Assembly (NCBI GenBank): GCA_037447605.1 | Contig: CM074809.1 | Coordinates: 3,586,689 to 3,650,688 of the forward strand | From: Zygnema circumcarinatum SAG 698-1b | Taxonomy: Eukaryota; Plantae; Zygnematophyceae | Reading direction: 5' to 3' | DNA length: 64,000 bases | Notes under the pieces: model-generated | What the model saw: the letters and a program-made list of their open reading frames with translations, nothing else | Told to the model about the DNA's origin: nothing | Databases searched by the model: none | Position numbers and translations under genes: made by a program | Shown: positions 1-64,000 of the stretch, piece after piece | Layout of the letters: every line of letters starts with the position of its first letter | Numbering within the stretch: position 1 is the stretch's first letter

Positions 1-411
1 ATCTCCATAGCGGCCGTGACGATGACGATGATGATGACGGCGATGATGGCGACGGTGGCCATATTCATACTCATCGTCGCTGCCCGAAGCTCCACCATTC
101 ATCGCCTCTTTAACATCAGCCGGTGCCTCGCTCACAGCATCCCCTCCGGCATCAGCGGTCTCGACATCATCTCCATAGCGGCCGTGACGATGATGATGAT
201 GGCGATGGTGCTCATATTGGTACCCATCATCGCTGCCTGAAACTCCATTGTCGAGCATGTTCGCATAGTTCTCATTTTCTGCTACAGCCACATCTGCATT
301 GACGCCGTCCAAGGGGCTCATCCGAGCGGATACGAGCCATGCGCTGGAGACGAGAAAAAGCCCAAACACTGCAATCACTCCCAGAGATTTCGAAGACATT
401 GACGAAGCCAT
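1..411 (-). CDS. Secreted His/Arg-rich repeat protein, 5' part (runs off window edge)
   Basis: Stop-free frame from ATG at 411 to base 1 (137 codons): MASSMSSKSLGVIAVFGLFLVSSAWLVSA|RMSPLDGVNADVAVAENENYANMLDNGVSGSDDGYQYEHHRHHHHRHGRYGDDVETADAGGDAVSEAPADVKEAMNGGASGSDDEYEYGHRRHHRRHHHRHRHGRYGD. It has a hydrophobic signal peptide, two copies of a ~55-aa unit and a TATAAATA about 125 bp upstream. Confidence 0.85.
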   Translation of the reverse strand, partial: MASSMSSKSLGVIAVFGLFLVSSAWLVSARMSPLDGVNADVAVAENENYANMLDNGVSGSDDGYQYEHHRHHHHRHGRYGDDVETADAGGDAVSEAPADVKEAMNGGASGSDDEYEYGHRRHHRRHHHRHRHGRYGD

Positions 412-533
412 TATTCCCTTCCCTTCTCTCCCCGGCACAGTTTCTGATCGTTCAAAAACGCTAACACCTTTCGGCAGACAAGTACTCTTTGCAGGCTGCA
501 CCGCTACTGCAACACACTCTCCTTCAAAGCTCT

Positions 534-668
534 TATTTATACTCGTCCGCTGCCGCCTCCACCGCCGCCTTAACGCCCTTCGCACGTGGGCATGAGGTAA
601 GCGCAACGCAGGGTGCCGATCGGCCGGACCTCTGCATGGCCCTGCATGGCCCTGCATGGCCTTGCATG
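534..668 (-). promoter_or_regulatory. Promoter of the His-rich gene: TATA box, G-box and four tandem RY (CATGCA) motifs
   Basis: TATAAATA on the minus strand at 541-534; CACGTG at 583-588; TGCATG (reverse complement CATGCA) at 633, 643, 653 and 663, an exact 10-bp period. Confidence 0.65.
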
Positions 669-1988
669 GCCGTCGGGTGCTGTCGTCGGAGGCGGCATGT
701 GGCACAGTCTTCGCGTTGACCACCCGTCCGTGACGTTACCTCTGCCTCGACGACTGGGTCGGTCATATCGTTGAATTTGACTCCCGGCCCGCCCAGACCG
801 TCCGTACAAGGCGAGCTGACCTGACGGAAGCTTCGGGGAAAGGCTGCGCGTTTACCTCTCCGCTGTGAACTTTAAGTCAAGTATCCGCCGATTAAAGTTT
901 GACACGAATGCAGATTTAACGTGGTCAAGTCCCAAACGGGTGTTGCCACGATGAAGACATGGGAACCAATCACGAGCCACCGACCACCCGTCAGCTGTGT
1001 TACTAGTGTACGCACATTGCCGAAAGGCGGCTTGTCGTTTGCTATAATCTCCATATCGCCGGTGTATCGGATCTGACGGACAGAACTTGCCGTCGCCGGG
1101 CTTCCGTCTCTGTACTTCCGCCGGCCACCCCACTGCCGGCCGTGCACGCGCCGGCGCAATGTGCCGGTAGCAGCCGGCCGGCGATGTGGCGATATATCGA
1201 CACTCATCGCAAACGACAAATGGGACTGCTCCGTCGCCCAATGGCTAGCCGATCCTGACTAGTCATTTTGACTACCAAAGAAGTCACGTCACGTCACATA
1301 ACGCAAGAGAGCCGAGGCTTGGTTGACCACTTTTGACCAAAAGAGTATGACCACCTGTTTGGATAAGTGGTCAAGTCGACTAACTAACGTGGAGGCTTCT
1401 CTCACTTCTAGCCACGCTCGTGTTGCGACGGAGTCCGTGTCAGCACGCGCTAGCGTGAAACTGAGGCCATGGAATACCATCACAAGGTTTGAATGGCGCA
1501 TGGAACACGAACAACACGAAAGTAGAAATGCCGAACATCGAACATGGGACAGCGAAATGTAAGCTACGGAATTTGAAGCTGAAACATACAGTACCCACAT
1601 GGAGCATGGAAATCGGTCATGAGGAGAACCACGAGGAGGACATAGCCTGGCAAATGGGAACACACCCAACATGGAACATGGCCCACATGGGACAGACACA
1701 ACACCATGCAATCTAAAGCATGAAAGCCAAGGTACTAACTGATGCTTTGTTGAACAACTCGGTGCGATATAGTACGAATGGCCGAGAGCTTATTCACAAT
1801 GGACCATGAGAGTACAAAAAAGGACCCAATGCCCCAAGTACACAAATTAGGGTATCCGCTCGTTAGCTGTACACGGCTGAGCTTGGACCGATTCAAAACC
1901 GACTCCCCTTATTGCCGATCGAATTTACAGATGAGGCTAATGATGTGGTCAAGAAATATTAAGGAAAGAAAAAGAATGAAAGAATGGT

Positions 1989-4157
1989 TCAGAAGTAATA
2001 TGTGGACAAGTAGGAGGAGGAAGCTCCGCTTGCAACCCATGGCGGCAGGACCTTCACCCACCCCTCCGTGACAGAATCTATGGCGTGGTCCAAAACGGCT
2101 AAGTCGATCCGGAGCTTTGCATTCCCAAGGGCCTGCATAGCGCCATGCATTGGAAAAACTTCTTTAGAAAACCTCAAACTCCTAATCTTTAAACTCTGGA
2201 ACGCTCAACCCTGAACCTTGAAACCTAAGCCTTAAAGCCTATACCCCCTAAACTATACTCAAACATAAAGAAAAACGATGGACTATATAAAACAAGGAAC
2301 AGATTATTTCAAATAGTTTGAATTGACCATTACAATTATTTTTTTGAGCTTAATAAGCGTGGCAAGATATGTAGGTGCTGAAAGAAAAAGGTACTCACCT
2401 CCACCCAGAACTCCCAATTGGAACTGTTACTTCCTCCATAATGAACTACATATGAAGGAGGCCCGTTTGCAACAGATTCAGGTGCTGCCAGGTGAAAACA
2501 ACAGAGGATGAGCCGCAAGCAAAGAAAAAAAAGCTTCTTTCTCCCTTCTCCCTCTCTTTCTCCCGCTCTCTCCCTTTCCACCTCACCTCCTTCACTCCCC
2601 CTCTCTCTCCCTCTCTCTATCTCTCGCTCTGAGTGCGAAATCTTCCAGCTACAAACTGATGCTTAATTACTAGAAATTTCTTGTTGTTGAACCAACGCAG
2701 GCAGTTTCTTGTTTTTAGGGTTTGCCCCATCTTGCTTTTCAATCATAAATACATATTTTTTAAATTCCACTCACTGGGAAGCTGTTCGTCGGCGAGAGAC
2801 CACCTCGTGAGAGGGCCCGTCACATTCAATATGGCGCACCACACTTGAGTCAAAGATCTGAAGGAGAGGGAGAGGGAGAGGGAGGGGAGAGGGAGTGGGG
2901 GAGGGAGAGGAAGAGGTTAGAAGTTTAGGGTTATCTCAGCATGGGGGTTCTGGTGCCTTCAGAACTTTTTCCAAAAATGTATGAACAACAAAAGGATGGG
3001 TTTTTACCCCAAAAAACCAATCTTCAAACCACAGCAACTGCAGACATGATCAAAGTTAAACCTTGTGGAATCTGCATTTTAAGTGGATTTAGGGTTTCCA
3101 GGCCTCACCCAAAGTTCAACTCAATGTGAATTTTTCGACGGAGATCAACTTCGCCCTTTTGGAGAGGCTGCAGCTCCGCCCCTCTCTCCAGAAGTTGCGG
3201 AAATCGGAAATTTATTTCGGAGGCATTCCACGATGGGGCTAACATTGAAAAAGAGCGATCCAAAAGATCGCTTATTGGCCAATAAGCCTGCTTTTCTCAA
3301 AACCCCAAAAACCAGAAACCCGTAAATAAAAACCCAAATCATGAATTTGAAAAAGTTGAACAGAAAGTTGTAAGACGTTTTGGTCACATGGAATCGCAAC
3401 TTTAGGTCTACATCAGATTGGCTTTAATGAAAGAAAATGTGTTAAAAACAAACGAAAAGTAATAGAACAAAAAAAAAGGGGGGGGGGGAAGGTATAAGAG
3501 GTGGAGGCACCATCATTCTTGTCCGGTCAGCAAGAAAAAGTTTCGCCTGCATTTCTTCGGGCTCCATTTTCAAAACTTCCGCCAATTGGGGCACATTTCG
3601 GAACACGAACAAAGCGTCGTTTGCGTCAGCGGTCGCAAAGTTGTGCTCCGACCACAACATGGTGCCCTCACCTGCAAAAAAGTCAACGCTTAGTCAACGA
3701 GTAGTCAACGCTACAAAATAAAAGAAAAAAAGAAAAAAACAAAAGAAAACAACAAAGAACTGTTGTCAACATGGGACAGAAGACCGTAGCCGCCCCTGAG
3801 CTCCGAAAAAAGACCCGAAATTCTCAAAAGAGTTTCTTGAATGATACGGCCCTGAAATCCTTCAACCTTTTTTTTTTTTTTTTTTTTTTTTTAGAAATTT
3901 AGTTTCTTTTTTGAAACCCTCATTTTACCTTGTGTCCAATAGATGCGCTGCATGAGAACGCGCTTTGGGGCCTCCGTACTGTACGGAAACAGGGTGCATC
4001 CGTACATTGCCGCAGCCAATGAGGTGTAGAGGAGCCCCCGGATGACGTGGGGGTGAGCCAACCAGCGGCCGACAGCTGGCACTGTCGGCGCCACCACGAG
4101 GGCGGTCATGGCGCCGGTGACGGCTGCGAAGATGACATCTGGCAGGTACGGCCCTGG

Positions 4158-4193
<36 letters not shown>

Positions 4194-5439
4194 GGGGGAG
4201 GGAGGGAGGGAGAGAGGGTGGGTGGGAGAGAGAGAAGGATGGAGGTAAGGGACAGAGAAATGGATGGGATGGAGCAGGGAAAGGAGGGCGGGAGGGAGGG
4301 AGGAAGGAAAGAGGGAGGAAGGGAGGGGAGGAGGGAGGGAGGGAGGGAGGGAGGAGGAGGGAGGGAGGGAGGGAGGGAGGGAGGGAGGGAGGGAGGGAGG
4401 GAGGGAGGGAGGGAGGGAGGGAGGAGGAGGGAGGGAGGGAGGGAGGGAGGGAGGGAGGGAGGGAGGGAGGGAGGGAGGGAGGGAGGGAGGGAGGGAGGGA
4501 GGGAGGGAGTGAGGGAGGAGGGAGGGAGGGAGGAGGAGGGAGGAAGGAGGGAGGAGGAGGGAGGGAGGGAGGGAGGGAGGGAGGGAGGGAGGGAGGAGGG
4601 AGGGAGGAGGAGGAGGGAGGGAGGGAGGGAGGGAGGGAGGGAGGGAGGGAGGGAGGGAGGGAGGAGGAGGGAGGGAGGGAGGGAGGGAGGGAGGGAGGGA
4701 GGGAGGGAGGGAGGGAGGGAGGAGGGAGGGAGGGAGGGAGGGAGGGAGGGAGGGAGGGAGGAGGGAGGAAGGAGGGAGGGAGGGAGGGAGGGAGGGAGGG
4801 AGGGAGGGAGGGAGGGAGGGAGGGAGGGAGGGAGGGAGGGAGGGAGGGAGGAGGGAAGGAGGGAGGGGAGGGGAGGGGAGGGAGGGAGGGAGGGAGGGAG
4901 GGAGGGAGGGAGGGAGGGAGGGAGGGAGAGGGAGGGAGGGAGGAGGGAGGGAGGGAGAGGGAGAGAGGGAGGGAGGGAGGGAGGGAAGGAGCGAATGAGA
5001 GAAGGAGCGAATGAGGGAGGGATGGACGGAGGGAGATTGGGAGGGGGGTAGGGGAGAAGGGAGGGTGGAAAAGGAGATAGGCAAGAAGGAACGGAGGCAT
5101 GGAGGGACGGAGGGAGATGGGGAGGGGATGGAGGGGGGGGAGGGAGAGAGGGAGAGAGGGAGAGAGAGAGAGAGAGAAGGGAGGCAGGTGGGCAGCGAGA
5201 GGAGGTGTACCCCATGGCAGCGGGTGCGTCCCGGACTGTCCCATTTTCTCCGCGAGGAACTGCGCGAAGATGGACCCGAACTGAGCGCAGTACGCGGAGG
5301 GGATGAGGGCCGGCAAGAGGTAGCCCACAAGGGACCTGCAGGGGGGACGAGCCTCGTGTTAGGGCCTCTCTCTCTCTCTCTCTCTCTTTCCCCCTCTCTC
5401 TCTCCCTCTCTCTCTCTCCCTCTCTCTCTCGCTCTCTCC

Positions 5440-5477
<38 letters not shown>

Positions 5478-6916
5478 CTGTGTCTCGCACTGTCTCTGTC
5501 TCTCTGCCACTCTCTGTGTCTCTCTCTGTTCATGTCGCCCTCTGTCTCTGTCTCTGTCTCCGTCATTTTCTGTCTCTCTCTGTCTCTATCTGTCCGTCTC
5601 TCTCTCTCTCTCTGCCCCTGCCCTATCTCTAGCTCACTCGCCCACGCGCGCTCCTCCCTCTCTCTCCGTGTGTCCGTTTTTTTTTTTTTTGCTGGCAGCA
5701 GAACATAAGCAATCGAACCTGTGGAGTCGTGGTTTGAAAAAAAAGCAGAAAACGGGACCGAAAAAAAAAAAGACATAGAGATTGGAGTTTTGAAACTTTT
5801 TTGAAACTTTTGAGGTCTTTGAGTCGACTGTGAAGGAGCCCCACTTACAGAGGTGAGTTCTGCCCGAAAAATTTCTGCCCGGAACGAAAAAAGAAAAGCC
5901 CGGGCAGCAAAAATATTGCGAGCCAAAAGGGAATGAATCCGCTGCCGGCTCCCGCCCAAGTGATCAGCTGTGACACGTGTCACACCCCATTTGTACCCTT
6001 CAGAAACTGTCAATTGGAAAACCCACATCACCCTAACATACGCTAAATTCCCTAAACCGTGAAGGTTGATAAAAGGCAAAGGAAGCAGCGGAACAATGGA
6101 AACCCTAATTCTGGAAACTGAACAAACCCTAAAATTTGAGGTATGCCCCAAAAAAAAAAAAAACTCACTATGGCAGCGAAGGCGTTGGCCCCAATGGTGC
6201 CGCCCCAATGGTTTGACCACTCGATTTTTACCTGTTCCATGAGCAAAGATCAGTTCAGTTCAGTTCAAATCCCAGTTCCAGTTCCCTTCCGTTCATTCGT
6301 TCGCTGTGTTTTGAAACAGCAGTTTCTATGCGAGGAAGGTTTCAGGAGCTTTACGGCAGATAGGTGTGAGGGTTTTGGGGAGAGGGGGAGAGGGGGAGAG
6401 GGAGGNNNNNNNNNNAGGGAGGGGGGGAGGGAGGAAGGGAGAGAGGGAGGGAGGGAGGGAGGGAAGGAGCGAATGAGAGAAGGAGCGAATGAGGGAGGGA
6501 TGGACGGAGGGAGATTGGGAGGGGGGTAGGGGAGAAGGGAGGGTGGAAAAGGAGATAGGCAAGAAGGAACGGAGGCATGGAGGGACGGAGGGAGATGGGG
6601 AGGGGATGGAGGGGGGGGAGGGAGAGAGGGAGAGAGGGAGAGAGAGAGAGAGAGAGGGAGGCAGGTGGGCAGCGAGAGGAGGTGTACCCCATGGCAGCGG
6701 GTGCGTCCCGGACTGTCCCATTTTCTCCGCGAGGAACTGCGCGAAGATGGACCCGAACTGAGCGCAGTACGCGGAGGGGATGAGGGCCGGCAAGAGGTAG
6801 CCCACAAGGGACCTGCAGGGGGGACGAGCCTCGTGTTAGGGCCTCTCTCTCTCTCTCTCTCTCTTTCCCCCTCTCTCTCTCCCTCTCTCTCTCTCCCTCT
6901 CTCTCTCGCTCTCTCC

Positions 6917-6954
<38 letters not shown>

Positions 6955-9900
6955 CTGTGTCTCGCACTGTCTCTGTCTCTCTGCCACTCTCTGTGTCTCT
7001 CTCTGTTCATGTCGCCCTCTGTCTCTGTCTCTGTCTCCGTCATTTTCTGTCTCTCTCTGTCTCTATCTGTCCGTCTCTCTCTCTCTCTCTGCCCCTGCCC
7101 TATCTCTAGCTCACTCGCCCACGCGCGCTCCTCCCTCTCTCTCCGTGTGTCCGTTTTTTTTTTTTTTGCTGGCAGCAGAACATAAGCAATCGAACCTGTG
7201 GAGTCGTGGTTTGAAAAAAAAGCAGAAAACGGGACCGAAAAAAAAAAAGACATAGAGATTGGAGTTTTGAAACTTTTTTGAAACTTTTGAGGTCTTTGAG
7301 TCGACTGTGAAGGAGCCCCACTTACAGAGGTGAGTTCTGCCCGAAAAATTTCTGCCCGGAACGAAAAAAGAAAAGCCCGGGCAGCAAAAATATTGCGAGC
7401 CAAAAGGGAATGAATCCGCTGCCGGCTCCCGCCCAAGTGATCAGCTGTGACACGTGTCACACCCCATTTGTACCCTTCAGAAACTGTCAATTGGAAAACC
7501 CACATCACCCTAACATACGCTAAATTCCCTAAACCGTGAAGGTTGATAAAAGGCAAAGGAAGCAGCGGAACAATGGAAACCCTAATTCTGGAAACTGAAC
7601 AAACCCTAAAATTTGAGGTATGCCCCAAAAAAAAAAAAAACTCACTATGGCAGCGAAGGCGTTGGCCCCAATGGTGCCGCCCCAATGGTTTGACCACTCG
7701 ATTTTTACCTGTTCCATGAGCAAAGATCAGTTCAGTTCAGTTCAAATCCCAGTTCCAGTTCCCTTCCGTTCATTCGTTCGCTGTGTTTTGAAACAGCAGT
7801 TTCTATGCGAGGAAGGTTTCAGGAGCTTTACGGCAGATAGGTGTGAGGGTTTTGGGGAGAGGGGGAGAGGGGGAGAGGGAGGGAGGGAGGGAGGGAGGGA
7901 GGAGGGAGGGAGTGGCGGAGGGAGGGAGGGAGGGAGGGAGGGGAGGGAGGGAGGGAGGGAGGGAGGGAGGGAGGGAGGAGGAGGGAGGGAGGGAGGGAGG
8001 AGGAGGGAGGGGAGGGAGGGAGGAGGGAGGAGGGAGGGAGGAGGGAGGGAGGGAGGGAGGGAGGGAGGAGGGAGGGAGGGAGGGAGGGAGGAGGGAGGGA
8101 GGGAGGGAGGAGGAGGAGGGAGGAGGAGGGAGGGAGGGAGGGGAGGGAGGGAGGGAGGGAGGGAGGGAGGGAGGGAGGAGGAGGGAGGAGGAGGGAGGGA
8201 GGGAGGGAGGGAGGGAGGAGGAGGAGGGAGGGAGGGAGGGAGGGAGGGAGGGAGGGAGGGGAGGGAGGGAGGGAGGAGGGAGGGAGGGAGAGGGAGGGAG
8301 GGAGGGAGGGAGGGAGGGAGGGGTGGAGGGAGGGTGGAGGAGGAGGGAGGGAGGGAGGGAGGGGAGGGAGGGAGGGAGGGAGGGAGGGAGGGAGGAGGAG
8401 GAGGGAGGAGGAGGAGGAGGGAGGGAGGGAGGGAGGAGGAGGGAGGAGGGAGGGAGGGAGGGAGGGAGGGAGGAGGGAGGGGAGGATGGGGAGGAGGGAG
8501 GGGAGGGAGGAGGGAGGAGGGAGGAGGGAGGGAGGGAGGGAGGAGGGAGGAGGGAGGAGGAGGCAGGGAGGAGGAGGGAGGGAGGGAGGGAGGGAGGGAG
8601 GGAGGGAGGGAGGGAGGGAGGGGAGGGAGGGAGGGAGGGAGGAGGGAGGAGGGAGGGAGGAGGGAGGGAGGGAGGAGGAGGGAGGGTGGGAGGGAGGGAG
8701 GAGGGAGGGAGGAGGGGGGAGGGGAGGGAGGAGGGAGGGAGGGAGGGAGGAGGGAGGGAGGGAGGGAGGGAGGGAGGGAGTGGAGAGAGAAAGAGAAAGT
8801 GAGAGAGAGAGCGAGAGAGAGCGCTCGCTACCTGCTCCTCCTGTGAGAGCGGCTGCCCCCCTTTCGAGTAGCCCCCTCCCTGGCGGACTGCCTGCGGGAG
8901 GAGGAGGCCCGCCATGGCTGCCGGGACGAACATGAAGACAGCGACCTCGGGACGCGCGTTCCTGCAGCAGAAAGTTAGGGTTCAGGGCCAGAATTAGGGT
9001 TAGGGTATGAAGGCAGAGGTTAGGGTTCAGGGCGAGAATTAGAGTATATTGAGCAAAGAAAGGTCTGGACTGATGCTCGCAAAGACCACTACAACCCTAA
9101 AATTTTGTATGCCTAAGGTTCATGAGTGTAAGGAGGCTACTTCCAAACCCTAACGCTTACCAGCTCATGTAACGTTTAGATGAGGAGACTCGAACTATGG
9201 CGAGAAGGACGGGAAAAACAATAGCCAGGATCCAACTCAGAACATAAAAGAATCCTCCTGCATACAATTAGGAGAGTGACGGAACCGAGCCCTGCCCGTC
9301 ATTTGGGTCAGGTGAAAAAAAAAGGCACGCCCATGTTTTAAAAAACAATCCTAAAGCCTCAAAATGACTGAAGGGAGACTCACCTGTCACGAGTTCGTCG
9401 TAGCGCTTTGCAGGAGTCTCTGCTCCGGAGGTTGCCTTAGAGGCTAAATGTGGCATAAGGGAGACGAGGCCAAAAAGGGAGAAATGGAGAGCAAATGCAA
9501 TTGGTCGGGAATAGTAAACCTGCAAAAACCCAAATCCCAAACAAAAAGCAACAAAGGTATATTGGTACAATGTGTTGAAAGCATACAGAGTATGCAAAAC
9601 AACAAACATTGAGTCTGACCCATAACCACAACATACAATAGTTCATAGTATGACTCTCTATACAATGCGAAGCATGGGAAACGAATACGACAGGCCCATG
9701 CAAGCCATGCAAAGCGGCTTAATGCCGCCTTGACGCGTCACGGCCACAGGTCGCACGGACGTCAATCGAACGGCGGAGGCGGCGGTGCGACTGAATCGGA
9801 CGGCGCGCGATAGATTCGTCGCACCCACTGTCGCCGACCGTGCGATAGGACCAATGGACGAGTCCCGCGACCTATGCGACGATCCATGCGACGCCCGTGC

Positions 9901-11338
9901 GACTGTCGAGTCCCTCCCCCCATAGAGCTTTCTACGAGGAATCCAACGCTCCCCTCCACTACTAAGCGAGTCCTTACCAGAAAAGGAACGGATTTGCCAT
10001 CCCAAATGGACGTTACCCAAAGGCTAACAAACTAGAACTATGGAACCCCTATATAGCTACCTCCATCCATAAGGCCTCAAGGTTGAAACCCTCAGCATGC
10101 CCACCAACAACAACATGCGATATATAGTACACCCCCCATGAAAGCCCGATCCTAGCCCGGGGCCCTCCTAAAGTTTGAAACCCTCCCCATGCCCACCAAC
10201 AACAACATGCGATATAGTACACCCCCATGAGAGCCCATGAAAGCCCCGTCCTAGCCCGCACCACGAGGAGGCCCCACAGGTCGAAGAACACGGGAGTGCC
10301 CTCTGCGCGCCGCGGCGCCGCCCACGATTCGCGGCGCCTCTCGCGGCGGCTCTTCAGCTCGGGGGCGGCCGCAAAGCCCGCGATGAGAGGGAGGAGGTTG
10401 TCCCCGCGGGACTGCAGGGACCCCGGCCTGCAGAACAAGCAAAATGGGAGAGAGAGAGAGAGGGAGGGAGAGGGAGAGAGAGGGAGAGGGGGAGAGAGAG
10501 AGGGAAAGAGAGAGAGAGGGAGAGAGAGGGGGAGAGAGAGGGAGAGAGAGAGAGGGAAAGAGAGAGAGGGAGAGAGGGAGAGAGAGAGAGGGAAAGGGAG
10601 AGAGAAGGAGAGAGAGGGAGAGAGAGAGAGAGGGAGAGGGAGCGAGAGAGAGAGGGAGAGAGAGAGAGAGGGAGAGGGAGCGAGAGAGAGAGAGAGGGAG
10701 AGAGAGAGAGAGAGGAAGAAGAGGGGAGGGGAGGGGGGAAAAGGAATATCCTTGGAGAGTTTCGAGAAAGCTTAACCTAAAGGGCATCAAAAAAAGGGAG
10801 GGAGAAGAGAGGGAGGGGAGCAGGCGAGGGATGAACAAGAAAAACAAACATTTCTGAAACTGAATGCACGTGCGTAAGAAAGGCGGCGTCCAAGTTCACT
10901 TTTGAAGTTTCCCATGCTTGCCAAGAGTGATGTATGGGAAGCCAACCAATGATGAGAAAAGCTTCGACCAGAATTTGCTCACAATATGTTTTCCGGTGTG
11001 TCGAAGGGCGTGTGATAAAAGTAGCCGCGCAGCGTTGTGACCATATCCAGTCCCGGCACATCGTCAAAGTCGCGGCACATGATTCGGTAGTCCGTCTCTC
11101 CGGGCACCAGGGGGAACACATCCTGCCACGTGGCAACCTCCCATTGGCTTCAGCAATCTGGAGGAGTCAGAACCCACATCTGTAGCATAGCGTGACAGAA
11201 GACTGAATCGAGCAATTCATCGTCTGTTTTACGGATAACGGATATCTGTTAATGGGATATAGACTTAAAGCACCTCCATTTTTATCTTGCTTGTGGGAGA
11301 GTGAGAGACAGTGGGAGGGAGAGGGTGTGTGAGAGGGG

Positions 11339-11390
<52 letters not shown>

Positions 11391-14300
11391 CTGGGCAATG
11401 ACGGTGGACATTGGAGCGACGGCTGACTCTCCGTACACTCGAGAAGGCCACGTGCCCGGTCCTGATTGGACCACAGTATCTGCCCCCATCCAAACAAGCA
11501 AACTCAAAAAAATAAAAATAAATAAAACAAGCATTTTGAGGTTTGAAGGGAAATGAAAGGACCTCAAATTCCCTACTATGGTTGCATTAAAAAGGGGTCA
11601 AAAACGGAAGAAAAGGATTACCCGGTAAAGCACTCCCGGATGCCTCCAAATTGATCATTGCTCCCACTTGCTCGGCCCACGGATGCGTCTTCACAAAACC
11701 GTGAACTGCCTGCGAGGAGACCAATACATGCTAATTCATGGCTAATTCATGGCTAATTCATGGCTAATTCATGGCTAATTCATGGCTAATACATGGCTAA
11801 TTCATGGCTAATTCATGGCTAATTCATAGCTAATTCATGGCTAATTCATGGCTAATACATGGCTAATTCATAGCTAATACATGATGCCATTTGGATGGAG
11901 TATAAGGGTTTAGGTTAGAGTGACAAAGCCCTAAGGCTGAGTCATGGAAGGTTCTTGGGGATTTGATGATAGCCCGGGGTGGCAAAGCTTCAAAAAATTA
12001 GGGTTTTTATGGCATGTCCATTTCCCATGCAACTCACCTTGAGGAAAATTTCCTCTCCTCCGTTGAACAAAAAGATCACCGGCGCCGACGGGATGTAGTC
12101 CGAATCCACAATTTGGCGCAGGACTTCCAGCATGCATGCTGCAGTTCCATGCAGTTCCCACCGTTCAAGTGAATCAGTTTAGGCTTTCCAGAACAGCAGT
12201 GAGCTCTAGTTTGCACAGAAAATATGCAAGTCTGGACTTCTTAAAAATGCAAAACCTCAGATTTAGAGATCTCTTTGAGCCACTGACTCAGCACAATCTC
12301 CTCCCCTTCCCCGGCCTCCTTCCTACCCCTCTCTCCCCTACCTTTTCACATCCTGTCTCTCTCCCCCGTTCCCCCTCTCTTTCATCTCCCTCCCTCTCTC
12401 CTCATTCTCCGCCTTCCCTGTCTCTCTCCATCAAGCCACAACTACGACATCCATTCGTGTATCCCTTCACAAAATCCCTCTATCTCCTCCCTTTGGGCAG
12501 GCAAAACATTTCATCAATGCATCCCCCCTCTCTTCTCTCTTATCTCTTCTCTCTCTCCTCTCCCTCTATCTTACTCTCTCCCCCCCTCTCCCTCTCTCTT
12601 TCCGCCCTATCTCTCTCCTCCCTCTCCCTCAATCTCTCCCCCCTCCCGCCCTCTTTTTATCTCCTCCCTCTCTCCAGACAGGCAAAACATTTTGAGCTGA
12701 CCGACGCATGCAGCGCAGTCGCTGGCCCCCGGGGAATGCAGGCCCGAATCGAAGTGGCCATTCACAAGAACAGCCGCTCTATCGGGAGCGGAATTTGCAG
12801 CCGAAATTCTGGCATAGAATAGGATAGACATTAGCATCAAACGTTTAGAACTTTTAGAACTTTGAACTCCTTCCTCTCTCACCACTCTCCCACCCCCACT
12901 CTCTCTGTGCGTCTACATGTGCTTTCTCTCTGCGTCCTCAATACATGCCTCTCCGTCTGCCTCGTTCCTCTCTCTCCGCCCTCAGTCGGTGCTCTCGTCC
13001 TCTTCATCTACCTCTCCACTTCCTTTTTCAGTAGATGGTCTCTCCCCCTCCGTTTACTTCTCCGACTTCTCTACAATTGTTGCTCTCTCGCTCTCCCGCT
13101 GCCCGTCTACCTCCTACCGTCTTTCCTCCCTCTCTCGAGTGGATCCCTCTCTCTCCCCCTCTACCTCTCCTCCCCGTCTCCGGTTGTTGCTCTCTCCATC
13201 TCCTCCCCCTCTCCTGCTCTCGCCTTTTCCTATTGTTGCTCTCTCCTTCTCCCACTCCTCACCCTCTCCACTTGTTGCTCTCTCCCTCGACCTCTCTGTC
13301 TACCTCCCCCCCCCTCGCCACCCGCAATAGCCATTCTCTCCCTCTTCCCCTTTCTTCTCTGTTGTCACCCCTTGTCCTTCCCTCGCCCCTCTAATCCAAC
13401 TCTAATTCAAATGCGCCTTTTTCTATGACATAAACCACCACAATGCCAAACCTATTCAGAAAAAACCGACCAGTTTTCAGTTTTTGTCCGCAAACCTGAC
13501 GGCGATGTTTGTGATGTTCTGGTACGCCATCGTGACAGTTCGCGTCACGAAGGCGGGAAGGTTAAAGGACCCGCTCACCAGGGACTCGTCGATTTCAAAT
13601 CTGACAGCCTCAAAATTTACACCCCGGGGCTCCATTTTTAATTCATACATACAGTTAATACATCCCTAAAAGACGTAAGTGCGGAGGGAAGATGCCATCG
13701 GTCCGAGTCTTAGAACTCCAAGTTTGGAGAGCGATAAGTTCCTAAGCGAATTGATGGAAACTAGGTCGCATTTGTCTGGTCTGTTTAGTTCGTTTAGCAT
13801 TCAAAGAAGACCCCTACTCCTTGCGGTTATGATTATCTCCTATTCCGTGGCTCAATAGTATACTAAAAAAAAAAGGGTAAAGAAAGTAGAATGCAACGAT
13901 TATCTTTCACATATACCTCAACTTGGAGCTTGCCCTCTCCTTTAATTTTTCAACTTCTGATTTCAAATAGTTTTTCGCTTCCAACAGTCCCGGAGAACCC
14001 TCCTGCATCACCACAAAGGTGATTTATACCCGTCAAACATTTCTAAATTGAACATTCGTTGATGTTTATTTTGTGTTTCATTCCTTCCAATTTTTTCTTT
14101 TCGTCAGACGAAGATGTTAATGGGCATGCGGCTTTAGTAAATTTAAAATTTCAAGTTTCTTGACGGGGTTCAATTGAATAGACTTCGGCCCTAAGCACGC
14201 GAGAGAGAGAGAGAGGGGGGGAGGGAGAGGGAAAGGGTGCTTCCGGCTGCACCTGGCGGCCTCCAATGTCCCCCGCCAGACGCTCCACGTGGCGCATGGC

Positions 14301-14555
14301 CCGGCCCTCCGCAAAGCGATCTGCAGCCGTCGATTCCGCATCCAACGGCTGGCGATGAGCCGCGTGCGGGTGCTGCGCCGTGAGGAGGAGGACGCCGCCA
14401 TAGAACGCCACGAAGAGGGCCAGCGCCGCCGCACGCTGCCCTAAACTGACTCCATGTGCACAAGTTTCAGTTTTAGTTCCAGTTTTCAGTTCAGTTTGTG
14501 CTCCTGCTGCGCTCTCCTGCGCAGCTTCGGAGCTGAGACTCTCTCCGGACGCCAT
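1989..14555 (-). CDS. ERMP1: Endoplasmic reticulum metallopeptidase 1-like M28 zinc peptidase (multi-exon)
   Basis: GT-AG exons encode [23 protein letters not shown] (14555-14253), [14 protein letters not shown] (~14010), [11 protein letters not shown] (~13500), [22 protein letters not shown] (~12700), [10 protein letters not shown] (~12050), SHGF..INLEASG (~11650), [11 protein letters not shown] (~11450), [23 protein letters not shown] (~11050), [11 protein letters not shown] (~10400), transmembrane exons (~9000-4000), [15 protein letters not shown] (~3950) and C-terminal [18 protein letters not shown] (1989). The M28 metal-ligand motifs are intact. Confidence 0.93.
4158..5000 (+). repeat. 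Homopurine (GGGA/GGA)n tract filling an ERMP1 intron
   Basis: About 840 bp, mostly G/A, dominated by GGGA units. Confidence 0.95.
4960..7882. repeat. Near-identical ~1.48-kb direct duplication (about 4960-6405 and 6440-7882) separated by a 10-N gap
   Basis: The same sequences recur at an offset of 1477-1478 bp (GAGGGAAGGAGCGAATGAG at 4981/6459; TAGGTGTGAGGGTTTTGG at 6361/7838). N run at 6406-6415. Confidence 0.92.
6406..6415. other. Scaffold gap (10 N)
   Basis: N run flanked by GA-rich tracts. Confidence 1.
7858..8800 (+). repeat. Homopurine (GGGA/GGA)n tract in an ERMP1 intron
   Basis: About 940 bp of almost pure G/A. Confidence 0.95.
11724..11883 (+). repeat. 11-bp tandem repeat (CATGGCTAATT) x ~14
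   Basis: Direct reading, with CATAGCTAATT and CATGGCTAATA variants. Lies in an ERMP1 intron just before the acceptor at ~11710. Confidence 0.92.
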
Positions 14556-14867
14556 GGCCTGTGGGGGGGAGAGAAAGGAGAGGAAGGAGCAAGGTGGACG
14601 AGAGAGGGAGGGAGGGAGGGGGGGCAGGAAGAGGGGAGGTGGGAGAGAGACAGCGAGAAGGGGTAGAAAAGTGGGAAAAAGAGAAAAGAGGATCGAAGGA
14701 GAGAGGGAGCGAGTGGAGGAGGGGCGGAAGAGAGGGGGAGGGACTTACTAGAGAGGGAGAGGAAGAGGAAGAGGGAGAGGGCGAGAGGGAGGGGGAGGGG
14801 GCGCGAGCGCGAACGCGTCGCTCTAAGCGAGCTTTCCTGGAACGGTCGCTTGAGGGAAAGGGTGTCC

Positions 14868-14955
14868 GTACATATGTATGTTTTCGTACGCCAATGTACG
14901 GCAGCTTACTGTACATGTTTACGTACAGTACAGTACGGGCCGTATGAAACTGTAC
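14868..14955. promoter_or_regulatory. GTAC-core cluster in the ERMP1/FMO divergent promoter
   Basis: 8 GTAC sites in 88 bp (14868, 14886, 14896, 14911, 14923, 14928, 14933, 14952). GTAC is the SBP-domain core site. Confidence 0.5.
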
Positions 14956-15072
14956 GAACAAATCAACGGAACGACAACAGACTGAGCCGCACGGAGCCTC
15001 GGAGGGAGGCATTACTCCGGCAAGGCTGCCACGTGGCGGCTTCCCGGGCCCCCTCGCCCTCGCACGTGCGAC

Positions 15073-18000
15073 ATGGCGGCAGCGTCCCTCTCCCTCCTCC
15101 CTTTGCGCTCTTGCGCTGCCATGGCTGCCCTCCCCCCCTCCCCCGTCCCCTCCCCCTCCCCCTCCCCCTCCCCTCCCCCCCGCCCCCTCCCCCTCCCCTC
15201 CCCCTCCCCCCCCCCCGCCATGGCTCCCACTCCCTGAAGGTCGCCGTCATCGGCGCTGGCGCCGCCGGGCTCGTCGCCGCCCGGCAGCTGCTCCGCGAGG
15301 GCCACCACGTGGCCGTCCTGGAGCAAGGCTCCCGCGTGGGCGGCACGTGGCAGTACGAGGAGCGCGCGGAGAGCGACCCCCTCTCGCGCGCGCCCTCGCG
15401 GGAGCGCGTCCATGGCAGCATGTACGCGAGCTTGCGCACGAACCTCCCGCGGGAGGTCATGGCGTTCAGGGACTTTCCGCTGTCAGTTTCAGTTCCAGTT
15501 CCAGTTGCAGTTGCAGTGGACGGGCGACGGTACTGCTCGCATGGAACGGTGGCGCGGTATCTGGAGCGCTTCGCGGAGGTGTTCGGGGTGTTGCCGCACG
15601 TGCGGTTCGGGAGGAGGGTGGAGGTGGTGGAGCCGGCGGAGGGGGGGAAGGCAGGAGGGGAAGGGTTTAGGGTTTTGGAGGGCGGGGGGAGGGGGGTGGA
15701 GAAGGGGGAAGGGTTTAGGGTTTTAAAGGGCGGGGGGAGGGGGGAGTGGGTCAAGTGGAGAGTGGCCAGTAGGGAGGTGACATTTGGCAGTGCGGTGGAG
15801 GAGGTGTATGATGCTGTGGTGGTCTGCAATGGACATTTTTCTGAACCCAAGATTGCTGATATTGCAGGTACTGTTTACTAGGGGGTGTTCAGGGTTTAGG
15901 GTTCTGGCTTCAAGTTTCAGAGTTCAGGGTGTAGAGTTGGCGTTCAAGGTTAAGGGTTCAGGTTGCAAGGTTTAGTTATCAGGTTGTAGAGTTTAGGGTT
16001 CAGGGTTTAGGGTTCAGAGTGTAGAGCTTAGGATTTGGATTTAAAGTTCAGGGTTTCTGGTTAGGGTTCAGGGTTCAGGGTTCAAGTTTAACCAAATGAA
16101 TTCTGTTTTTGGCGCAAGGTTCAACGTCTTGAAGGCTTGAGATTTAAGAACTCTTGAGGGTGTAGGGTTCAGAGTTTGAGGCTTCAAGAGTTAGGGTGTG
16201 CAGTTGGGGCCCAGGGTTGAAGGTTCTGATCCGGACTGCAGTGTTTTTTTAAAAAGAATGTCGAGGTTGAGCGTTGCAGGGTTCAGGTTTTATGTTGAAA
16301 GGGTTCATGGTTTCAGGGTTTTGTCTCTCACTTTCACTCTCTCTCTCTCTCTCTCTGTGCGGAGGGAGGGAGAGCAGGACTCAGTGAGTGGCCGGGCCGC
16401 CAAATGCACAGCCACAACTACCGCCGCCCTGAACCCTTCGCCGGACTTGTAAACTTCTCCGCCTGCTCTGAAATCCCTCCATAAATCCTTCGTCTCTCAC
16501 CACCTTGAGACAGAGAGAGAGAGAGAGGGGGGAGGGGGAGGAGGGAGGGGGAGGGAATCTCTCACATGAGACAGAGAGAGTGGGAGGGGCGGAGGGGGAG
16601 GGAATCTCTCACCATCCTTTGCAGCCCTAAGCCCTGACAAAACATTCGCAACCCTAATGACCCTACAACCTTGTAGCCTTAAACAATAGACCCCTGCAGG
16701 GGCTGAAACCCTAACCCTAAATTTCGTGCCGCGAGGATGCAGAGCAGGTGGTAGTGGTGGTGGGAGCGGGCAGCAGCGGGGAGGACATTGCCAGGGAGGC
16801 AGCCATGGCTGCTCGGGAGGTCCACATGTGCGCGCGCAGCTGGCCAGGTGCGGGAGGGGGAGGCTCGCCCTCTCCCACTCCCTCTCCCTCTCCCTCTCCC
16901 TCGCCGGGAGGGAAATATAAGAATCTGTGGCGACATCCCATGGTAAGAGAGGAGATGGAAGAACTGTGTTTGCCAGGGAGGGTTTGATTGGTTTTAGGGT
17001 TGCAGGTATTTTGGGGTTTGTAAGGATGTTAGGTTTTCTAAGATCTGAATTTCTGGGCCGTGAGAGATGTGTGCAGGCAGTGAGAGCGCATGCGGACGGA
17101 AAGGTTGAGTTTGCTGACGGCGTCTCAGTCGTTGCTGACGTCATTCTGCACTGTACTGGGTGAGAGTTTTTTTTTTTTTTTTGCTTTATGTTGTTAGTCT
17201 TGTGCACGTATTTACAAACTGCGTCGTTTTTCAGCCACGACATACTTTCGTTTTCTATTTTTTTTTTTCTTTGTCGAACAATTGATGAATGCTCTACAGA
17301 GAGCGAGCTAAAATGAGAGAGAGAGGGGGGAGAGAGGGAGTGATGGGCAGGTACATGTATCACTTCCCCTTCCTGAGGGGCATTGACCACTGCGTCAAAG
17401 TCTCTGACTCGCGTGTGGGACCACTCTTTGAGCATGTTTTCCCACCGACTTTGGCTCCCACTCTCTCCTTTGTGGGCCTCCCCTGGCAGGTAGAGAGAGA
17501 GGCCCTCCCACTGCATGCATGCATGTATGCATGCATGTACACTCTCTCTCTCTCGTACTCTCATGTTTTTCCATTCTTTTCAAAAAGGTCAATCTAAGAA
17601 TCTCTCTCTTTCTCTCTCCCTCTCTCCCTCTCCCTCTCTACCTTTCTCCCTATTTATAAGCACACCTCATGGTTCTCACGGACCTTGAGCGCATGTGATT
17701 TGTTAGAAGTCCTTAAGGGAGAGTTGATACCAAGGATATGAGCACACTGCAGGTGGCTCCGTTTCCCCTTATGGAGATTCAAAGCACGTGGATTGCGAAA
17801 GTGCTTTCAGGAAGTGTGGGGTTACCTTCGAGGGAAGAGATGGAGTCTGAAATTGAAACCTTCTATAAGCGAATGGAGGAGGCAGGCCTCCCGCAACGCT
17901 TCACTCACTCTATGGGGAAAACTGCCGTAGTGGGCCAGGTGCAGTGAACCTGCAACCCTATAAGCAGCTCTACTTTTCTGTAAGCATTTGTGCTCGTTTG

Positions 18001-18718
18001 CGGATCATGTAGCAGCAGAGAAACAAGCACAGGAGATGCATCATGTTCATGACTTTGAGCCAATTCCTAAACGAATAATAATAATAATAATAATAATATA
18101 TATGTTTTCTGCAGTTTGAGTATCTTGATGGGATCTGTGCGCGTTGCGGCATACTTCCAGTGGAGCAGTGGAGGAGGGAAATGTATGCGCTGGGAAGTTT
18201 GAATAAGCAGAATAACCCGGATGAGTATCGAGATATGTGGCCGGAGTCTTCACTTGTTGAAGGGGAAGTAGCAGCAGCTCAGGCAGCGCAGCTTGAGGCT
18301 TTAAGGTGCGGCAAAACTTCACTGCTCACTACTTAGAAAGGGTGAAGGTTTCAAGGATAACGATGTGAGCTAAAAGTCACTGCCAATGCGAACAGTGAGC
18401 TTATGCGGTTGAAGTTTTATAGTTTTAGAGTTTTCATTTCTACTGTTTATTGTTTGTTGTACATACAGCATGGAGCTGTGTCAATAGAAAGTTGAGAATA
18501 GCCAGTTAGCCGGTTGACATCAATAGCCAGTTTTAGTCATTCATTTAGATGACTGAAAGATGTGAGGGGAATCGAATAAGGAAAGGGGATTTTTATCGCT
18601 TTGAACCCCTTCCGCTCCTCCTACTGGGGATGTTTCCCTTATCTTCTAACGCCTATTCTCTTGCCTTTCTCATCCTTGCAGAGCTCTGACTGACACTGTC
18701 TCCATTAGTGGCCTCTGA
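15073..18718 (+). CDS. Flavin-containing monooxygenase (FMO GS-OX-like), with an apparent 1-bp frameshift near the start
   Basis: KVAVIGAGAAGL (FAD GxGxxG), GGTW, MYASLRTNLPRE, DAVVVCNGHFSEP; exon ~16380 WPGRQMHSHNYRRPEPF (FMO signature); ~16748 VVVVVGAGSSGEDI (NADPH); ~17080 VILHCTG; ~17351 YHFPFL..VGPLFEHVFPP..LSFVGLPW; ~17754 VAPFPLMEIQ; ~18115 FEYLD..EYRDMW; probable last exon 18682-18718. Confidence 0.92.
15880..16330 (+). repeat. Degenerate telomere-like (TTYAGGG) run in FMO intron 1
   Basis: Repeated TTTAGGG/TTCAGGG/TTAGGG heptamer variants. Smaller runs at ~2200-2260, ~8975-9030, ~16620-16725 (opposite strand) and ~16985-17040. Confidence 0.7.
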
Positions 18719-19566
18719 TTTTCCTGCTATTCCCCCCCTCCCACTCCTTTGCTTCTGTGCTCATACCGTCCTCGCCCCCACTCTCAACCCTCCGAGTATT
18801 GACAAGGAGCACTTGTATATAGAAATCACTATCACTATTTTGGCTCCATATGGACGTTACTCTGTCGGCCTTGCAATTGCGTGCGGCTCTCATCCAGTCC
18901 GTCAAAGTTTCTTGACTACGGACGAATGAGGAATGGGAGGACCAACCAAACATTGACAGCCGACATTGCCCAGAATATGCAAATTAGCTCCTTCAGGGCT
19001 GCTGAAGGCAGTGAGACATCGATTGCATCGCCTTAGAACGGGGAGAGTACTGCCGTATTGTCTTGCTTAGGATGACGATTCAGCGAATTCAAGTCAAGTC
19101 CAGCCAATTGAAATCAAGTCAAATTGAGTCTATGTTCTGGACACTGTTGAATCACCTGGCCGTGAATCTTAACTGAACTTCGAATCCTCATCATGGCCCT
19201 TACTACTTTTGTAAGTGAAACCTTAGAATCCATCACTCGCGATCAAATCCAGCAGCTCCATCACATTCGAATCTAGACACATCACATTCGTTTTGTTGTG
19301 GATACCCTTCTTTTGGAAAAATATTTCGAGTACTCATACATCAGCATTCAATAAAGCTGCTTTCATTTCCTTTTCCTTTCCCCTTTGCTTCCTTTCCCCT
19401 ATCAATAGAGCATTCCTTCACTCGGACTGAAATAGTACAAACTAAGTCCTCAACAATCAACCTTCTTTCTCATTTTGAACTTCCTCCCCTTCCCCCTCTT
19501 CTCCACAAGGGGAGTGAAAAAGACTTCAAAGCCTACATGTTCCTGAAAGTGCTGCTGCGTGCAGCT

Positions 19567-20945
19567 TCAAGTCCAGCAGTAAGTCTTACAATCTACGGAA
19601 CCTTTGCTACCTAGATCTACATCTACGGCGACATTTACAGATCTAATGGCAAAAGCTGCCACTGGAAACAACCTCCAGTTCGTCCAGACTGGCTTAGCAC
19701 AAGGCAGTTGGTAAACTCTGAGAGACAGCTCGTCCTCATCTGGTTGCCCGCATGCAGCTCCATTTGTTGAAAAAGGCCTACTTTCCCTAAAGTACCTAAC
19801 TGACAAACTAACAAAGTAGCTAACTATCTAATCAACTAGCTAGCTGATTACCTAATTACTGATCGATTGACTGACTGGCTGCCTAGCTAATAACTTATCA
19901 ACTAAACCCTAGGACCAAACTCAAAAGAAACCTGACTGAATGATTGTGATTTGGAGTCCTGCTGGCCCGTCCACCTCTCAGCTGCAGCACGCAGCTGTGT
20001 TTGTATGGAACGGACAAGAAAGGGAGGGAGGTGAGGAAGTAGGGACTGAATTACTGGAGACTCTAGGAATCTACTGCGAGTTCTTCAATGGATGCGTTCG
20101 TCTAATGGTTCTCTACTGCCGCCGCATGCAGCTATCCGAAAAGCCTCGGCCTGCTCTAAATAGGATGCAACTACTCGCTCTGAGTAGAAGGAATAACCAA
20201 CAACTTGCTCGTCTAGAAAAAATCTCTCCTCACCTACTCCCAAGTGGGGTCCCGCGTAACCCTCCGCCTAAGCACGGTACACGTCGAGAGGGTGATGTCG
20301 ATTTTGACGCTGTTGAAATATACCTGCAGAGCAAAACATGCCAAAAGGGAACCAGAAAAGCCAAGCGCAACGCTTAGTATGCTTTTGAGAACAATCGGAT
20401 GATCCAGGCAACAAGAGCGGAGAGGGAGGGACAGGGAGGGGCAGAGGGAGAGGGAGAGGGAGAGGGAGAGAGCGCGGAGGAGGGGCCCTCACCGTCTCCA
20501 GGCAGCGGCTCTTGCAGGCAGTGGCCGGCCATGTACCGGAGAGCTGGCACCTCAAAATTTGCAAGTCTCAGTTCCCCGCCGGGAAGGTCTCCCTCTGCCT
20601 CTCCCATTCCGCCGCTTCGCCGCTGCATCCTCACACATAACAGCGGTAAGGGTTCCATTTAAGGTTGTTCCATGCGAAATTGGAAGCTTGTTTGAGTGTC
20701 CTCCTCACTGCCTGCTTCTCAATTCTGCGCGCTAAGTTCAAGGTTCAGGCGATTCCGATGCAAAAAAATCAGATTCTTTGGCCTCGGAGGGTGAAGAGAG
20801 CGCTCACATCATAGGTCAGTGGTGAAGCTGGAACTGGGAGCTGCGTCAGGAGGGGATGNNNNNNNNNNCTCACACTGTGAGCAGATGCAGGAGGAGAGAG
20901 GAGAGCTGTCAGGAGGAGGCGGCAACCATGGCGGGCTGCCGCCAT
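19567..20945 (-). pseudogene. Possible small orphan gene or pseudogene fragment, interrupted by a gap
   Basis: ccATGGC at 20945 starts MAAARHGCRLLLTALL (signal-peptide-like). Several AG/GT-bounded segments follow (~20840-20808, ~20610-20490, ~20325-20240, ~19790-19567), but I could not build one clean reading frame or recognise a family. Confidence 0.3.
20859..20868. other. Scaffold gap (10 N)
   Basis: N run. Confidence 1.
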
Positions 20946-21428
20946 GGAGCCTCCCTCCCTCCCTCCCTTTCTCCCGCCCTCCCCCTCGCCCTCCCCCACT
21001 TCCTCCACCTCTCCCTCCCTCTCAATGGCGCCCTCCCGCACACTGAGTGGGAGTCAGCGGCTCCATTTTATCCCCATGAGGGTCCACTCCGTTGTGGATT
21101 CAGCCTGGGATAAGTCCAATCGTGGAACGCCACGTGGACATTTCAGTCCACGTGGCGGACTTATTGGAGATGCATTCTGATTGGAGGGGCCGCGGCTCCA
21201 AAAATAATGCGATCTTCGCCCGTGTGTGACATATAAAAGTATGCAATGGCCTTGCGCCACGTGGCTCATTGCCGCATTTTGTGAGTCTCCGTACGATTTG
21301 CAGCAATAATTCTGATTTTCAAATGGGAAGGTACTCTGCCGTACGGTACGGACAGTGTCACGGCCCGTGACCTGCCCGGAGGGGGCACGACGATGCCCCC
21401 CGTGCCCCTGCCACGTCAGCGTACCCCG

Positions 21429-24400
21429 TCACAGCCGGGCCCCGACGGGGGCCTCGCGATGGGTAGGGCTCCGCCCCATGCTGAGGGAGGGGAGAGAGGG
21501 GAGGGGAGAGGAGGGGGGAAGGGGAGANNNNNNNNNNTTCAAGTTGGTCTTCTTGAACTGCGCTTGGTCCTTCTTGAACCACTTGGCGAGCAGGGCCAAA
21601 CACGTGTCGCCAGAGGCCACCGTGAAGACGGTCTTCGAGCTCCCCGTGCAGGCCCGCGCAATGGCCTCAAATGTGGTCGCCGAAGTGCATATCTGGGAAA
21701 TAAACAACCTCAACCAATGATATGGCAGGAGCAAAAGCAAGGGAAGCGAAAGTTGTTTCTTGTACGGAGTCTCTTTCTAAAACCTAAACAGCAATGGTGA
21801 CATTCCTCATGGCATCGGTTCTCTGGATTCAGATCGCAGAGTTTACGCAGCTTTACAAGTGTGAAATTGGCACAGGTGAGTGAATGGCCGCTTACCTCTT
21901 GCCCAAACGGAACAACACCACTCGTTGGAGGAACGAGGCGTGCGCAGTTGATGGCGGGGTTCACGGCATAGAACTTGGCGGCGGTTCCGTTGAACAGCGA
22001 CGTGACAATGCTTGCACACGTGTCACTCGCGCCGGCAACATACGATGCGTTGCAGAGCGGATTCTCCAATGGCGTGCCTCGCGTGATGCAAATCTGGAGG
22101 GTAATATTGTGAGAAAACTTCAACGATGGCGCCAAACATGGGTTTAAGTCGCTTGGAAAGAAAGCTGACTAATCCGACACTTTGAAAGAATCATCATTAC
22201 GATGTCCACTACAAGATGCTGAAATGGTGGTCATAATGCAGACCTTCGGTAGCCGAATTTGGTAACAAACCTGCTTTCCTCCCTGCAACGGGTTTGTGCA
22301 ATTGAGATTAGGGTTCTGGGAGTTTGTTCCCCCGAGGACTGTGCCAGCAGGGAGGTTGAAGAGGGCAGCAATGGAGGTGCATGTGTCGCCCTGCAGGAAA
22401 GATCAAAGCAATGGTCATATCAAATGACACAGAATTGAACAGAGAAGTTTCCAAAAGCGTCTAACGACATCCATGATGATGAATCGACAAAACGAATTCG
22501 TTCGTCAAAACCAACTGTCAACTGATTACCGGTCAAAATATCGAAAACCAGAGAATAGACAATACCTGATTGATAGTGTACGGGAGCGAACAGCTCCATG
22601 AGTTTGTGATGTTTATCAGAGTCGAGGCAGGGAGGACATTTGAGCAGTTAACACTCTGCAATCGCCGACAAACAAACATGTGTCAAATTCAAAAGTCAAG
22701 GAACTCAATGCATTCCAATGCTGGCAACAAAGATGTTCGCGGGTCGGGCTGCAATTTACGAAACAGACAATACAAAAAGACCAATCTCGGCCATAGACAC
22801 TCACTGGACGCTGCTGACGTATGAAGGCGGAGATGCTGATGCCATGCACATCCGCCAAGAGGTCGCAAGTCACTATCGGACCGGCAGGAACACTGAAGCT
22901 CTGAAGGCCCTGCAGAGGGGGCACACCTGCACAATGGCGGGACATAGAATGTTATTTCCTGCATCACATTTCTAAGGAAACAGGAAACCATCAACCTTCT
23001 TCAGAGCAGACAGTTTCGTTAAGTTTCAGTTCTTCCGTTTGCACTTTGAACATTACTTTTCGCGAGGATGTAGTCGGCGACAATGGTACATCGGAATCTG
23101 GCAAAGCTGCTTGGGACGAATGTTCTAGAGGGTTCTTGAAGTGGCATGAGGAAGCCTACCAGAGCGACACGTGGCACTACCGTCAAGGGTGTACTGAGAG
23201 AGGCTAAACCCCGAGGGGCAGAGACACGTGTACGCGCCGGAGGAGCTGCTGATGTCGAGGCACAGTCCAACGCCGCACGGGTTGGAAGAAAAGGACGCAC
23301 AAGTTGACGCTGCAGACATTAAAGAAAGAAATAGGGGGGAGGAGCGGCGAGAGGGGGGAGAGGGCGTAAAAGAGAGAGAAGGAGAGGACGAGAGAGAGAG
23401 AGGTGGGTTAAGAGGACGAGAGAGTGGGAAGGAGAGACAGTCTTCTCAGAACGAACCATCTTATTCACGCCCTACGCATGATGAGAGCCGTGCTGCATAC
23501 TGCTAGGGTGCTGTTACTTTCTAGAGTTTTTCAGGGTTTGTCAACGTTACATAACTTCACTAGATCATATCAGCACTACCCAACATGCTATGAAGATGGG
23601 CTTACCGGGAATGCAGGTCTGGGAGCCATCGCTGTTGTTGGCGGCAGCGAAGTCGGCGGGGCACAAGCAAACATTGGTGAGGCCGGAGACGGTGCATGTT
23701 CCCCCCCCGCAAGGGTTGGAGGTCCCCGCTCCCACACTGTTGTTGGGGAGCTTTATGGCGCCATAGCTATTGGAGCCGCAGGGGTTGCTTCCTGCATGCA
23801 GATGACGACAAGGAGTCATAAAAAAGGAATTGAAATAGTAATTTAATTTGGAATTACATTACTGTGGGTGTTCTCATGCTTGGTTGAATTTGCAGCACAA
23901 CAACTTATATTCGTAAACGAACAGGGAAATAGCGAAAAAATGCCCCCAGAGGAGCTGGCGGAGCCTCTCACCCTTGACAATGGGAACAAGAGCAGGAGTG
24001 CTAAACATTCCACACGTGCCCACTCCTCCTCGGATGGAGATTCGCATGAACCCTCCCTCACCCCAATTGATGCCCCAAGAATTTTTTATCAACATATACG
24101 GAGGAGTTGTTGTCAGATTGTAGCCTAGCACCACCACATTGTGGTTCACGCCACTCTTATAGCATGTGGGGTTGTCATAGATATAGCCCTGCACATTTAC
24201 AAGGAAAGTGTAAGCTCGATTCTCGTACTACGGAACAAAAATATAAAGGACGTGTAATTTCGAAAATTATCACATAGTGAATATGGTTTTTGTTGTAAGG
24301 AGGTTTCCAGGTTCATCTTTCAGGTTATCCCTTTATGCTTGTAGGGATCGCTCGCTTGTAGTGAATGTAGCATTCCTCACCCCCTTGTAGTCGATGAAGG

Positions 24401-27400
24401 TAGGGGCAGAGGCATCAATGGAGACTATGACCGGCCCTTGTAGGAGTGCCAGGAAGATGCCCAGCAGTCCGAAAAATCGCACTTTTTCGTATGATGAAAT
24501 GCCAAACGCTCCGGAACCCTGCGCTTAATATTGGAGCAGGCACATAAGGTTTGCTGTGTGAGAAAAAACTCAAAACAACATCGGGTGATTGAACTTGTCG
24601 AACACCCACTTTGGAAAGTATTGACAGAGGGTGAAAGCGAAAATAGGCCAACTTCTGGAGTTATCTGCAAGAAACAATCAAATCTCTGAGAACCCTCGTG
24701 TTTTCTAGTTTAAAGTGCACCCTTTATTTGAAGAGAGGCTTAGTGGAAGTCAAGGACATTGAATTCCGCGGCTCAGCCAAAGTATTGTCATAAGTGAAGG
24801 ATTCTTAAATGACTCACCGAGACAACATTACATGCTTGAGGAGTCCCGCTGTATGGCAGAGCGGCTTCAGTGGTCAGCTTCTGCCCAGCTGCATACTCCA
24901 AAACATCGATTGGGGAGCCTCCACTACAGGGCTTTGAAGTCCCCTGGCAGTCCAAAATTTGCTGCACGGAGACCTTAGGAAGAACATTGCCTCCATTTGC
25001 AATGTAGATGGCAGTCTCCATGGATGAGATCGGAGCAAAAGCCCAGCTGGAACCTGAAGATTGTAAGAGGATGCAGTGGAGCATGAGCTCAATGTGTGTG
25101 AAGTGATTACTTACGGTTTTATATCACAGCCTCACAAATTTCGAGTCGCAGGATTCGCAGTGGATACTTGCACTCATGTGACTTAGAAATTTCTAAGGAC
25201 TTAACCCATCACCTCAGTGTACGCTGATGTACACCGTTTTCGGATGATTGATAGGCGTAAGCGATTCTTGAATGTAGTTAATTAGAGATTCCTTTGCAAA
25301 AATTTCATCAGCAAACCAAGCTCTTATCACACCTCATAACTGGTAACCTAAATCTTTGCCGACCTTGAGAAGTATTGCAACCTACCGCACGTCTTCTGGT
25401 CGCGCACAGAGCCCGCGCCTCCCTGCTCTGCCCAGCTCCACTGCGGAGGCACACTCCACCTGCCGTTAGCAGCGCTATATCCCAAACTCGAATAGCGGAA
25501 GAATCGGTCTGAGTATCTGGGAGTAGTGATGGCGGAAGGGGCCAAACCCGTGCCCTTTGTGCCAACTGCATCACGACCACAAAAGATCGAAATTTTACAT
25601 CATTTTCCATCGACATAGCCCCCTGCGAGTGGGACCGGCTGCCGTAAGCGATGGGATCTAAGAGTTCATGTAAGAATGGGAACAATGGGAAACAACTACA
25701 TAAAGGAGGGGCTCGAAATGTTTGTTTTCAACTGACTTTCCACTGTTATTTCTCATTGGGAACATAAGTTTTCAACCGGATCCTGACCATTCTCATTGTG
25801 ATTGCTTCTGGAATATGAGACTCCGACGATGAAATCCTTGACATGAAGCTGCTTTTTCAAACTACAGAAAGCTGAAGGTGCCTACCAGCCACGCAGATTC
25901 CGCTGTTGATAAAGCTGTTGTAGCCGAACACGCAACTGCATGCAGCCGCCGGCGAGGCTCGGGTTCGAAGGCATGTCCCCTGACTCGAGCACGCGCCCAA
26001 GGGCTGAGTCGTGTTGCAAAAGGCAATGCATTCGGAGAGACTCCTCTGCGTGTCTTGGGGACAGAACAGATCTTCGCTGAACATGCAGTTGTTCGCAAGA
26101 GCACCCGCGGATTGGCAGTATCTTGAATTGCTGTCATACTGGTAATAAAACGTAGTCGTACCATTAAAGTAGTTGTTTCTCAAGTCTACAAATACTTTGT
26201 CATAGGTCCATGTGTTGAACTGTCCCGTTAAAAAGTTGTTTTGAAGCCACCTGCAAAAGGAGCCAGACTGTGTTTAGGTCCAGAGGGAGGCAAGTCCGTG
26301 AAAGTTCACAAGAGCATGTGCAAAGTGTTTGTTGAACAACTCATTTGACGCACATTAGTTCGAATTTAGTGTTCAAGTAAACACCATGCATTAGGTTACA
26401 GGAGAAGGGACACATGGCTTACAAAACAGAAGGGAGGCGAGATGTAGGCACGGTCCCAACAAGTTCATTATCATTCAGATATCTGCGCAAGTAGAGGACG
26501 CCTTTTAAAAGGAAATGGAGCATACATAGTCTGTTTTCGCTGAATGATTGAAGTGCTCTACCGAAAATTGATTCGAAATCGAATCGACGTTCAACTGATT
26601 TCGAAAGTTTTTTTTTTTTGAACAGCCAAAATCTTTACTTGTTCAATTTTTCAAACTGCATAAATATCAAGCCCTCAGCAGGCTAAGACCAGCATCCCAA
26701 GATATCTGGAGTCAGAATGGGAAACCCAGGGACACTCACATTGAAAACATCCCTGCGTAGCTATCCAAATAGTTCGGTGGTATGCTTGTGAGCCTGTTGA
26801 AGCTAAGGTCCCTGCCAAACATTTCATACGATATCTAATCGTTAGCAATTTCCAGAGACCTCCAAAGTCCTTTCCAATACCGCGGTATGTTCAAAGAAAC
26901 TGAGATGGTCAGCTTTAGAGGTCTGAGTCATACAACGTCCGTGTATAATATCCGACATACGCAGGAACTGCTCCTGAGAAGTTGTTGTTATTGAAATACC
27001 TGCGACAAAATGCACATTTTCAAACGGTATTCATTGATGGCAATCTAAATTTCCGATTATCGGCATCGATCGCCTCAAATGAATTGAACACAAATTCATT
27101 CTTACAATGATATATGTGTCACCTGTAGCGTGCGAATGGGTATGATCAATCGACCAATTCAGCCCCCCGGGCTGAACACAGAAATTTGTCCACATAATTT
27201 TCCAGTCAGCAAGTGGGTTAGAGAGCTCACAGGCGCATCCAATAGCAACAGTCGGGGAAACGAGGAATAGTGCCAGTCAGCTGGTTGTAGCTTAAGTCCC
27301 TGAAATTCCAACCCACTTTGAAGGAGGTCAATCTTTACATCAATCTCTTGTATTATTTTGACCTGATGAGCCAAATCTTTTTTAGCGTTCTCACACCGAA

Positions 27401-30400
27401 GAGCTCTGTGAGCATTCGTGATAGATTGTTTTGCTCACATGTAGCGCACGGAGGTTGTCGTAAATTGTGGTAATATTCCAGTAAGCTGGTTGTTTGACAT
27501 GAGCCTGATGATAACAACGACAGTCGAAACCGTTAAGAATCGGAACTAACTTGTGATCGAGAGAAGTGAAAAGTTCTCAGGTTGAATCGAAAGTAAGATC
27601 ATGTGATGATCGATCATTTTTCATACGTACATTCGAATGTTCCTTCCAAAAAGTTTATTTGAGTACACTCACAACACATAAATTGATAGTTTGGTGAGTG
27701 TGGTTGGGAAGCTCCCGTTGAACCGGTTCCCTTGAAGATCCCTGGCATATGCGTCCATTGCGCATACAGAAAACATGAGAGGGAGAGCTCAACTGTATTC
27801 TCAAGCGCTCATTTTCTACATAGGAGGTATCGCGTGTAAATAGAGAATTGAAAACGACTTACAAATACTGGAGGCTGCCAAGTTTGCTGAATGTGGTTGG
27901 AATCGGACCAACGAGATTGTTGTTGGCAAGGGTCCTGTGGGCCGAAAAGCCAAACCTTGGAGGGCTTCATGAGCCATGAGGGGCACATGCATGGCAATCG
28001 CTAGGACCTTTCGAAGGAGCCACAATGTGAATCTTCAACTCGTCATGTTATACAGAAATGAGTCCCCAGCCTATACTCTTGCAACGACCATCTACGAATG
28101 CAAAAACAAGCAAGGATTTTCCCTCACAAAAAGTTTAACGAAGCCAAGTCTCCAATGCTTGCTGGAAGTACTCCGCTCAGGGAATTATTTGTCAAGTACC
28201 TGCACAAACCCGAGCCAAAAAGGAATAGTGAGCTATGGCAAGGCAAGGGTATGCAGTCAAAGACGGAGCCCCACCATCCTTTCCAAGTGCAAGAGAGGTC
28301 TCATCCTCCAAAAGACAGAAGGAAAAAATCTGAAGAAGAAAAAGTTCACGCCCAAATGTAAGCGGAACAGAAGGTAGCTTTGATTCCCCTTCGTCCTTGG
28401 TCTCTACTGTATCTCAGTGAGACACTTACAACCCAATCATAGATGTGGCTTTGCCGATCTCAGCAGGAATGCTTCCGATTAGTTGGTTCTCTACCGCGGA
28501 CCTGAAAAGGAAGCCATAAATTTTTAAGATCCTACTCAAGGGCAGTGAAAAGTGAAGTGCATTGCAAACACGTCTTGAATTGCAACTACTAAATTTCAGT
28601 CAGGATATAGGCACCTTTGTTTCCCTATGGTATTCAAAGTACAAAGGGAAGAAGCGCAAAGAAATAAAATGGGTCAGTACTCACAGGTACTGGAGATTGG
28701 ACATTAATTTGACAGTTGTTGGTATCGTGCCAGTGAGTGAATTCGTATCAAAGGTTCTGTAGGCATAAAAGAAGAGCGTGTCAAGGGTATTGCATCTGAA
28801 AATGACACGTACAGCGACAAGCTGAGCTCTATTACCTCTCGGACAGAACTAACGTGCATGATTTCGTCCTTATCATAACCACAGATTCCCCTGAGAAGCA
28901 CACTTCCACTTACACACTGTTGAGATAAGTAAGACTCCCAATAGAGGCTGGTATCCTTCCGGACAATCTGTTGTTATTTAAGGATCTGTAAGGTGGCCCA
29001 TGAAAGAATAAGAACAAAATGTTAGAGAACTATGCATTATCGAAGCGGGTTTCATGCTCAAAATAACAGCCATGTCTTCCGGGGAGCTTGGGCAACCAAA
29101 AGAAATGCCACCCTTGGGGCTAAATCAAGACATTTACTGCCCCGTCTGGCAAGAAGCTTTTGCCTTATCAGCGTTTCTTCAATAATGTCATTCCACAAAG
29201 AATATTGCAATCTTCTTGCCAAAATAATGACTTGTTGTGCGATTCGATTACACCAAAATGCGCTCGGAGGAATCAAGGAACTTCTCACAAGTTAATCAAA
29301 TATGTGATGTTGCCGATGCTACTGGGAATGGTGCCAGTGAGCTGGTTTGAACCCAGGTCCCTGCCAACAGATCAAACATCAAAGGGGTATTGGGTGCAGT
29401 CAACAGCCTCGGACGTACAGCAGGTAGTCACAAGCGCCTCACGTGAAAGTAAAGCAACGGTTAGCTTGGAAATCTTCAGCTTTTTCTGAAGATTTCTGAG
29501 AATTGACAGAACAATGACATCCAGTTGCTTGGAAGCTTCTCGCCTTCAAATTCTGCCACATGAAAAGTCAAACCATGACGATGGAACAAAACAATTGCTT
29601 CATGACAACGATGCCTAGATACGTGCACTTCATTCCAGGTTCTAAGTGAGGGCAAATTGCAAACTGGACAAGAATTCTTCAGAAAGCGAAGTATATGTGA
29701 ACTAATCAAAATTACATGCCAATGTGCATTGCCGAAAAGCATAGGGGTCCCCCAACACCTTCCCCAAAATTTTCAACCGTGTTCGCAGACTCATCATATC
29801 TTCTCTGTGAATGGATGGCGTGAACCAAGAAAGATTGCCAAATGGTTGAGCTGCAAATTTAGAAGAGGAAACACGTTTCAACAGCAAAGCGAGCGGAACC
29901 GTACAAGTATCGCAAGCCTGTCATATTGCCAATGTCTTCTGGTATGGGGCCGCTGAGGCTGTTGCCGGATAGTTGCCTGTCACCCCCATGTGGAAAAGCG
30001 CGAATACATTCAGGTTCATCCAGGCCATTGTCAAACTATGCACCACATTTGACCCACTTTAAAAACTATTTCTTTTCGAAAACAGGTTATCTACTGAGGA
30101 CCAAAGCGTCGCAGTAGTGCCTGAACTCGTAGTAAACAGATGCTGGATTAGTAAGAGATCGGTTAGACGTACAGCGAGTAAAGGTTTTGAAGTGCGCTCA
30201 GTGATGCTGGTATACTTCCATTCAGCGACATGGAAGACAGATCTCTGTGCAGCCATGAGGACGAGTTTCAAATTTTGCATTAATTCCAGTCCTGTAATAG
30301 CTGACATTGTACCTATGACGACTGCAACGACCACAACTCCCTAAACAATGAATAAATCACGTGAAAACGCATCCATGTGCGAAAAACTTTAGATACCATG

Positions 30401-33400
30401 AAAATGGCAGGCATAACAGGATCATTTCGCTTAAGAACTCGTATAGAAGTTGAAACAAACTAGCAGTAACGTTTTGAACGATGCTTTGGATGCTTTCTTG
30501 ATACTGGCCGATACTGATTTTTACATGGAGACAGACAAACCTATGTACCTTTCCACTCAACACAGGCACAGATCTAAAAGTTGTCTGCAAAAATCAATTG
30601 TTGAGTACGCACAGTGTCGAGAGATAGATCATGTTGCCGATGGATGACGGTATGCTTCCGTAGAGATTGTTGGGATAATTGATCACCCTGACGTCATCCC
30701 AAAATCCACCATTTTAACATCTTTTTGTGCTACACACACCATCGGAAATAAACTGTCACCACCGTACGAGCTAATTCGATGGCAATCACTGAAGGGGGTT
30801 CCAGCATGGCAGGCATGATTGTTATCTTTAAGATTTTCTCACATTTGGAGGACACATCGGACATCTCAGGCGTGTACAGATACTCAAGAGTGATCCATAA
30901 GGTCTTGCGAGGGTTATAAAGGATAGAAGAAGATCATCAATAGCATACAAAAAAAATCGCTCGCTACTGCATCAAATGGAGATGGGAAAGTGAACGTAAA
31001 TAGACTTACAGACTTCCCAGCGCAGTAAGGTTCCCAATGTTTGCGGGAAGTTCTCCGGTAAGAAAGTTGTTTGCCAAATTTCTGAAACGTGAAAACGAAT
31101 GTACCATAGACATGAGCATTCTGCAATCGCTTAAACTATTTTTCCTTATGTCAGGAAGATTTTATTTGTGCGGCTCAGGGATTTTAAAGGGTGCACCGAT
31201 AGAACCAAAAGAGCAGTGACGCAACAAGACAAACATGCAGAGTCATTTCAGATATTTTTTCGTCGCAAAAAACGGCACTTACAAGGAGGCTAAGTTAAAC
31301 ATGTTTCCAAACGTGGCCGGTAAGGTTCCATCCAAAGCATTGTCCTGAAGCGATCTGGTGTAAAACCCGAAACTCACCGAAAGCCATACTTTAGGAACTT
31401 CTAATTCTAAGATCTGCATCATGTGTGTGATGCTCTCACCATATGCCATAAAGTAAAACAAATTTTTAACAGGAGAGAATGAGGAAGCCCAACAAGGCAG
31501 TTAAATATCCTCCAACAAGTCATGTAAAACTCAACACTGCACTCCCGCTGAAAAACTCAAGTTGGCTTGATTTCTCAAGTCACTATTGAAGCTGAGCAAA
31601 AAACTATTCCATCAGCGTGCGTAGCAAATGCATAATGCATGCACGATGTCCACTTACAAGCTTCTAAGGTTTACAAGATTTCCAAAGGATGAAGGGACGG
31701 ATCCTGTAAAGTAGTTGTTAGCCAATGATCTGCAGACAGGCCAGTATATCAATTAGATCCTAAGAATATTCGCAAAAGAATTTAATCGCATACATTCTTA
31801 CAAAAATCACGCCTCCGATACACTGCACCCTTAAATAGCCCATTTCAAACGGTATTGAAATACTCACAAGTCAGTCAACATGGTGGCGTTTCCAAGACTG
31901 TCTGGAATGGGACCTGTCAAGCGGTTATTATACAGATACCTGCCGATGAGCCCAAAAAGCACGCATGGCGCCAGGAAATTAGACATGAGTGAACCAGAAA
32001 TAAGTGCAATGGCAAGTGCATCAGTAGCAAGAAACGCAAAGTACCAAAGTAGAGGCATATATGAACTTACAATACCGTGAGCTCCTCCAGTTTATTTCCA
32101 AAAGTTGATGGCAGTGATCCAAACAGCTTGTTGTCATTCAAATAGCTGACCTTGCCTCTCCCACAATCCGCACTTTTGTGTTAATGGTAAAACTGACTGG
32201 CTAGAATTGCATGCATTCGGTGACATCACACCGATTGCTCTTTACTTCTAAATCACAGCTTGCCTCCTGCAGAGCACCAGTCTGGGGTTTTTTTGACTGG
32301 CTGATTCAATACATCGAAGCAGCATGCGCTTGTTTACATGCATTGAATGCTGGACAACACGTTATTACAAGGATAAAAAATACTGCTGAGTAACAACTGA
32401 CCAGTTTCTGGGACTAAGTCCTAACAACACAACGTTTTACAACCCAAAGCATCACCACCATCACACCTTCCTCCCACCCGCCCTCCCTCCCTCACTCCGT
32501 CCCCCCTCCCTTCCTCCCCCCCGCCCTCCCCCCGCAGACCCTCCCTCCCTTCCTCTCTCACTCCAATGGCGCTCACATGTTTTGCGCGTTCACAAGGTCG
32601 CCAAGCTCCGCTGGGATTTGTCCTGTCAGCTGATTACCTGCGAGATTCCTGGCAAAAGAGCAGCAGACCAAGGAGCGATAATCCACTAGACATTATCTTC
32701 TGCCGTTACAGCCTCCACGCTAAGCAAGTACAGCCACTAATCGCGGACAAAAAATAGGGAGAAACAAATTTTCAAACTTTTTAATCAACGAATGAAAAAT
32801 TAATGCTCGAAAACTCGAAAAACATAATCATCTCACTTACAAGGTGACGAGATTGACAAGTTTCCCTAAGCTCGACGGTATTCTCCCCGTTAACCTACAG
32901 TTGCTAAGATCCCTGCAACCAATGCAATAGTAACAGATGGTGATGTGAGGCACGCCAGACGTCACCAAGCCACATTTGCGTACCTTTCCGGTAAGTTCTG
33001 CCTGAATCCAACATCTCAGTAGAACCATCAAGCGCCATCTATGTAGCAAAAATATCGAAAAGGTGCAAAGCTTGATGTCTCCAGACAGAACGAGAGAGCC
33101 TCTCACAATTTTGTCAGGCTGATGATGTTTGAGAGCCCCTCAGTGAGCCGCGACTGCACGTTCCTGCAGCCATATAGGCACTTCCTTTATCAGGCATTAC
33201 CCGGACAAGCAGCCATGGTTAACCACATTTTCAACTGAGTCTTTTCCTCCTGTGCCGCAACGAGACTGGTCAAAAAACCAGAGATCTTTCAAAACCAGAC
33301 ATGACCCTGAACCCTAAACGGCCACCTCTGCAGGGTCCAGTCCTTACGCAAGATTGAGCTCCACGACCTGCCCGCCTTCGCAGACCACATTCGCCCAGTC

Positions 33401-33701
33401 GGCGCAGTCCCGCTTCGGCTCCCACGTCTGAAAGGACTCCCAATTCCACCACAAGTTCGCTGCCTTGAACTCCAAAAGCGCCGGCACTGAGCCGCTCCCC
33501 TCCCCCCCACCCCCCGCCACGTGTCAGCCATTCCCTCCCTGCCGACGGGCTTCAGCCATGCCCACGTGGCAGGGGGGGGCGCTCCGTACGCTGCCACGCA
33601 ACGATGGGTTCGGCGGCGGAGGGCGCCGCGGCGAGCACGTGCAGCAGCAGGGCGAGGAGAGCCCGCCACGTGGCGGCACGGGAGGAGGGCGCCATGGCCA
33701 T
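21429..33701 (-). CDS. Secreted mosaic protein: signal peptide - LRRNT - ~20 LRR - EGF-like - papain (C1A) domain with catalytic Cys>Ser - EGF-like repeats - 4 LysM; about 33 exons
   Basis: Exon 1 (33701-33590) MAMAPSSRAATWRALLALLLHVLAAAPSAAEPIVAWQ; exon 2 (33486-33348) LRRNT W..W....C..W..V.C; then LRR, C1A, EGF and LysM exons, all with canonical GT-AG and compatible phases. The 3' end is uncertain because of the gap at 21528-21537. Confidence 0.9.
21528..21537. other. Scaffold gap (10 N) at the end of the last LysM exon
   Basis: N run. Confidence 1.
21538..22926 (-). other. Four tandem Cys-containing LysM domains (exons 22926-22805, 22655-22566, 22390-22271, 22093-21896, 21692-21538)
   Basis: FSVPAGPIVTCDLLADVHGISISAFIRQQRPSVNC; CSLPYTINQGDTCTSIAALFNLP..NPNLNCTNPLQGGKQIC; CNASYVAGASDTCASIVTSLFNGTAAKFYAVNPAINC..GQEIC; FTVASGDTCLALLAKWFKKDQAQFKKTN. 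Confidence 0.8.
23160..23791 (-). other. EGF-like exons (23791-23606, 23309-23160)
   Basis: NPCGGGTC..VCLCPADF..QTC and NPCGVGLC..YTCLCPSGF..ATC. Both are phase 1-1 exons. Confidence 0.85.
23972..25565 (-). other. Papain-family (C1A) domain exons (25565-25386, 25053-24818, 24518-24381, 24188-23972)
   Basis: WSWAEQGGAGSVRDQKTCG|SSWAFA, SVQQILDC..CSGGSP, GPVIVSI, VNHNVVVLGY, IKNSWGINWGEGGFMRI..GTCG. Confidence 0.92.
26140..33163 (-). other. Plant-type LRR array, one repeat per phase-2 exon
   Basis: 17 exons of 66-75 bp (12 of exactly 72 bp), e.g. 32912-32841 DLSNCRLTGRIPSSLGKLVNLVTL, 31939-31868, 31729-31658, 31354-31283, 31081-31010, 29976-29905, 29360-29289, 28985-28914, 28756-28685, 28501-28430, 28199-28128, 27934-27863. 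There is also a 57-bp first LRR exon and two more repeats in exon 26250-25886. Confidence 0.92.
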
Positions 33702-34026
33702 GGCCAGGGCGGGCGGGCGGGCTGGCTGGCGGCGGAGGAAAGGCGAGAGGGCGGAAGGGCTCGCCGAGGAACCGTCCAAACCTCAGCGGGGACTTGGGGA
33801 AGGGGAGGGCTTTGAGGCCGAACTGGCGGGGCGGGCCGGAGCGATCGCACGTGCCACGTGGCCGTCCGTGACTGGCCGAGAAATATTTACGACCTCTTCG
33901 CGCTGGCCGCGGCGGCCAGCCGTTTGGATTTTCTGTGTACGGTCAGCCCTCAATAAAAGGAAAAATCGGAAGGTGCTGCTTCTCTGGTATGCAGGGAAGG
34001 TATTTTAGGAAGGTACTCTTTTTTTA

Positions 34027-34965
34027 GGGTAGTGATATTTCCACCCCTTTTTTGGATCCAAACACCCCTTCCCGGCCGGGCAGATTTCAAAATGGATTAA
34101 AAACGGAAAATGCTTTTTTCACACCTTTTTGGAATCGATACCACCCTCCATCGGCAGATTTTATTTCTGCGAAACAAGGAAAATGATAACCCGTCACATT
34201 TGAATATCCCGCCTACCTGAATTTTTATTCACGCGTGCGGTCAATCGCAGCCGTCGATTCCCTCGCAGATCGCAACACAGCAGATCATTTGATTCGGCAG
34301 CCGGGCTCGGTCACAGCGCATGGCACGTGTCCACGTATCCCGCCAATGTCCACTCAAATGTTTGTCGGTACACATTTCGTACGGTCGCAACTTGAGGAAC
34401 CCAAGTTTTCGTACATTGAGATCTTAGACCAATCAAAAAGTTCCACGTCAAAAATGTAACACGTGGCAGATGATGATTGGCTGGGAGCTAACAATGACGA
34501 GATCTCGGGCCGAGGGACAAGCGCACTCGCAAGTGCGATTTGGCTTTGACGGGACTCGTGGGCGCTTTCCATTCGCTAAGATCGAGCCGGCTGCAGATCG
34601 AACGGTGATCTGCAGTGGTGTGATCTGCGAGGGAATCGACAGCTGCGATTGACACACACGTGTGAAGGACGGACACCCGCGAACGATCTCGTGGCGGACG
34701 GATCTTCCGCTCTGAGCGAATTCGGGCAAGCAGACATTTCTTTCCCTCAAAAAAAAATTCAGGGAGGTGGGATACAGTATTCAAAATGCGGTGACGGGGT
34801 ATCATTTTCCTTGGTTAGCAAAAATAAAATCAGCCGACGGAAGAAGGTGGGTATCGATTCCAAAAAGGTGTGTAAGAAGCATTTTCTGTTTTTAATCCCT
34901 TTTGAAATCTGCCCGGCCGGGAAAGGGTGTTTGGATCCAAAAAAGGGGTGGAAATAACACTACCC
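34027..34965. mobile_element. Non-autonomous long-TIR element (Mutator-like or foldback), 939 bp
   Basis: About 200-bp TIRs starting GGGTAGTG(A/T)TATTTCCACCCCTTTTTTGGATCCAAACACCC, a second internal ~80-bp inverted block, an 8-bp TSD TTTTTTTA (34019-34026 and 34966-34973) and no transposase ORF. Confidence 0.82.
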
Positions 34966-35121
34966 TTTTTTTAATACAGTACTGTACATTACTGACGCTG
35001 ACGCGGATAGGCCTGACGCGGACGACCGGTCGCACATGTGCCACCGTACTACGCTTAACAGAACAAAACATTCACATAAACCACTGTAATACGCTAAGTA
35101 GAACGACACCTGTCGAGAAGG

Positions 35122-35351
35122 GTACGGTACGGAGGGAGGGTACCGTACCGGCAGAGAGCCCCTGGAAAGTACGAACGGTGAGTCCGCAGCGCTGACTCAG
35201 CACATTCGTCGCTTGTGCAGGTACGGGATCCATACCGTACCGACAGAAAACTCCTGGAACGTACGAACGGGGGCGGCACCCACCTTCCGTACGCCGGCAC
35301 CGGCGGGCTGTTGGCGCCGCCACGTGTGCAGTGCTGGACCCGATATGGTAC
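35122..35351. promoter_or_regulatory. GTAC-rich ~92-bp direct repeat
   Basis: 10 GTAC sites. TACCGTACCG.CAGA.A..CCTGGAA.GTACGAACGG occurs twice (~35141 and ~35233). Confidence 0.5.
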
Positions 35352-35792
35352 GAATATCGTTCTCATGGGACGATATTCGAAGTGGGAATACGATACGCTA
35401 TTTTGCGTCGGATGACACGTGGCAGCGACGATCGCCGTACGGACTAATCGGACGGCAGAGGGCGCAAAGGGACCGGCGCGCACGGCTCCGCCGTTGGATG
35501 CGTTTGGCGCCAACGATGGAAAATGAACGACCAGGAACGAGAAGCCGAAAACGACAAAAGTGAGGCACAGTTCGGGCGGACCATCGGACGGATAGGCAAC
35601 CATTGGCGGGCCATCCAATGTGGTTGGGAGGGCGAACCACTGGACGACCAGCCATGGCCATCCAATGAAATGGTTCCCCTCATGCAACCATGGGGTTTTC
35701 ATGGGGTCATGGGGTTGTCAGACAACAAAAATTTAAGGAAAGCATTACAAAAATGAAAGTTACGAAAGTACTCCACTGCAGGCTGGTCGCTA

Positions 35793-36173
35793 CCCTGCTA
35801 CCAATAATTTGAACAATTGAACTCTTTTTTTTGGAATTGTTCAATGTTCAAACGAAAAGGTTTCATTTGGCCTTTTGAACACCCAAGGGTCAATAGTTCT
35901 TCAAATTGAACAGTATAAAACAATCTTCAATTGTTCAAAGTCTCAATGTATTCGGTTACACGTGTGGATTCCATTTTTTGCCATGTCGAATTCAAGCAAT
36001 TTGCAATCGTGTAACTGAACAGATTGAGACTTTGAACAATTAAACTAAGTTTTATTTTGTTCAATTTGAAAATTTATTTATTTCGAGTGTTAAAAAGTTC
36101 AAATGAAACCTTTGGAACATTGGGCAATTCGAAAAAAAAAATTCAAAGTTCAAACCTATATTGGTAGTAGGGG
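35793..36173. mobile_element. AT-rich foldback MITE, 381 bp, TA-flanked
   Basis: Termini CCCTGCTACCAATA / TATTGGTAGTAGGGG with TA on both sides. The ~170-bp arms are imperfectly complementary throughout (e.g. TTGTTCAAAGTCTCAAT / ATTGAGACTTTGAACAA). Confidence 0.78.
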
Positions 36174-36342
36174 TAATGGTTCCATGGCTGCAATGGTTTG
36201 CTCATCCACAGGTTTCCAACCATTGGCAATGGTCGCAACCACGAACCATTGGCTGAGCGAACCATATGGGATGGCCAGCCATTGCCATCCAATGGTTGCG
36301 ATCATTGCCAATGGTTGGCTGATCACGAACCCATGGTCCCAT

Positions 36343-36521
36343 TCCAATGGTTGATCCAATGGTTGATCCAATGGTTGATCCAATGGTTGATCCAATGGTT
36401 GATCCAATGGTTGTTCCAATGGTTGGATCAATGGTTGATCCGATGGTTGTTCCAATGGTTGATCCAATGGTTGTTCCAATGGTTGATCCAATGGTTGATC
36501 CAATGGTTGATCCAATGGTTG
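36343..36521 (+). repeat. 12-bp tandem repeat (TCCAATGGTTGA) x ~15
   Basis: Direct reading. Ends ~210 bp upstream of the L19 start codon. Confidence 0.93.
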
Positions 36522-36729
36522 CTCCGACCTACGAAGTGGTAAAAGGTTCGTGGAGAGCCGTCCATTCGGCATCGGACGGCCGAAATCTCTCCACGTGGCT
36601 CCCCTTTATCCCTTTCCGTCCCTCGCGCCCTCCAGCTCCGCGCCGCTCTCTCCCTCTCCCTCTCCCTCCCCGTCCCACTCTCTCTCAGCGCGCCCCTCTC
36701 TGCACATGCGCAGGGCTGCAGCGGCAGCT

Positions 36730-39711
36730 ATGGCGGTCGCCGCGCACAAGGTGGGAGCCGCGTTGTCTTTTTGGTCCTTGGGAAGTAGACAGGTGGCAAT
36801 CTGCGCTGTCATTTTTGTTGACAATTTGGACAGGGTTTCTGCATTCGGGAAGGTTAGGTCATGGATGATTGACGAGGGTTTACTTCGTGGATTGGGGGGA
36901 ATTACTGGCCAAAATTACTACTATAATAGGGGGGCCGGGGGGGGCTCGTTGTGTAGTCAGGAAGGGTGCTGCTGATTGGTCTATTTGGGTAGGCGTGGAT
37001 GAGTGCTTTCTCCAAGAAATGCATTGGTTTTGAGAAATATATTGGGTTCCTGGCGTTCTGGAGAAGGAAGTCGTTTAAGGTGCTGTTTATAGCACTGCAA
37101 TCTGTAGTATTGCGTAAGCGTACTGCCGTCACTTGCGTTGAAGACCTTGAGCTTCACTGTGGCTGTATCGCACACACATTGAGCGTGAATCGTACTCTTG
37201 TAAGCTCTAATTGCGCGAGGACGTCCCCAAATGTGGGAATTCACTTTCATGTCGCGATCTTTTCGGAGAAGTGGGTCTTTTGCAAGGGCCAGCTGGCCAG
37301 ACACTGGTCCCCTGCATTGTTACAGAACTCCCTCCCCGCAATGCAAGAATTCTCTGCTTTATTCCATCATCTGCACGTGTGTGTCCCGTAACCCTAATTC
37401 CTGATCATCCTGCTCTCTCTTATCTGCAGATAGTGATTCCGTCAGCGAGTGCGCTGGCCTTCCCTTCTCGCACTGCTTCTGAATCGTTATGCCGCCCATC
37501 TTCTGCAACTCCAATCCTTCGACCATGGTGGCGCAGCCTCTCGCAGGCCCTCCCAATATCATGTAAGCAAGTTTGCCATAGACGCATTATTCACGTGCAT
37601 ATCTCTCACGCCGGGCCGGTTTTTTGAAGCTGCGATTCAGAATAACATTTTGAGGGTCGTAGTGCCACCTAGGATATGGGAATTAGTCTCATGACTATTG
37701 ACTTATGACTTACAACTAATGACTTATCTGATTAGTTAACCTTTATTCGACGTATTCTCCTCAACAAGGCTCAGTAACGAGGAATGAAAAACAACTCTGA
37801 ACGAGCAGGCGGAAAAGTTTCGTCTAACCTTTTTGGAGGGCCATTTTTTATTAACCATCCTAATCAACTTTACCGCCCTTATAAAGAATCGTAGAGGCTG
37901 CGTGAATTGAAGATAGGTACTACGACTGTGTTTCCCTGCAATTTGAGTCTCTGCGCTTGCTTTACCCACCTCATTCTCCGCGTCCATTTTGCTTTCCTTG
38001 TCTCAATTTCTCAGCTGTAGCACTCCGCCAGTCCGCACAAGGGAGTCGCACAATGGTTGGTGTAGCGCGCGCTACAGCAGAGGCTGAGGGAAGTGAAGCT
38101 TCCACCTCGGAGACAGAGGAGACTGCCCCAGTCCACTTGAAGACAAAGATTTTGACAAAGAAGGCCGGCCACATTATGCAGGTGCAGTGGCTCTCTGAAA
38201 GCAAAGCAGGCCAGTGATGATTCAGTCATGAGACAGAGGCTGTGCGTTTGATGCGACGATAGCAAGTGCTTTCCTGATCAGGACGCATCTCTAATCGTGC
38301 ATTACATAACTGCAGTATTATCAAGAATGTAGTCATGTTCGTAGCTAGCTTTGAAGGTTTTCAAGTAGAAGTCATGAGGCGCGATGTTTTTGAAGTCTTC
38401 AATGAAGGTAACGTCCAACGTATATGTTATTTTACTTTTGATGGAAACTTGATGGTCTCCTCTCAGTCAGACAGGAATATGTAATTCCTGATTTGTGACT
38501 GAATAGAATGGACTTATACTAGTTACAAATTTTTTTTTTATGTCAGCCCTATTGGGTGGCAATATAGATATCCTGTACGTGTTACAGGTGTAGCTCTCGT
38601 AGTTATTGTTGATTTGACTTTCTTTCACCAATGCCTCACTAAATGCACAACGAGCATTTCTGATAGCAGAATACTAAAATGTTGGACTTCCTTAGTGACA
38701 TCGCCTACTCTTGGTGAAGCTGGGTCTCATTGTATGCATTTTGAGTCTTTTTGCAGATTTTGAACGATGAGGCTGTGGCGGCTGCTCGCAAGGACCGCTC
38801 CATTCCTGACTTGAGGACGGGCGATATTGTGGCTATGAGAGTGGTGAGGCTCCTAATGTTCACACCTCTCTCTCCCTCCCTCCCTCCCTCCCTCCCTCCC
38901 TCCCTCCCTCCCTCCCTCCCTCCCTCTCTCCCTCTCCCGCCTCCCTCCTTTCCGCTCCCCCTCCCCCCCTCTCTCTCGTTCTCTCTCACTCTCGCGTTCC
39001 ACCCCCCCTCCTGCGTCCCTGAACTTCAGATTGCATTACATCCTAGGGTCTGCGGTAGAACTCCCTTGCATACTCTGCCTGCAAGAGCCGTTTGTACAGT
39101 CCTATTTCTGTTTTGGGACGATTGATCGAACAGGAAGGAGTGAGTTGTGTGCTTCTTTGCGAGTTTCTAATGTGAAGGGAGTGATGTCGTCTGGGTGGTT
39201 TCTGCCGAGCAGGAGGTGCCGGAGAACAAGCAGCGCATCTCCCTCATCCGCGGAATCGTCATCGCCAAGCGCAACGCGGGCATCAACAGCACCTTCCGAA
39301 TCCGCCGAGTCCTCGCCGGCGTGGGCGTAGAGATGGTCTTTCCATTGTATGGGGCTCCTCCCTCCCATGTCTCATTAGGCCTCTCCCCTCTTCCTCTCTC
39401 TCTCTCTCTCTCACAGTCATACTGTTCAAATCAGTGGTCGGAATACTTTCACAGTCTTCTTCTTTCTCAGCGTTTATCCTTGTAGCGGCTACTGCCTCTT
39501 GGGGCCCAATCCCTGTCAGTGTCCCTGTCTGTGTCCTGTCCTGTATCATGCTATCTATGGGCTCTAAATTTCATGTGTTTACTTTCTTCTGGATGGGCCC
39601 AGGTACTCTCCCAACATCAAGGAGCTTAAAGTGGTGGACAGGAGGAAAGTTCGCCGTGCCAAACTGTACTATTTGCGTGACAAGATTGCCAAGCTCTCAA
39701 CGGTCAACTAG
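36730..39711 (+). CDS. PRPL19: Nuclear-encoded plastid 50S ribosomal protein L19 (bL19)
   Basis: Transit-peptide-like exons (36730 MAVAAHK; ~37430; ~38016-38181 ..KKAGHIMQ), then [29 protein letters not shown] (38758), [45 protein letters not shown] (39213), [27 protein letters not shown] (39603-39711). The N-terminal exons are less certain. Confidence 0.93.
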
Positions 39712-40791
39712 AGGGAGGTGGCTGCGATAGGAGGGACACGGGGCATCCAGCTATTGGAAGTTGGCTTCTGTTAAAAGAAAAAATAGAGGAGTCAAGCAAT
39801 GTGATGTGGTTTAAGAAGCTTAAAGGGCCGTCGAGTGTGATAGCGACCCCTTGGAAACCCAATTGATTAGTTTGCTAGGGCCAATGCAGAAATTTATTTT
39901 CAATAGCAGGAACTCGGCAAAGGATGAATTTGTTTTCTGTCTGTTTTTCATCTCGCTGGGGCAACTGCTTCGCTTAGAAAGGGGGGGGGGGGAAGCTTCT
40001 TTTGACGAGCGGAAAATATGGAACCGCCGGAACCCCAAAATCCCAACAACTACCGTAGCTTTTGTATTCCGTAAACCTGGTTTGCGGAATTATTTGTTAG
40101 AGGTTTACGGAATTCCGAAATGTTTAGATTTCTCGTGCTATCGTATCGTCAGCCCGTACGGAATATGACGCCCACATAACGCAAGCACGAGGCGGATCTA
40201 GCGCCGAAAGGACGGCGAGAGAAGCCCGCGTTGACCAGTCTTGACCGAACGAGGCCGGGGCTTGACTCATCTTGATTTTTGAAGAAGACACGTGTCCTTC
40301 CTCTGTAGAGCGCACCATCCGACAGACCACCTTTGTACGGATATTTCCAGTTCGACACGTGGACCGTTCATAGTACGCCACATGTACTTTACTTGGCCAC
40401 GTTTGCACAAAACTGGCCGTTGGTACATTTATGGCAGTTGTTCGACCGCGCGGGTAACTTAGTCGAACATGAATTGAACAGTGACAGAGGTGGAACATGT
40501 AAGGTTCGTTTTCAACCTTTTTTGGACTTGTAGGTCTTTGCAACACTGAAGGTTTTCTGCGTTACGAGGGATGTAGGCTTCTGTTCTGTGCTATTTTAGA
40601 ACAGTATTTCAAAGAGAAAACGAGAAAAAAAAAAAACTTTTGAATTTCTGAACCATGGGCACACGAACACGACTCAAAAACAGTGACAAAATGCGTCTAA
40701 AGAAGTGAACTCCGCCAGCAAGATTTTTTTTAAAATAAAATGAACAAAGGGCCCCACCTACCGATCGAGCAACCGACCCCTTCTCCCATCT

Positions 40792-43700
40792 TCACTTTCG
40801 ATAAGTCATCGACCGATTTCCCGAGCGTGGAAACACTTGGCTTCGCTTCCCCCCTTTAAGCCCATCCTCCTCCTCCTCCCTCCCATCCCCACCCCTCCCC
40901 CTCCCCCTCCCTCCCCTTCCTCTCGCCCCCCTCCCTCTCTCCCCTCCCGTTCCCTTCCCGCCCACATCTTGATGTATGCGTTCCCGGCTTCTACCATCAA
41001 TGCCCCCCATATTCAACCGTTTCCGGGCAGCTGCAAAATCATAAGCAGGAAGATCGGTGTTCTCTCCTTCCCTGACGACCGGTCCGTTATTTGCAACTTC
41101 CACCCCCGGTTCTCCGTTTAACGGATTCCGTGCAGCCAAGCTCCTGTTTCTCTCAGAGTCATCATCAAGGGCCTTCCCTCTCCCCACTCTTTTCCCGCCG
41201 TCTTCTCTCTCCTCCATCTTCTTCCGGTCTCTCTTCCTTTGCCTTCGAGCTTTCTCGGACAACGAGAGGGGAAGTCCACCTTCTCCCACTTCTATGTCCA
41301 TGTCTTCCCGTAATTCTCCCTCTCCTTTGCCTCTCTTCTCTGACCCCTCTCCCTCCCCCTGGACGTCTCTCTCTCCCTCTCTCTCTCCCAGCTCTACCAC
41401 ATCCTCCAACAAGAGCACGTCTTCTCCACTGGCTGCATCCCCTCCCTGCCCTCCCTCTCCTCCACTTACTTCAATGTTGCTGGTTGTGAAATGGAAATGC
41501 CCATTTCTGGTGGCTGCTTCGGAAGACGCTGTTTTTTGCATCGAACCGCTCAGTTCTGCTGCATTTGTTTCCTTTTCCTTTCCTTTTCCTTTTCCCGTTA
41601 TCGCTGTCGTATGATGTTGCAGGAACGGAAGACTCATTGTACTTCGAATTTGGTTCGCTATCGCCATTGCTCGAGCTTCAGCTTCCGTGCCCTGTCGTAA
41701 ACGAGAGAGAGAGAGAGAGAGAGAGTTAGAGGGGGGTTGGAGAGAGAGTGAGACAGAGACAGAAGGGAGAGATAAGGGGGAAACAAACTGACCACATTCA
41801 GCTGAAAGATTCCCCTTCTTCTCAAATTGGGGGCTAAGTGTAGGGTTTCAACCCTCACCTTCCCTTTAAGACCACCGTTTCCGAGAAAAGTTGCAAGACC
41901 CCCTTTAGCAGGCCTTAGAGAAACCACCGCCTTTCTCCTGCCATCTTTAGTCTCTCCCTCCCCTTCCCTCTCTCCAACCTTCTGCTCTCCTTCCTCGCCC
42001 TCTTCCTTTCCCATTATGCCTTCTACCTCCCTCGCCGCAGCCCCTCCCAATTTCTCACTGCGACCTTTCTCTCTGGTCATATCCTCCCGCTCTCCCACCT
42101 CCACCTCGACTTCCGCTCTCGGCCCTGCCACCTCTCCTCCCTCCCCACTCCCATTCCCTTCTTGCCCACATTTGCCATTACTTTCACTCTCTTCCATGCT
42201 ACCAAAAATCATCCCTGGTTTGCTAGCAGTCAGCTTTCCGCCATTTGCGCTTTCCACCCTTTCCTCTTCTTTCTCCTCCACCCCCGTTCCAAGTCGAACA
42301 AAGTCCTTCACCGGCACTGCCCTCCCACTCTCTGCACTCCCTCTCCCAAGTTCTGGCCTCTCTCCCACATCTCCTAACCTCACAGATGGCCTCCCTCCTC
42401 CCAGTAGTGCAGCAAGCTTACTTGACTTTTTGGCTACCACTTGGACTTGCTTCCTGTGATTGTTAGCAGCTTTTTGCTCTCCCTTACCCACGTCATTCTT
42501 TACTCGTTGAGGAACCGCCATTCCCATCTCCCTCTCACCTTCATCCCCCTCTCTCCCACCATCGCCTATTTTCTGTTCAGCAACATCTCCAGTACTGCTC
42601 CCACCATCATCCTTTCCTTTTCCTTTCCTTTCCTTTTCCTTTCCTTTCCTTTTCCTTTCCTTTCCTTTCCTTTTCCTTTTCCCGTTATCGCTGTCGTATG
42701 ATGTTGCAGGAACGGAAGACTCATTGTACTTCGAATTTGGTTCGCTATCGCCATTGCTCGAGCTTCAGCTTCCGTGCCCTGTCGTAAACGAGAGAGAGAG
42801 AGAGAGAGAGAGTTAGAGGGGGGTTGGAGAGAGAGTGAGACAGAGACAGAAGGGAGAGATAAGGGGGAAACAAACTGACCACATTCAGCTGAAAGATTCC
42901 CCTTCTTCTCAAATTGGGGGCTAAGTGTAGGGTTTCAACCCTCACCTTCCCTTTAAGACCACCGTTTCCGAGAAAAGTTGCAAGACCCCCTTTAGCAGGC
43001 CTTAGAGAAACCACCGCCTTTCTCCTGCCATCTTTAGTCTCTCCCTCCCCTTCCCTCTCTCCAACCTTCTGCTCTCCTTCCTCGCCCTCTTCCTTTCCCA
43101 TTATGCCTTCTACCTCCCTCGCCGCAGCCCCTCCCAATTTCTCACTGCGACCTTTCTCTCTGGTCATATCCTCCCGCTCTCCCACCTCCACCTCGACTTC
43201 CGCTCTCGGCCCTGCCACCTCTCCTCCCTCCCCACTCCCATTCCCTTCTTGCCCACATTTGCCATTACTTTCACTCTCTTCCATGCTACCAAAAATCATC
43301 CCTGGTTTGCTAGCAGTCAGCTTTCCGCCATTTGCGCTTTCCACCCTTTCCTCTTCTTTCTCCTCCACCCCCGTTCCAAGTCGAACAAAGTCCTTCACCG
43401 GCACTGCCCTCCCACTCTCTGCACTCCCTCTCCCAAGTTCTGGCCTCTCTCCCACATCTCCTAACCTCACAGATGGCCTCCCTCCTCCCAGTAGTGCAGC
43501 AAGCTTACTTGACTTTTTGGCTACCACTTGGACTTGCTTCCTGTGATTGTTAGCAGCTTTTTGCTCTCCCTTACCCACGTCATTCTTTACTCGTTGAGGA
43601 ACCGCCATTCCCATCTCCCTCTCACCTTCATCCCCCTCTCTCCCACCATCGCCTATTTTCTGTTCAGCAACATCTCCAGTACTGCTCCCACCATCATCCT

Positions 43701-46700
43701 TTCCTTTCCTTTCTACCACGGAAATTTCCTTATTTAATTCCTTCGTTTCTTGCCTTTCATCGACTTTACGAGTGGTTTCAGCTGCCGGAGGCCGTTCGAG
43801 CAACTGTTTAGGAAGAACTGCTTTATCTTTTGCCTCACAGATAATCTCTACAACTGCTGCTGCGTTTTTTCCAACTAATGGAGCGCTTCCACGCAAAACT
43901 GAATGCAGGGAACGAACGTCCGATGGCATATCCTCCGCTGCAAAAACACACTTTTTAGAAAAAGTCAAAATTCCGAGTGTAAATTGAAAATTTAAATGGT
44001 TTGAAGTTTGGTTAAAACTAAATAGACTGCTTTTGCTATTTGTTCAATCATGCCCTCCCACTCACCCAGTCGGAGGAGGAGATGGTTCGGCATAACATAG
44101 GCGGTGCTTTCGTCCTCTTCACGAGCCATTCGGTCTCTCCATGCGTAAAGGCCCTGCAGGAGACATCATGACATGTGTCACACTTCACGTTTGAACAAAC
44201 AAGGAATAAGAGAACAATCATGATAATTCTACCTGAGTTTAAGAACTAAGTTCGGCGATAACTAAAGCAGGGTTCAAGCGGTTAAGCCAAATCAGACGCA
44301 AATTGTTCCATACATTAGTGTCTCGCGTGCAATCATCTTTCTCCGTGATCAATGCATTATCAATGTTGTGTTCATGATGTCATTGTGTTCTAGACTGCAT
44401 GACGCCTGAACCACGCAACATCACAGAGAGAGCGAGAGAGAGAGAGAGAGAGAGAGAGAGCTGGAATTTGGGAATGTTAAGGATGAACAAGAGTTCAATT
44501 ACTGACCGCGAGTACGGCCTGCTGATGAGGAGCCAAACTCCTGCCAAGGGACCTGCTAATCCGCCCACAGCAATGCTATTGGCAGTCTTTAAACTCAGAC
44601 TTAACCAACAAAGGCTTGATGCCAAACTCAAGTAAAGAGCTGCCTTTACCATCCCTCACATTCCCTCCTTACTGAACTTCTTTAATATGCCATAAAGCGA
44701 GAAAAAAGAGAAAGCGGAGAGCGAGTGTGAAAAGGAGAGGCAGAGGGCGAGAGAGAGAGAGAGTGACCGCAAAAAGGAACATCACATAACAGATATCCTT
44801 TCCACTTTAGCTCATCACATGAATGGCAAACTGTATGGCAAGATGAATGCGAATTCTCACATGTACAGCTTCAAATAAGAGGTTTCCGTAAAGATGTCCT
44901 TCTCGTACAACTGTAAGCAGATATTCCGGCTGCGATGAAGCACCTGCCATGCATGCCAAGCCCATCAAAGGCAAATACTCGCTTCATTCCTATGGAAGAA
45001 ACGCTCCCCTCCTTAGTCCATTTTCATTAACACAAAGTTCGAAACAATTCACAATTTGGCTTTCCATCAAACATTGGCCCAATTCTCCTCATCTCTCTCC
45101 CTTCTCCCTTTTCTCCCAAACGAGCCCTCACCTCCAAAACGAGGGAGTTTCCTGTCTCCTTCTCTTCTCCTTCTCTCAGCAGCCTAACTCTTAGCTGGTC
45201 GTAAATGAACAGCAAGTAGTGGGTGTCCTCCCGCGCATATCTGCTCAAAGGAGAAGAGAATGTCCTCAATAAAATGAACCGAAGCACTTCCTGAATCCTG
45301 AAACCCCTTTTGACCTTTGACCTATTTCAGGGCCCTTGGGAGGGGGCTCACTCACTTAAGCATTTCGGGTGGAAAAGGACGAATGCGCCAATCTGCGAGC
45401 TGGTATCTGCATAGAAATGACGACGGGTTGATTAATGACATTAAACACAACTGAAAGTAAATCAGATTTCACACGTAGCTTGGGTTAAACAGACTCTTCT
45501 TTAATGACAGAGTACTACTGAGCTAATACAGGGACGGACCTCTTATCTGCCGCCACCTGGCAAAAATGGTGGAGGAGAAATGCAAGGCTGTGCGATCCCA
45601 TTTGAAGAACTCGTGACGCCTGTCACTCCGCAAATCATAAAAAGGAATAAATACATGACAAAAAGCACTTCATGAAAAATGTTTCCGCATATTTGATGAC
45701 ATGTAGCGTCGAACACAGTCGTTTGATTTTAGTCATCCTAACAAAAATGTGGGCATGATCACTGACTAATCGGCTAACAAAAACACATATTACCTGACCA
45801 GTATCAAAGAGATTTGCGACATATATTCCGAAATCGCATTGTAGCCACAAGATGTCTCGATCTGCCCCATGCATCACCTGCAACGGAACAAAAAAAAAAA
45901 AGGGTGAACCAAACCACTCTTCATAGGGAAAAGTCAAAACAGCGAAAGTTTAAACGATTTTGCAGTAGTGTGAGCCGCAACCCGTCTAATCCTCACCTTA
46001 AGTTTCCGATGATCGGCAAAAAGGGGGCCAAGGGTGGGCCCCACATGGCTGCGGAGGGCCAAAGTGTCGACAACAAAGTCTTCATCTCGGGTGGATATTT
46101 GCATGAGACAGACAAATCCCTGAAAGGAGCGGTAGCTATGGTGCTCCAAATCAACCTGCCAGTCAACAAGCAATCATTACTGTCGTCTCCCGTTGACTTC
46201 GCCAAAATTTAGAGAATCTGCGTTATCTAACGCCGCGTTTCTTTCATGACAAAGGAGAAAAGGGAAGATGAACGGAAGAAGGTGGTGAAAGCGCACTGCA
46301 AACTCCTGCACAGCCTGCAGCTTGGCAGCCATGGCTTGGAGCTCCGGAAGCGTTTCGATGAAAGTGAATGGTGTCTTTTCAAGCGGGAGAGGTGATCGTA
46401 TTGAACCCTCAATTTCCAACTGCCAGTCGGGATACTGCAAATGCAATAACTGCGCCTGATAGCAAACAAACCACATCTAGGGTTTTAGACGTTTTGGATT
46501 TCCATGAGTTAAGTTTCTTGCATGTGATCATAACATAGTTTGTGGGAATAAACGGTAGCTTGATTGCATGACTTTATCAATAAAGTTTACCACTTTTCTG
46601 CACTACCCAATTTCGACAATTGTGATGCACCCTTTTAAACCCAAATTCCAATAAAGCCCGCTATCCTGCCAACATTGAGTCGAGCCAAGCTGACCCTAAT

Positions 46701-47787
46701 TTTCTCAGAAGCGGCAAATTCCAAACATAAAATGTTGTATGCTAAAAAAAACATGATAACTGTAACCATCCCTACTTCTGAAAACATCCAAGCTTTTCTA
46801 TTTCCACCCTTCACCAGCAACAAGGGACAAGCCTCCTCCCCCAAAACCCCCTTCATTCCAAACTTCCTTCCTTCGCCTTATCCAAAAGCTACCCCAGAAT
46901 GTTCCTGCTTGTTCCGACTTTGCGCTTCCAATTTCAATGACAATCTTTCAGGTTATGAACTCTTAATCAAGTACCTGAAGAGGATGACTTCTCGACGGAG
47001 AGCCGGCCGGCGCTAACACCCCCAACCTCCTTGCGTGCTCTTCCAAAACCTGAAACTTATTTCCCAAACCCTCCCCTCTTTTCGAGCCTTTGTCGTTACT
47101 TTCAACCGCATTCCCTTCAACAGCAGAAGGGGCGTCGGAATCCATGGCCACCCCAGGCAGCCATGGCTGCGGCAACTCAAAACTCAGCTTCTCTGGATGC
47201 TGAAAGGGATGATTCGAGTTGTCAATAGGAGGGCAGAAGGTCTCCTGCGGCCGAGCGAGAGAGGCGACATGGAAGGGAATTGCTGCTGCAGGGCCTCTCC
47301 CTCTGCCGAACTTGCTTTTCCAGCTGCCACGTGGCGCACCCTCTCGCTCATTGAGCTCTATAGGAACAAGCTCCCGGCCATGGCGTCCTCCTGCTTCCGC
47401 CTTTCGCTTCTTGTAGAAAGCATCAAGGGCCGTGTCTACAAGCTCGAGCCGATCATCCTGGACATTGACGAGCCACTCCATGGCGTCCTCCTCGGCTCCA
47501 GCCGCAGCTGCTGCGGCGGGCCATGGAGTGGATGGGGGGGCGAACCGGCGGAGGAGAGAAGCGCTACGCTGCCGGATTTTCTCTGCATTTTCTTTAAATT
47601 CGGGGAAGTTGGAGAAGAAGTGGTGATCTTCTCCAACAGGAAGAAACCCTAAACAGCGCACGAGCTCACTTACGCCGGCGGCCAGCGGCCCTTCGAGCTC
47701 CGCGAGGACTTGCCGAGCGGCCTCCGCTTCTGCAGATGCAGGAACAAAAGGCTTCTGCGGCGGCACTGGCTTCTTCTCGGACGCCAT
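40792..47787 (-). CDS. RRP6L2: Exosome 3'-5' exonuclease RRP6-like 2 (PMC2NT, DEDDy exonuclease, HRDC, charged C-terminus)
   Basis: MASEKKP.. (47787), [143 protein letters not shown], terminal [15 protein letters not shown]. Confidence 0.93.
41574..43707. repeat. 1087-bp tandem duplication within the RRP6L2 3' exons
   Basis: GTTATCGCTGTCGTATG at 41597 and 42684. The copies look identical, including a 23-nt GA run. The junction lies in a (TTTCC)n tract at ~42611-42680. Confidence 0.92.
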
Positions 47788-48536
47788 GGCGGGCGGGCGG
47801 CCGACAGAAGGAGTCGGGGAGGAAGGCAACAGGAGCCCTTAGCCCTAATTTTTCAGTGGGAGCTTTTGGAGGAAGCGCGGGAGGGCGCCACGTGGCGTCA
47901 TGGAGTGACTTCCCATTGGCTGTACGGTCACTTCTGCAGTTGATCCTGGATCTACTTGTTGCTCCTGGTACTGTACTGTCGATTTTGGAAGTGGATCCAC
48001 TTGAATTAGGTTGGTTCCATAACAGGGAACTGTCGAAATACACACAGTTGCAGTTCCAGTTCCGAACTGCACTGTTCTATGTGAACGGGCGTTTCCATGT
48101 GCTGGGACTCAGTTTAAAGGAAGGCTTTCTTGAAGACAGGAAGGTTCGTGCGAGGCTTCGCGAGTTTAGGTCTGATCCGTTTTGTGATGGGCTAGAGCCA
48201 GTCACGGCGCAACGTCGCACGTGCGACATGGTAATATAAATCAAGCGAGGCCACGGTGGCAGGGAGTGTGAAACGAAAGCAGAAAAGAAGGAGAGGTAAA
48301 GGGAGAGGAGGGTGAGAAGAGGAACCCCCAAGAAGCAGGATATCGGAGGGAGGGAGGGAGGGAGGGAGGGAGGGAAGAGGAAGGAGGGAGGAGGGGGGAA
48401 GGGAGGGAAGAGGAGGGAGGGAGGGAGGGAAGAGGAAGGAGGGAGGAGGGAGGGAGGAAGGGAGGGAGAGAGGGAAGAGGGAGGAGGGAGGGAGATAGTA
48501 GAGAAGAGAGAGACGTAAGGGCGCGGAGGAAACAGA

Positions 48537-50119
48537 ATGGCAGCAAACGCGGAGCCATCTTTCCCGGCTCCGCCAAAAATCGTGCCTCCGTTCACTCTGG
48601 AAACAGCAAAGGCCAAAGTCAAGGTTGTTGCACCTTCCCTTGAAGGTTACTATTGCAGTATCGAAAGTCGTTAAAAAGGAGGTATTTTTCTGTGAAAATA
48701 AATGAACAAATGGCTTCTATTGGGGCGATTTAATCATAGCGTTCAGGTCGCAGGAAATTCCAGATTGTTGAGTGCGCAAGTACCATTAAGAGAACTTTAG
48801 TTAATTAGTCTACAACCTTAATTAGAACTTTAGTGCCGAATTATTTTTCTTCTTTCTCAGACCTAGCTGCACTACTATTATTTGCAATGTTCTTATAATT
48901 TAATTCAAGTAGTTGCACAAATAGAGCGCAGAGACTCTGAGATTTAGTCGAAGTTTTCCACCCGGCCATGCAATGCAGGCGGCGGAAAACGCATGGAACA
49001 GTCGGAACCCTGAACGGGTCGCGCTCGCGTACACGGAAGACTCCGATTGGCGGAATCGAACCGAGTTCCTTGTGGGGCGGGAGGCAATAAAGGAATTTTT
49101 ACGGAGAAAATGGGCAAAGGAGCATGACTACCGGCTCATGAAGGAGCTCTGGTATGTCGTTTCAAGCTTTAAAATGAAAAAAATAGACGAAGAAACCGTA
49201 AAACTTGTCAGTTTTATGATGACTTTTGCAAATTGGAAATAGGGGGGGTCAGACTTAACACATGGGCGAATCAATTTCGTACGCCTGTCAGGTGAATTAA
49301 GCATTGGCTAGGTACGCATTTCGGTACGGCTGGGTTCGGCGGAGCCGCGGATCCCCATCCGGAATTCGTACGCGAAACTTTGACTTTTAGTATACTAAAT
49401 ACGGGAATTTAGTACGCTCCGGGCTAAGTCTGACTCCCCCCCTTAATGTGTGCAGGTGCTTTACGGACAACCGAATCGCGGTCCGATTTGAGTATGAATG
49501 GCACGATGAAACCAAGCAATGGTTTCGCACGCATGGAAACGAGGTACAGTACTTGTGAACCTTTCCTTCCGTCTTAAGTTGCTGAAGTTGCTGGGCTGGT
49601 ATCGATTCCATGAAGGGTTAGTCAGTCAGTCAGTCAGTCAGTGTGAGATTTGATATCAGTAATATGGTATTACAACGCTAAAGCGTGGACATATATCGTG
49701 TTAGCGGTTGTGAAGGGTTCCATCATGAGGGCTCATTGCGGGCCAAGTGGAGGAGGATGTGCAGCTTTGGGAGTTCGATGAAGAAGGGTTGATGCGGCGA
49801 CGGGATATGTCGGCAAATGGTGGGCTTGCTCGGATACTAGTGCCGCATGAGTTCATGTTCTTGTTGTTCTCTAGCAATTGATGCATCTTGGCACCTTCGC
49901 TTGCTAAACAGCCACTGAAGGTTCAGATCATGTTGGGAAAGGTTTGAGTGAAGTGTGAGCTTCCTCACCTGCATCGATGCGGATAGCGCACTTTGTGTTG
50001 GGTTTTCGATCCGTTCGATTTTTGACCCTGAACCCCAAATGCTTTCTCGATTGTTTGCAGATTATCCGATAAGTGAGCACGAGCGGCGGTACCGGTGGGA
50101 GCGGACCGGCTCGTCTTGA
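48537..50119 (+). CDS. DUF1348 family SnoaL/NTF2-like protein, 5 exons
   Basis: Exons 48537-48623, 48979-49151, 49456-49543, 49765-49819 and 50061-50119 splice to ..[131 protein letters not shown]. Confidence 0.92.
49242..49442. mobile_element. ~200-bp MITE (Tourist/PIF-like termini) in DUF1348 intron 2
   Basis: Termini GGGGGGGTCAGACTTA / TAAGTCTGACTCCCCCCC, with A/T-rich flanks (ATA / TTA). Confidence 0.65.
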
Positions 50120-50626
50120 ATTGGAAGGAGAGGATTCGTCCGTGGCCGAACATGGAAGCGAGGGAGAGAAACCGTTTGACCACTTTTTGAAAGTCCTTCT
50201 GCCTTCCCTTTCTCTTTCTTTCTCTCTCTCTTCAGAGAGAGAAAGAGAGCAAGGGGCTTAGCGGGGTTGAGCTCCAATATGGATGGGTTAGGATGCAATG
50301 CGGACCTCTGTGCGTACAAACAGCGGCTTAGCTTTATGTGAGCTCTAAAAACTTCCGTTTAAAGAAATGGAAAAAAAAAAAAAGGGACTTGTCATAACTG
50401 CCTGAAGATTTTGGTGTTGAAATGAACAGGGCGGGATAGTGCTCTATAGCTCTCGTTGCATGTGACAGTTCCAGTACCAGTTTTCCCAACAGTTGGCAGC
50501 ACATCTGCACTTGGAACAAAAGAACACCGTTCAGTTACAGTTCCAGCGCAGTTATGTAATTCTGTACGAGCGATGACGTGGAACCATATTGGGAGCCACG
50601 CCACGCAACGAGGCGGACGAGGTCAG

Positions 50627-50718
50627 CCGTCCGATCAGCATCTTGGCCGTCCGACTAGTAGATACCACCGTCCGATCAGCATCTTTGCCATTCCATCGGT
50701 GAACTTTCACCGTCCGAT
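50627..50718 (+). promoter_or_regulatory. Four CCGTCCGA(T/C) motifs
   Basis: Copies at 50627, 50647, 50668 and 50710. Two share CCGTCCGATCAGCATCTT. Confidence 0.45.
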
Positions 50719-51103
50719 TCGATTCGACCTCCATTGGCGACGTCACGACGTGGCTGCCACCGTCACCGCAGGACATGCTGTCTGCCACGTCAGCAGTCCC
50801 TAAGCTTCTGCGATGCCAAGAACTTACGTACACGTGCGTCATGCTACGCTTTTTATGGCGTCATACTTGCACAATTGGAAGCTTCCGCGCAAGGCCGCAT
50901 GCAGGCCCAAAGTGACAAAAGCCCTCAGGCGCGAAAGCTTTCAATGGCCCGCCAAAAAAACACTTTATCTCTGCCCGAATCCGCCATCACACTGGTTACG
51001 GGGCGCGTAACATCGACATTGCTATTTCTTTTCTGGTCCGACTCTCCTACGGGCAGGAAAAAACTTTCCGCCCTTGCGTGGAGAAAACGCGTCCTCCCAT
51101 ACG

Positions 51104-51209
51104 GTACGCGACTGACACGCGTCCACGTAGTTCCGTACATCTGGTACTAAATGGCCGTACATGACCTAGCAGTATCCGTACTGTACGAACCAACCTCCAA
51201 ATACTGTAC
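51104..51209. promoter_or_regulatory. GTAC-core cluster immediately upstream of SURNod19
   Basis: 7 GTAC sites in 106 bp, ending ~70 bp before the ATG. Confidence 0.5.
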
Positions 51210-51281
51210 TGTAGCCCTATATTGCCTCCCTCCCTCCCTGCCTATCTTTCCCTCTCTCCCTTTCTCAGTATCGCAGCAGCC

Positions 51282-53826
51282 ATGGCTCCCAGGGTGCAGA
51301 CGCGCCCCCTGTTCATCGCAGCCTTCTTCCTGCTCTCACCTCTCTCCGCCATGGCTGGAGGAGGTGAAGTTCTGACCGCGAGTTTCTTGTCTGAGCCTTT
51401 CCGTCTCTCCCCCGGGCAGGTCCACAAGAAGTTCTATGGACCTCTCCCTATGCCGAAAGGCCACATCGCTCTCCGCAGCCTGAACGCGGAGCTCGTAGAT
51501 GAATCAGGAGCGTCCGTCCCCCTCAGCGAAGTCTATCTTCACCATTGGATTTCTGCTCCTGCCTATGTGGCGGAGGGTGTAGTAGAGCAGGGAGAGAAGC
51601 CCTTGGGAGCTTCAGCGGAAGGAGAGGACGGTGTTTCTGCCGTCGCAGCCATGGATATTAGCGCTGTTGCAGCGGCAGGGAAGGAGGACGTTATGTCGAC
51701 TGGAGGATTTTGCAACAGTGGGGGAAAGTTAATGCCTTTCTTCGGAGTGGGAGCGGAGACGCGAAGAACAATAATGGAGTTTCCGGCTCCGTTTGGAGTC
51801 GAAATCGGGAACCCTAAAACTATTCCGGTTGGGAAGAAGCTAATCTGGTGGTCTGAAATTCATGCTATTGATACAAGGGGAGCTTTGAACCCCAAGGCGT
51901 GTCTTGAATGTAGATGCGATGTGTACAATACCACAGTGACAGAGAGGGGAAACCCACTTCCGGAGGGGTATATTGGCGGACTTCTGTGCTGTTATGAGGG
52001 TTCTTACTGCCAAGTAAAAGATGGGTATGTTGGAGAGAGGAAGACTTACTACCTCAGGTATACCGTGAAGTGGCTTCCGATGAGCTCGTGCATAGTTCCG
52101 GCTCAAGTGATGATCTTCGATGTCACCGACTGTAAGGTATTTAATCAATTGTGTGATTGGTTTTCTGCCTAGAGTCGTCTTTTGGATTCAGTAAACCACT
52201 GTGGGAGATAGAGAGCAGTTTGCGATTGAACTTGAACTTCTCCTTAAAACTGAAGCTTGAAGACATTGCGCAGCTTTAACTTTCTGTCAGTTGTGTGCGT
52301 GTTCCATTCTGGAATGTGTAAATGTAACCCAGCGTGTCTTGGATGGTATTTGCAGATTGAATACAATGTTGACAGCTGTCAGGAGGAGAGTGGTCGACTG
52401 GGAGACTGCATGGACATGAAAAAGCTGAATATTGTTTTCCCACATAGTGGAAGGCTCGTCTATGCTGTGGGCCACCAGCACGTAGGAGCTACAGGAATTG
52501 CTCTAAAACGCCAGGTATACGGTTGGTTAGTTACTTGGTCTGGTTATAAGATTATTTCGCTGTTACTTTAATCTAGTTATCAAGCTAGTATCAGTATATT
52601 TCTGGAAACCCTATTCCTCTAATCTCGCTCATTTACTCTTGCTTTTAGTCAACCGTTGCAAGTTCTTTGCTTGCTCGTCTGTCGTCTCTTTTCAAGTAAT
52701 AAACCTGAAAACTCTGCAACTCTTTAGATTTTAATGATGCTGGACACTCTGAAACTCCTGTCCTTGACTTACTCTCATTTTTCGCTTCTCCTGCAGAATG
52801 GGGAACTCCTTTGCAGCTCAGTCCCTATCTATGGTGTTGGCAGTGAAGCAGGCGATGAAGCAGGCTATGTTACCGGCATGGAAACATGTCTTTTTGATTC
52901 GGACTATCCGCGCCTGTCCGAAAATGAAAGCATTTCCATCAGTTCAAGCTACAGCAAGCTCGGAGGAGGACACACGGGAGTGATGGGATTCTACTATATC
53001 GCAGTGGCCGTAGATGGGGATTATTCACCTGATTCGGAATGCAAGCAGCCGCAGGACTTGCTGGTGGATGCCCTCCAACAATCTTTAGAAGAGGTAAATT
53101 CATTCAAACCTCTCTTTCCAAGAGATATAAGATAGGCAAGCAGATAATCCATCCGAGTATAGGGTTTTTTCAGCGACCTTACCCGACTCGTCTCGACTCT
53201 CAGTGGTATGGTCGGAAGGAAAGTGAACTGAGTTCAGTATGGGGTTTGGGGGTTTACGAGTGGACAGCCGATTGGAGGGGCTGTGGCTATTGGCTGCTTT
53301 CTGTTGGTCCTTGGAGCTGGAGGTCTGGGGGCTTTTGCTCCCCTGCTGCAGCACTACTGCGTCACTCGCTCTTACATGGTAGATGCGCAGATATGCCGTT
53401 TATTAGTGGTTGGATTATCCACAAATTTGGGAGCTTTAGAATCCCAAAATTAGGATCACTTTGTGGGCTTTTGCCCTAAACTCACGAGTACAACAAGCTT
53501 TACACGACTTCCGGAACCTTTGACTTCTCACCTTCTTTCAGGAGTAAGGAGTCGGGACGTCCTGTTCTTGAGGTAGGAGGGGGAGAGAGTAAGAGAGCGA
53601 TAGAGAGGGAAGGTTTATTCGAGAAACCAGAAATGGGTTGACCAAATGTCAATGTGTGCTGGCATGGCAGGTCCGAAACGATGACATATGGCGAGTCTCC
53701 CTTTGGGGAGGTTTCGGCGGCTTCTTGATCGGTATGGTCTCTGCAGGAGGGGTTTTCTGCCTCGCCTTCATCCTGTGGAGGCAGGAGCATTCCACCATGG
53801 CCTACGTTTCCGTAGCTTCAGCTTGA
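51282..53826 (+). CDS. Stress up-regulated Nod19 (SURNod19) family protein with signal peptide and probable C-terminal TM helix
   Basis: Exons 51282-52136, 52356-52514, 52797-53093, 53671-53826. Motifs FLSEPFRLSPGQV, MPKGHIALRSLNAELVDE..VPLSEVYLHHW, GVGAETRRT, HAIDTRG..CLECRCD, YIGGLLCC, YYLRYTVKW, IEYNVDSC, VYAVGHQHVGATG, GELLCSSVPIYG..EAGYVTGMETC, HTGVMGFYYI. Confidence 0.92.
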
Positions 53827-54880
53827 GGGGAAGTTGTAGAGGATTGTATGGAAAGGGTACAGGAAAAGGACTGGTGTTAGGGGAATGAGGAAACGGTTTG
53901 ACTACTTAAGTGATGCCCATGGTGTAAATTAGGAGTCCATCGCATGTACGTTAAGTCATATCACCTGGCGTAAGGTCTCATACTTACTGTGTAAGCACCT
54001 GATGAATGAATAATGCCTGCTTTGGCGCCTTGCGTAAGCTAAAACGAGTGGTTGTCTGTATGTGAACATGGACGCCCGAGCGTGAAATGAACGGTACACG
54101 CATCTGTGTATGCATCGCCTTTTTTAAGTGTTTGCACATATGCAGACAACAGTTCATTTGTGTCCATGCAAACGAAACAGTTGCTTGAACGTCAAGCGAC
54201 TGACTGTCACAAATAAAAAATTAAAGAAAAAAGAAAGAACGGGAAGGGAAGGGATGGACGACATCACTGTTTCTGTATAGTAATAAATCAAATTATGGAC
54301 ACAATAGTACAAGAGTTGTGGACAAGGTCGACATAAAGGTGCTTCCGACAGGGAGTCCGAAAAGAGGGCCTGTTCGCTCCCTACACACTCCAAAGCTGAG
54401 CAATGCCCTGTCCCTTGCCTGCCTTTTTGCTGGTTTTCCCTCTGTAAAGTCACTATCTGCCCTGCCTTTCTGCCTAACGCTCTCTATGTAATGTGACTAT
54501 CTGCACTACGATTACAATCCAAGCGACAACAAAACAATCCCTTCACAAAGCAAAAACGATAAAAAGAAGAAAACCCAACAAGCTATCGGGCTACACATTT
54601 ATGGAACTGCAAATTTGGACTTCAGTTAAAGTGGCCGCGTGCCACAGAAGCCTCGTGTTCCCACTTAATACTAGGGCGTGTCAGACTTAAATCTCACTGC
54701 GACCCCTCTTCAGAGGAATACTTCCGTAACTTTTTCACGTAGTAATGCTTTAATGCTTGTCGTAAGTTCTCGTTAAGTCAGCCACGCCCTAATATATACG
54801 ATAAACCCGACCCCGCTCTTCACGAATGGATAAAGAAACTAAAGCTATAAGCTATTCAGCGCCCCATCAACCATTATTCC

Positions 54881-55540
54881 CTATTGCGAGTAAGCGTGGC
54901 TCTTTCCCAGCAAGCCTTCGGACTGCTGAAGCACCCACATATGCAGCCGAGTAAGCGCGAGGTTATCCGCAGAATTGGGGTCCTTAGTCGCCCTCTCCCA
55001 CACCCTCTCAAACTCCTCCGCCACCGCCATAGACACAGCGGAAGGCTTCGCAGAGCCCCCTCCCCTGCTCCCATCCATGGCTCCCCCCTGCTTCCCTCTA
55101 CTCGGCCAAATGTCGCCATGTATGGCCGCATCATCAAACTCCGGACTTGAGATCTCCTCCAGGCGACACGTTGCACAGAGGCTGCTGGCAATTCTCGGGG
55201 CAGCGTCACCTTCTTCGGTGGAAGAGAAAGAGAGGGGCCTCCGGCAGCCATTAGGGCAAGGCCGAGCCTCCCTGCAGGATTCCATAAAGCCGGCCGGGCG
55301 GCGCGGCTCCTCGTCCTCCTGCTGCAGGAAGCACATGGAGGCTCTGCGGGAGGAGGGGGCGCCCGCGCCATGGCGGGCGGAGGGGGGCGGGGGCTCGCTG
55401 TCCTCCGCTGCGGGGCGGGCACAGGAGAGGACCTTGGAGAGGGCACGGGAGACAGCGGCGGTCAGGTAGGAGGCGGAGAGGGAGAGAGGGAGGAATCGTC
55501 GGCCGGAGTGGGAGGGAGTGGAAGAGAGGGTGGAGGCCAT
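54881..55540 (-). CDS. Intronless hypothetical protein (219 aa)
   Basis: cccATGG start after a CT-rich 5' tract, a 660-bp open frame in GC-rich sequence and a helical-looking C-terminus (AVAEEFERVWERATKDPNSADNLALTRLHMWVLQQ). No family recognised. Confidence 0.5.
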   Translation of the reverse strand: MASTLSSTPSHSGRRFLPLSLSASYLTAAVSRALSKVLSCARPAAEDSEPPPPSARHGAGAPSSRRASMCFLQQEDEEPRRPAGFMESCREARPCPNGCRRPLSFSSTEEGDAAPRIASSLCATCRLEEISSPEFDDAAIHGDIWPSRGKQGGAMDGSRGGGSAKPSAVSMAVAEEFERVWERATKDPNSADNLALTRLHMWVLQQSEGLLGKSHAYSQ

Positions 55541-56466
55541 GGGTGAGGAAGGGATAGGAAGAGGGAGAGCGGCGAGAGGGAGAGGGAGGAGAGGGAGGAG
55601 AGGGAGAGGGAGACAGGGGGAGAGGGGGAGGGAGAGGGAGAGAGGGGGAGACGGTGAGGGAGAGGGAGAGGGAGAGGGAGTGGGAGAGGGAGAAGGAGAG
55701 GTGAGGGAGAGGGAGTGGGAGAGGGAGAGGGAGAAGGAGACGGGGAGAGGGAGAGGGAGAAGGGGAGCGAGAGGGAGAGATGGGGAGAGGGAGAGGGAGA
55801 GCGAGAGGGAGAGGGAGAGATAGGAAGATAGGGAGATAGAGAGCGAGAGGGAGAGGAAGAGGGAGATAGAGCGGGAGAGGGGGGGAGAGGGAGAGGGGGA
55901 GGGGGAGAGGGGGTACGAGGGGGAGGGGGGGAAAGGGAGAGGGCGAGGGAGCGAGGGCAGGAGAGGGAGTCCGAGGCGGGGGCGACTGTGGGACCAGTCG
56001 GGCTGTTTCGTGCGTGTATTCGTACATATAATACGGATACGGTTGTAGCATTGGCTGTACGAAATACGGACGACGGCCGAAGCACATGACGGTCGTACGG
56101 AGAATGATTTGCAATTACTTAGTCGTTCCGAGGAGCAGACAGGGCGACACGTGGCGGATGGAGACAGGTGAAAGGATCCACCGACAAATATAGACAAAAA
56201 AATTGAGGACCTTCCAAAGGAGGGTCCAATTGTGAGATTTGGGTGTACGGGAAAAGGACTTACCGTACGCCGTAGATTTTTGTTTAATAACTCCCGTTAT
56301 TTGAACGGTCAGGATGCGTTCAGCTCGGAATTGGAGTGATCGGGGCCGTTCGATTTGTAGATTTCCTTCCCCCAGTAAAGTTTTTGGTTTGCAATTTTGG
56401 TTTGCAGTGTCCGGAAATGTTGGAAGCGGGTTGCAAACTTTATACCGTACAGGGAACCGCAAGGGA

Positions 56467-57025
56467 CCGGAAAACCGAACAGGTTGAGAAATTGAGAAAC
56501 GAGTTTTATTTAATTTCTCATTTCATAATCTTATTGAATAGGGTTGAACTTTGATCACGCGAGGTCGAAACGTTTTCGATTTAACTGAAAAGGAAAAATT
56601 TCAACGACTCAACATGTCCGCAGGTGTGGATTTCAATTTTTTCCACGTTGGTTCCATGCGATTTAAGGGATCCGGTTAATCCGGGCCCAATTTATTCCGT
56701 AATCACTGTTTCCGCGAGCCGATCAACCGTTTCTGTACGGACAACTGGGTCCACGCGCTTTGCGATCCGCTAAAATCTCACTGTTGATCGGTGGACCCAA
56801 GGAAAACTCAAATTGAACACGAACGATAATCAATTCTTCAATGTTCAATTGATTCTCCATGAAAATTGTACTGAGAAAAAAACTAAGGAATTCATTTCTC
56901 ATTTCTCAAGATGAATCGTGTTCACAAATAAAAAGGTTTTTCTTGAGAAACTGGTTTTGAAATTTTCTCTTGTGATAAGCCAAAATCTTTAATTTCTCTT
57001 TTTCTCAACCTGTTTGGTTTTCCGG
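56467..57025. mobile_element. TIR-bounded non-autonomous element, ~560 bp
   Basis: CCGGAAAACCGAACAGGTTGAGAAA at 56467 and TTTCTCAACCTGTTTGGTTTTCCGG ending at 57025. TSD not resolved. Confidence 0.6.
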
Positions 57026-57028
57026 GTA

Positions 57029-57513
57029 CAGTCTAATCACGTTATAGTGACTGTGTCGGTCCCCACGTGTTTGTGTCACTATATCGGTAATGACCCGTTT
57101 GTCATTTCACATTTATAGTAACAATGTTATTAAATATGTTTTTTGCGGTACATCCGTACGCCTTTGATACCGTACATTGTACTTTTTGGGCAGTCGTCAC
57201 GTGGGTAGGTGTGTACGAACCCTAGTGAGCATGTGTACGGACAAGTTGATATGTACGGTCAACTCGATATCTGACGGTATTAGTCGATAATGTGTACGGT
57301 CGTAATATATTTGATAACGCATATTCCAATACGTGGGTGGATAATATCGATATTTTGAACATATAGTAACATATAGGGCTTTTCAGCGTCGTTATATCCG
57401 TAATGACGTCACTACTGGCGCAGGATCTGCAATGGTGCAATTCCGTTCCCGGAAAAAAGTCAGTATATCCATGATGTTCTTATAAACAGTGTCACTATAA
57501 CGTGATTAGACTG
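57029..57513. mobile_element. Tc1/mariner-type MITE, 485 bp, TA TSD
   Basis: TA-CAGTCTAATCACGTTATAGTGAC ... GTCACTATAACGTGATTAGACTG-TA. Perfect 23-bp TIR with CAGT terminus. Confidence 0.85.
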
Positions 57514-58689
57514 TAGCCACAAAACGCTGAACAGTGCGGCTGTACAACACTACAGCTAATGTCGGTGTACACCGACCAATACGACAAATGTACCAATGGC
57601 AAAATGTCCTATGCTGCCAAAACAATGTACAATCCACCGACATTTTGGTTTTGTATCCTACGGTCGGCTAACGGGGCCGTACCTGCACGAGGCAGAGCCG
57701 ACAGGCCAGATTCTGCGAATCTTTCTCGACATTTTCGCTCAGTGAGAAACGGCTTGACAATTGACGCTAGTTTGTCCCGTAGCGGAGACCGCCTTCGAGT
57801 AAGCCGTACAAAACAAAACACTGACAGGATGACGTCACGAGCCCTTTGACAGGCGTCGCCTCCTGAAATCTTGGAGATTCAAAAGATTACATTCGAATCA
57901 AAAAGAAAGATTCTTCTCCAATCATTTGGATTTTGTAGATCCAACAGAATCCAGAGCCCAATCAGAGGAGCCCAGTTCAATTCCGTCCCCCGTGTCCTCC
58001 ACTGTACGAACTGCGTTACATCGCGCAAACAGCCAAAACTGTCCGCCATGGAACGGTACCAAATTTCGTTTTAGTCGTTCGCTGACTAGGGCCCTCCTTT
58101 CAGTGGCTTTGGTCATTTGGGAATTCCCGTTAGTCATTAGCGGCTAAGAATTCCATTTCAGTCACGAGTCCACAACTCATAACAACTAATAATCTCGATT
58201 TAGTCATTCGTCCGTACAAGCAATCCTCTCTCCAGTAACTAAGACACGACTAAACTCATACTTCGCCAATGCTACAAGTTACTATTCAACCTCGAGTCAA
58301 ACGTTTGTGGCTCTAGTGCCTGCCTGCAACAACTTCAACCACGCCGTGCGTTCGGACTCATGTTCAACAACATGAACATGAGTCGTACACCATGCGCGGC
58401 ACTTAGATTTCTCACCGACCACCCCCTACAAAGAATGCCATAATCAAAACTACAGTACAGTACAGTACAGTACAGAACTAGGAGCCCCCCTCAGCGTACA
58501 GAGTCCAATTCAAAAGCCAATAAAATTGGGTAAATAACTTTGGGCAGACTGCCCGGAAAGAGAACAATAATTGAAGCTGTTGCAGTCCCGAGCCCGTCTT
58601 CAAAGGACTGCGCGTTTGGTTCCATCTGAGCACCGACTGACGCCATCTTCCAAAACTCGCCTGTGCTTACGTTTCCATGTCTCCGTTGC

Positions 58690-61264
58690 CTACAACAGTC
58701 TCTCGTCCATCCATGCGAGAATGTCTTCCGTGATGGACGCCTTCTCCGGCTCGAACAAGAGGTCATGGAGCAGGCCCTGCCCCAACATAGAGTCCCCAGT
58801 TTCACTCCTTTCAGTTAAACAACACCAGTAAGTAGTACGCAATAAATAGAAGCGACCAACCATACATCTCTTTCCACTTCCTCCTTAGGGAGGGGGGAGA
58901 GTGAGAGAGGGGAGGGAGAGGGAGAGGGAGAGGGAGAGGGCGAGGGCGAGGGAGAGGGAGTGGGAGAGGGANNNNNNNNNNAGAGGGAGAGGGAGAGGGA
59001 GAGGGGGAGGGGGGGAGGGAGAGGGAGAGGGAGAGGGCGAGAAACGTTTCCCTTTCTCACCTCATACAGCAGCAGTTTTTTGTGCTTCGAAGCCGCCATA
59101 TTGTAGAGACTCTCTGAGCCCTTGGGCTCCGTTACACGGTCTGCTGACCCATGCAGCACCACAAACGGAACAGAAACTGCATGGAAACTCCGTTGAAGCT
59201 CCGACGCGAGGCTCAAAATTTCCCATCCCGTTCGCATTCGGATGGGTCCGGTGTAGACGAGAGGGTCCCCATACTTAGCCGCGAGAGCGAGGGGGTCTCG
59301 GGAGACCTTTGCATCGTCCTTTCCAATGGGAATGGGAATGGTGGGGAAGAGGGCGGAGGCAAGGGGAGCAAAAAGCTGCAAAAAAAGAGACTAAATTTAG
59401 TGAAGCACATGCTTTATTAAATATAATTAAGGAGCAAAACGGTTTAATGGGACAAAACAGTTAGACCCCCCCCCCCTTCCTCCTTCTCCTTTTCCATTCC
59501 ATTCCGTCTCTTTTATTCTATGGTTGAATTTGGCTTACTGTGAGTGCAGGACTTGGAGTTCCGACCGAAAGAGCAGGGGAGGTCAACACAACTCCGGCCA
59601 GGGGGGATGCATCGTGCGTCAGCATTGCAGTCTGCGCATACCGAACAAAAAAAAATCAGAATTTAGTCAAGAATGAAAACCACGGCCCTTATTAACAGTT
59701 ACTCGATGGCGTACAGAATATCTTGACGTTTAAAAACGACAACAGAGCCGCAAGAGAGGTTGAAAAGGTGATAAAAGAGAGTACTGCGGGTCTGAACTTA
59801 CCTTAAGAACAATGGACCCCCCAGTGGAATGCCCAAACAGGAAGATTGGAGTATCGGGATACTCCGCTTTGACAGTTCTCAAGTATGCTCTCTGCAGATA
59901 ATTGAAAGGCTGCGTTAAGCTCAAAGTCCACAAATCCAACTTTACTCCTACAAACACGAAATTCATATTAGATTAATCCAAGAAAGGGAAAGCAGGGCGA
60001 TGTTCGCTCACCACATCATCCACAACATGCTCGAGCCGCTCCACATACCCATGGAGGCCATCGCTGCAGCCATGGCCTGCAAGGAGAAATCGACTACAGA
60101 CAAGGGCTAAGCGCGAAAGATAAGAGAAAGAAAGAGAGGATTGAAGAGGATTGAAGCAATTTGCTTTTGGAGGTTAACTTTAGACGGTATGGAGGGAGAG
60201 AGGGGGGAAGGGGGAGAGGGGGAAGGACGAGGGAAAGCGAGAGAAGGGGGGGAAAAGAACTGACCAGCCCAATCCATGCAGAAGACGCCATAGTTGCTCT
60301 CATTCAACCGTTTGGCAAAGCTTTCATATCGACCGCTGCTCAGCGCACATTCAGATTGAGAGAAAAGAAAGCGAAATTCCACTTAGCTTAAACGAAACCA
60401 ATGCAGATTTTTGTATTCCTGAAGCAGCGTGTTGGGAATGTTCCATTGCAAGCGATCAAATGTATCGATCTACGATTGGAAAGAACTCAAAAGAAAGGGA
60501 AGGAGAAGGAGGAAGCTTCCTGGAAGGGCAGAGCTGCGACTCACCTGTGCTCGTTAAGACCGTGCAGGAGTATGACGGCAGCCCTGCCACCCATTCCGAG
60601 CCAATTCATAAAGATTGACACTTTATAAATCCTACTCATAGCGAAATCTGCAGGAAAATATAGCCTGATACGGCATGGACATTGATAATGATAAGGTTCA
60701 CCTTCTCAAGGTTTTCCTGATGCCATATGAAAAAGAGGAAGGCAAGAGGGTAATGCAAGTACTGCATGAGAAGCCCATTACCCCCAAAAGCTCTCACCTC
60801 ATGCTTCTAAAGTCCAGCGGCAGCCATCGCTGTGTGAAAATTCTCGCCCCCCTCCCATTCACAAAGTACTGCGCACTATATGAGCTGCACTCATAATGGG
60901 TCTCCATAAATTTTAATATGAGGCTCCGCATGTGGGGCATCCGCCACTCCTCCGATTCTCGCATTACAGAGCCTCCCCCACTCCCACCTCTCTCTCCCAT
61001 TCTTTCTACTCCTCCCTCCACCTCTGCAGGCTCTGAGGAGGGCAAGCTCGACGACTCCAAAGCCGAAGGCAGCGCAAGGGGTCGGAGCGCCATGGACTTC
61101 ACAAGCTCTCTCTCTGCGGGAGAGACCTGCGCGAGAGAAGGGAGAGCGGCGGTGAGCTTCACGAGAGCGCGAGCAGCTCTCATGGCCGCCGAGAAGGCGA
61201 CCGCCATTCGGGCGATGGGATGGAGGAAAGACTCCTGCCTTAAACTTCCCAATTCAACCGCCAT
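58690..61264 (-). CDS. Alpha/beta-hydrolase, monoacylglycerol lipase / caffeoylshikimate esterase-like family (Hydrolase_4)
   Basis: YFVNGRGARIFTQRWLP, AAVILLHGLNEHSGRY, VFCMDWAGHGCSDGLHGYV, PIFLFGHSTGG (nucleophile elbow), VLTSPAL, DPLVYTGPIRMRTG, PFVVLHGSADRVTEP, GLLHDLLFEPE..ILAWM..*. Start is at 61264 or 61207. Confidence 0.93.
58972..58981. other. Scaffold gap (10 N) in an intronic GA tract
   Basis: N run. Confidence 1.
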
Positions 61265-62128
61265 GGACTCTCTCTATCCTTCTCCCTCTCCCTCCCTCCC
61301 CCTCTCCCTCCCTCCCCTTCTCTCTCTCTCTCCCTCTGCCTCTCTCTCCCCCCCCCTCTCTCTCCCTCTCCCTCTCCCTCTCCCTCTCCCTCTCCCTCTC
61401 CCTCTCCCACCCTTCCTCTCTGCCTCTCTCCCTCTCTGATGCGGGAGAAAAAAAAAAAAACCGCAAGTCGCAGAATCACAAATTCTTCGATAGCTCTGGC
61501 GGTAAGAGAGCGAGGCAGGTGTCGCTGAGATGGTGAAGGGCGGTCGAGAGCTGGGCAGGCGGAAGCACGGCCGGAATATTCCGATACGATACCCAGATAA
61601 GATACCGAATATACGCAAATCCTCAAGGACAACGACGGGCGGAAAAAAATGGCCGCCCTTGTGAACGCGGATCAGGATAATGGATGACGTGAGGAGTATC
61701 GGATTCATTGGATGTGGTCAGCAAGATAGCCGAGTTGGGATTTGACCGTACCGATTTGTCTGTAGTAATTGTGTTAAGGAGAAAATAGACGGTGGAGATT
61801 TGGACTGGAAGCTGACGTGAAGAAAACGACAAGTTCGATGGCGTCGAAGTGGCCCTTCCTCATCCACTGCGCACTAATTAAAATCTTACGTGGCAAGTGC
61901 TCATTGGGACTTTCCTCGAACTGCAAGTGCGCACTGCTGTACGGCCAATCATTGCGGTCGGCACGCGGTCGAGTGAATGTACGAACCTGTACGAATTTCG
62001 TACAAGTGGTTTGTGGTTTGTGGTTTAGCCTGAAATCCGTGTGATTTCGGGCCACCAATGACATGAAGAAGCTAGGACATAGAACACGAGAACAAGAAAA
62101 TGTTGAACATTTCACAGCGAACAGCTAG

Positions 62129-64000
62129 TTGGACTGCCGCATGTGTCACCAAACCCTAAAGTCGCCCTGGGAAGCATTCCCAGAAGCTTGCAAGGTGGCA
62201 AGGTCCAACCTGCTCGCAACCATGGCTGCCGGGGGAAAGGTTCTCCAGCCGAAGCTCCTTCTCCATATGCAGGCTACTCCATGGCGGTGTTCTCTCATCC
62301 GCAAGCTCTCAAGCGATATTTTCTGCAGATATTCTTCCGCAAGTCCTCCTCTTCCTCCTCCTGCTGCTGCTGCTAATGCAACCTCGGAGCTTTCCCTGTC
62401 ACTGACACGTGGCTCCCGCTCTGTTTCCTTATTCAGCCCCACCGGCTATGCAAGAAGAAACTTTAGAGAGGGATCCTATGCAGAAGCAATGCCGCGGCTG
62501 CTTTTTTCTGAGGCTCGGGCTCAAGCAGGCAACCAAAGCTCAAGTGTGATAGGGCAACCTGAATCACATTTGCAAGTGTACAAAGCGAAGAATATTTCAA
62601 GAAACACATCTCTCATATCCAACGGTAACGAGCTCTGCGGTCATGGCAGCATGTTTCCGTCGAATGCGTTTGAAGTTGGCATGTACACAAAACAAGGGTC
62701 AAAGTTAGGGTTAAGAGCCGTGCTGCCTGGACGCCCATTCTTCTCAAGCGCGCGTCTATCCGAAAAGGAGATGAAGGAAATTCAGACGAAGGAGGACGTG
62801 ACAAAGCCTCTTGTCTTGTATAGGGGGAGGTGGATGCGAACTTTCCGGCTCCTTGTGAGGTAGGCTCATCACATCCCCCTCAAGCCTCAATAAGTGCATT
62901 CATCTCCGTGCTGAGTACATGCATGCAGGAAACTGCCAATGCGACATTTTTTATTGAAAAAAATAGAAATGTTCGCCGTTCCGTTCAAAAAAATATCAAA
63001 TACATTTCATGCTAGGCCACCGACATAAAATTTGATGTGTGCTAATATGAAAGGAATGTTGTGTCGATGCAAGATTGTACTCCAGAACGTTTCATTCAAA
63101 TTGGCATATCTGACTCTGTCATAAATTAAGCTGTTTTTATCTTAAGATTTATTTTTCAGCCCTTGACTTGTACAATTTTTCGAAGTGCGAGATATGCGTA
63201 GGCTCTTCTAGTTTTTTACCACAGATTTTGATGCACTTTCAACGGATTTTAGGCATCTTTAGGGCTCTTGGCTATTCGTAGAGTTTGATTGCAGGAGCCC
63301 TTTGTCTGTTCTGCAGGCTAAAGGTGCTTCAGCTGGTTGGAGTTGCCACTTTGGCGCTCCCAATTGCAGAGTACACGCAGGAGGTACCTTTAGAGCCCCT
63401 TATTCTTGATCCATTGTGTTCTCCAGTTTACGCATTATTTTAATATTTCATTTAACCAGTCTACCTGCATGGAGTTACATAACAATTGAGTTCAGGAAGA
63501 CCTCTCTTCGTTCAAGAAACTGGGGGATCTAGTATCCGACTAACTTTTCTTTGTTTTTTCATCGCTGTCTGCCCTTATCTGTCCCGTTTGCGGCCACGTT
63601 TTAGTTGTTTTTATCTATGTGCTTTTTCTCTGTTCTGCGAGCTTTTGTGCTTTTCCACTTCTCTCCTTCCCAATTTTATGTGCCGGCTGGGCCTCTCTGT
63701 CCGTGCGTGGGGGCGGTGTGGGTGGGCGCTGAATCCTCAACCTAAGGGGCACTTGTCATTAGGAACAATCACCGCTGTGGGAGCTGTCGTAGGAGGTGCC
63801 ACTGCTGCTTCCGCAGCCTTGTGGTACTATTCTCGGAGGTGCCTCCTCCTCTCCCCCTCTCAGCCATACGTCATAGAAAACAGAAGACAGGGGATCGAGT
63901 TTTTCTGCAAGAGGATAGGAGGCTATTTGTTCAACCTGACTGTCATTCTACATGCTGCCGCAGATACATTGGCGAACTCGCCCTCCTCCCTCCAGATTTT
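62129..64000 (+). CDS. TMEM186: TMEM186-like membrane protein, 5' part (continues beyond window)
   Basis: Long basic N-terminus, then LVLYRGRWMRTFRLLVR|LKVLQLVGVATLALPIAEYTQE|GHLSLGTITAVGAVVGGATAASAALWYYSRR|YIGELALL across GT-AG introns (~62860, 63317-63383, ~63737, 63963). Start is at 62129 or 62222. Confidence 0.75.

What the first reader, a model, noticed from the sequence alone, without database searches (positions are those of the whole stretch)
1..411. Hidden secreted His/Arg-rich multi-repeat precursor protein
The minus-strand frame is open to the window edge, so the ORF track misses it. It encodes a signal peptide (VSA|R) and repeats of acidic spacer + NGxSGSDDxYxY + H/R run + HGRYGDD. 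This alternating acidic/basic layout resembles a multi-unit peptide precursor or a metal-binding or wall-coacervating protein. The DD-x-Y-x-Y context recalls tyrosine-sulfated plant peptides such as phytosulfokine (DYIY), but that link is speculative. I recognise no family.
Basis: partly seen in the sequence, partly recalled or inferred. Interest (0 to 1): 0.75.

Follow-up and report, generated by a model that had tools for sequence, protein, structure and literature searches.

The report
Secreted histidine-rich algal repeat protein
The window edge cuts through what looks like a real algal gene for an exported, floppy protein built of alternating acidic stretches and tyrosine plus histidine/arginine blocks; it has no true relatives, most resembles animal cuticle repeat proteins in layout, and its function is untested.

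Summary
On the minus strand, an ATG at 411 opens a frame that runs off the window at base 1 (137 codons). It encodes a signal-peptide-like N-terminus and two repeats. Each repeat is an acidic spacer, then SDD-x-Y-x-Y, a His/Arg run and HGRYGD. A TATA box, a G-box and four 10-bp-phased CATGCA elements lie just upstream.

No family was found in Pfam, PDB sequences, the ESM Atlas, two word searches, a metagenome scan or an exhaustive phmmer search of 1.84 billion proteins. The only hits are three fly GYR/YLP-motif repeat proteins. Those scores are sums of many weak matches (7 bits or less each), so they show shared motif and layout, not homology.

The phytosulfokine link fails: no tyrosine follows Asp, the motif of known plant sulfated peptides. 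Cutting into peptides is neither shown nor excluded.

My best reading is a lineage-restricted wall or mucilage matrix protein. Its computed net charge flips from about +11 at pH 4.5 to about -8 at pH 7.5, and its tyrosines could cross-link.

Expression, the C-terminus and the function are unverified. The scan read this same stretch in the neighbouring window, and it noted similar acid/base block-repeat genes elsewhere in this genome.

The parts
1..411 (-). Partial coding sequence (137 codons) from the ATG at 411-409; it runs off the window at base 1
   Evidence: Start context AATAATGGC (A at -3, G at +4).
325..411 (-). Signal-peptide-like N-terminus, residues 1-29. Possible cleavage after Ala29 (VSA|R) or Ala24 (SSA|W).
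   Evidence: Hydropathy. AlphaFold helix 7-30, the only confident part of the model. Coordinates checked.
235..324 (-). Acidic spacer 1, residues 30-59 (net charge about -4, no His)
166..234 (-). Tyr plus His/Arg block 1, residues 60-82: SDDGYQY, a 12-residue run with 7 His, then the RYGDD end
79..165 (-). Acidic spacer 2, residues 83-111 (net charge about -5, no His)
1..78 (-). Tyr plus His/Arg block 2, residues 112-137: DDEYEY, a 16-residue His/Arg run, then RYGD; cut by the window edge
412..510 (-). Inferred 5' untranslated region. The start of transcription, about 30 nt below the TATA box, is inferred and not shown. No ATG lies in this stretch.
   Evidence: no ATG between 533 and 412
534..541 (-). 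TATA box (TATAAATA), 123-130 nt upstream of the ATG
583..588 (.). G-box palindrome CACGTG
632..671 (-). Four copies of a 10-bp tandem unit, each holding CATGCA (RY element core), at 633, 643, 653 and 663. An in-frame ATG lies at 657-655.

Best explanation
This is the 5' part of a real, lineage-restricted gene of a streptophyte alga. It encodes an exported, intrinsically disordered tandem-repeat protein, a block polyampholyte with a period of about 51-56 residues.

Each repeat joins an acidic spacer to a block that begins with a Y-x-Y motif. The block continues with a run of 12-16 His/Arg residues and ends in R-Y-G-D-D.

I think it acts whole in the cell wall or mucilage and is not a hormone precursor. 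At acidic wall pH the His runs are protonated, so the protein is a polycation that can bind de-esterified pectin or other anionic polymers. Near pH 6 the net charge crosses zero, and acid-base self-association, condensation or His-metal (Zn/Cu/Ni) bridging become possible. The three Tyr per repeat are candidate sites for peroxidase-driven cross-linking that would make the protein insoluble.

Shown here: the ORF, the promoter-like elements, the signal-like N-terminus, the repeats, the charge switch (a computed value) and the lack of relatives.

Inferred: export, disorder, polymer or metal binding, cross-linking, and expression itself.
For: Gene-like anatomy:
- TATAAATA lies 123-130 nt upstream, and no ATG lies between it and a start codon in good context.
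- The N-terminus looks like a signal peptide.
- The repeat score is far above shuffles: 121 against a maximum of 78.

Charge: computed net charge of the mature part is +11.5 at pH 4.5, +4.7 at pH 5.5, -3.1 at pH 6.5 and -8.1 at pH 7.5. The two His/Arg runs alone carry +8 to +14 at pH 5.5.

Disorder: the AlphaFold single-sequence model has no secondary structure and pLDDT of about 50 after residue 57.

Nearest look-alikes: the only hits among 1.84 billion proteins are secreted fly GYR/YLP repeat proteins. They share the order acidic spacer, DDGY-x-Y, basic run, and have a 54-56 residue period. The match depends on residue order: 57-60 bits against 8 or less in 200 shuffles.

Literature on analogues:
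- GYR/YLP motifs mark arthropod cuticle proteins (PMC2932725).
- Nematode epicuticlins have a signal peptide and 49-51 residue disordered repeats in which SGYR, a basic RKKR block and AYGDE follow one another. They are insoluble, with dityrosine detected in the epicuticle (PMC9612446).
- His-Tyr peptides of squid beak proteins phase-separate (PMC6884462, title and abstract).
Against: - There is no transcript, proteomic or localisation evidence.
- The C-terminal part of the protein lies outside the window.
- There are no relatives, so conservation cannot argue for function.
- GC3 is 0.47, lower than in three neighbouring coding exons (0.55-0.85).
- The protein lacks the Pro/Hyp motifs of plant wall structural proteins (2 Pro in 108 mature residues).
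- The likeness to cuticle proteins rests on a short motif plus layout. Each single repeat match is 7 bits or less, and the Pfam GYR model does not hit the protein.
- The hydrophobic N-terminal stretch (about 18 residues) could also be a signal anchor.
- An in-frame ATG at 657-655 would bury that stretch if transcription started further upstream.
Confidence: 0.4

Rival explanations
1. Multi-unit precursor of histatin- or shepherin-like cationic His-rich defence peptides. The acidic spacers neutralise the basic units during export. Extracellular proteases then release peptides of about 20-26 residues, which act on microbes, probably helped by Zn or Cu and by low pH.
For: - The layout is signal peptide plus alternating acidic and basic units.
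- Several basic peptides from one transcript are known in plants: Ib-AMPs, and shepherins I and II, which are Gly/His-rich and come from one 120-residue precursor (PMC4695807).
- A review on zinc and antimicrobial peptides (PMC10004757) mentions both histatins and shepherins. That they are Zn-linked His-rich antimicrobial peptides is from my own knowledge.
- Scan notes describe other export-tagged acid/base block-repeat genes in this genome (unchecked leads).
Against: - No recognisable processing sites flank the blocks. The RR pairs lie inside block 2 and would split it.
- The conserved SDD-x-Y-x-Y and RYGDD ends make each 'unit' carry its own acidic residues: block 1 is only +4 at pH 5.5 and about -2 at pH 7.5.
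- There is no homology to any known antimicrobial peptide.
Confidence: 0.2
2. A secreted metal buffer or store. The His runs chelate Zn, Cu or Ni in the wall or mucilage to detoxify or scavenge metals, with no structural role.
For: - Runs with 7 His in 12 residues and 8 His in 16 residues. Such runs bind Ni, Zn and Cu in vitro (general chemistry, my own knowledge).
- Scan notes report other His-rich small proteins in this genome that were read as metal binders (unchecked).
Against: - At wall pH of 5.5 or below, His is largely protonated and binds metal poorly.
- The interleaved Arg, the conserved Tyr motifs and the acidic spacers are not explained by chelation alone.
- There is no metal-responsive element or expression data.
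Confidence: 0.15
3. Not a working gene. It is a chance or very young open frame in which slippage of CAT/CGT codons made the His/Arg runs. It is not expressed, or is expressed without function.
For: - No relatives anywhere.
- Low-complexity codon runs: TRF finds a 15-bp repeat at 17-55.
- GC3 is below that of neighbouring exons.
- No expression evidence could be obtained.
Against: - The TATA box, clean leader, good start context and signal-peptide-like N-terminus occur together.
- The two repeats keep the same protein motifs while differing in synonymous codons (GAT/GAC, TAC/TAT, TCA/TCG) and in run length.
- An open frame of at least 137 codons is not rare in 64 kb, but this combination of features is.
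Confidence: 0.17
4. Precursor of tyrosine-sulfated signalling peptides, phytosulfokine-like.
For: Acidic residues sit next to Y-x-Y (DDGYQY, DDEYEY) in a secreted protein.
Against: - None of the 7 Tyr follows Asp. The DY dipeptide is the conserved sulfation motif of all known plant sulfated peptides except GLV9 (PMC11534595 and PMC12637578).
- The repeat layout with long His/Arg runs is unlike the short single-peptide precursors.
- PMC12637578 describes plant TPST as conserved from angiosperms to mosses. Its presence in this alga was not tested.
Confidence: 0.03
5. A true homologue, by descent or transfer, of the ecdysozoan GYR-motif and epicuticlin repeat proteins.
For: - phmmer whole-sequence E-values of 2.7e-10 to 8.5e-4 to three fly GYR/YLP proteins.
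- The match depends on residue order.
- Similar period and motif order.
Against: - The score is the sum of up to 13 repeats of one weak match, each 7 bits or less.
- The Pfam GYR and YLP models do not hit the protein.
- There is no YLP motif. His is 14% of the mature part here, against 0.1-0.5% in the fly proteins.
- The lineages are very distant, and short Tyr motifs in disordered repeats arise easily by convergence.
Confidence: 0.03

Closest known systems
Dipteran GYR/YLP-motif repeat proteins (Pfam PF02756 and PF02757; here P0001 Cochliomyia, P0002 Episyrphus, P0003 Musca), of the arthropod cuticle-associated motif class
   Same: Signal peptide. Tandem repeats of 54-56 residues. Each repeat runs acidic or neutral spacer, then DDGY-x-Y, then a basic run, then D-V-S/E. 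They are the only hits in 1.84 billion proteins.
   Different: The basic run is Arg/Lys with furin-like RxKRR sites and almost no His. They carry YLP motifs and 5-8% Pro, both lacking here. The Pfam GYR model does not hit the algal protein. Each single repeat match is 7 bits or less. They come from animals.
Nematode epicuticlins (Asu-EPIC-1 and relatives; PMC9612446)
   Same: Signal peptide. Disordered tandem repeats of 49-51 residues. Three Tyr per repeat, in the order G-Y, basic block, Y-G-D plus an acidic residue (SGYR-KKR-NNAYGDE, against GYQY-His/Arg run-RYGDD). A GYQY variant of the motif is mentioned in the paper. Proposed function: dityrosine-linked insoluble surface matrix.
   Different: The basic block is only 4-6 Lys/Arg and has no His run. 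The whole protein is acidic (pI 4.28). They come from animals.
Plant wall proteins with Tyr cross-link motifs or His stretches (extensins, AtAGP31)
   Same: Secreted. Y-x-Y type Tyr motifs, and cationic or His stretches thought to pair with pectin (PMC4132260).
   Different: No Ser-Pro/Hyp repeats, no PAC domain and no predicted glycomodules. Only 2 Pro in the mature part.
His-rich cationic peptides and multi-unit plant peptide precursors (histatins, shepherins, Ib-AMPs)
   Same: His/Arg/Gly/Tyr-rich cationic stretches. Several basic units encoded in one secreted precursor (PMC4695807).
   Different: No sequence similarity, no Cys motifs (Ib-AMP), no GGH repeats (shepherin), and no evident processing sites.
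Squid beak histidine-rich proteins (HBPs)
   Same: Secreted disordered His/Tyr/Gly-rich repeats with pH-dependent phase separation (PMC6884462).
   Different: HBPs lack the acidic spacers and Arg. There is no sequence relation.

Membership tests
Pfam GYR motif (PF02756) | Match to the 18-residue GYR profile at or above its gathering score (20.6 bits) | tested here: not met
   hmmscan of the 137-residue protein against Pfam-A at E up to 10 found 0 families. The three fly hits score 182-416 bits.
Pfam GYR motif (PF02756) | Sequence similarity to proteins that carry the motif | tested here: inconclusive
   phmmer E-values are 2.7e-10 to 8.5e-4 and depend on residue order. But each score is the sum of up to 13 matches of 7 bits or less.
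Pfam YLP motif (PF02757) | Y-L-P-P type motif in each repeat | tested here: not met
   No Pfam hit. No YLP in the sequence.
Nematode epicuticlins | Signal peptide followed by tandem repeats of about 50 residues that cover the mature protein | tested here: met
   Signal-like N-terminus, then repeats with motif spacings of 51 and 56 residues. Only two repeats are visible in the window.
Nematode epicuticlins | Conserved YGD and GYR tyrosine motifs in each repeat | tested here: inconclusive
   YGD is present in both repeats (RYGDD, RYGD). In place of GYR the motifs are GYQY and EYEY. The motif definitions are from PMC9612446.
Nematode epicuticlins | Insoluble, dityrosine-containing surface layer | not testable with these tools
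   Needs biochemistry.
Plant tyrosine-sulfated peptide precursors (PSK, PSY, RGF, CIF) | Asp directly before the sulfated Tyr (DY motif) | tested here: not met
   The contexts of the 7 Tyr are NY, GY, QY, RY, EY, EY and RY; there is no DY. The motif is from PMC11534595 and PMC12637578.
Plant tyrosine-sulfated peptide precursors (PSK, PSY, RGF, CIF) | A TPST enzyme in the same genome | not tested
   Only this window could be read.
Extensins and other hydroxyproline-rich wall glycoproteins | Ser-Pro(3-5) or other Pro/Hyp-rich repeats | tested here: not met
   2 Pro in 108 mature residues.
Extensins and other hydroxyproline-rich wall glycoproteins | Y-x-Y cross-link motif | tested here: met
   YQY and YEY, one per repeat. 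That Y-x-Y is the isodityrosine motif is from my own knowledge. Tyr cross-linking of extensins is in PMC4132260.
Multi-unit antimicrobial peptide precursors (Ib-AMP type) | Several basic peptide units separated by acidic propeptides in one secreted precursor | tested here: met
   Layout and charges. This is a likeness of layout only.
Multi-unit antimicrobial peptide precursors (Ib-AMP type) | Release of the units by proteolysis; the Cys motifs of Ib-AMPs | tested here: not met
   No Cys in the protein (composition of the mature part). No flanking processing motif is seen. Cleavage itself cannot be tested here.

The most novel reading that the evidence does not exclude
Streptophyte algae close to land plants make a so far undescribed class of exported block-polyampholyte repeat proteins. 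This His/Arg-Tyr type is one member; the Lys/aromatic and poly-Arg types that the scan noted elsewhere in the same genome are others. The His/Arg-Tyr type has arrived independently at the ecdysozoan cuticle design: Tyr motif, basic block, YGD, acidic spacer, with a period of about 50 residues. The proteins form a pH-switched, tyrosine-cross-linked wall or mucilage matrix. They are switched on with desiccation or dormancy genes through RY and G-box promoter elements.
Probability: 0.12. Interest if true: 0.7.

Novelty: new variant of a known kind. Interest (0 to 1): 0.42.

Why it matters
If the gene is expressed, it adds a non-proline, histidine-based type to the wall and mucilage proteins of the algae closest to land plants. 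Its charge reverses within the physiological wall pH range, which is a simple physical switch for binding and releasing pectin or metals.

The layout parallels animal cuticle repeat proteins. That would be a clear case of convergent design in extracellular matrices.

Together with the other acid/base block-repeat genes noted in this genome, it could define a lineage-specific toolkit for surviving drying or for defence. As it stands it is an orphan, low-complexity, partly seen gene with no expression data, so the value is that of a lead.

Tried and rejected
- **Pfam scan:** nothing.
- **PDB sequence search:** the best hits end at the extreme C-terminus of chains such as RNA polymerase beta'. 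I take them for matches to poly-His tags and reject them as noise.
- **ESM Atlas:** no usable hit.
- **Word-index protein search with the 137 residues:** nothing. It covers candidates of 75-240 aa.
- **Same search with the longer stop-free reference 1-735, scoring only residues 109-245:** nothing. It covers candidates of 135-429 aa.
- **Exhaustive phmmer search:** only the three fly proteins. I rejected them as homologues after looking at the per-repeat scores.
- **Metagenome scans by protein and by an exact 28-mer:** nothing.
- **Attempt to reach the DNA left of the window:** I looked for the neighbouring nucleoside-transporter-like gene (exon 3930-4154) in the protein collection, to fetch its contig. 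There was no hit at all, not even to itself. It therefore looks as if the collection lacks this genome's proteins. If so, the missing self-hit for our ORF says nothing about annotation or expression.
- **Scan-notes look-up by sequence:** blank.
- **Plus-strand ORF 16-240 (Met/Thr-rich):** rejected as the mirror image of the CAT/CGT codon runs.
- **Bacterial promoter and terminator scan:** irrelevant for a eukaryotic locus.
- **Dehydrin/LEA reading:** rejected. I saw no Lys-rich segment, and the protein has an export signal (my own reading of the sequence).

Full report
**What is there.** Read on the minus strand, bases 411-1 form an open frame of 137 codons that starts with ATG and runs off the window without a stop. 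The ORF listing omits ORFs that run off an end of the source, so none from 411 is listed.

**N-terminus.**
- It has one Lys, a strongly hydrophobic core at residues 9-21 and then small residues.
- No signal-peptide predictor is available here, so export is inferred.
- The stretch could also be a signal anchor.

**Repeats.**
- The mature part consists of two repeats, residues 30-83 and 84-137.
- They align with a score of 121, against a mean of 40.7 and a maximum of 78 in 1000 shuffles.
- Each repeat has four parts:
  - an acidic spacer without His (net -4 to -5);
  - SGSDD followed by Y-x-Y (GYQY, then EYEY);
  - a run of 12 or 16 residues made almost only of His and Arg;
  - HGRYGD(D).
- The last copy is cut by the window edge.
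- The two copies differ in synonymous codons and in run length but keep the motifs.

**Is it a gene?**
- *For.*
  - TATAAATA lies at 541-534, which is 123-130 nt upstream of the ATG.
  - No ATG lies in between.
  - The start context is AATAATGGC.
  - A CACGTG G-box lies at 588-583.
  - A perfect 10-bp tandem repeat at 632-671 holds four CATGCA (RY) cores at 633, 643, 653 and 663.
- *Cautions.*
  - CATGCA is over-represented across the whole window (63 found, 25 expected), and a 10-bp tandem array can arise by slippage. The RY elements are therefore a lead, not a finding.
  - The frame stays open for 108 codons upstream and holds one in-frame ATG at 657-655, inside the RY array. If transcription started above it, the hydrophobic stretch would be internal.
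  - GC3 (0.47) is lower than in three neighbouring coding exons (0.55-0.85).
- *Limits.* I could obtain no transcript evidence. The 3' part of the gene lies outside the window. Another first-stage note on the same stretch, read in the neighbouring window, gives it 900 letters in all; I could not check this.

**Relatives.**
- Pfam gives nothing at E up to 10.
- The best PDB sequence hits end at the extreme C-terminus of the chains. I read them as matches to poly-His tags.
- The ESM Atlas gives no usable hit.
- The word-index search found nothing for candidates of 75-240 aa. Using the longer stop-free reference 1-735, it also found nothing for 135-429 aa.
- Two metagenome scans were blank.
- The exhaustive phmmer search of 1.84 billion representatives returned three proteins. 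All are from flies: Cochliomyia, Episyrphus and Musca. All are made of Pfam GYR and YLP motifs.
- No streptophyte protein was hit, not even the query's own product.
- A neighbouring, clearly real exon gave no hit at all in the word search, not even its own product. This is the nucleoside-transporter-like exon at 3930-4154 with good splice sites. So this genome's proteins seem not to be in that collection. If that is so, the missing self-hit says nothing about annotation or expression.

**What the fly hits mean.**
- The match is not compositional. The real query scores 57-60 bits against P0001, while 200 shuffles of the mature part give at most 8 bits.
- The alignment shows that the total is the sum of up to 13 repeats of one weak match, each 7 bits or less. 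The matched piece is spacer, then (A/S)DDGY-x-Y, then the start of a basic run.
- The fly repeats have a period of 54-56 residues. The algal motif spacings are 51 and 56.
- The fly proteins have almost no His (0.1-0.5%), carry YLP motifs and 5-8% Pro, and their basic runs are Arg/Lys.
- I conclude that this is a shared motif order and period, most likely convergent, and not family membership.

**Literature on these motifs.**
- Nematode epicuticlins are signal peptide plus disordered tandem repeats of 49-51 residues with three Tyr motifs.
- In epicuticlins the repeat junction reads SGYR, then a KKR-type basic block, then AYGDE. They are insoluble, with dityrosine detected in the epicuticle (PMC9612446).
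- The algal block reads GYQY or EYEY, then a His/Arg run, then RYGDD. That is the same order, with a much longer and His-based basic block.

**Physical properties.**
- With standard pKa values, the visible mature part has a net charge of +11.5 at pH 4.5, +4.7 at pH 5.5, -3.1 at pH 6.5 and -8.1 at pH 7.5.
- The His/Arg runs alone carry +8 and +14 at pH 5.5.
- The protein therefore changes sign within the range of wall pH.
- A single-sequence AlphaFold model shows a confident helix only for the signal peptide, a low-confidence helix at 34-57, and no structure beyond, with pLDDT of about 50. This fits disorder, but a single-sequence model is weak evidence.

**Interpretation.**
- I favour an intact extracellular matrix protein (confidence 0.4):
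  - a pH- and metal-switchable binder of anionic wall or mucilage polymers;
  - Tyr residues that could be oxidatively cross-linked.
- Plant precedents for the single elements exist:
  - peroxidase-driven Tyr cross-linking of extensins;
  - ionic extensin-pectin pairing;
  - binding of polygalacturonic acid by AtAGP31, 'probably through its His-stretch' (PMC4132260).
- His/Tyr-rich squid beak peptides phase-separate (PMC6884462).
- The precursor reading (0.2) has precedents in Ib-AMPs and in the Gly/His-rich shepherins (PMC4695807). However, I see no processing sites around the blocks, and the only RR pairs lie inside block 2.
- A pure metal-buffer role (0.15) overlaps with the favoured reading.
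- The non-functional ORF reading keeps 0.17 because expression is unproven.
- The phytosulfokine-type reading drops to about 0.03:
  - The DY dipeptide is conserved in all known plant sulfated peptides except GLV9 (PMC11534595 and PMC12637578).
  - None of the seven Tyr here follows Asp.

**Context from the scan's own notes (unchecked leads).**
- The same stretch was flagged in the neighbouring window.
- Its promoter (TATA, G-box, four RY) was flagged separately. I confirmed those elements.
- About 398-443 kb away on the same piece, other export-tagged acid/base block-repeat genes were reported. They have Lys/aromatic blocks or runs of 13-17 Arg, and a first-reader note describes cationic precursors there as interleaved with Em-type LEA genes.
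- If these notes hold, the present gene is one more member of a recurring design in this alga. The RY and G-box promoter would fit a drying or dormancy programme.
- I could not read those loci, and a look-up by sequence was blank.

**Verdict.**
- The gene is an orphan with no family. Its closest likeness is in design to ecdysozoan GYR/YGD cuticle repeat proteins and, element by element, to plant wall proteins and His-rich peptides.
- I rate it a new variant of a known kind (secreted disordered repeat matrix or peptide proteins) and of moderate interest.
- It is limited by the truncated view and by the lack of expression data.
No sequence was altered or joined.

Noticed in passing
window 632-671, 583-588 and 534-541: The promoter of this gene has four CATGCA (RY) cores spaced exactly 10 bp apart inside a perfect 10-bp tandem repeat, then a CACGTG G-box and TATAAATA. 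In seed plants this combination is typical of maturation and desiccation genes (my own knowledge). CATGCA is also 2.5-fold over-represented across the whole window (63 found, 25 expected).
   Followed up: partly
window 3930-4154 (minus strand), and probably about 3520-3672: An internal exon with a clean acceptor (ttccag|G) and donor (CAAG|gtaaaa). Its product resembles nucleoside-transporter (PF01733) clusters in the ESM Atlas, at a score of 0.80 only, so it is a lead. A further likely exon follows downstream. No matching protein, its own product included, was found in the protein collection.
   Followed up: partly
window 4162-5188 and 7859-8789; 5366-5613 and 6843-7090: Two (GGAG/GAGG)n microsatellites of about 1 kb each, and two (CT)n arrays with identical TRF statistics. 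This suggests a duplicated segment of about 1.5 kb in what may be introns of the transporter-like gene. The strong GC skew at 4-10 kb comes from these repeats.
   Followed up: no
window 6406-6415, 20859-20868, 21528-21537 and 58972-58981: Four runs of exactly 10 N, which look like assembly gaps. One of them (21528-21537) lies inside the LRR-EGF-papain-LysM gene span (21429-33701) noted by others.
   Followed up: no
window about 15240-15630 (plus strand): The open frame 14850-15881 holds an FMO-like, FAD/NAD(P)-binding N-terminal domain (Pfam PF00743, E 5e-15). It may be a flavin monooxygenase gene.
   Followed up: no
window 51222-52172 (plus strand): A long exon matches Pfam SURNod19 (stress up-regulated Nod 19, E 1.7e-76), a family I know mainly from plants.
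   Followed up: no
window 11730-11883: Fourteen copies of an 11-bp tandem unit, GCTAATTCATG (93% matches).
   Followed up: no
window about 1284-1306 (minus strand): A tandem GTGACGTGACGTGAC (ACGT-core, bZIP-type site look-alike) lies about 880 bp upstream of the His-rich gene's ATG.
   Followed up: no

Follow-up and report, generated by a model that had tools for sequence, protein, structure and literature searches.

Our analysis shows that one gene on the minus strand of the window (the whole 64-kb stretch of DNA under study) is expressed, comprises 37 exons or more and is predicted to encode a protein of some 1,360 residues that is secreted and soluble. The exon model runs from an ATG at 33701 to the edge of an assembly gap at 21538; every one of its introns is bounded by GT and AG, and the spliced coding sequence up to the gap edge (4,025 nt, 1,341 codons) contains no stop codon, an outcome with a computed probability of about 1e-28 for that number of random codons. 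A first-pass annotation had proposed a single splice-compatible exon chain here, and the 37 GT-AG exons bear this out and assign it to the minus strand, which had not been stated. The encoded modules are, in order, a signal peptide, an LRRNT-like cap, 25 LRRs, a Cys-rich/EGF-like cap, a short linker that resembles part of a propeptide, a C1A (papain-fold) domain, a pair of EGF-like modules and four LysM modules. A plus-strand gene in the region was also considered and was rejected because coherent exons are absent on that strand.

Exon 1 (33590–33701) carries the ATG and a predicted signal peptide of about 27–30 residues and ends at a predicted phase 1 donor, GTACGG; in a hydrophobicity scan the peak at residue 16 is the sole one outside the C1 core. 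Exon 2 (33348–33486) encodes, by pattern match, an LRRNT-like cap (C..W..V.C) followed by the first beta-strand. The LRRNT named in the first-pass annotation stands as this pattern and through a relative: Pfam gave no match on the 45-residue LRRNT piece of exon 2, and the homologue P0164 has LRRNT_2 (PF08263) at the equivalent position. Between 26423 and 33163 lie 23 single-LRR exons of 57–75 nt (mostly 72), all in phase 2 and supported in part by RNA. Exon 26 (25886–26250, joined by RNA) completes the LRR run with two more repeats, which are followed by a Cys-rich cap and a weakly matching EGF-like module. The repeats are of the plant type, as had been claimed (consensus LxxLxLxxNxLxGxIP), and the earlier count of about 20 becomes 25. 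The protein thus resembles the plant LRR receptor kinases and RLPs (GSO1, FLS2, PEPR1; Cf-2 type) in having a signal peptide, an N-cap and a long run of 24-residue LRRs, and the LRR head of the homologue P0163 matches the ectodomains of GSO1 and FLS2 at 1e-121 and 1e-117, respectively. It differs from those receptors in that its model, up to the gap edge, has neither a TM helix nor a kinase, in that its LRRs are followed by EGF-like, papain and LysM modules, and in that nearly each LRR is its own 72-nt phase 2 exon.

The linker and the start of the C1A domain (Gln19 and Cys22) occupy exon 27 (25386–25565), and exons 28–30 (23972–25053), connected by RNA joints, encode the papain-fold core. Pfam Peptidase_C1 (PF00112) matches two of the exon pieces with 56.2 and 53.5 bits (E 6.8e-15 and 4.4e-14; cut-off 20.7), and a sequence search of the PDB finds papain and cathepsins. 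The active-site alignment shows that Gln19 (DQ..C), His159 (VNHNVV), Asn175 (KNSWG) and the GG motif of substrate binding are kept, and the model translation has all six cysteines of the disulfides. The predicted model of P0163 aligns to papain, actinidin and ervatamin with Z of about 30 and rmsd of 1.5–1.7. The linker exon matches no Pfam family and carries the motif FR[YH]xSxG[YF], which is also in the family consensus; in the P0163 model the linker, judged by the ranges aligned to zymogens, overlays the C-terminal part of their propeptides. An I29 prodomain (PF08246), which cathepsin L-like C1A enzymes usually have, was found neither on the linker exon nor in the full Pfam scans or precomputed Pfam lists of the homologues.

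The papain-like fold claimed in the first-pass annotation is therefore present, but is this copy a protease? The codon at the position of the catalytic Cys25 is AGC (25048–25046, minus strand), so that the CGSCW motif is replaced by C-G-S-S-W-A-F, with Ser as the nucleophile residue. All RNA contigs that cross this site begin to match at 25048 or higher, and none of the differences listed, a list that leaves out 11, falls on the AGC codon. The secreted plant C1A enzymes (papain, RD21 and the Rcr3/Pip1 group) share with the window protein the fold, the Gln, His and Asn residues and the disulfides, and they differ from it in having the nucleophile Cys and the I29 prodomain and in having no recognition modules fused on both sides. 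Because of the Ser, the word protease is doubtful for the window copy. Identities were also compared domain by domain as a gauge of C1A decay; the ratio of C1A to LysM identity for the window protein lies towards the low end, 0.97–1.26, which speaks clearly neither for decay nor against it.

Exons 31–32 (23160–23791) hold the two EGF-like modules downstream of the C1A domain, and exons 33–37 (21538–22926) hold the four Cys-bracketed LysM modules, the fourth of which is truncated by the gap; both groups are connected by RNA joints. Pfam was run on exon pieces of the window gene and on the homologues, and the spliced protein was compared with a family profile. The Pfam EGF match at 23161–23307 (27.3 bits, E 4.4e-6, cut-off 21.5) is a six-cysteine EGF module, and the other two EGF-like modules are weak (EGF in exon 26 at E 0.026, below the cut-off, and hEGF at 23607–23789 at E 0.086). 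The LysM exon pieces reach 17.5–18.4 bits, short of the Pfam cut-off of 20.9 since every module is interrupted by introns; Pfam gives the LysM modules of the homologues E-values of 1e-14 to 9e-28, and the family four-LysM profile A1 matches model residues 1114–1340 at 216 bits (profile positions 5–228 of 247). When this profile is compared with solved LysM structures it matches the fern/horsetail chitinase-A LysM (5bum) at 1.4e-10 and Ecp6 at 4.8e-8, both of which bind chitin, and the LysM of LytE (8i2e) weakly (E 0.074). Cys-bracketed LysM modules are shared with the LysM chitin binders (5bum, 4pxv; Ecp6 4b8v), to which the CEBiP/LYM proteins also belong, and unlike these the window protein is very large, has four tandem C-terminal LysM modules and has no chitinase domain. 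The bacterial LysM plus NlpC/P60 endopeptidases (LytE/LytF) follow the same logic, with LysM repeats taking a papain-like-fold hydrolase to a GlcNAc polymer, yet their peptidase family and domain order are different and they are bacterial enzymes that act on the cell's own wall.

Is the gene transcribed as one unit? The RNA evidence consists of Logan contigs, which are short, from four runs (three studies). Twelve CT..AC joints, present in up to four of the runs, chain exon 24 (26740–26811) to exon 37, so that the last LRR exons through the last LysM exon are covered; joints 26482/26740 and 25565/25886 (exon 27/exon 26) are present, loose ends at about 26250/26421–26423 supply the joint between exon 26 and the adjacent LRR exon, and contigs link 26811 to exon 23 (26934–26999, also by loose ends). 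Exons 1–22 rest on prediction and on the share of words in run X1, which holds 0.17 of the sampled words of 27000–33701, by rough estimate about the exon-only expectation. The single transcription unit that had been proposed is in this way upheld by in-frame RNA joints from exon 23/24 to exon 37. A conceivable alternative is that the fusion is an artefact, in which an adjacent LRR gene and a C1A-EGF-LysM gene were joined by read-through, by paralogue contigs or in a decaying pseudogene. Several features would fit such an origin: no contig in the RNA set spans the whole gene (the Logan contigs being short), many contigs are just 95–99% like the reference, in which two expressed haplotypes seem to be mixed, the depth of the LRR exons is lower in runs X2, X3 and X6, and X1 is the sole run listed for the 5' half. 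The 3' exons are 2–3 times deeper than the 5' exons in some runs, which may reflect 3' bias or additional shorter transcripts. Against an artefact, the joints that connect LRRs to cap, cap to linker and linker to C1A have canonical splice sites, keep the frame and reach the depth of those within the C1A domain (90 versus 90–194 in run X3, and 29 versus 25–49 in X6), the reading frame is open throughout, and depth-2 contigs that cover introns match the reference exactly, so the RNA runs do contain the window locus. Purifying selection is also evident: 21 of the 33 coding differences between the expressed haplotypes and the reference are synonymous, versus 24% expected (p 1.5e-6), and within the C1A domain, which is under purifying selection, the value is 17 of 25 (p 4e-6). 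Finally, independent annotations of Closterium, Mesotaenium and Spirogloea contain the same collinear fusion, which several transcriptome assemblies also show. We consider an artefactual fusion very improbable.

The 3' end of the gene lies at an assembly gap (21528–21537), which, judged from the RNA and from the C-termini of homologues, would hide roughly the last 19 codons and the 3' UTR. RNA contigs reach 21538 and then run on for 91–255 or more letters (medians by run; 255 or more in X2). These letters match nothing in 20869–21527, and the first 30 of them, which are absent from the entire window, stay in frame and give the ten codons N-W-A-C-D-D-N-K-L-V. Since the RNA past 21538 is unlike the DNA left of the gap, the transcript does not join the two flanks of the gap. 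A model that reads through the gap to a stop at 21429, the low end of the interval given in the first-pass annotation, was rejected because the RNA exits the assembly at 21538 and because depth left of the gap is low (0–26 versus 260–450 in exons); the tail that such read-through would add resembles the C-terminus of no homologue. The interval 21429–21527 is not part of the gene. All of the compared homologues that reach the C-terminus end 18–21 residues past model residue 1340, which predicts a stop roughly 19 codons past the gap edge, inside the gap. The last exon was also used as a query for short protein fragments that might hold the missing C-terminus, and no candidate came up. A TM or kinase tail beyond the gap was rejected as well: no kinase motif occurs in the six frames of the window, the homologues end shortly past the gap edge, and none of those compared has a GPI-signal-like or TM-like hydrophobic tail. 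In the 1,341-codon model up to the gap edge the only TM-like stretches are the signal peptide and a segment buried in the C1A core, and the earlier description of the product as secreted, with no TM or kinase exon, agrees with these observations.

The first-pass annotation had described the protein as an all-in-one mosaic. It does not stand alone: it is a member of a multi-copy family which, in the databases searched, has so far turned up in zygnematophytes only. The search of algal proteomes for LRR, Peptidase_C1 and LysM together that had been proposed was productive: the C1A-EGF-LysM chassis occurs in Closterium, Mesotaenium and Spirogloea, headed by LRRs or by a legume lectin. Collinear homologues found by BLASTP include P0163 (39% identity over 1,115 columns), P0167, P0164, P0157, P0121 from Closterium and P0073 from Spirogloea. 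In such homologues Pfam recognises LRR, Peptidase_C1, EGF and LysM, and in variants a Lectin_legB head takes the place of the LRRs. Members share a collinear C1A domain, two EGF-like and four LysM modules, an end shortly past LysM4 and a variable head, so that the family layout, as read from these sequences, is a constant C1A-EGF-LysM chassis with a swappable N-terminal head (LRR or legume lectin). The window protein falls in a clade of nine members with SH-aLRT of 97%. Database labels of the family proteins are "unnamed protein product" or "hypothetical protein", and the annotated protein for the window locus is absent from a representative library of 1.84 billion proteins, in which the best match has 41% identity over 78 residues. 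A literature search over 8.4 million papers found no paper on these proteins and no characterised protein that fuses LRR, C1A and LysM, as had been claimed, and the family is apparently undescribed. The pairing of C1A and LysM by itself was on record from 2019, when Van Holle and Van Damme surveyed lectins and listed green-algal "Peptidase C1A / LysM" mosaics, with C1A and several LysM modules in a single chain; they note that the pairing was not retained in vascular plants (PMC6362431). The further modules in those entries are SRCR, C-type lectin or galactose-binding ones, with no LRR mentioned, and the survey held no zygnematophyte genome and no functional test of these proteins (PMC6362431).

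Most family members have the catalytic Cys, and six of about 43 are of the Ser type; the five of these that were placed in the tree require at least four independent changes. Kept His and Asn together with a repeated change to Ser only would fit a working Ser-His-Asn hydrolase and a non-catalytic binder equally. The first of these, an active serine-type hydrolase (a protease or an acyl/condensing enzyme) that the LysM modules bring to glycans, we regard as possible but rather doubtful. It would account for the retention of Gln19, His159, Asn175, the GG motif and all of the disulfides, for the purifying selection on the C1A domain and for the fact that every independent replacement in the tree (four) went to Ser and to no other residue. 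In sponge silicateins a Ser-His-Asn triad works within a cathepsin L fold, and the cathepsin-silicatein chimera 2vhs is among the structural matches of the homologue model. Arguing against catalysis, Cys25Ser papain is nearly inactive, one expressed junction variant alters the two residues immediately before the Ser, which suggests a relaxed active-site loop, and the Ser-type Closterium protein P0186 also lacks Gln19. Cysteine-type and serine-type members coexist as well in the papain-fold SERA family of Plasmodium, where the serine-type members are held to be non-catalytic or weakly catalytic regulators, and the serine-type SERA5 is termed a pseudoprotease in the reference list of that source, which also speaks against catalysis (PMC7529260). 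SERA proteins such as SERA5 are of an unrelated lineage and have another architecture, without LRR, EGF or LysM, so the likeness is one of analogy only.

The reading that we favour, at slightly better than even odds (about 0.55), is that the protein is a secreted, probably non-catalytic recognition protein in which the LysM modules dock on GlcNAc polymers, the LRR head adds a second specificity and the Ser-type papain domain binds more than it cuts. Soluble pattern recognition, decoy and cell-cell recognition, the functions suggested in the first-pass annotation, remain candidate roles. The four LysM modules would dock the protein on chitin of fungal or chytrid parasites or on peptidoglycan, the LRR head would supply a second and probably proteinaceous specificity, and the papain domain, its cleft kept, would probably bind peptides or inhibitors and not cut efficiently. 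The Ser-type copy may then be a non-catalytic partner or regulator beside its Cys-type paralogues, in the manner of serine-type and cysteine-type SERA. A role of the LysM modules on the alga's own glycans is also possible. An explanation built on such a role, in which the protein acts on the alga itself in adhesion or remodelling of wall or mucilage (for example in conjugation or division) by binding self glycans and proteins, seems to us unlikely. It would suit the confinement of the family to conjugating green algae in the databases searched, the assembly of the gene's transcripts in the four RNA runs used (culture conditions unrecorded), and the presence of EGF-like and lectin modules, which are common in adhesion proteins. 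However, the LysM domains of known structure that come closest belong to a chitinase of plants and to an effector of fungi, and the number of copies and the exchange of heads are what one would expect of recognition proteins that evolve fast. Moreover, the Logan family member P0196 carries PF00187, the hevein chitin-binding domain, which points to chitin, a polymer not known from zygnematophyte walls.

To our knowledge, LRR ectodomains, LysM binders and secreted papain-like proteases are separate proteins in land plants. Here these three pillars of land-plant surface immunity are joined in one algal polypeptide, an LRR, C1A and LysM fusion as the first-pass annotation had recognised, and the algae nearest to land plants maintain an entire family of them, in which the heads can be exchanged and the protease modules are of the Cys type or the Ser type. 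The family offers a clonable system for asking in what way recognition outside the cell worked before the rise of receptor kinases, and which role a papain fold takes on when serine replaces its cysteine. A more specific proposal, which we hold to be quite unlikely, is that the Ser-type papain domain serves as an integrated bait: it would be an inactive copy of Cys-proteases that the alga itself secretes, set in an LRR/LysM recognition scaffold. Were it true, parasite protease inhibitors or surface proteins would be trapped on the microbial wall, the recurrent births of Ser-type members would be repeated decoy evolution, and the protein would be a one-polypeptide forerunner of the land-plant pair of LRR receptor and guarded papain-like protease, of which Cf-2 with Rcr3 is an example.

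Further copies of the gene inside the window were sought by tblastn and none was found, and the ORFs downstream of the gene are low-complexity repeats and a plus-strand FMO-like gene.

Reading of the plus strand between 20000 and 36000 gave no coherent coding pieces. The minus strand, read in order, opens with what resembles a signal peptide and then shows LRR segments, motifs of papain, Cys-rich segments and finally stretches similar to LysM. From predicted GT-AG sites and RNA-supported joints we built a gene model of 37 exons (4,025 nt; 1,341 codons with no stop) that runs from an ATG at 33701 down to 21538, the edge of an assembly gap (21528-21537); the chance expectation for a stop-free frame of this length is about 1e-28. 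The protein begins with a signal peptide, an LRRNT-like cap and 25 LRRs, of which 23 have an exon each and two lie in exon 26; then come a Cys-rich/EGF-like cap, some 55 residues of linker, a papain-type (C1A) domain, two EGF-like modules and four LysM modules. The locus is one gene, and the single exon chain proposed by the first-pass annotation holds; its LRRNT is represented by an LRRNT-like cap, recognised by sequence pattern, with Pfam silent on that exon. The LRR exons (26423-33163) hold one repeat each, are almost all 72 nt long and have phase 2 on entry and exit, so that the frame would survive exon skipping or duplication. Exon-skipped forms were not seen in RNA within 26400-26868, the only LRR part covered by placed contigs.

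Of the words sampled from 21538-27400, six RNA-like runs from the same organism contain 0.23-0.28, by rough estimate about the exon share. Contigs from four runs (three studies) were placed on 20869-26868 and give twelve canonical joints (CT..AC as read on the plus strand). Through these, exons 26740-26811, 26423-26482 and 25886-26250 are tied to all the following ones, the last being 21538-21692; loose contig ends give the 26250/26423 joint and link 26811 to exon 26934-26999. The gene is expressed, and splicing of its 3' two-thirds agrees with the model. The exon chain originally claimed is thus traced in RNA from LRR exon 26934-26999 to the last LysM exon, and exons 1-22, which lie beyond the joint-level RNA, are modelled from the uninterrupted frame, run X1 (word share 0.17) and collinear homologues. 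No single contig spans the whole gene because the contigs are short. The joints running from LRR through cap and linker to C1A have a depth of 90 in run X3 (versus 90-194 within C1A) and of 19-29 in run X6 (versus 25-49); since these depths are similar, the fused form is the main form in those runs. That the fusion is an artefact of assembly or read-through is unlikely. In several runs LysM-exon depth is 2-3x that of the C1A and LRR exons (21538-26868), which may reflect 3' bias, cross-placed paralogues or shorter transcripts. The contigs sort into two or three variants that resemble haplotypes and differ by about 5%; the reference is a patchwork of these (24854-25012, 25046-25053/25386).

Contigs in all four runs reach 21538 and then run on for 91 to at least 255 letters (medians by run, the latter in X2). 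These letters have no match on 20869-21527, and the first 30, which are absent from the whole window, keep the frame and encode N-W-A-C-D-D-N-K-L-V, as would be expected where a LysM module ends. Contig depth is 260-450 in the last exon and 0-26 on the left side of the gap. The unmatched overhang and the drop in depth indicate that the gap flanks are not continuous in the transcript, so the read-through ORF to a stop at 21429, the low end first given for the gene, is ruled out and 21429 lies outside it. One further short terminal exon may lie past the gap edge. A low-depth X2 contig in the 21027-21527 region follows the assembly to 21439 and then diverges for at least 255 letters; 20869-21026 and 21483-21527 are flagged repeats, and the stretch that borders the gap on this side may be a misassembly or belong to one haplotype.

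All compared homologues that reach the C-terminus end 18-21 residues past the position matching model residue 1340, which for the nearest of them is seven residues beyond the end of the RNA letters, and the spliced protein matches a family LysM profile (247 positions) up to position 228. There are no kinase motifs in any frame of the window and no TM-like stretch in the model, and downstream there are low-complexity repeats and an FMO-like gene on the plus strand. The homologue ends, these two negative scans and the downstream content together make a TM or kinase tail after the gap very unlikely, in agreement with the original report of no such exon; the C-terminal end itself is predicted from homologues. 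The encoded protein is of the secreted type and lacks a membrane anchor.

Pfam finds one EGF module above its cut-off (the other two are weak), and the LysM exon pieces score just under theirs because introns split every module. A LysM profile was therefore built from the homologues' C-termini; it matches chitinase A LysM domains from horsetail and fern (5bum, 1.4e-10; 4pxv, 1.6e-7) as well as Ecp6, a LysM protein of fungi (4.8e-8), and the spliced protein fits it at 216 bits, in keeping with the four LysM modules claimed. These modules would dock on GlcNAc polymers, and the LRR head, which in the nearest homologue is of GSO1/FLS2/PEPR1 type, would supply a second specificity. Action on the wall of the alga itself, or in mating, is a less likely alternative.

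Pfam Peptidase_C1 matches two exon pieces of the C1A domain (6.8e-15 and 4.4e-14). The claimed papain domain is therefore present as a fold, with its nucleophile motif reading C-G-S-S-W-A-F and Ser (AGC, 25048-25046) in place of the usual Cys; Gln19, His159, Asn175, the GG motif and six disulfide cysteines are retained. Among the differences listed, the AGC codon is unchanged in the RNA contigs placed across it. The junction ahead of it occurs in three RNA forms (reference-like, synonymous, and one altering the two residues immediately preceding Ser), all with AGC. Expressed variants differ from the reference at 33 coding positions, 21 of them synonymous (24% expected, p 1.5e-6), and within C1A the count is 17/25 (p 4e-6); this excess argues that the Ser-type domain is maintained rather than decaying, and it is under constraint. 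The domain would bind, not cut; an active Ser hydrolase, with His159 and Asn175 in place, is unlikely. The observation underlying the first-pass annotation is confirmed, and its interpretation partly supported.

Pfam is also silent on the linker exon (25386-25565), so there is no I29 prodomain. In an AlphaFold2 model of the C1A-EGF-LysM part of homologue P0163 (pLDDT 77.8, pTM 0.80), the protease superposes on papain-type enzymes (Z about 30), about 30 additional residues align with zymogen structures, and the linker, with a conserved FR[YH]xSxG[YF] motif before mature C1A (P0163:557-604), coincides with the C-terminal stretch of the propeptides in zymogens. This hints at a mini-propeptide, and only hints, because part of the linker has low model confidence.

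The protein itself is absent from the protein libraries searched (best match 41% identity over 78 residues). The LRR-C1A-LysM architecture is nonetheless present, annotated or assembled, in several Closterium strains (e.g. CAI5959345.1), Mesotaenium endlicherianum (ME000166S01720), Spirogloea muscicola (SM000281S10751) and several EukProt transcriptomes (best P0163, 39% identity over 1,115 columns). Other members join the same chassis to a legume-lectin head or to lectin plus LRR, with lectin heads in at least two clades, and one Logan protein also carries PF00187, the hevein domain. Beyond the family, matches fall to ordinary cathepsins, and our searches returned no land-plant members. Sequence comparison places the gene in a family of zygnematophytes whose members differ in interchangeable heads; both architecture and family appear to be new, and the member described here has an LRR head and a Ser-type domain. 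Ser-type domains occur in 6 of about 43 members, and the five placed in the tree need at least four independent changes. Plasmodium SERAs likewise include cysteine-type and serine-type papain homologues within one family (PMC7529260). A full-text literature search found no paper describing an LRR-C1A-LysM protein, in keeping with the claim that none is characterised, and a domain-history paper leaves the architecture unmentioned. The C1A+LysM mosaics that a 2019 lectin survey reported in a green alga, and as absent from vascular plants, differ in lacking LRRs, with no functional test reported (PMC6362431).

In Closterium sp. Naga37s-1, P0001 (CAI5502628.1) and P0153 (CAI5502627.1) have consecutive accessions on one contig, and P0001 contains the LRR-C1A unit twice, which means either a tandem array of family members or an annotation that fused two genes. 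P0186 of the same strain has two Ser-type C1A domains, both with Gln19 changed to Glu, an active site more degenerate than that studied here.

Elsewhere in the window, a long plus-strand ORF (14850-15881) encodes a dinucleotide-binding motif like that of flavin monooxygenases (V-A-V-I-G-A-G-A-A-G) and probably represents exon 1 of a neighbouring gene on that strand. Two minus-strand ORFs (4106-6220 and 6351-7697) share identical N-terminal ~370 residues and flank a gap at 6406-6415, and GGA/GAG-type low-complexity tracts lie at or close to all four gaps.

Follow-up and report, generated by a model that had tools for sequence, protein, structure and literature searches.

Gene model and active-site residues

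The window analysed here, a stretch of 64,000 nucleotides of Zygnema circumcarinatum SAG 698-1b, carries on its minus strand a gene of about 35 exons, in which neither a frameshift nor a stop codon was found (Table 1). Judged from its translated exons, the gene would encode a secreted mosaic protein composed of a signal peptide, about 23 LRRs, a Cys-rich segment with a weak EGF match, a prodomain-less papain domain, two EGF modules and LysM modules. RNA joints were found in the LRR part (26482->26740 and 26810->26933), on both sides of papain exon A (25565->25886 and 25053->25386) and, in two RNA runs, between exon D and the EGF exon that follows it (23790->23971). The original gene model, which let exon D run to a stop codon at 23876-23874, was therefore corrected, as the RNA splices 23972/23791 into the EGF and LysM exons. 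Among these downstream exons, PF00008 is matched at 4.4e-6 and PF01476 (LysM) is matched weakly. The last LysM-type exon is interrupted by an assembly gap, an N run at 21527-21537 with low-complexity, CT-rich sequence after it, which leaves the 3' end of the model uncertain. Purine-rich (GGGAGG)n and pyrimidine-rich (CTCTCC)n tracts are present in the introns (32470-32560 and 23330-23420). Elsewhere, four blocks of the window show an extreme GC skew unlike that of the rest (4001-6000, +0.50; 8001-10000, +0.50; 12001-14000, -0.40; 42001-44000, -0.44), and the G+C content is raised in the blocks at 4001-6000 and 8001-10000.

Table 1. Features of the mosaic gene and active-site codons of its papain domain (positions are those of the window)
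Feature	Position	Strand	Basis
Start codon	ATG 33701-33699	-	read from sequence
Signal-peptide-like N-terminus (MAMAPSSRAATWRALLALLLHVLAAAPSAA) and LRR N-terminal cap exon	33348..33701	-	read by eye from sequence
About 23 plant-type LRR exons, one repeat each, all frames open	26934..33160	-	exon scan
Cys-rich exon, 121 residues, weak EGF-like (PF00008) match	25886..26250	-	translation, RNA joint to exon A
Papain exon A (FRYSSLGY linker, mature start VPPQWSW, Gln, Cys22, first base of Gly23)	25386..25565	-	translation
Oxyanion Gln19	CAG 25398-25396	-	codon read-out
Cys22	TGC 25389-25387	-	codon read-out
Papain exon B (SSWAF...CSGGSPIDVLEY...ACNVVS)	24818..25053	-	PF00112; RNA joint 24517->24817
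Papain exon C (...LLQGPVIVSIDASAPTFIDYKG)	24381..24518	-	translation; RNA joints 24187->24380, 24517->24817
Papain exon D (His, Asn, Trp), spliced to EGF exon	23972..24188	-	PF00112; RNA
His159 (VNHNV)	CAC 24143-24141	-	codon read-out
Asn175 (IKNSW)	AAT 24083-24081	-	codon read-out
Trp177	TGG 24077-24075	-	codon read-out
Downstream EGF exons (23791-23606, 23309-23160), then LysM-type exons	21540..23791	-	Pfam

The Cys-rich exon sits directly upstream of the papain domain, in the usual place of a C1A prodomain, and neither this exon nor exon A gave a PF08246 match to an I29-type prodomain. Exon A bears at 25460-25500 a short motif, FR(Y/H)xS(L)G(Y/F), that also occurs in the homologs P0016, P0131, P0057 and L001 and that occupies the place of the I29 prodomain in classical C1A enzymes; it could serve as a linker peculiar to this family or as a mini-propeptide. 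No second papain domain was found within the 64-kb window.

On the minus strand, the coding sequence around the active site reads GAC CAG AAG ACG TGC G up to an intron at 25385-25054 and continues as GT TCC AGC TGG GCT TTT. The intron has 332 bases and GT-AG borders and splits the Gly23 codon, and the spliced reading is DQKTCG-S-S-WAF, with AGC at 25048-25046 (minus strand) placing Ser at the position of the papain nucleophile Cys25. The replacement of the catalytic Cys had been claimed in the original prediction and is borne out by the spliced sequence and by both DNA and RNA contigs; the codon read-out likewise agrees with its claim that the oxyanion Gln, the His of VNHNV and the Asn of KNSW are retained. 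Moreover, the six cysteines of the three papain disulfides and the Gly-Gly motif are all intact. Peptidase_C1 (PF00112, curated cut-off 20.7 bits) matches exon B with 52.4 bits (9.5e-14) and exon D with 52.3 bits (1e-13), and many solved C1A structures match these two exons. The C1A profile, His159, Asn175, Gln19 and Trp177 are thus all present, and Cys25 is not. Because Ser (AGC) replaces Cys25, the domain is to be classified, as far as its sequence tells, as a homologue of the C1A family and not as a cysteine peptidase; it combines a Ser in the nucleophile position with a fold otherwise intact, which is how Ser-type C1A pseudoproteases are recognized in sequence.

The serine codon in DNA and RNA contigs

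Contigs from four different studies, comprising two DNA runs (X2 and X5) and two RNA-type runs (X7 and X8), were compared with the window over 23600-27100. The DNA unitigs of X2 and X5 show 0 differences from the window and no branch over 25003-25339. In X7 and X8, all four papain introns are spliced out at GT-AG borders in the RNA contigs; these contigs also join papain exon A to the upstream Cys-rich exon, and two LRR introns are spliced. At the active-site intron (joint 25051->25384, cut +2), the RNA contigs have three forms: GGT TCC AGC, as in the window; GGG TCC AGC, which is synonymous; and TGG TCT AGC. These forms may be paralogs or strain variants, and AGC is kept in all three. The Ser is therefore not confined to a single copy but is carried by the window copy and at least two near-identical expressed forms. 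Since AGC is one base from TGC, a sequencing error had been allowed for in the original prediction, and the window does differ from the compared runs at several nearby places; nevertheless, an error of sequencing or assembly, or a mutation private to the sequenced strain, is hardly credible, because over this codon the DNA unitigs of two studies agree with the window in every base and do not branch, and because AGC recurs in three forms among the RNA contigs of two further studies.

The third of these forms, TGC TGG TCT AGC TGG (C-W-S-S-W), has Trp at the normally invariant Gly23, adjoining the Ser; it outnumbers the other two at the joint 25048/25387 in X7 (depth 77 versus 67.7 and 48.8) and is the sole form listed at the active-site joint in X8 (depth 115). 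In addition, at 23643, 23653, 23657 and 23670 the contigs of three runs, DNA and RNA, differ from the window at full depth, and over 24854-25012 in exon B the unitigs occur in two forms, neither of which matches the window throughout. The reference may represent another strain or a mosaic of close copies.

The same contigs allow a rough view of the constraint on the domain. The papain exons account for 19 of the listed variants (13 synonymous, 6 nonsynonymous), whereas the papain coding sequence has 189 synonymous and 582 nonsynonymous sites. The resulting omega of ~0.15 (binomial P ~1e-4 versus the neutral expectation) is crude, as it rests on these 19 variants, pooled from near-identical copies or strains, and on a listing that omits 16 further variant places of the 3.5-kb stretch. 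Because the variants among the near-identical copies are mostly synonymous, even this crude estimate argues that the gene is not in free decay and that the near-identical copies are under purifying selection. The original prediction had also raised a private allele in a decaying gene; against this stand the DNA of two studies, the three expressed forms, the intact and spliced gene and the synonymous excess.

Cysteine and serine in the algal family

To place the domain, we carried out a full HMMER search with exon B and two profile searches, which recovered relatives in Mesotaenium endlicherianum, several Closterium species and Trinity transcriptomes. These relatives have an LRR or legume-lectin head followed by EGF, a prodomain-less papain domain, EGF and LysM, with the same Pfam sets, and the same architecture is found in the LRR, EGF and LysM exons and the RNA joints of the window. 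Their identity to the window papain domain is 40-47%, and in these searches family members were found only in zygnematophyte-type algae. By their sequences, the algal LRR/lectin-EGF-papain-EGF-LysM proteins are to be regarded as true relatives of the window protein. Members such as Mesotaenium ME000166S01720 and ME000065S09004 and Closterium CLOP_g5629 have the layout and the absence of a prodomain in common with it; the linker FR(H/Y)xSxG(F/Y) before the papain domain is common to the window and its relatives, and the intron splitting the Gly23 codon to the window, L001 and L002. They differ in that most family members have Cys, whereas the window has Ser and nine more departures from family-conserved residues.

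The HMMER search with exon B returned distant relatives only (at most 51% identity), and its Ser-type matches are enriched partly by the Ser in the query, so that counts outside the family are biased. Neither the window's own protein nor a closer relative was found when exon B was used as a query against short proteins (no match). A profile search with the window exons and the family scaffold gave only relatives of at most 47% identity, and a second one was swamped by LRR proteins and revealed no closer relative. In a literature search, no description or function of this papain family was found, the sole related mention being a 2009 remark on LysM+Peptidase_C1 in Chlamydomonas.

Most family members read C(G/A/S)ACW and are thus of Cys type. 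Ser-type members are Mesotaenium ME000065S09004 (P0010, GASWAF), a protein of Closterium sp. NIES-64 (P0209, CADSWAF) and the Logan protein P0165 (CSCSWAT), and the genomic contig L002 (SRR9302961, SSWAVAAV) provides a fifth Ser form alongside that of the window. Gln, His and Asn are kept in the window, P0209 and P0165; His and Asn are kept in P0010, the model of which stops short of the Gln position. The Ser codon in L002 is TCT versus AGC in the window, and the two represent different one-step routes from TGY. The Logan run SRR9302961 contains both this Ser-type contig and the Cys-type L001 (GSCWSTAP). Another candidate for the Ser type, P0033, was rejected as an alignment shift, its actual reading being CAASACW with Cys.

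We then examined the relationships among 45 domains in a careful maximum-likelihood tree, from which the nucleophile column was omitted. P0006, a long-branch sequence (CGSAWAF) that had appeared as the partner of the window in a quick tree, was left out, as this pairing was judged to be long-branch attraction. The family clade including the window is supported at 96/86 and is apart from the classical plant PLCPs. Within it, P0010 groups with the Mesotaenium Cys-types, P0209 groups with the lectin-type Cys members of Closterium and P0165 lies elsewhere; the window falls in a poorly resolved part of the tree, with P0014, P0016 and P0152 as its nearest rows. The tree requires four Cys/Ser changes for its four Ser rows (the window, P0010, P0209 and P0165), and a single Ser clade is rejected, as forcing the four rows together costs 71.7 log-likelihood units (p-AU = 4e-5). 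On the evidence of this tree, Ser would have arisen at least four separate times in the family. In all four lineages the replacement is Ser, yet of the 7 missense codons one base away from TGC only 2 specify Ser. That the Cys always gives way to the near-isosteric Ser would speak for selection that keeps the cleft intact, and against random decay.

It is also evident that the terminal branch of every Ser row in the tree exceeds those of its Cys neighbours in length. The branch of P0010 is 0.44 versus 0.04-0.26 in its Cys sisters, that of P0209 is 0.82 versus 0.32-0.42, and that of the window is 1.07 versus a median of 0.26. Furthermore, the window departs from the family at 10 of the 47 strongly conserved columns (0-7 in Cys-type members), the departures including a change from Asp to Asn at the residue before the His. 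These departures and the long branch could reflect a relaxed constraint over the whole domain and not a new binding role, and part of both the excess of departures and the branch length is due to a sample without close relatives.

Possible roles of a serine-type papain domain

Papain-type enzymes use a thiolate-imidazolium pair, which a Ser hydroxyl cannot form. For this reason the window domain, which has lost the nucleophile Cys to Ser but preserves the other catalytic residues and the cysteines that define the fold, most likely cleaves peptide bonds too slowly to be of use, if at all. Instead, it has probably been retained for its folded cleft, to which a peptide, a protein or an inhibitor would bind, and this cleft would work beside the LRR and LysM binding modules of the same protein. 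On balance we think it probable, though by no means assured, that the domain, like SERA5 and other C1A proteins with Ser for Cys, has been maintained as a binding module that lacks proteolytic activity. A maintained but non-cutting cleft fits best because the fold is intact, His and Asn (and Gln where covered) are retained in the Ser lineages, the replacement is always Ser and the near-identical copies appear to be under purifying selection; the retention of these residues would, however, be equally expected of a working Ser-His-Asn hydrolase.

It is rather unlikely, although the chance is a real one, that the papain domain is a recently disabled, functionless passenger that is degenerating slowly in a member of a large, fast-turning gene family while the LRR and LysM parts still work. 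Such a passenger could have accumulated the departures at 10 of the 47 family-conserved columns and the long terminal branch of the window, and P0010 and P0209, also of Ser type, likewise have longer branches than their Cys sisters, but slow degeneration is difficult to reconcile with six intact disulfide cysteines, an intact Gln, His, Asn, Trp and Gly-Gly motif and some 35 exons without a frameshift or stop. The strong excess of synonymous over nonsynonymous changes within the papain exons of the Ser-bearing copies also speaks against it, as does the finding that the replacement is Ser in every independent case.

That Ser, His and Asn form a working triad is improbable. The domain would then be a weak serine-type hydrolase (a peptidase, an esterase or an enzyme acting on another bond, as proposed for silicatein), and the mosaic protein would still act enzymatically on the ligands of its LRR and LysM modules. 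His and Asn are kept in the four Ser lineages of the tree, Gln and Trp177 are kept in the window, and the purifying selection on the near-identical copies would suit an enzyme as well; the replacement of Cys25 by Ser in papain-type enzymes, however, is known to essentially abolish proteolysis. Silicatein alpha is the second-best solved-structure match of exon D and has the Asn-His (NH) motif in common with it, but this match reflects generic C1A similarity, as the domain falls within the algal family in the tree, and in SERA5 the in-vivo role is non-enzymatic (PMC4671257). In addition, an expressed form that has Trp at Gly23, beside the nucleophile, is hard to fit with a tuned active site.

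The reuse of dead enzymes as binding modules is a recurring theme, for which papain homologues with Ser in place of Cys (SERA5, silicatein and cathepsin L-like proteins of insects) serve as textbook examples. The likeness to Ser-type C1A proteins such as Plasmodium SERA, drawn in the original prediction, is apt, as Ser stands at the Cys position and His and Asn are kept. SERA5, whose role is non-enzymatic and in which Ser takes the canonical Cys position (PMC4671257, PMC5500368), is likewise a papain-fold domain with His and Asn kept, extracellular or secreted and within a larger protein (PMC4671257, PMC5500368, PMC7132891), and in the multigene SERA family, too, members of the Cys type occur beside members of the Ser type. 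The kinship is nevertheless limited to the C1A fold, as the window domain groups with the algal family; it is flanked by LRR, EGF and LysM modules, unlike SERA5, and processing by SUB1 is a feature of SERA. Silicatein alpha of sponges, a Ser-type relative of cathepsin L with reported Si-O chemistry (PMC6233156, PMC7565869), also shows the Cys-to-Ser change with His and Asn kept and ranks high among the structure matches of exon D, but it derives from animal cathepsin L, carries a prodomain and assembles into filaments that template silica, and its resemblance to the window domain is of a generic kind. Exon B finds its closest solved structure in a Tenebrio cathepsin L-like protein (PDB 3qj3), which also has SSWAF and is of Ser type; it differs in being an insect midgut protein with the classical pro-cathepsin L layout, and it is related through C1A only.

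A further comparison concerns plant immunity. In tomato, Rcr3 is a bait for pathogen inhibitors and is guarded by the LRR receptor-like protein Cf-2. The likeness of Rcr3, a secreted immune PLCP (PMC7382257), to the window protein is conceptual: both would be extracellular papain-fold proteins, valued for being bound by inhibitors and paired with an LRR protein. Rcr3 differs in that its catalytic Cys and its prodomain are kept and in that it and Cf-2 are distinct polypeptides. The original prediction had suggested that the domain may bind substrates or trap protease inhibitors of pathogens. To ascribe a decoy role to the algal papain domain would be speculation by analogy, and we see only a slim chance that the Ser-type domain is an integrated bait that captures microbial protease inhibitors or protease-targeting effectors. 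If this were true, the protein would unite in one molecule the guard and the decoy of the Rcr3/Cf-2 pair, such an arrangement would already exist in the algal sister lineages of land plants, and the recurrent Cys-to-Ser changes would be repeated conversions of an enzyme into a bait.

As a kind, Cys-to-Ser C1A homologues are already known, and what is new here is a streptophyte-algal member in a new setting. The Ser alone is thus a modest finding, and its value lies in the family context. A family with at least four independent replacements offers natural pairs of enzyme and non-enzyme of one architecture. Such pairs would be useful for understanding what these mosaic proteins do at the cell surface in the algae most closely related to land plants, and they bear on whether decoy-type immunity predates land plants.
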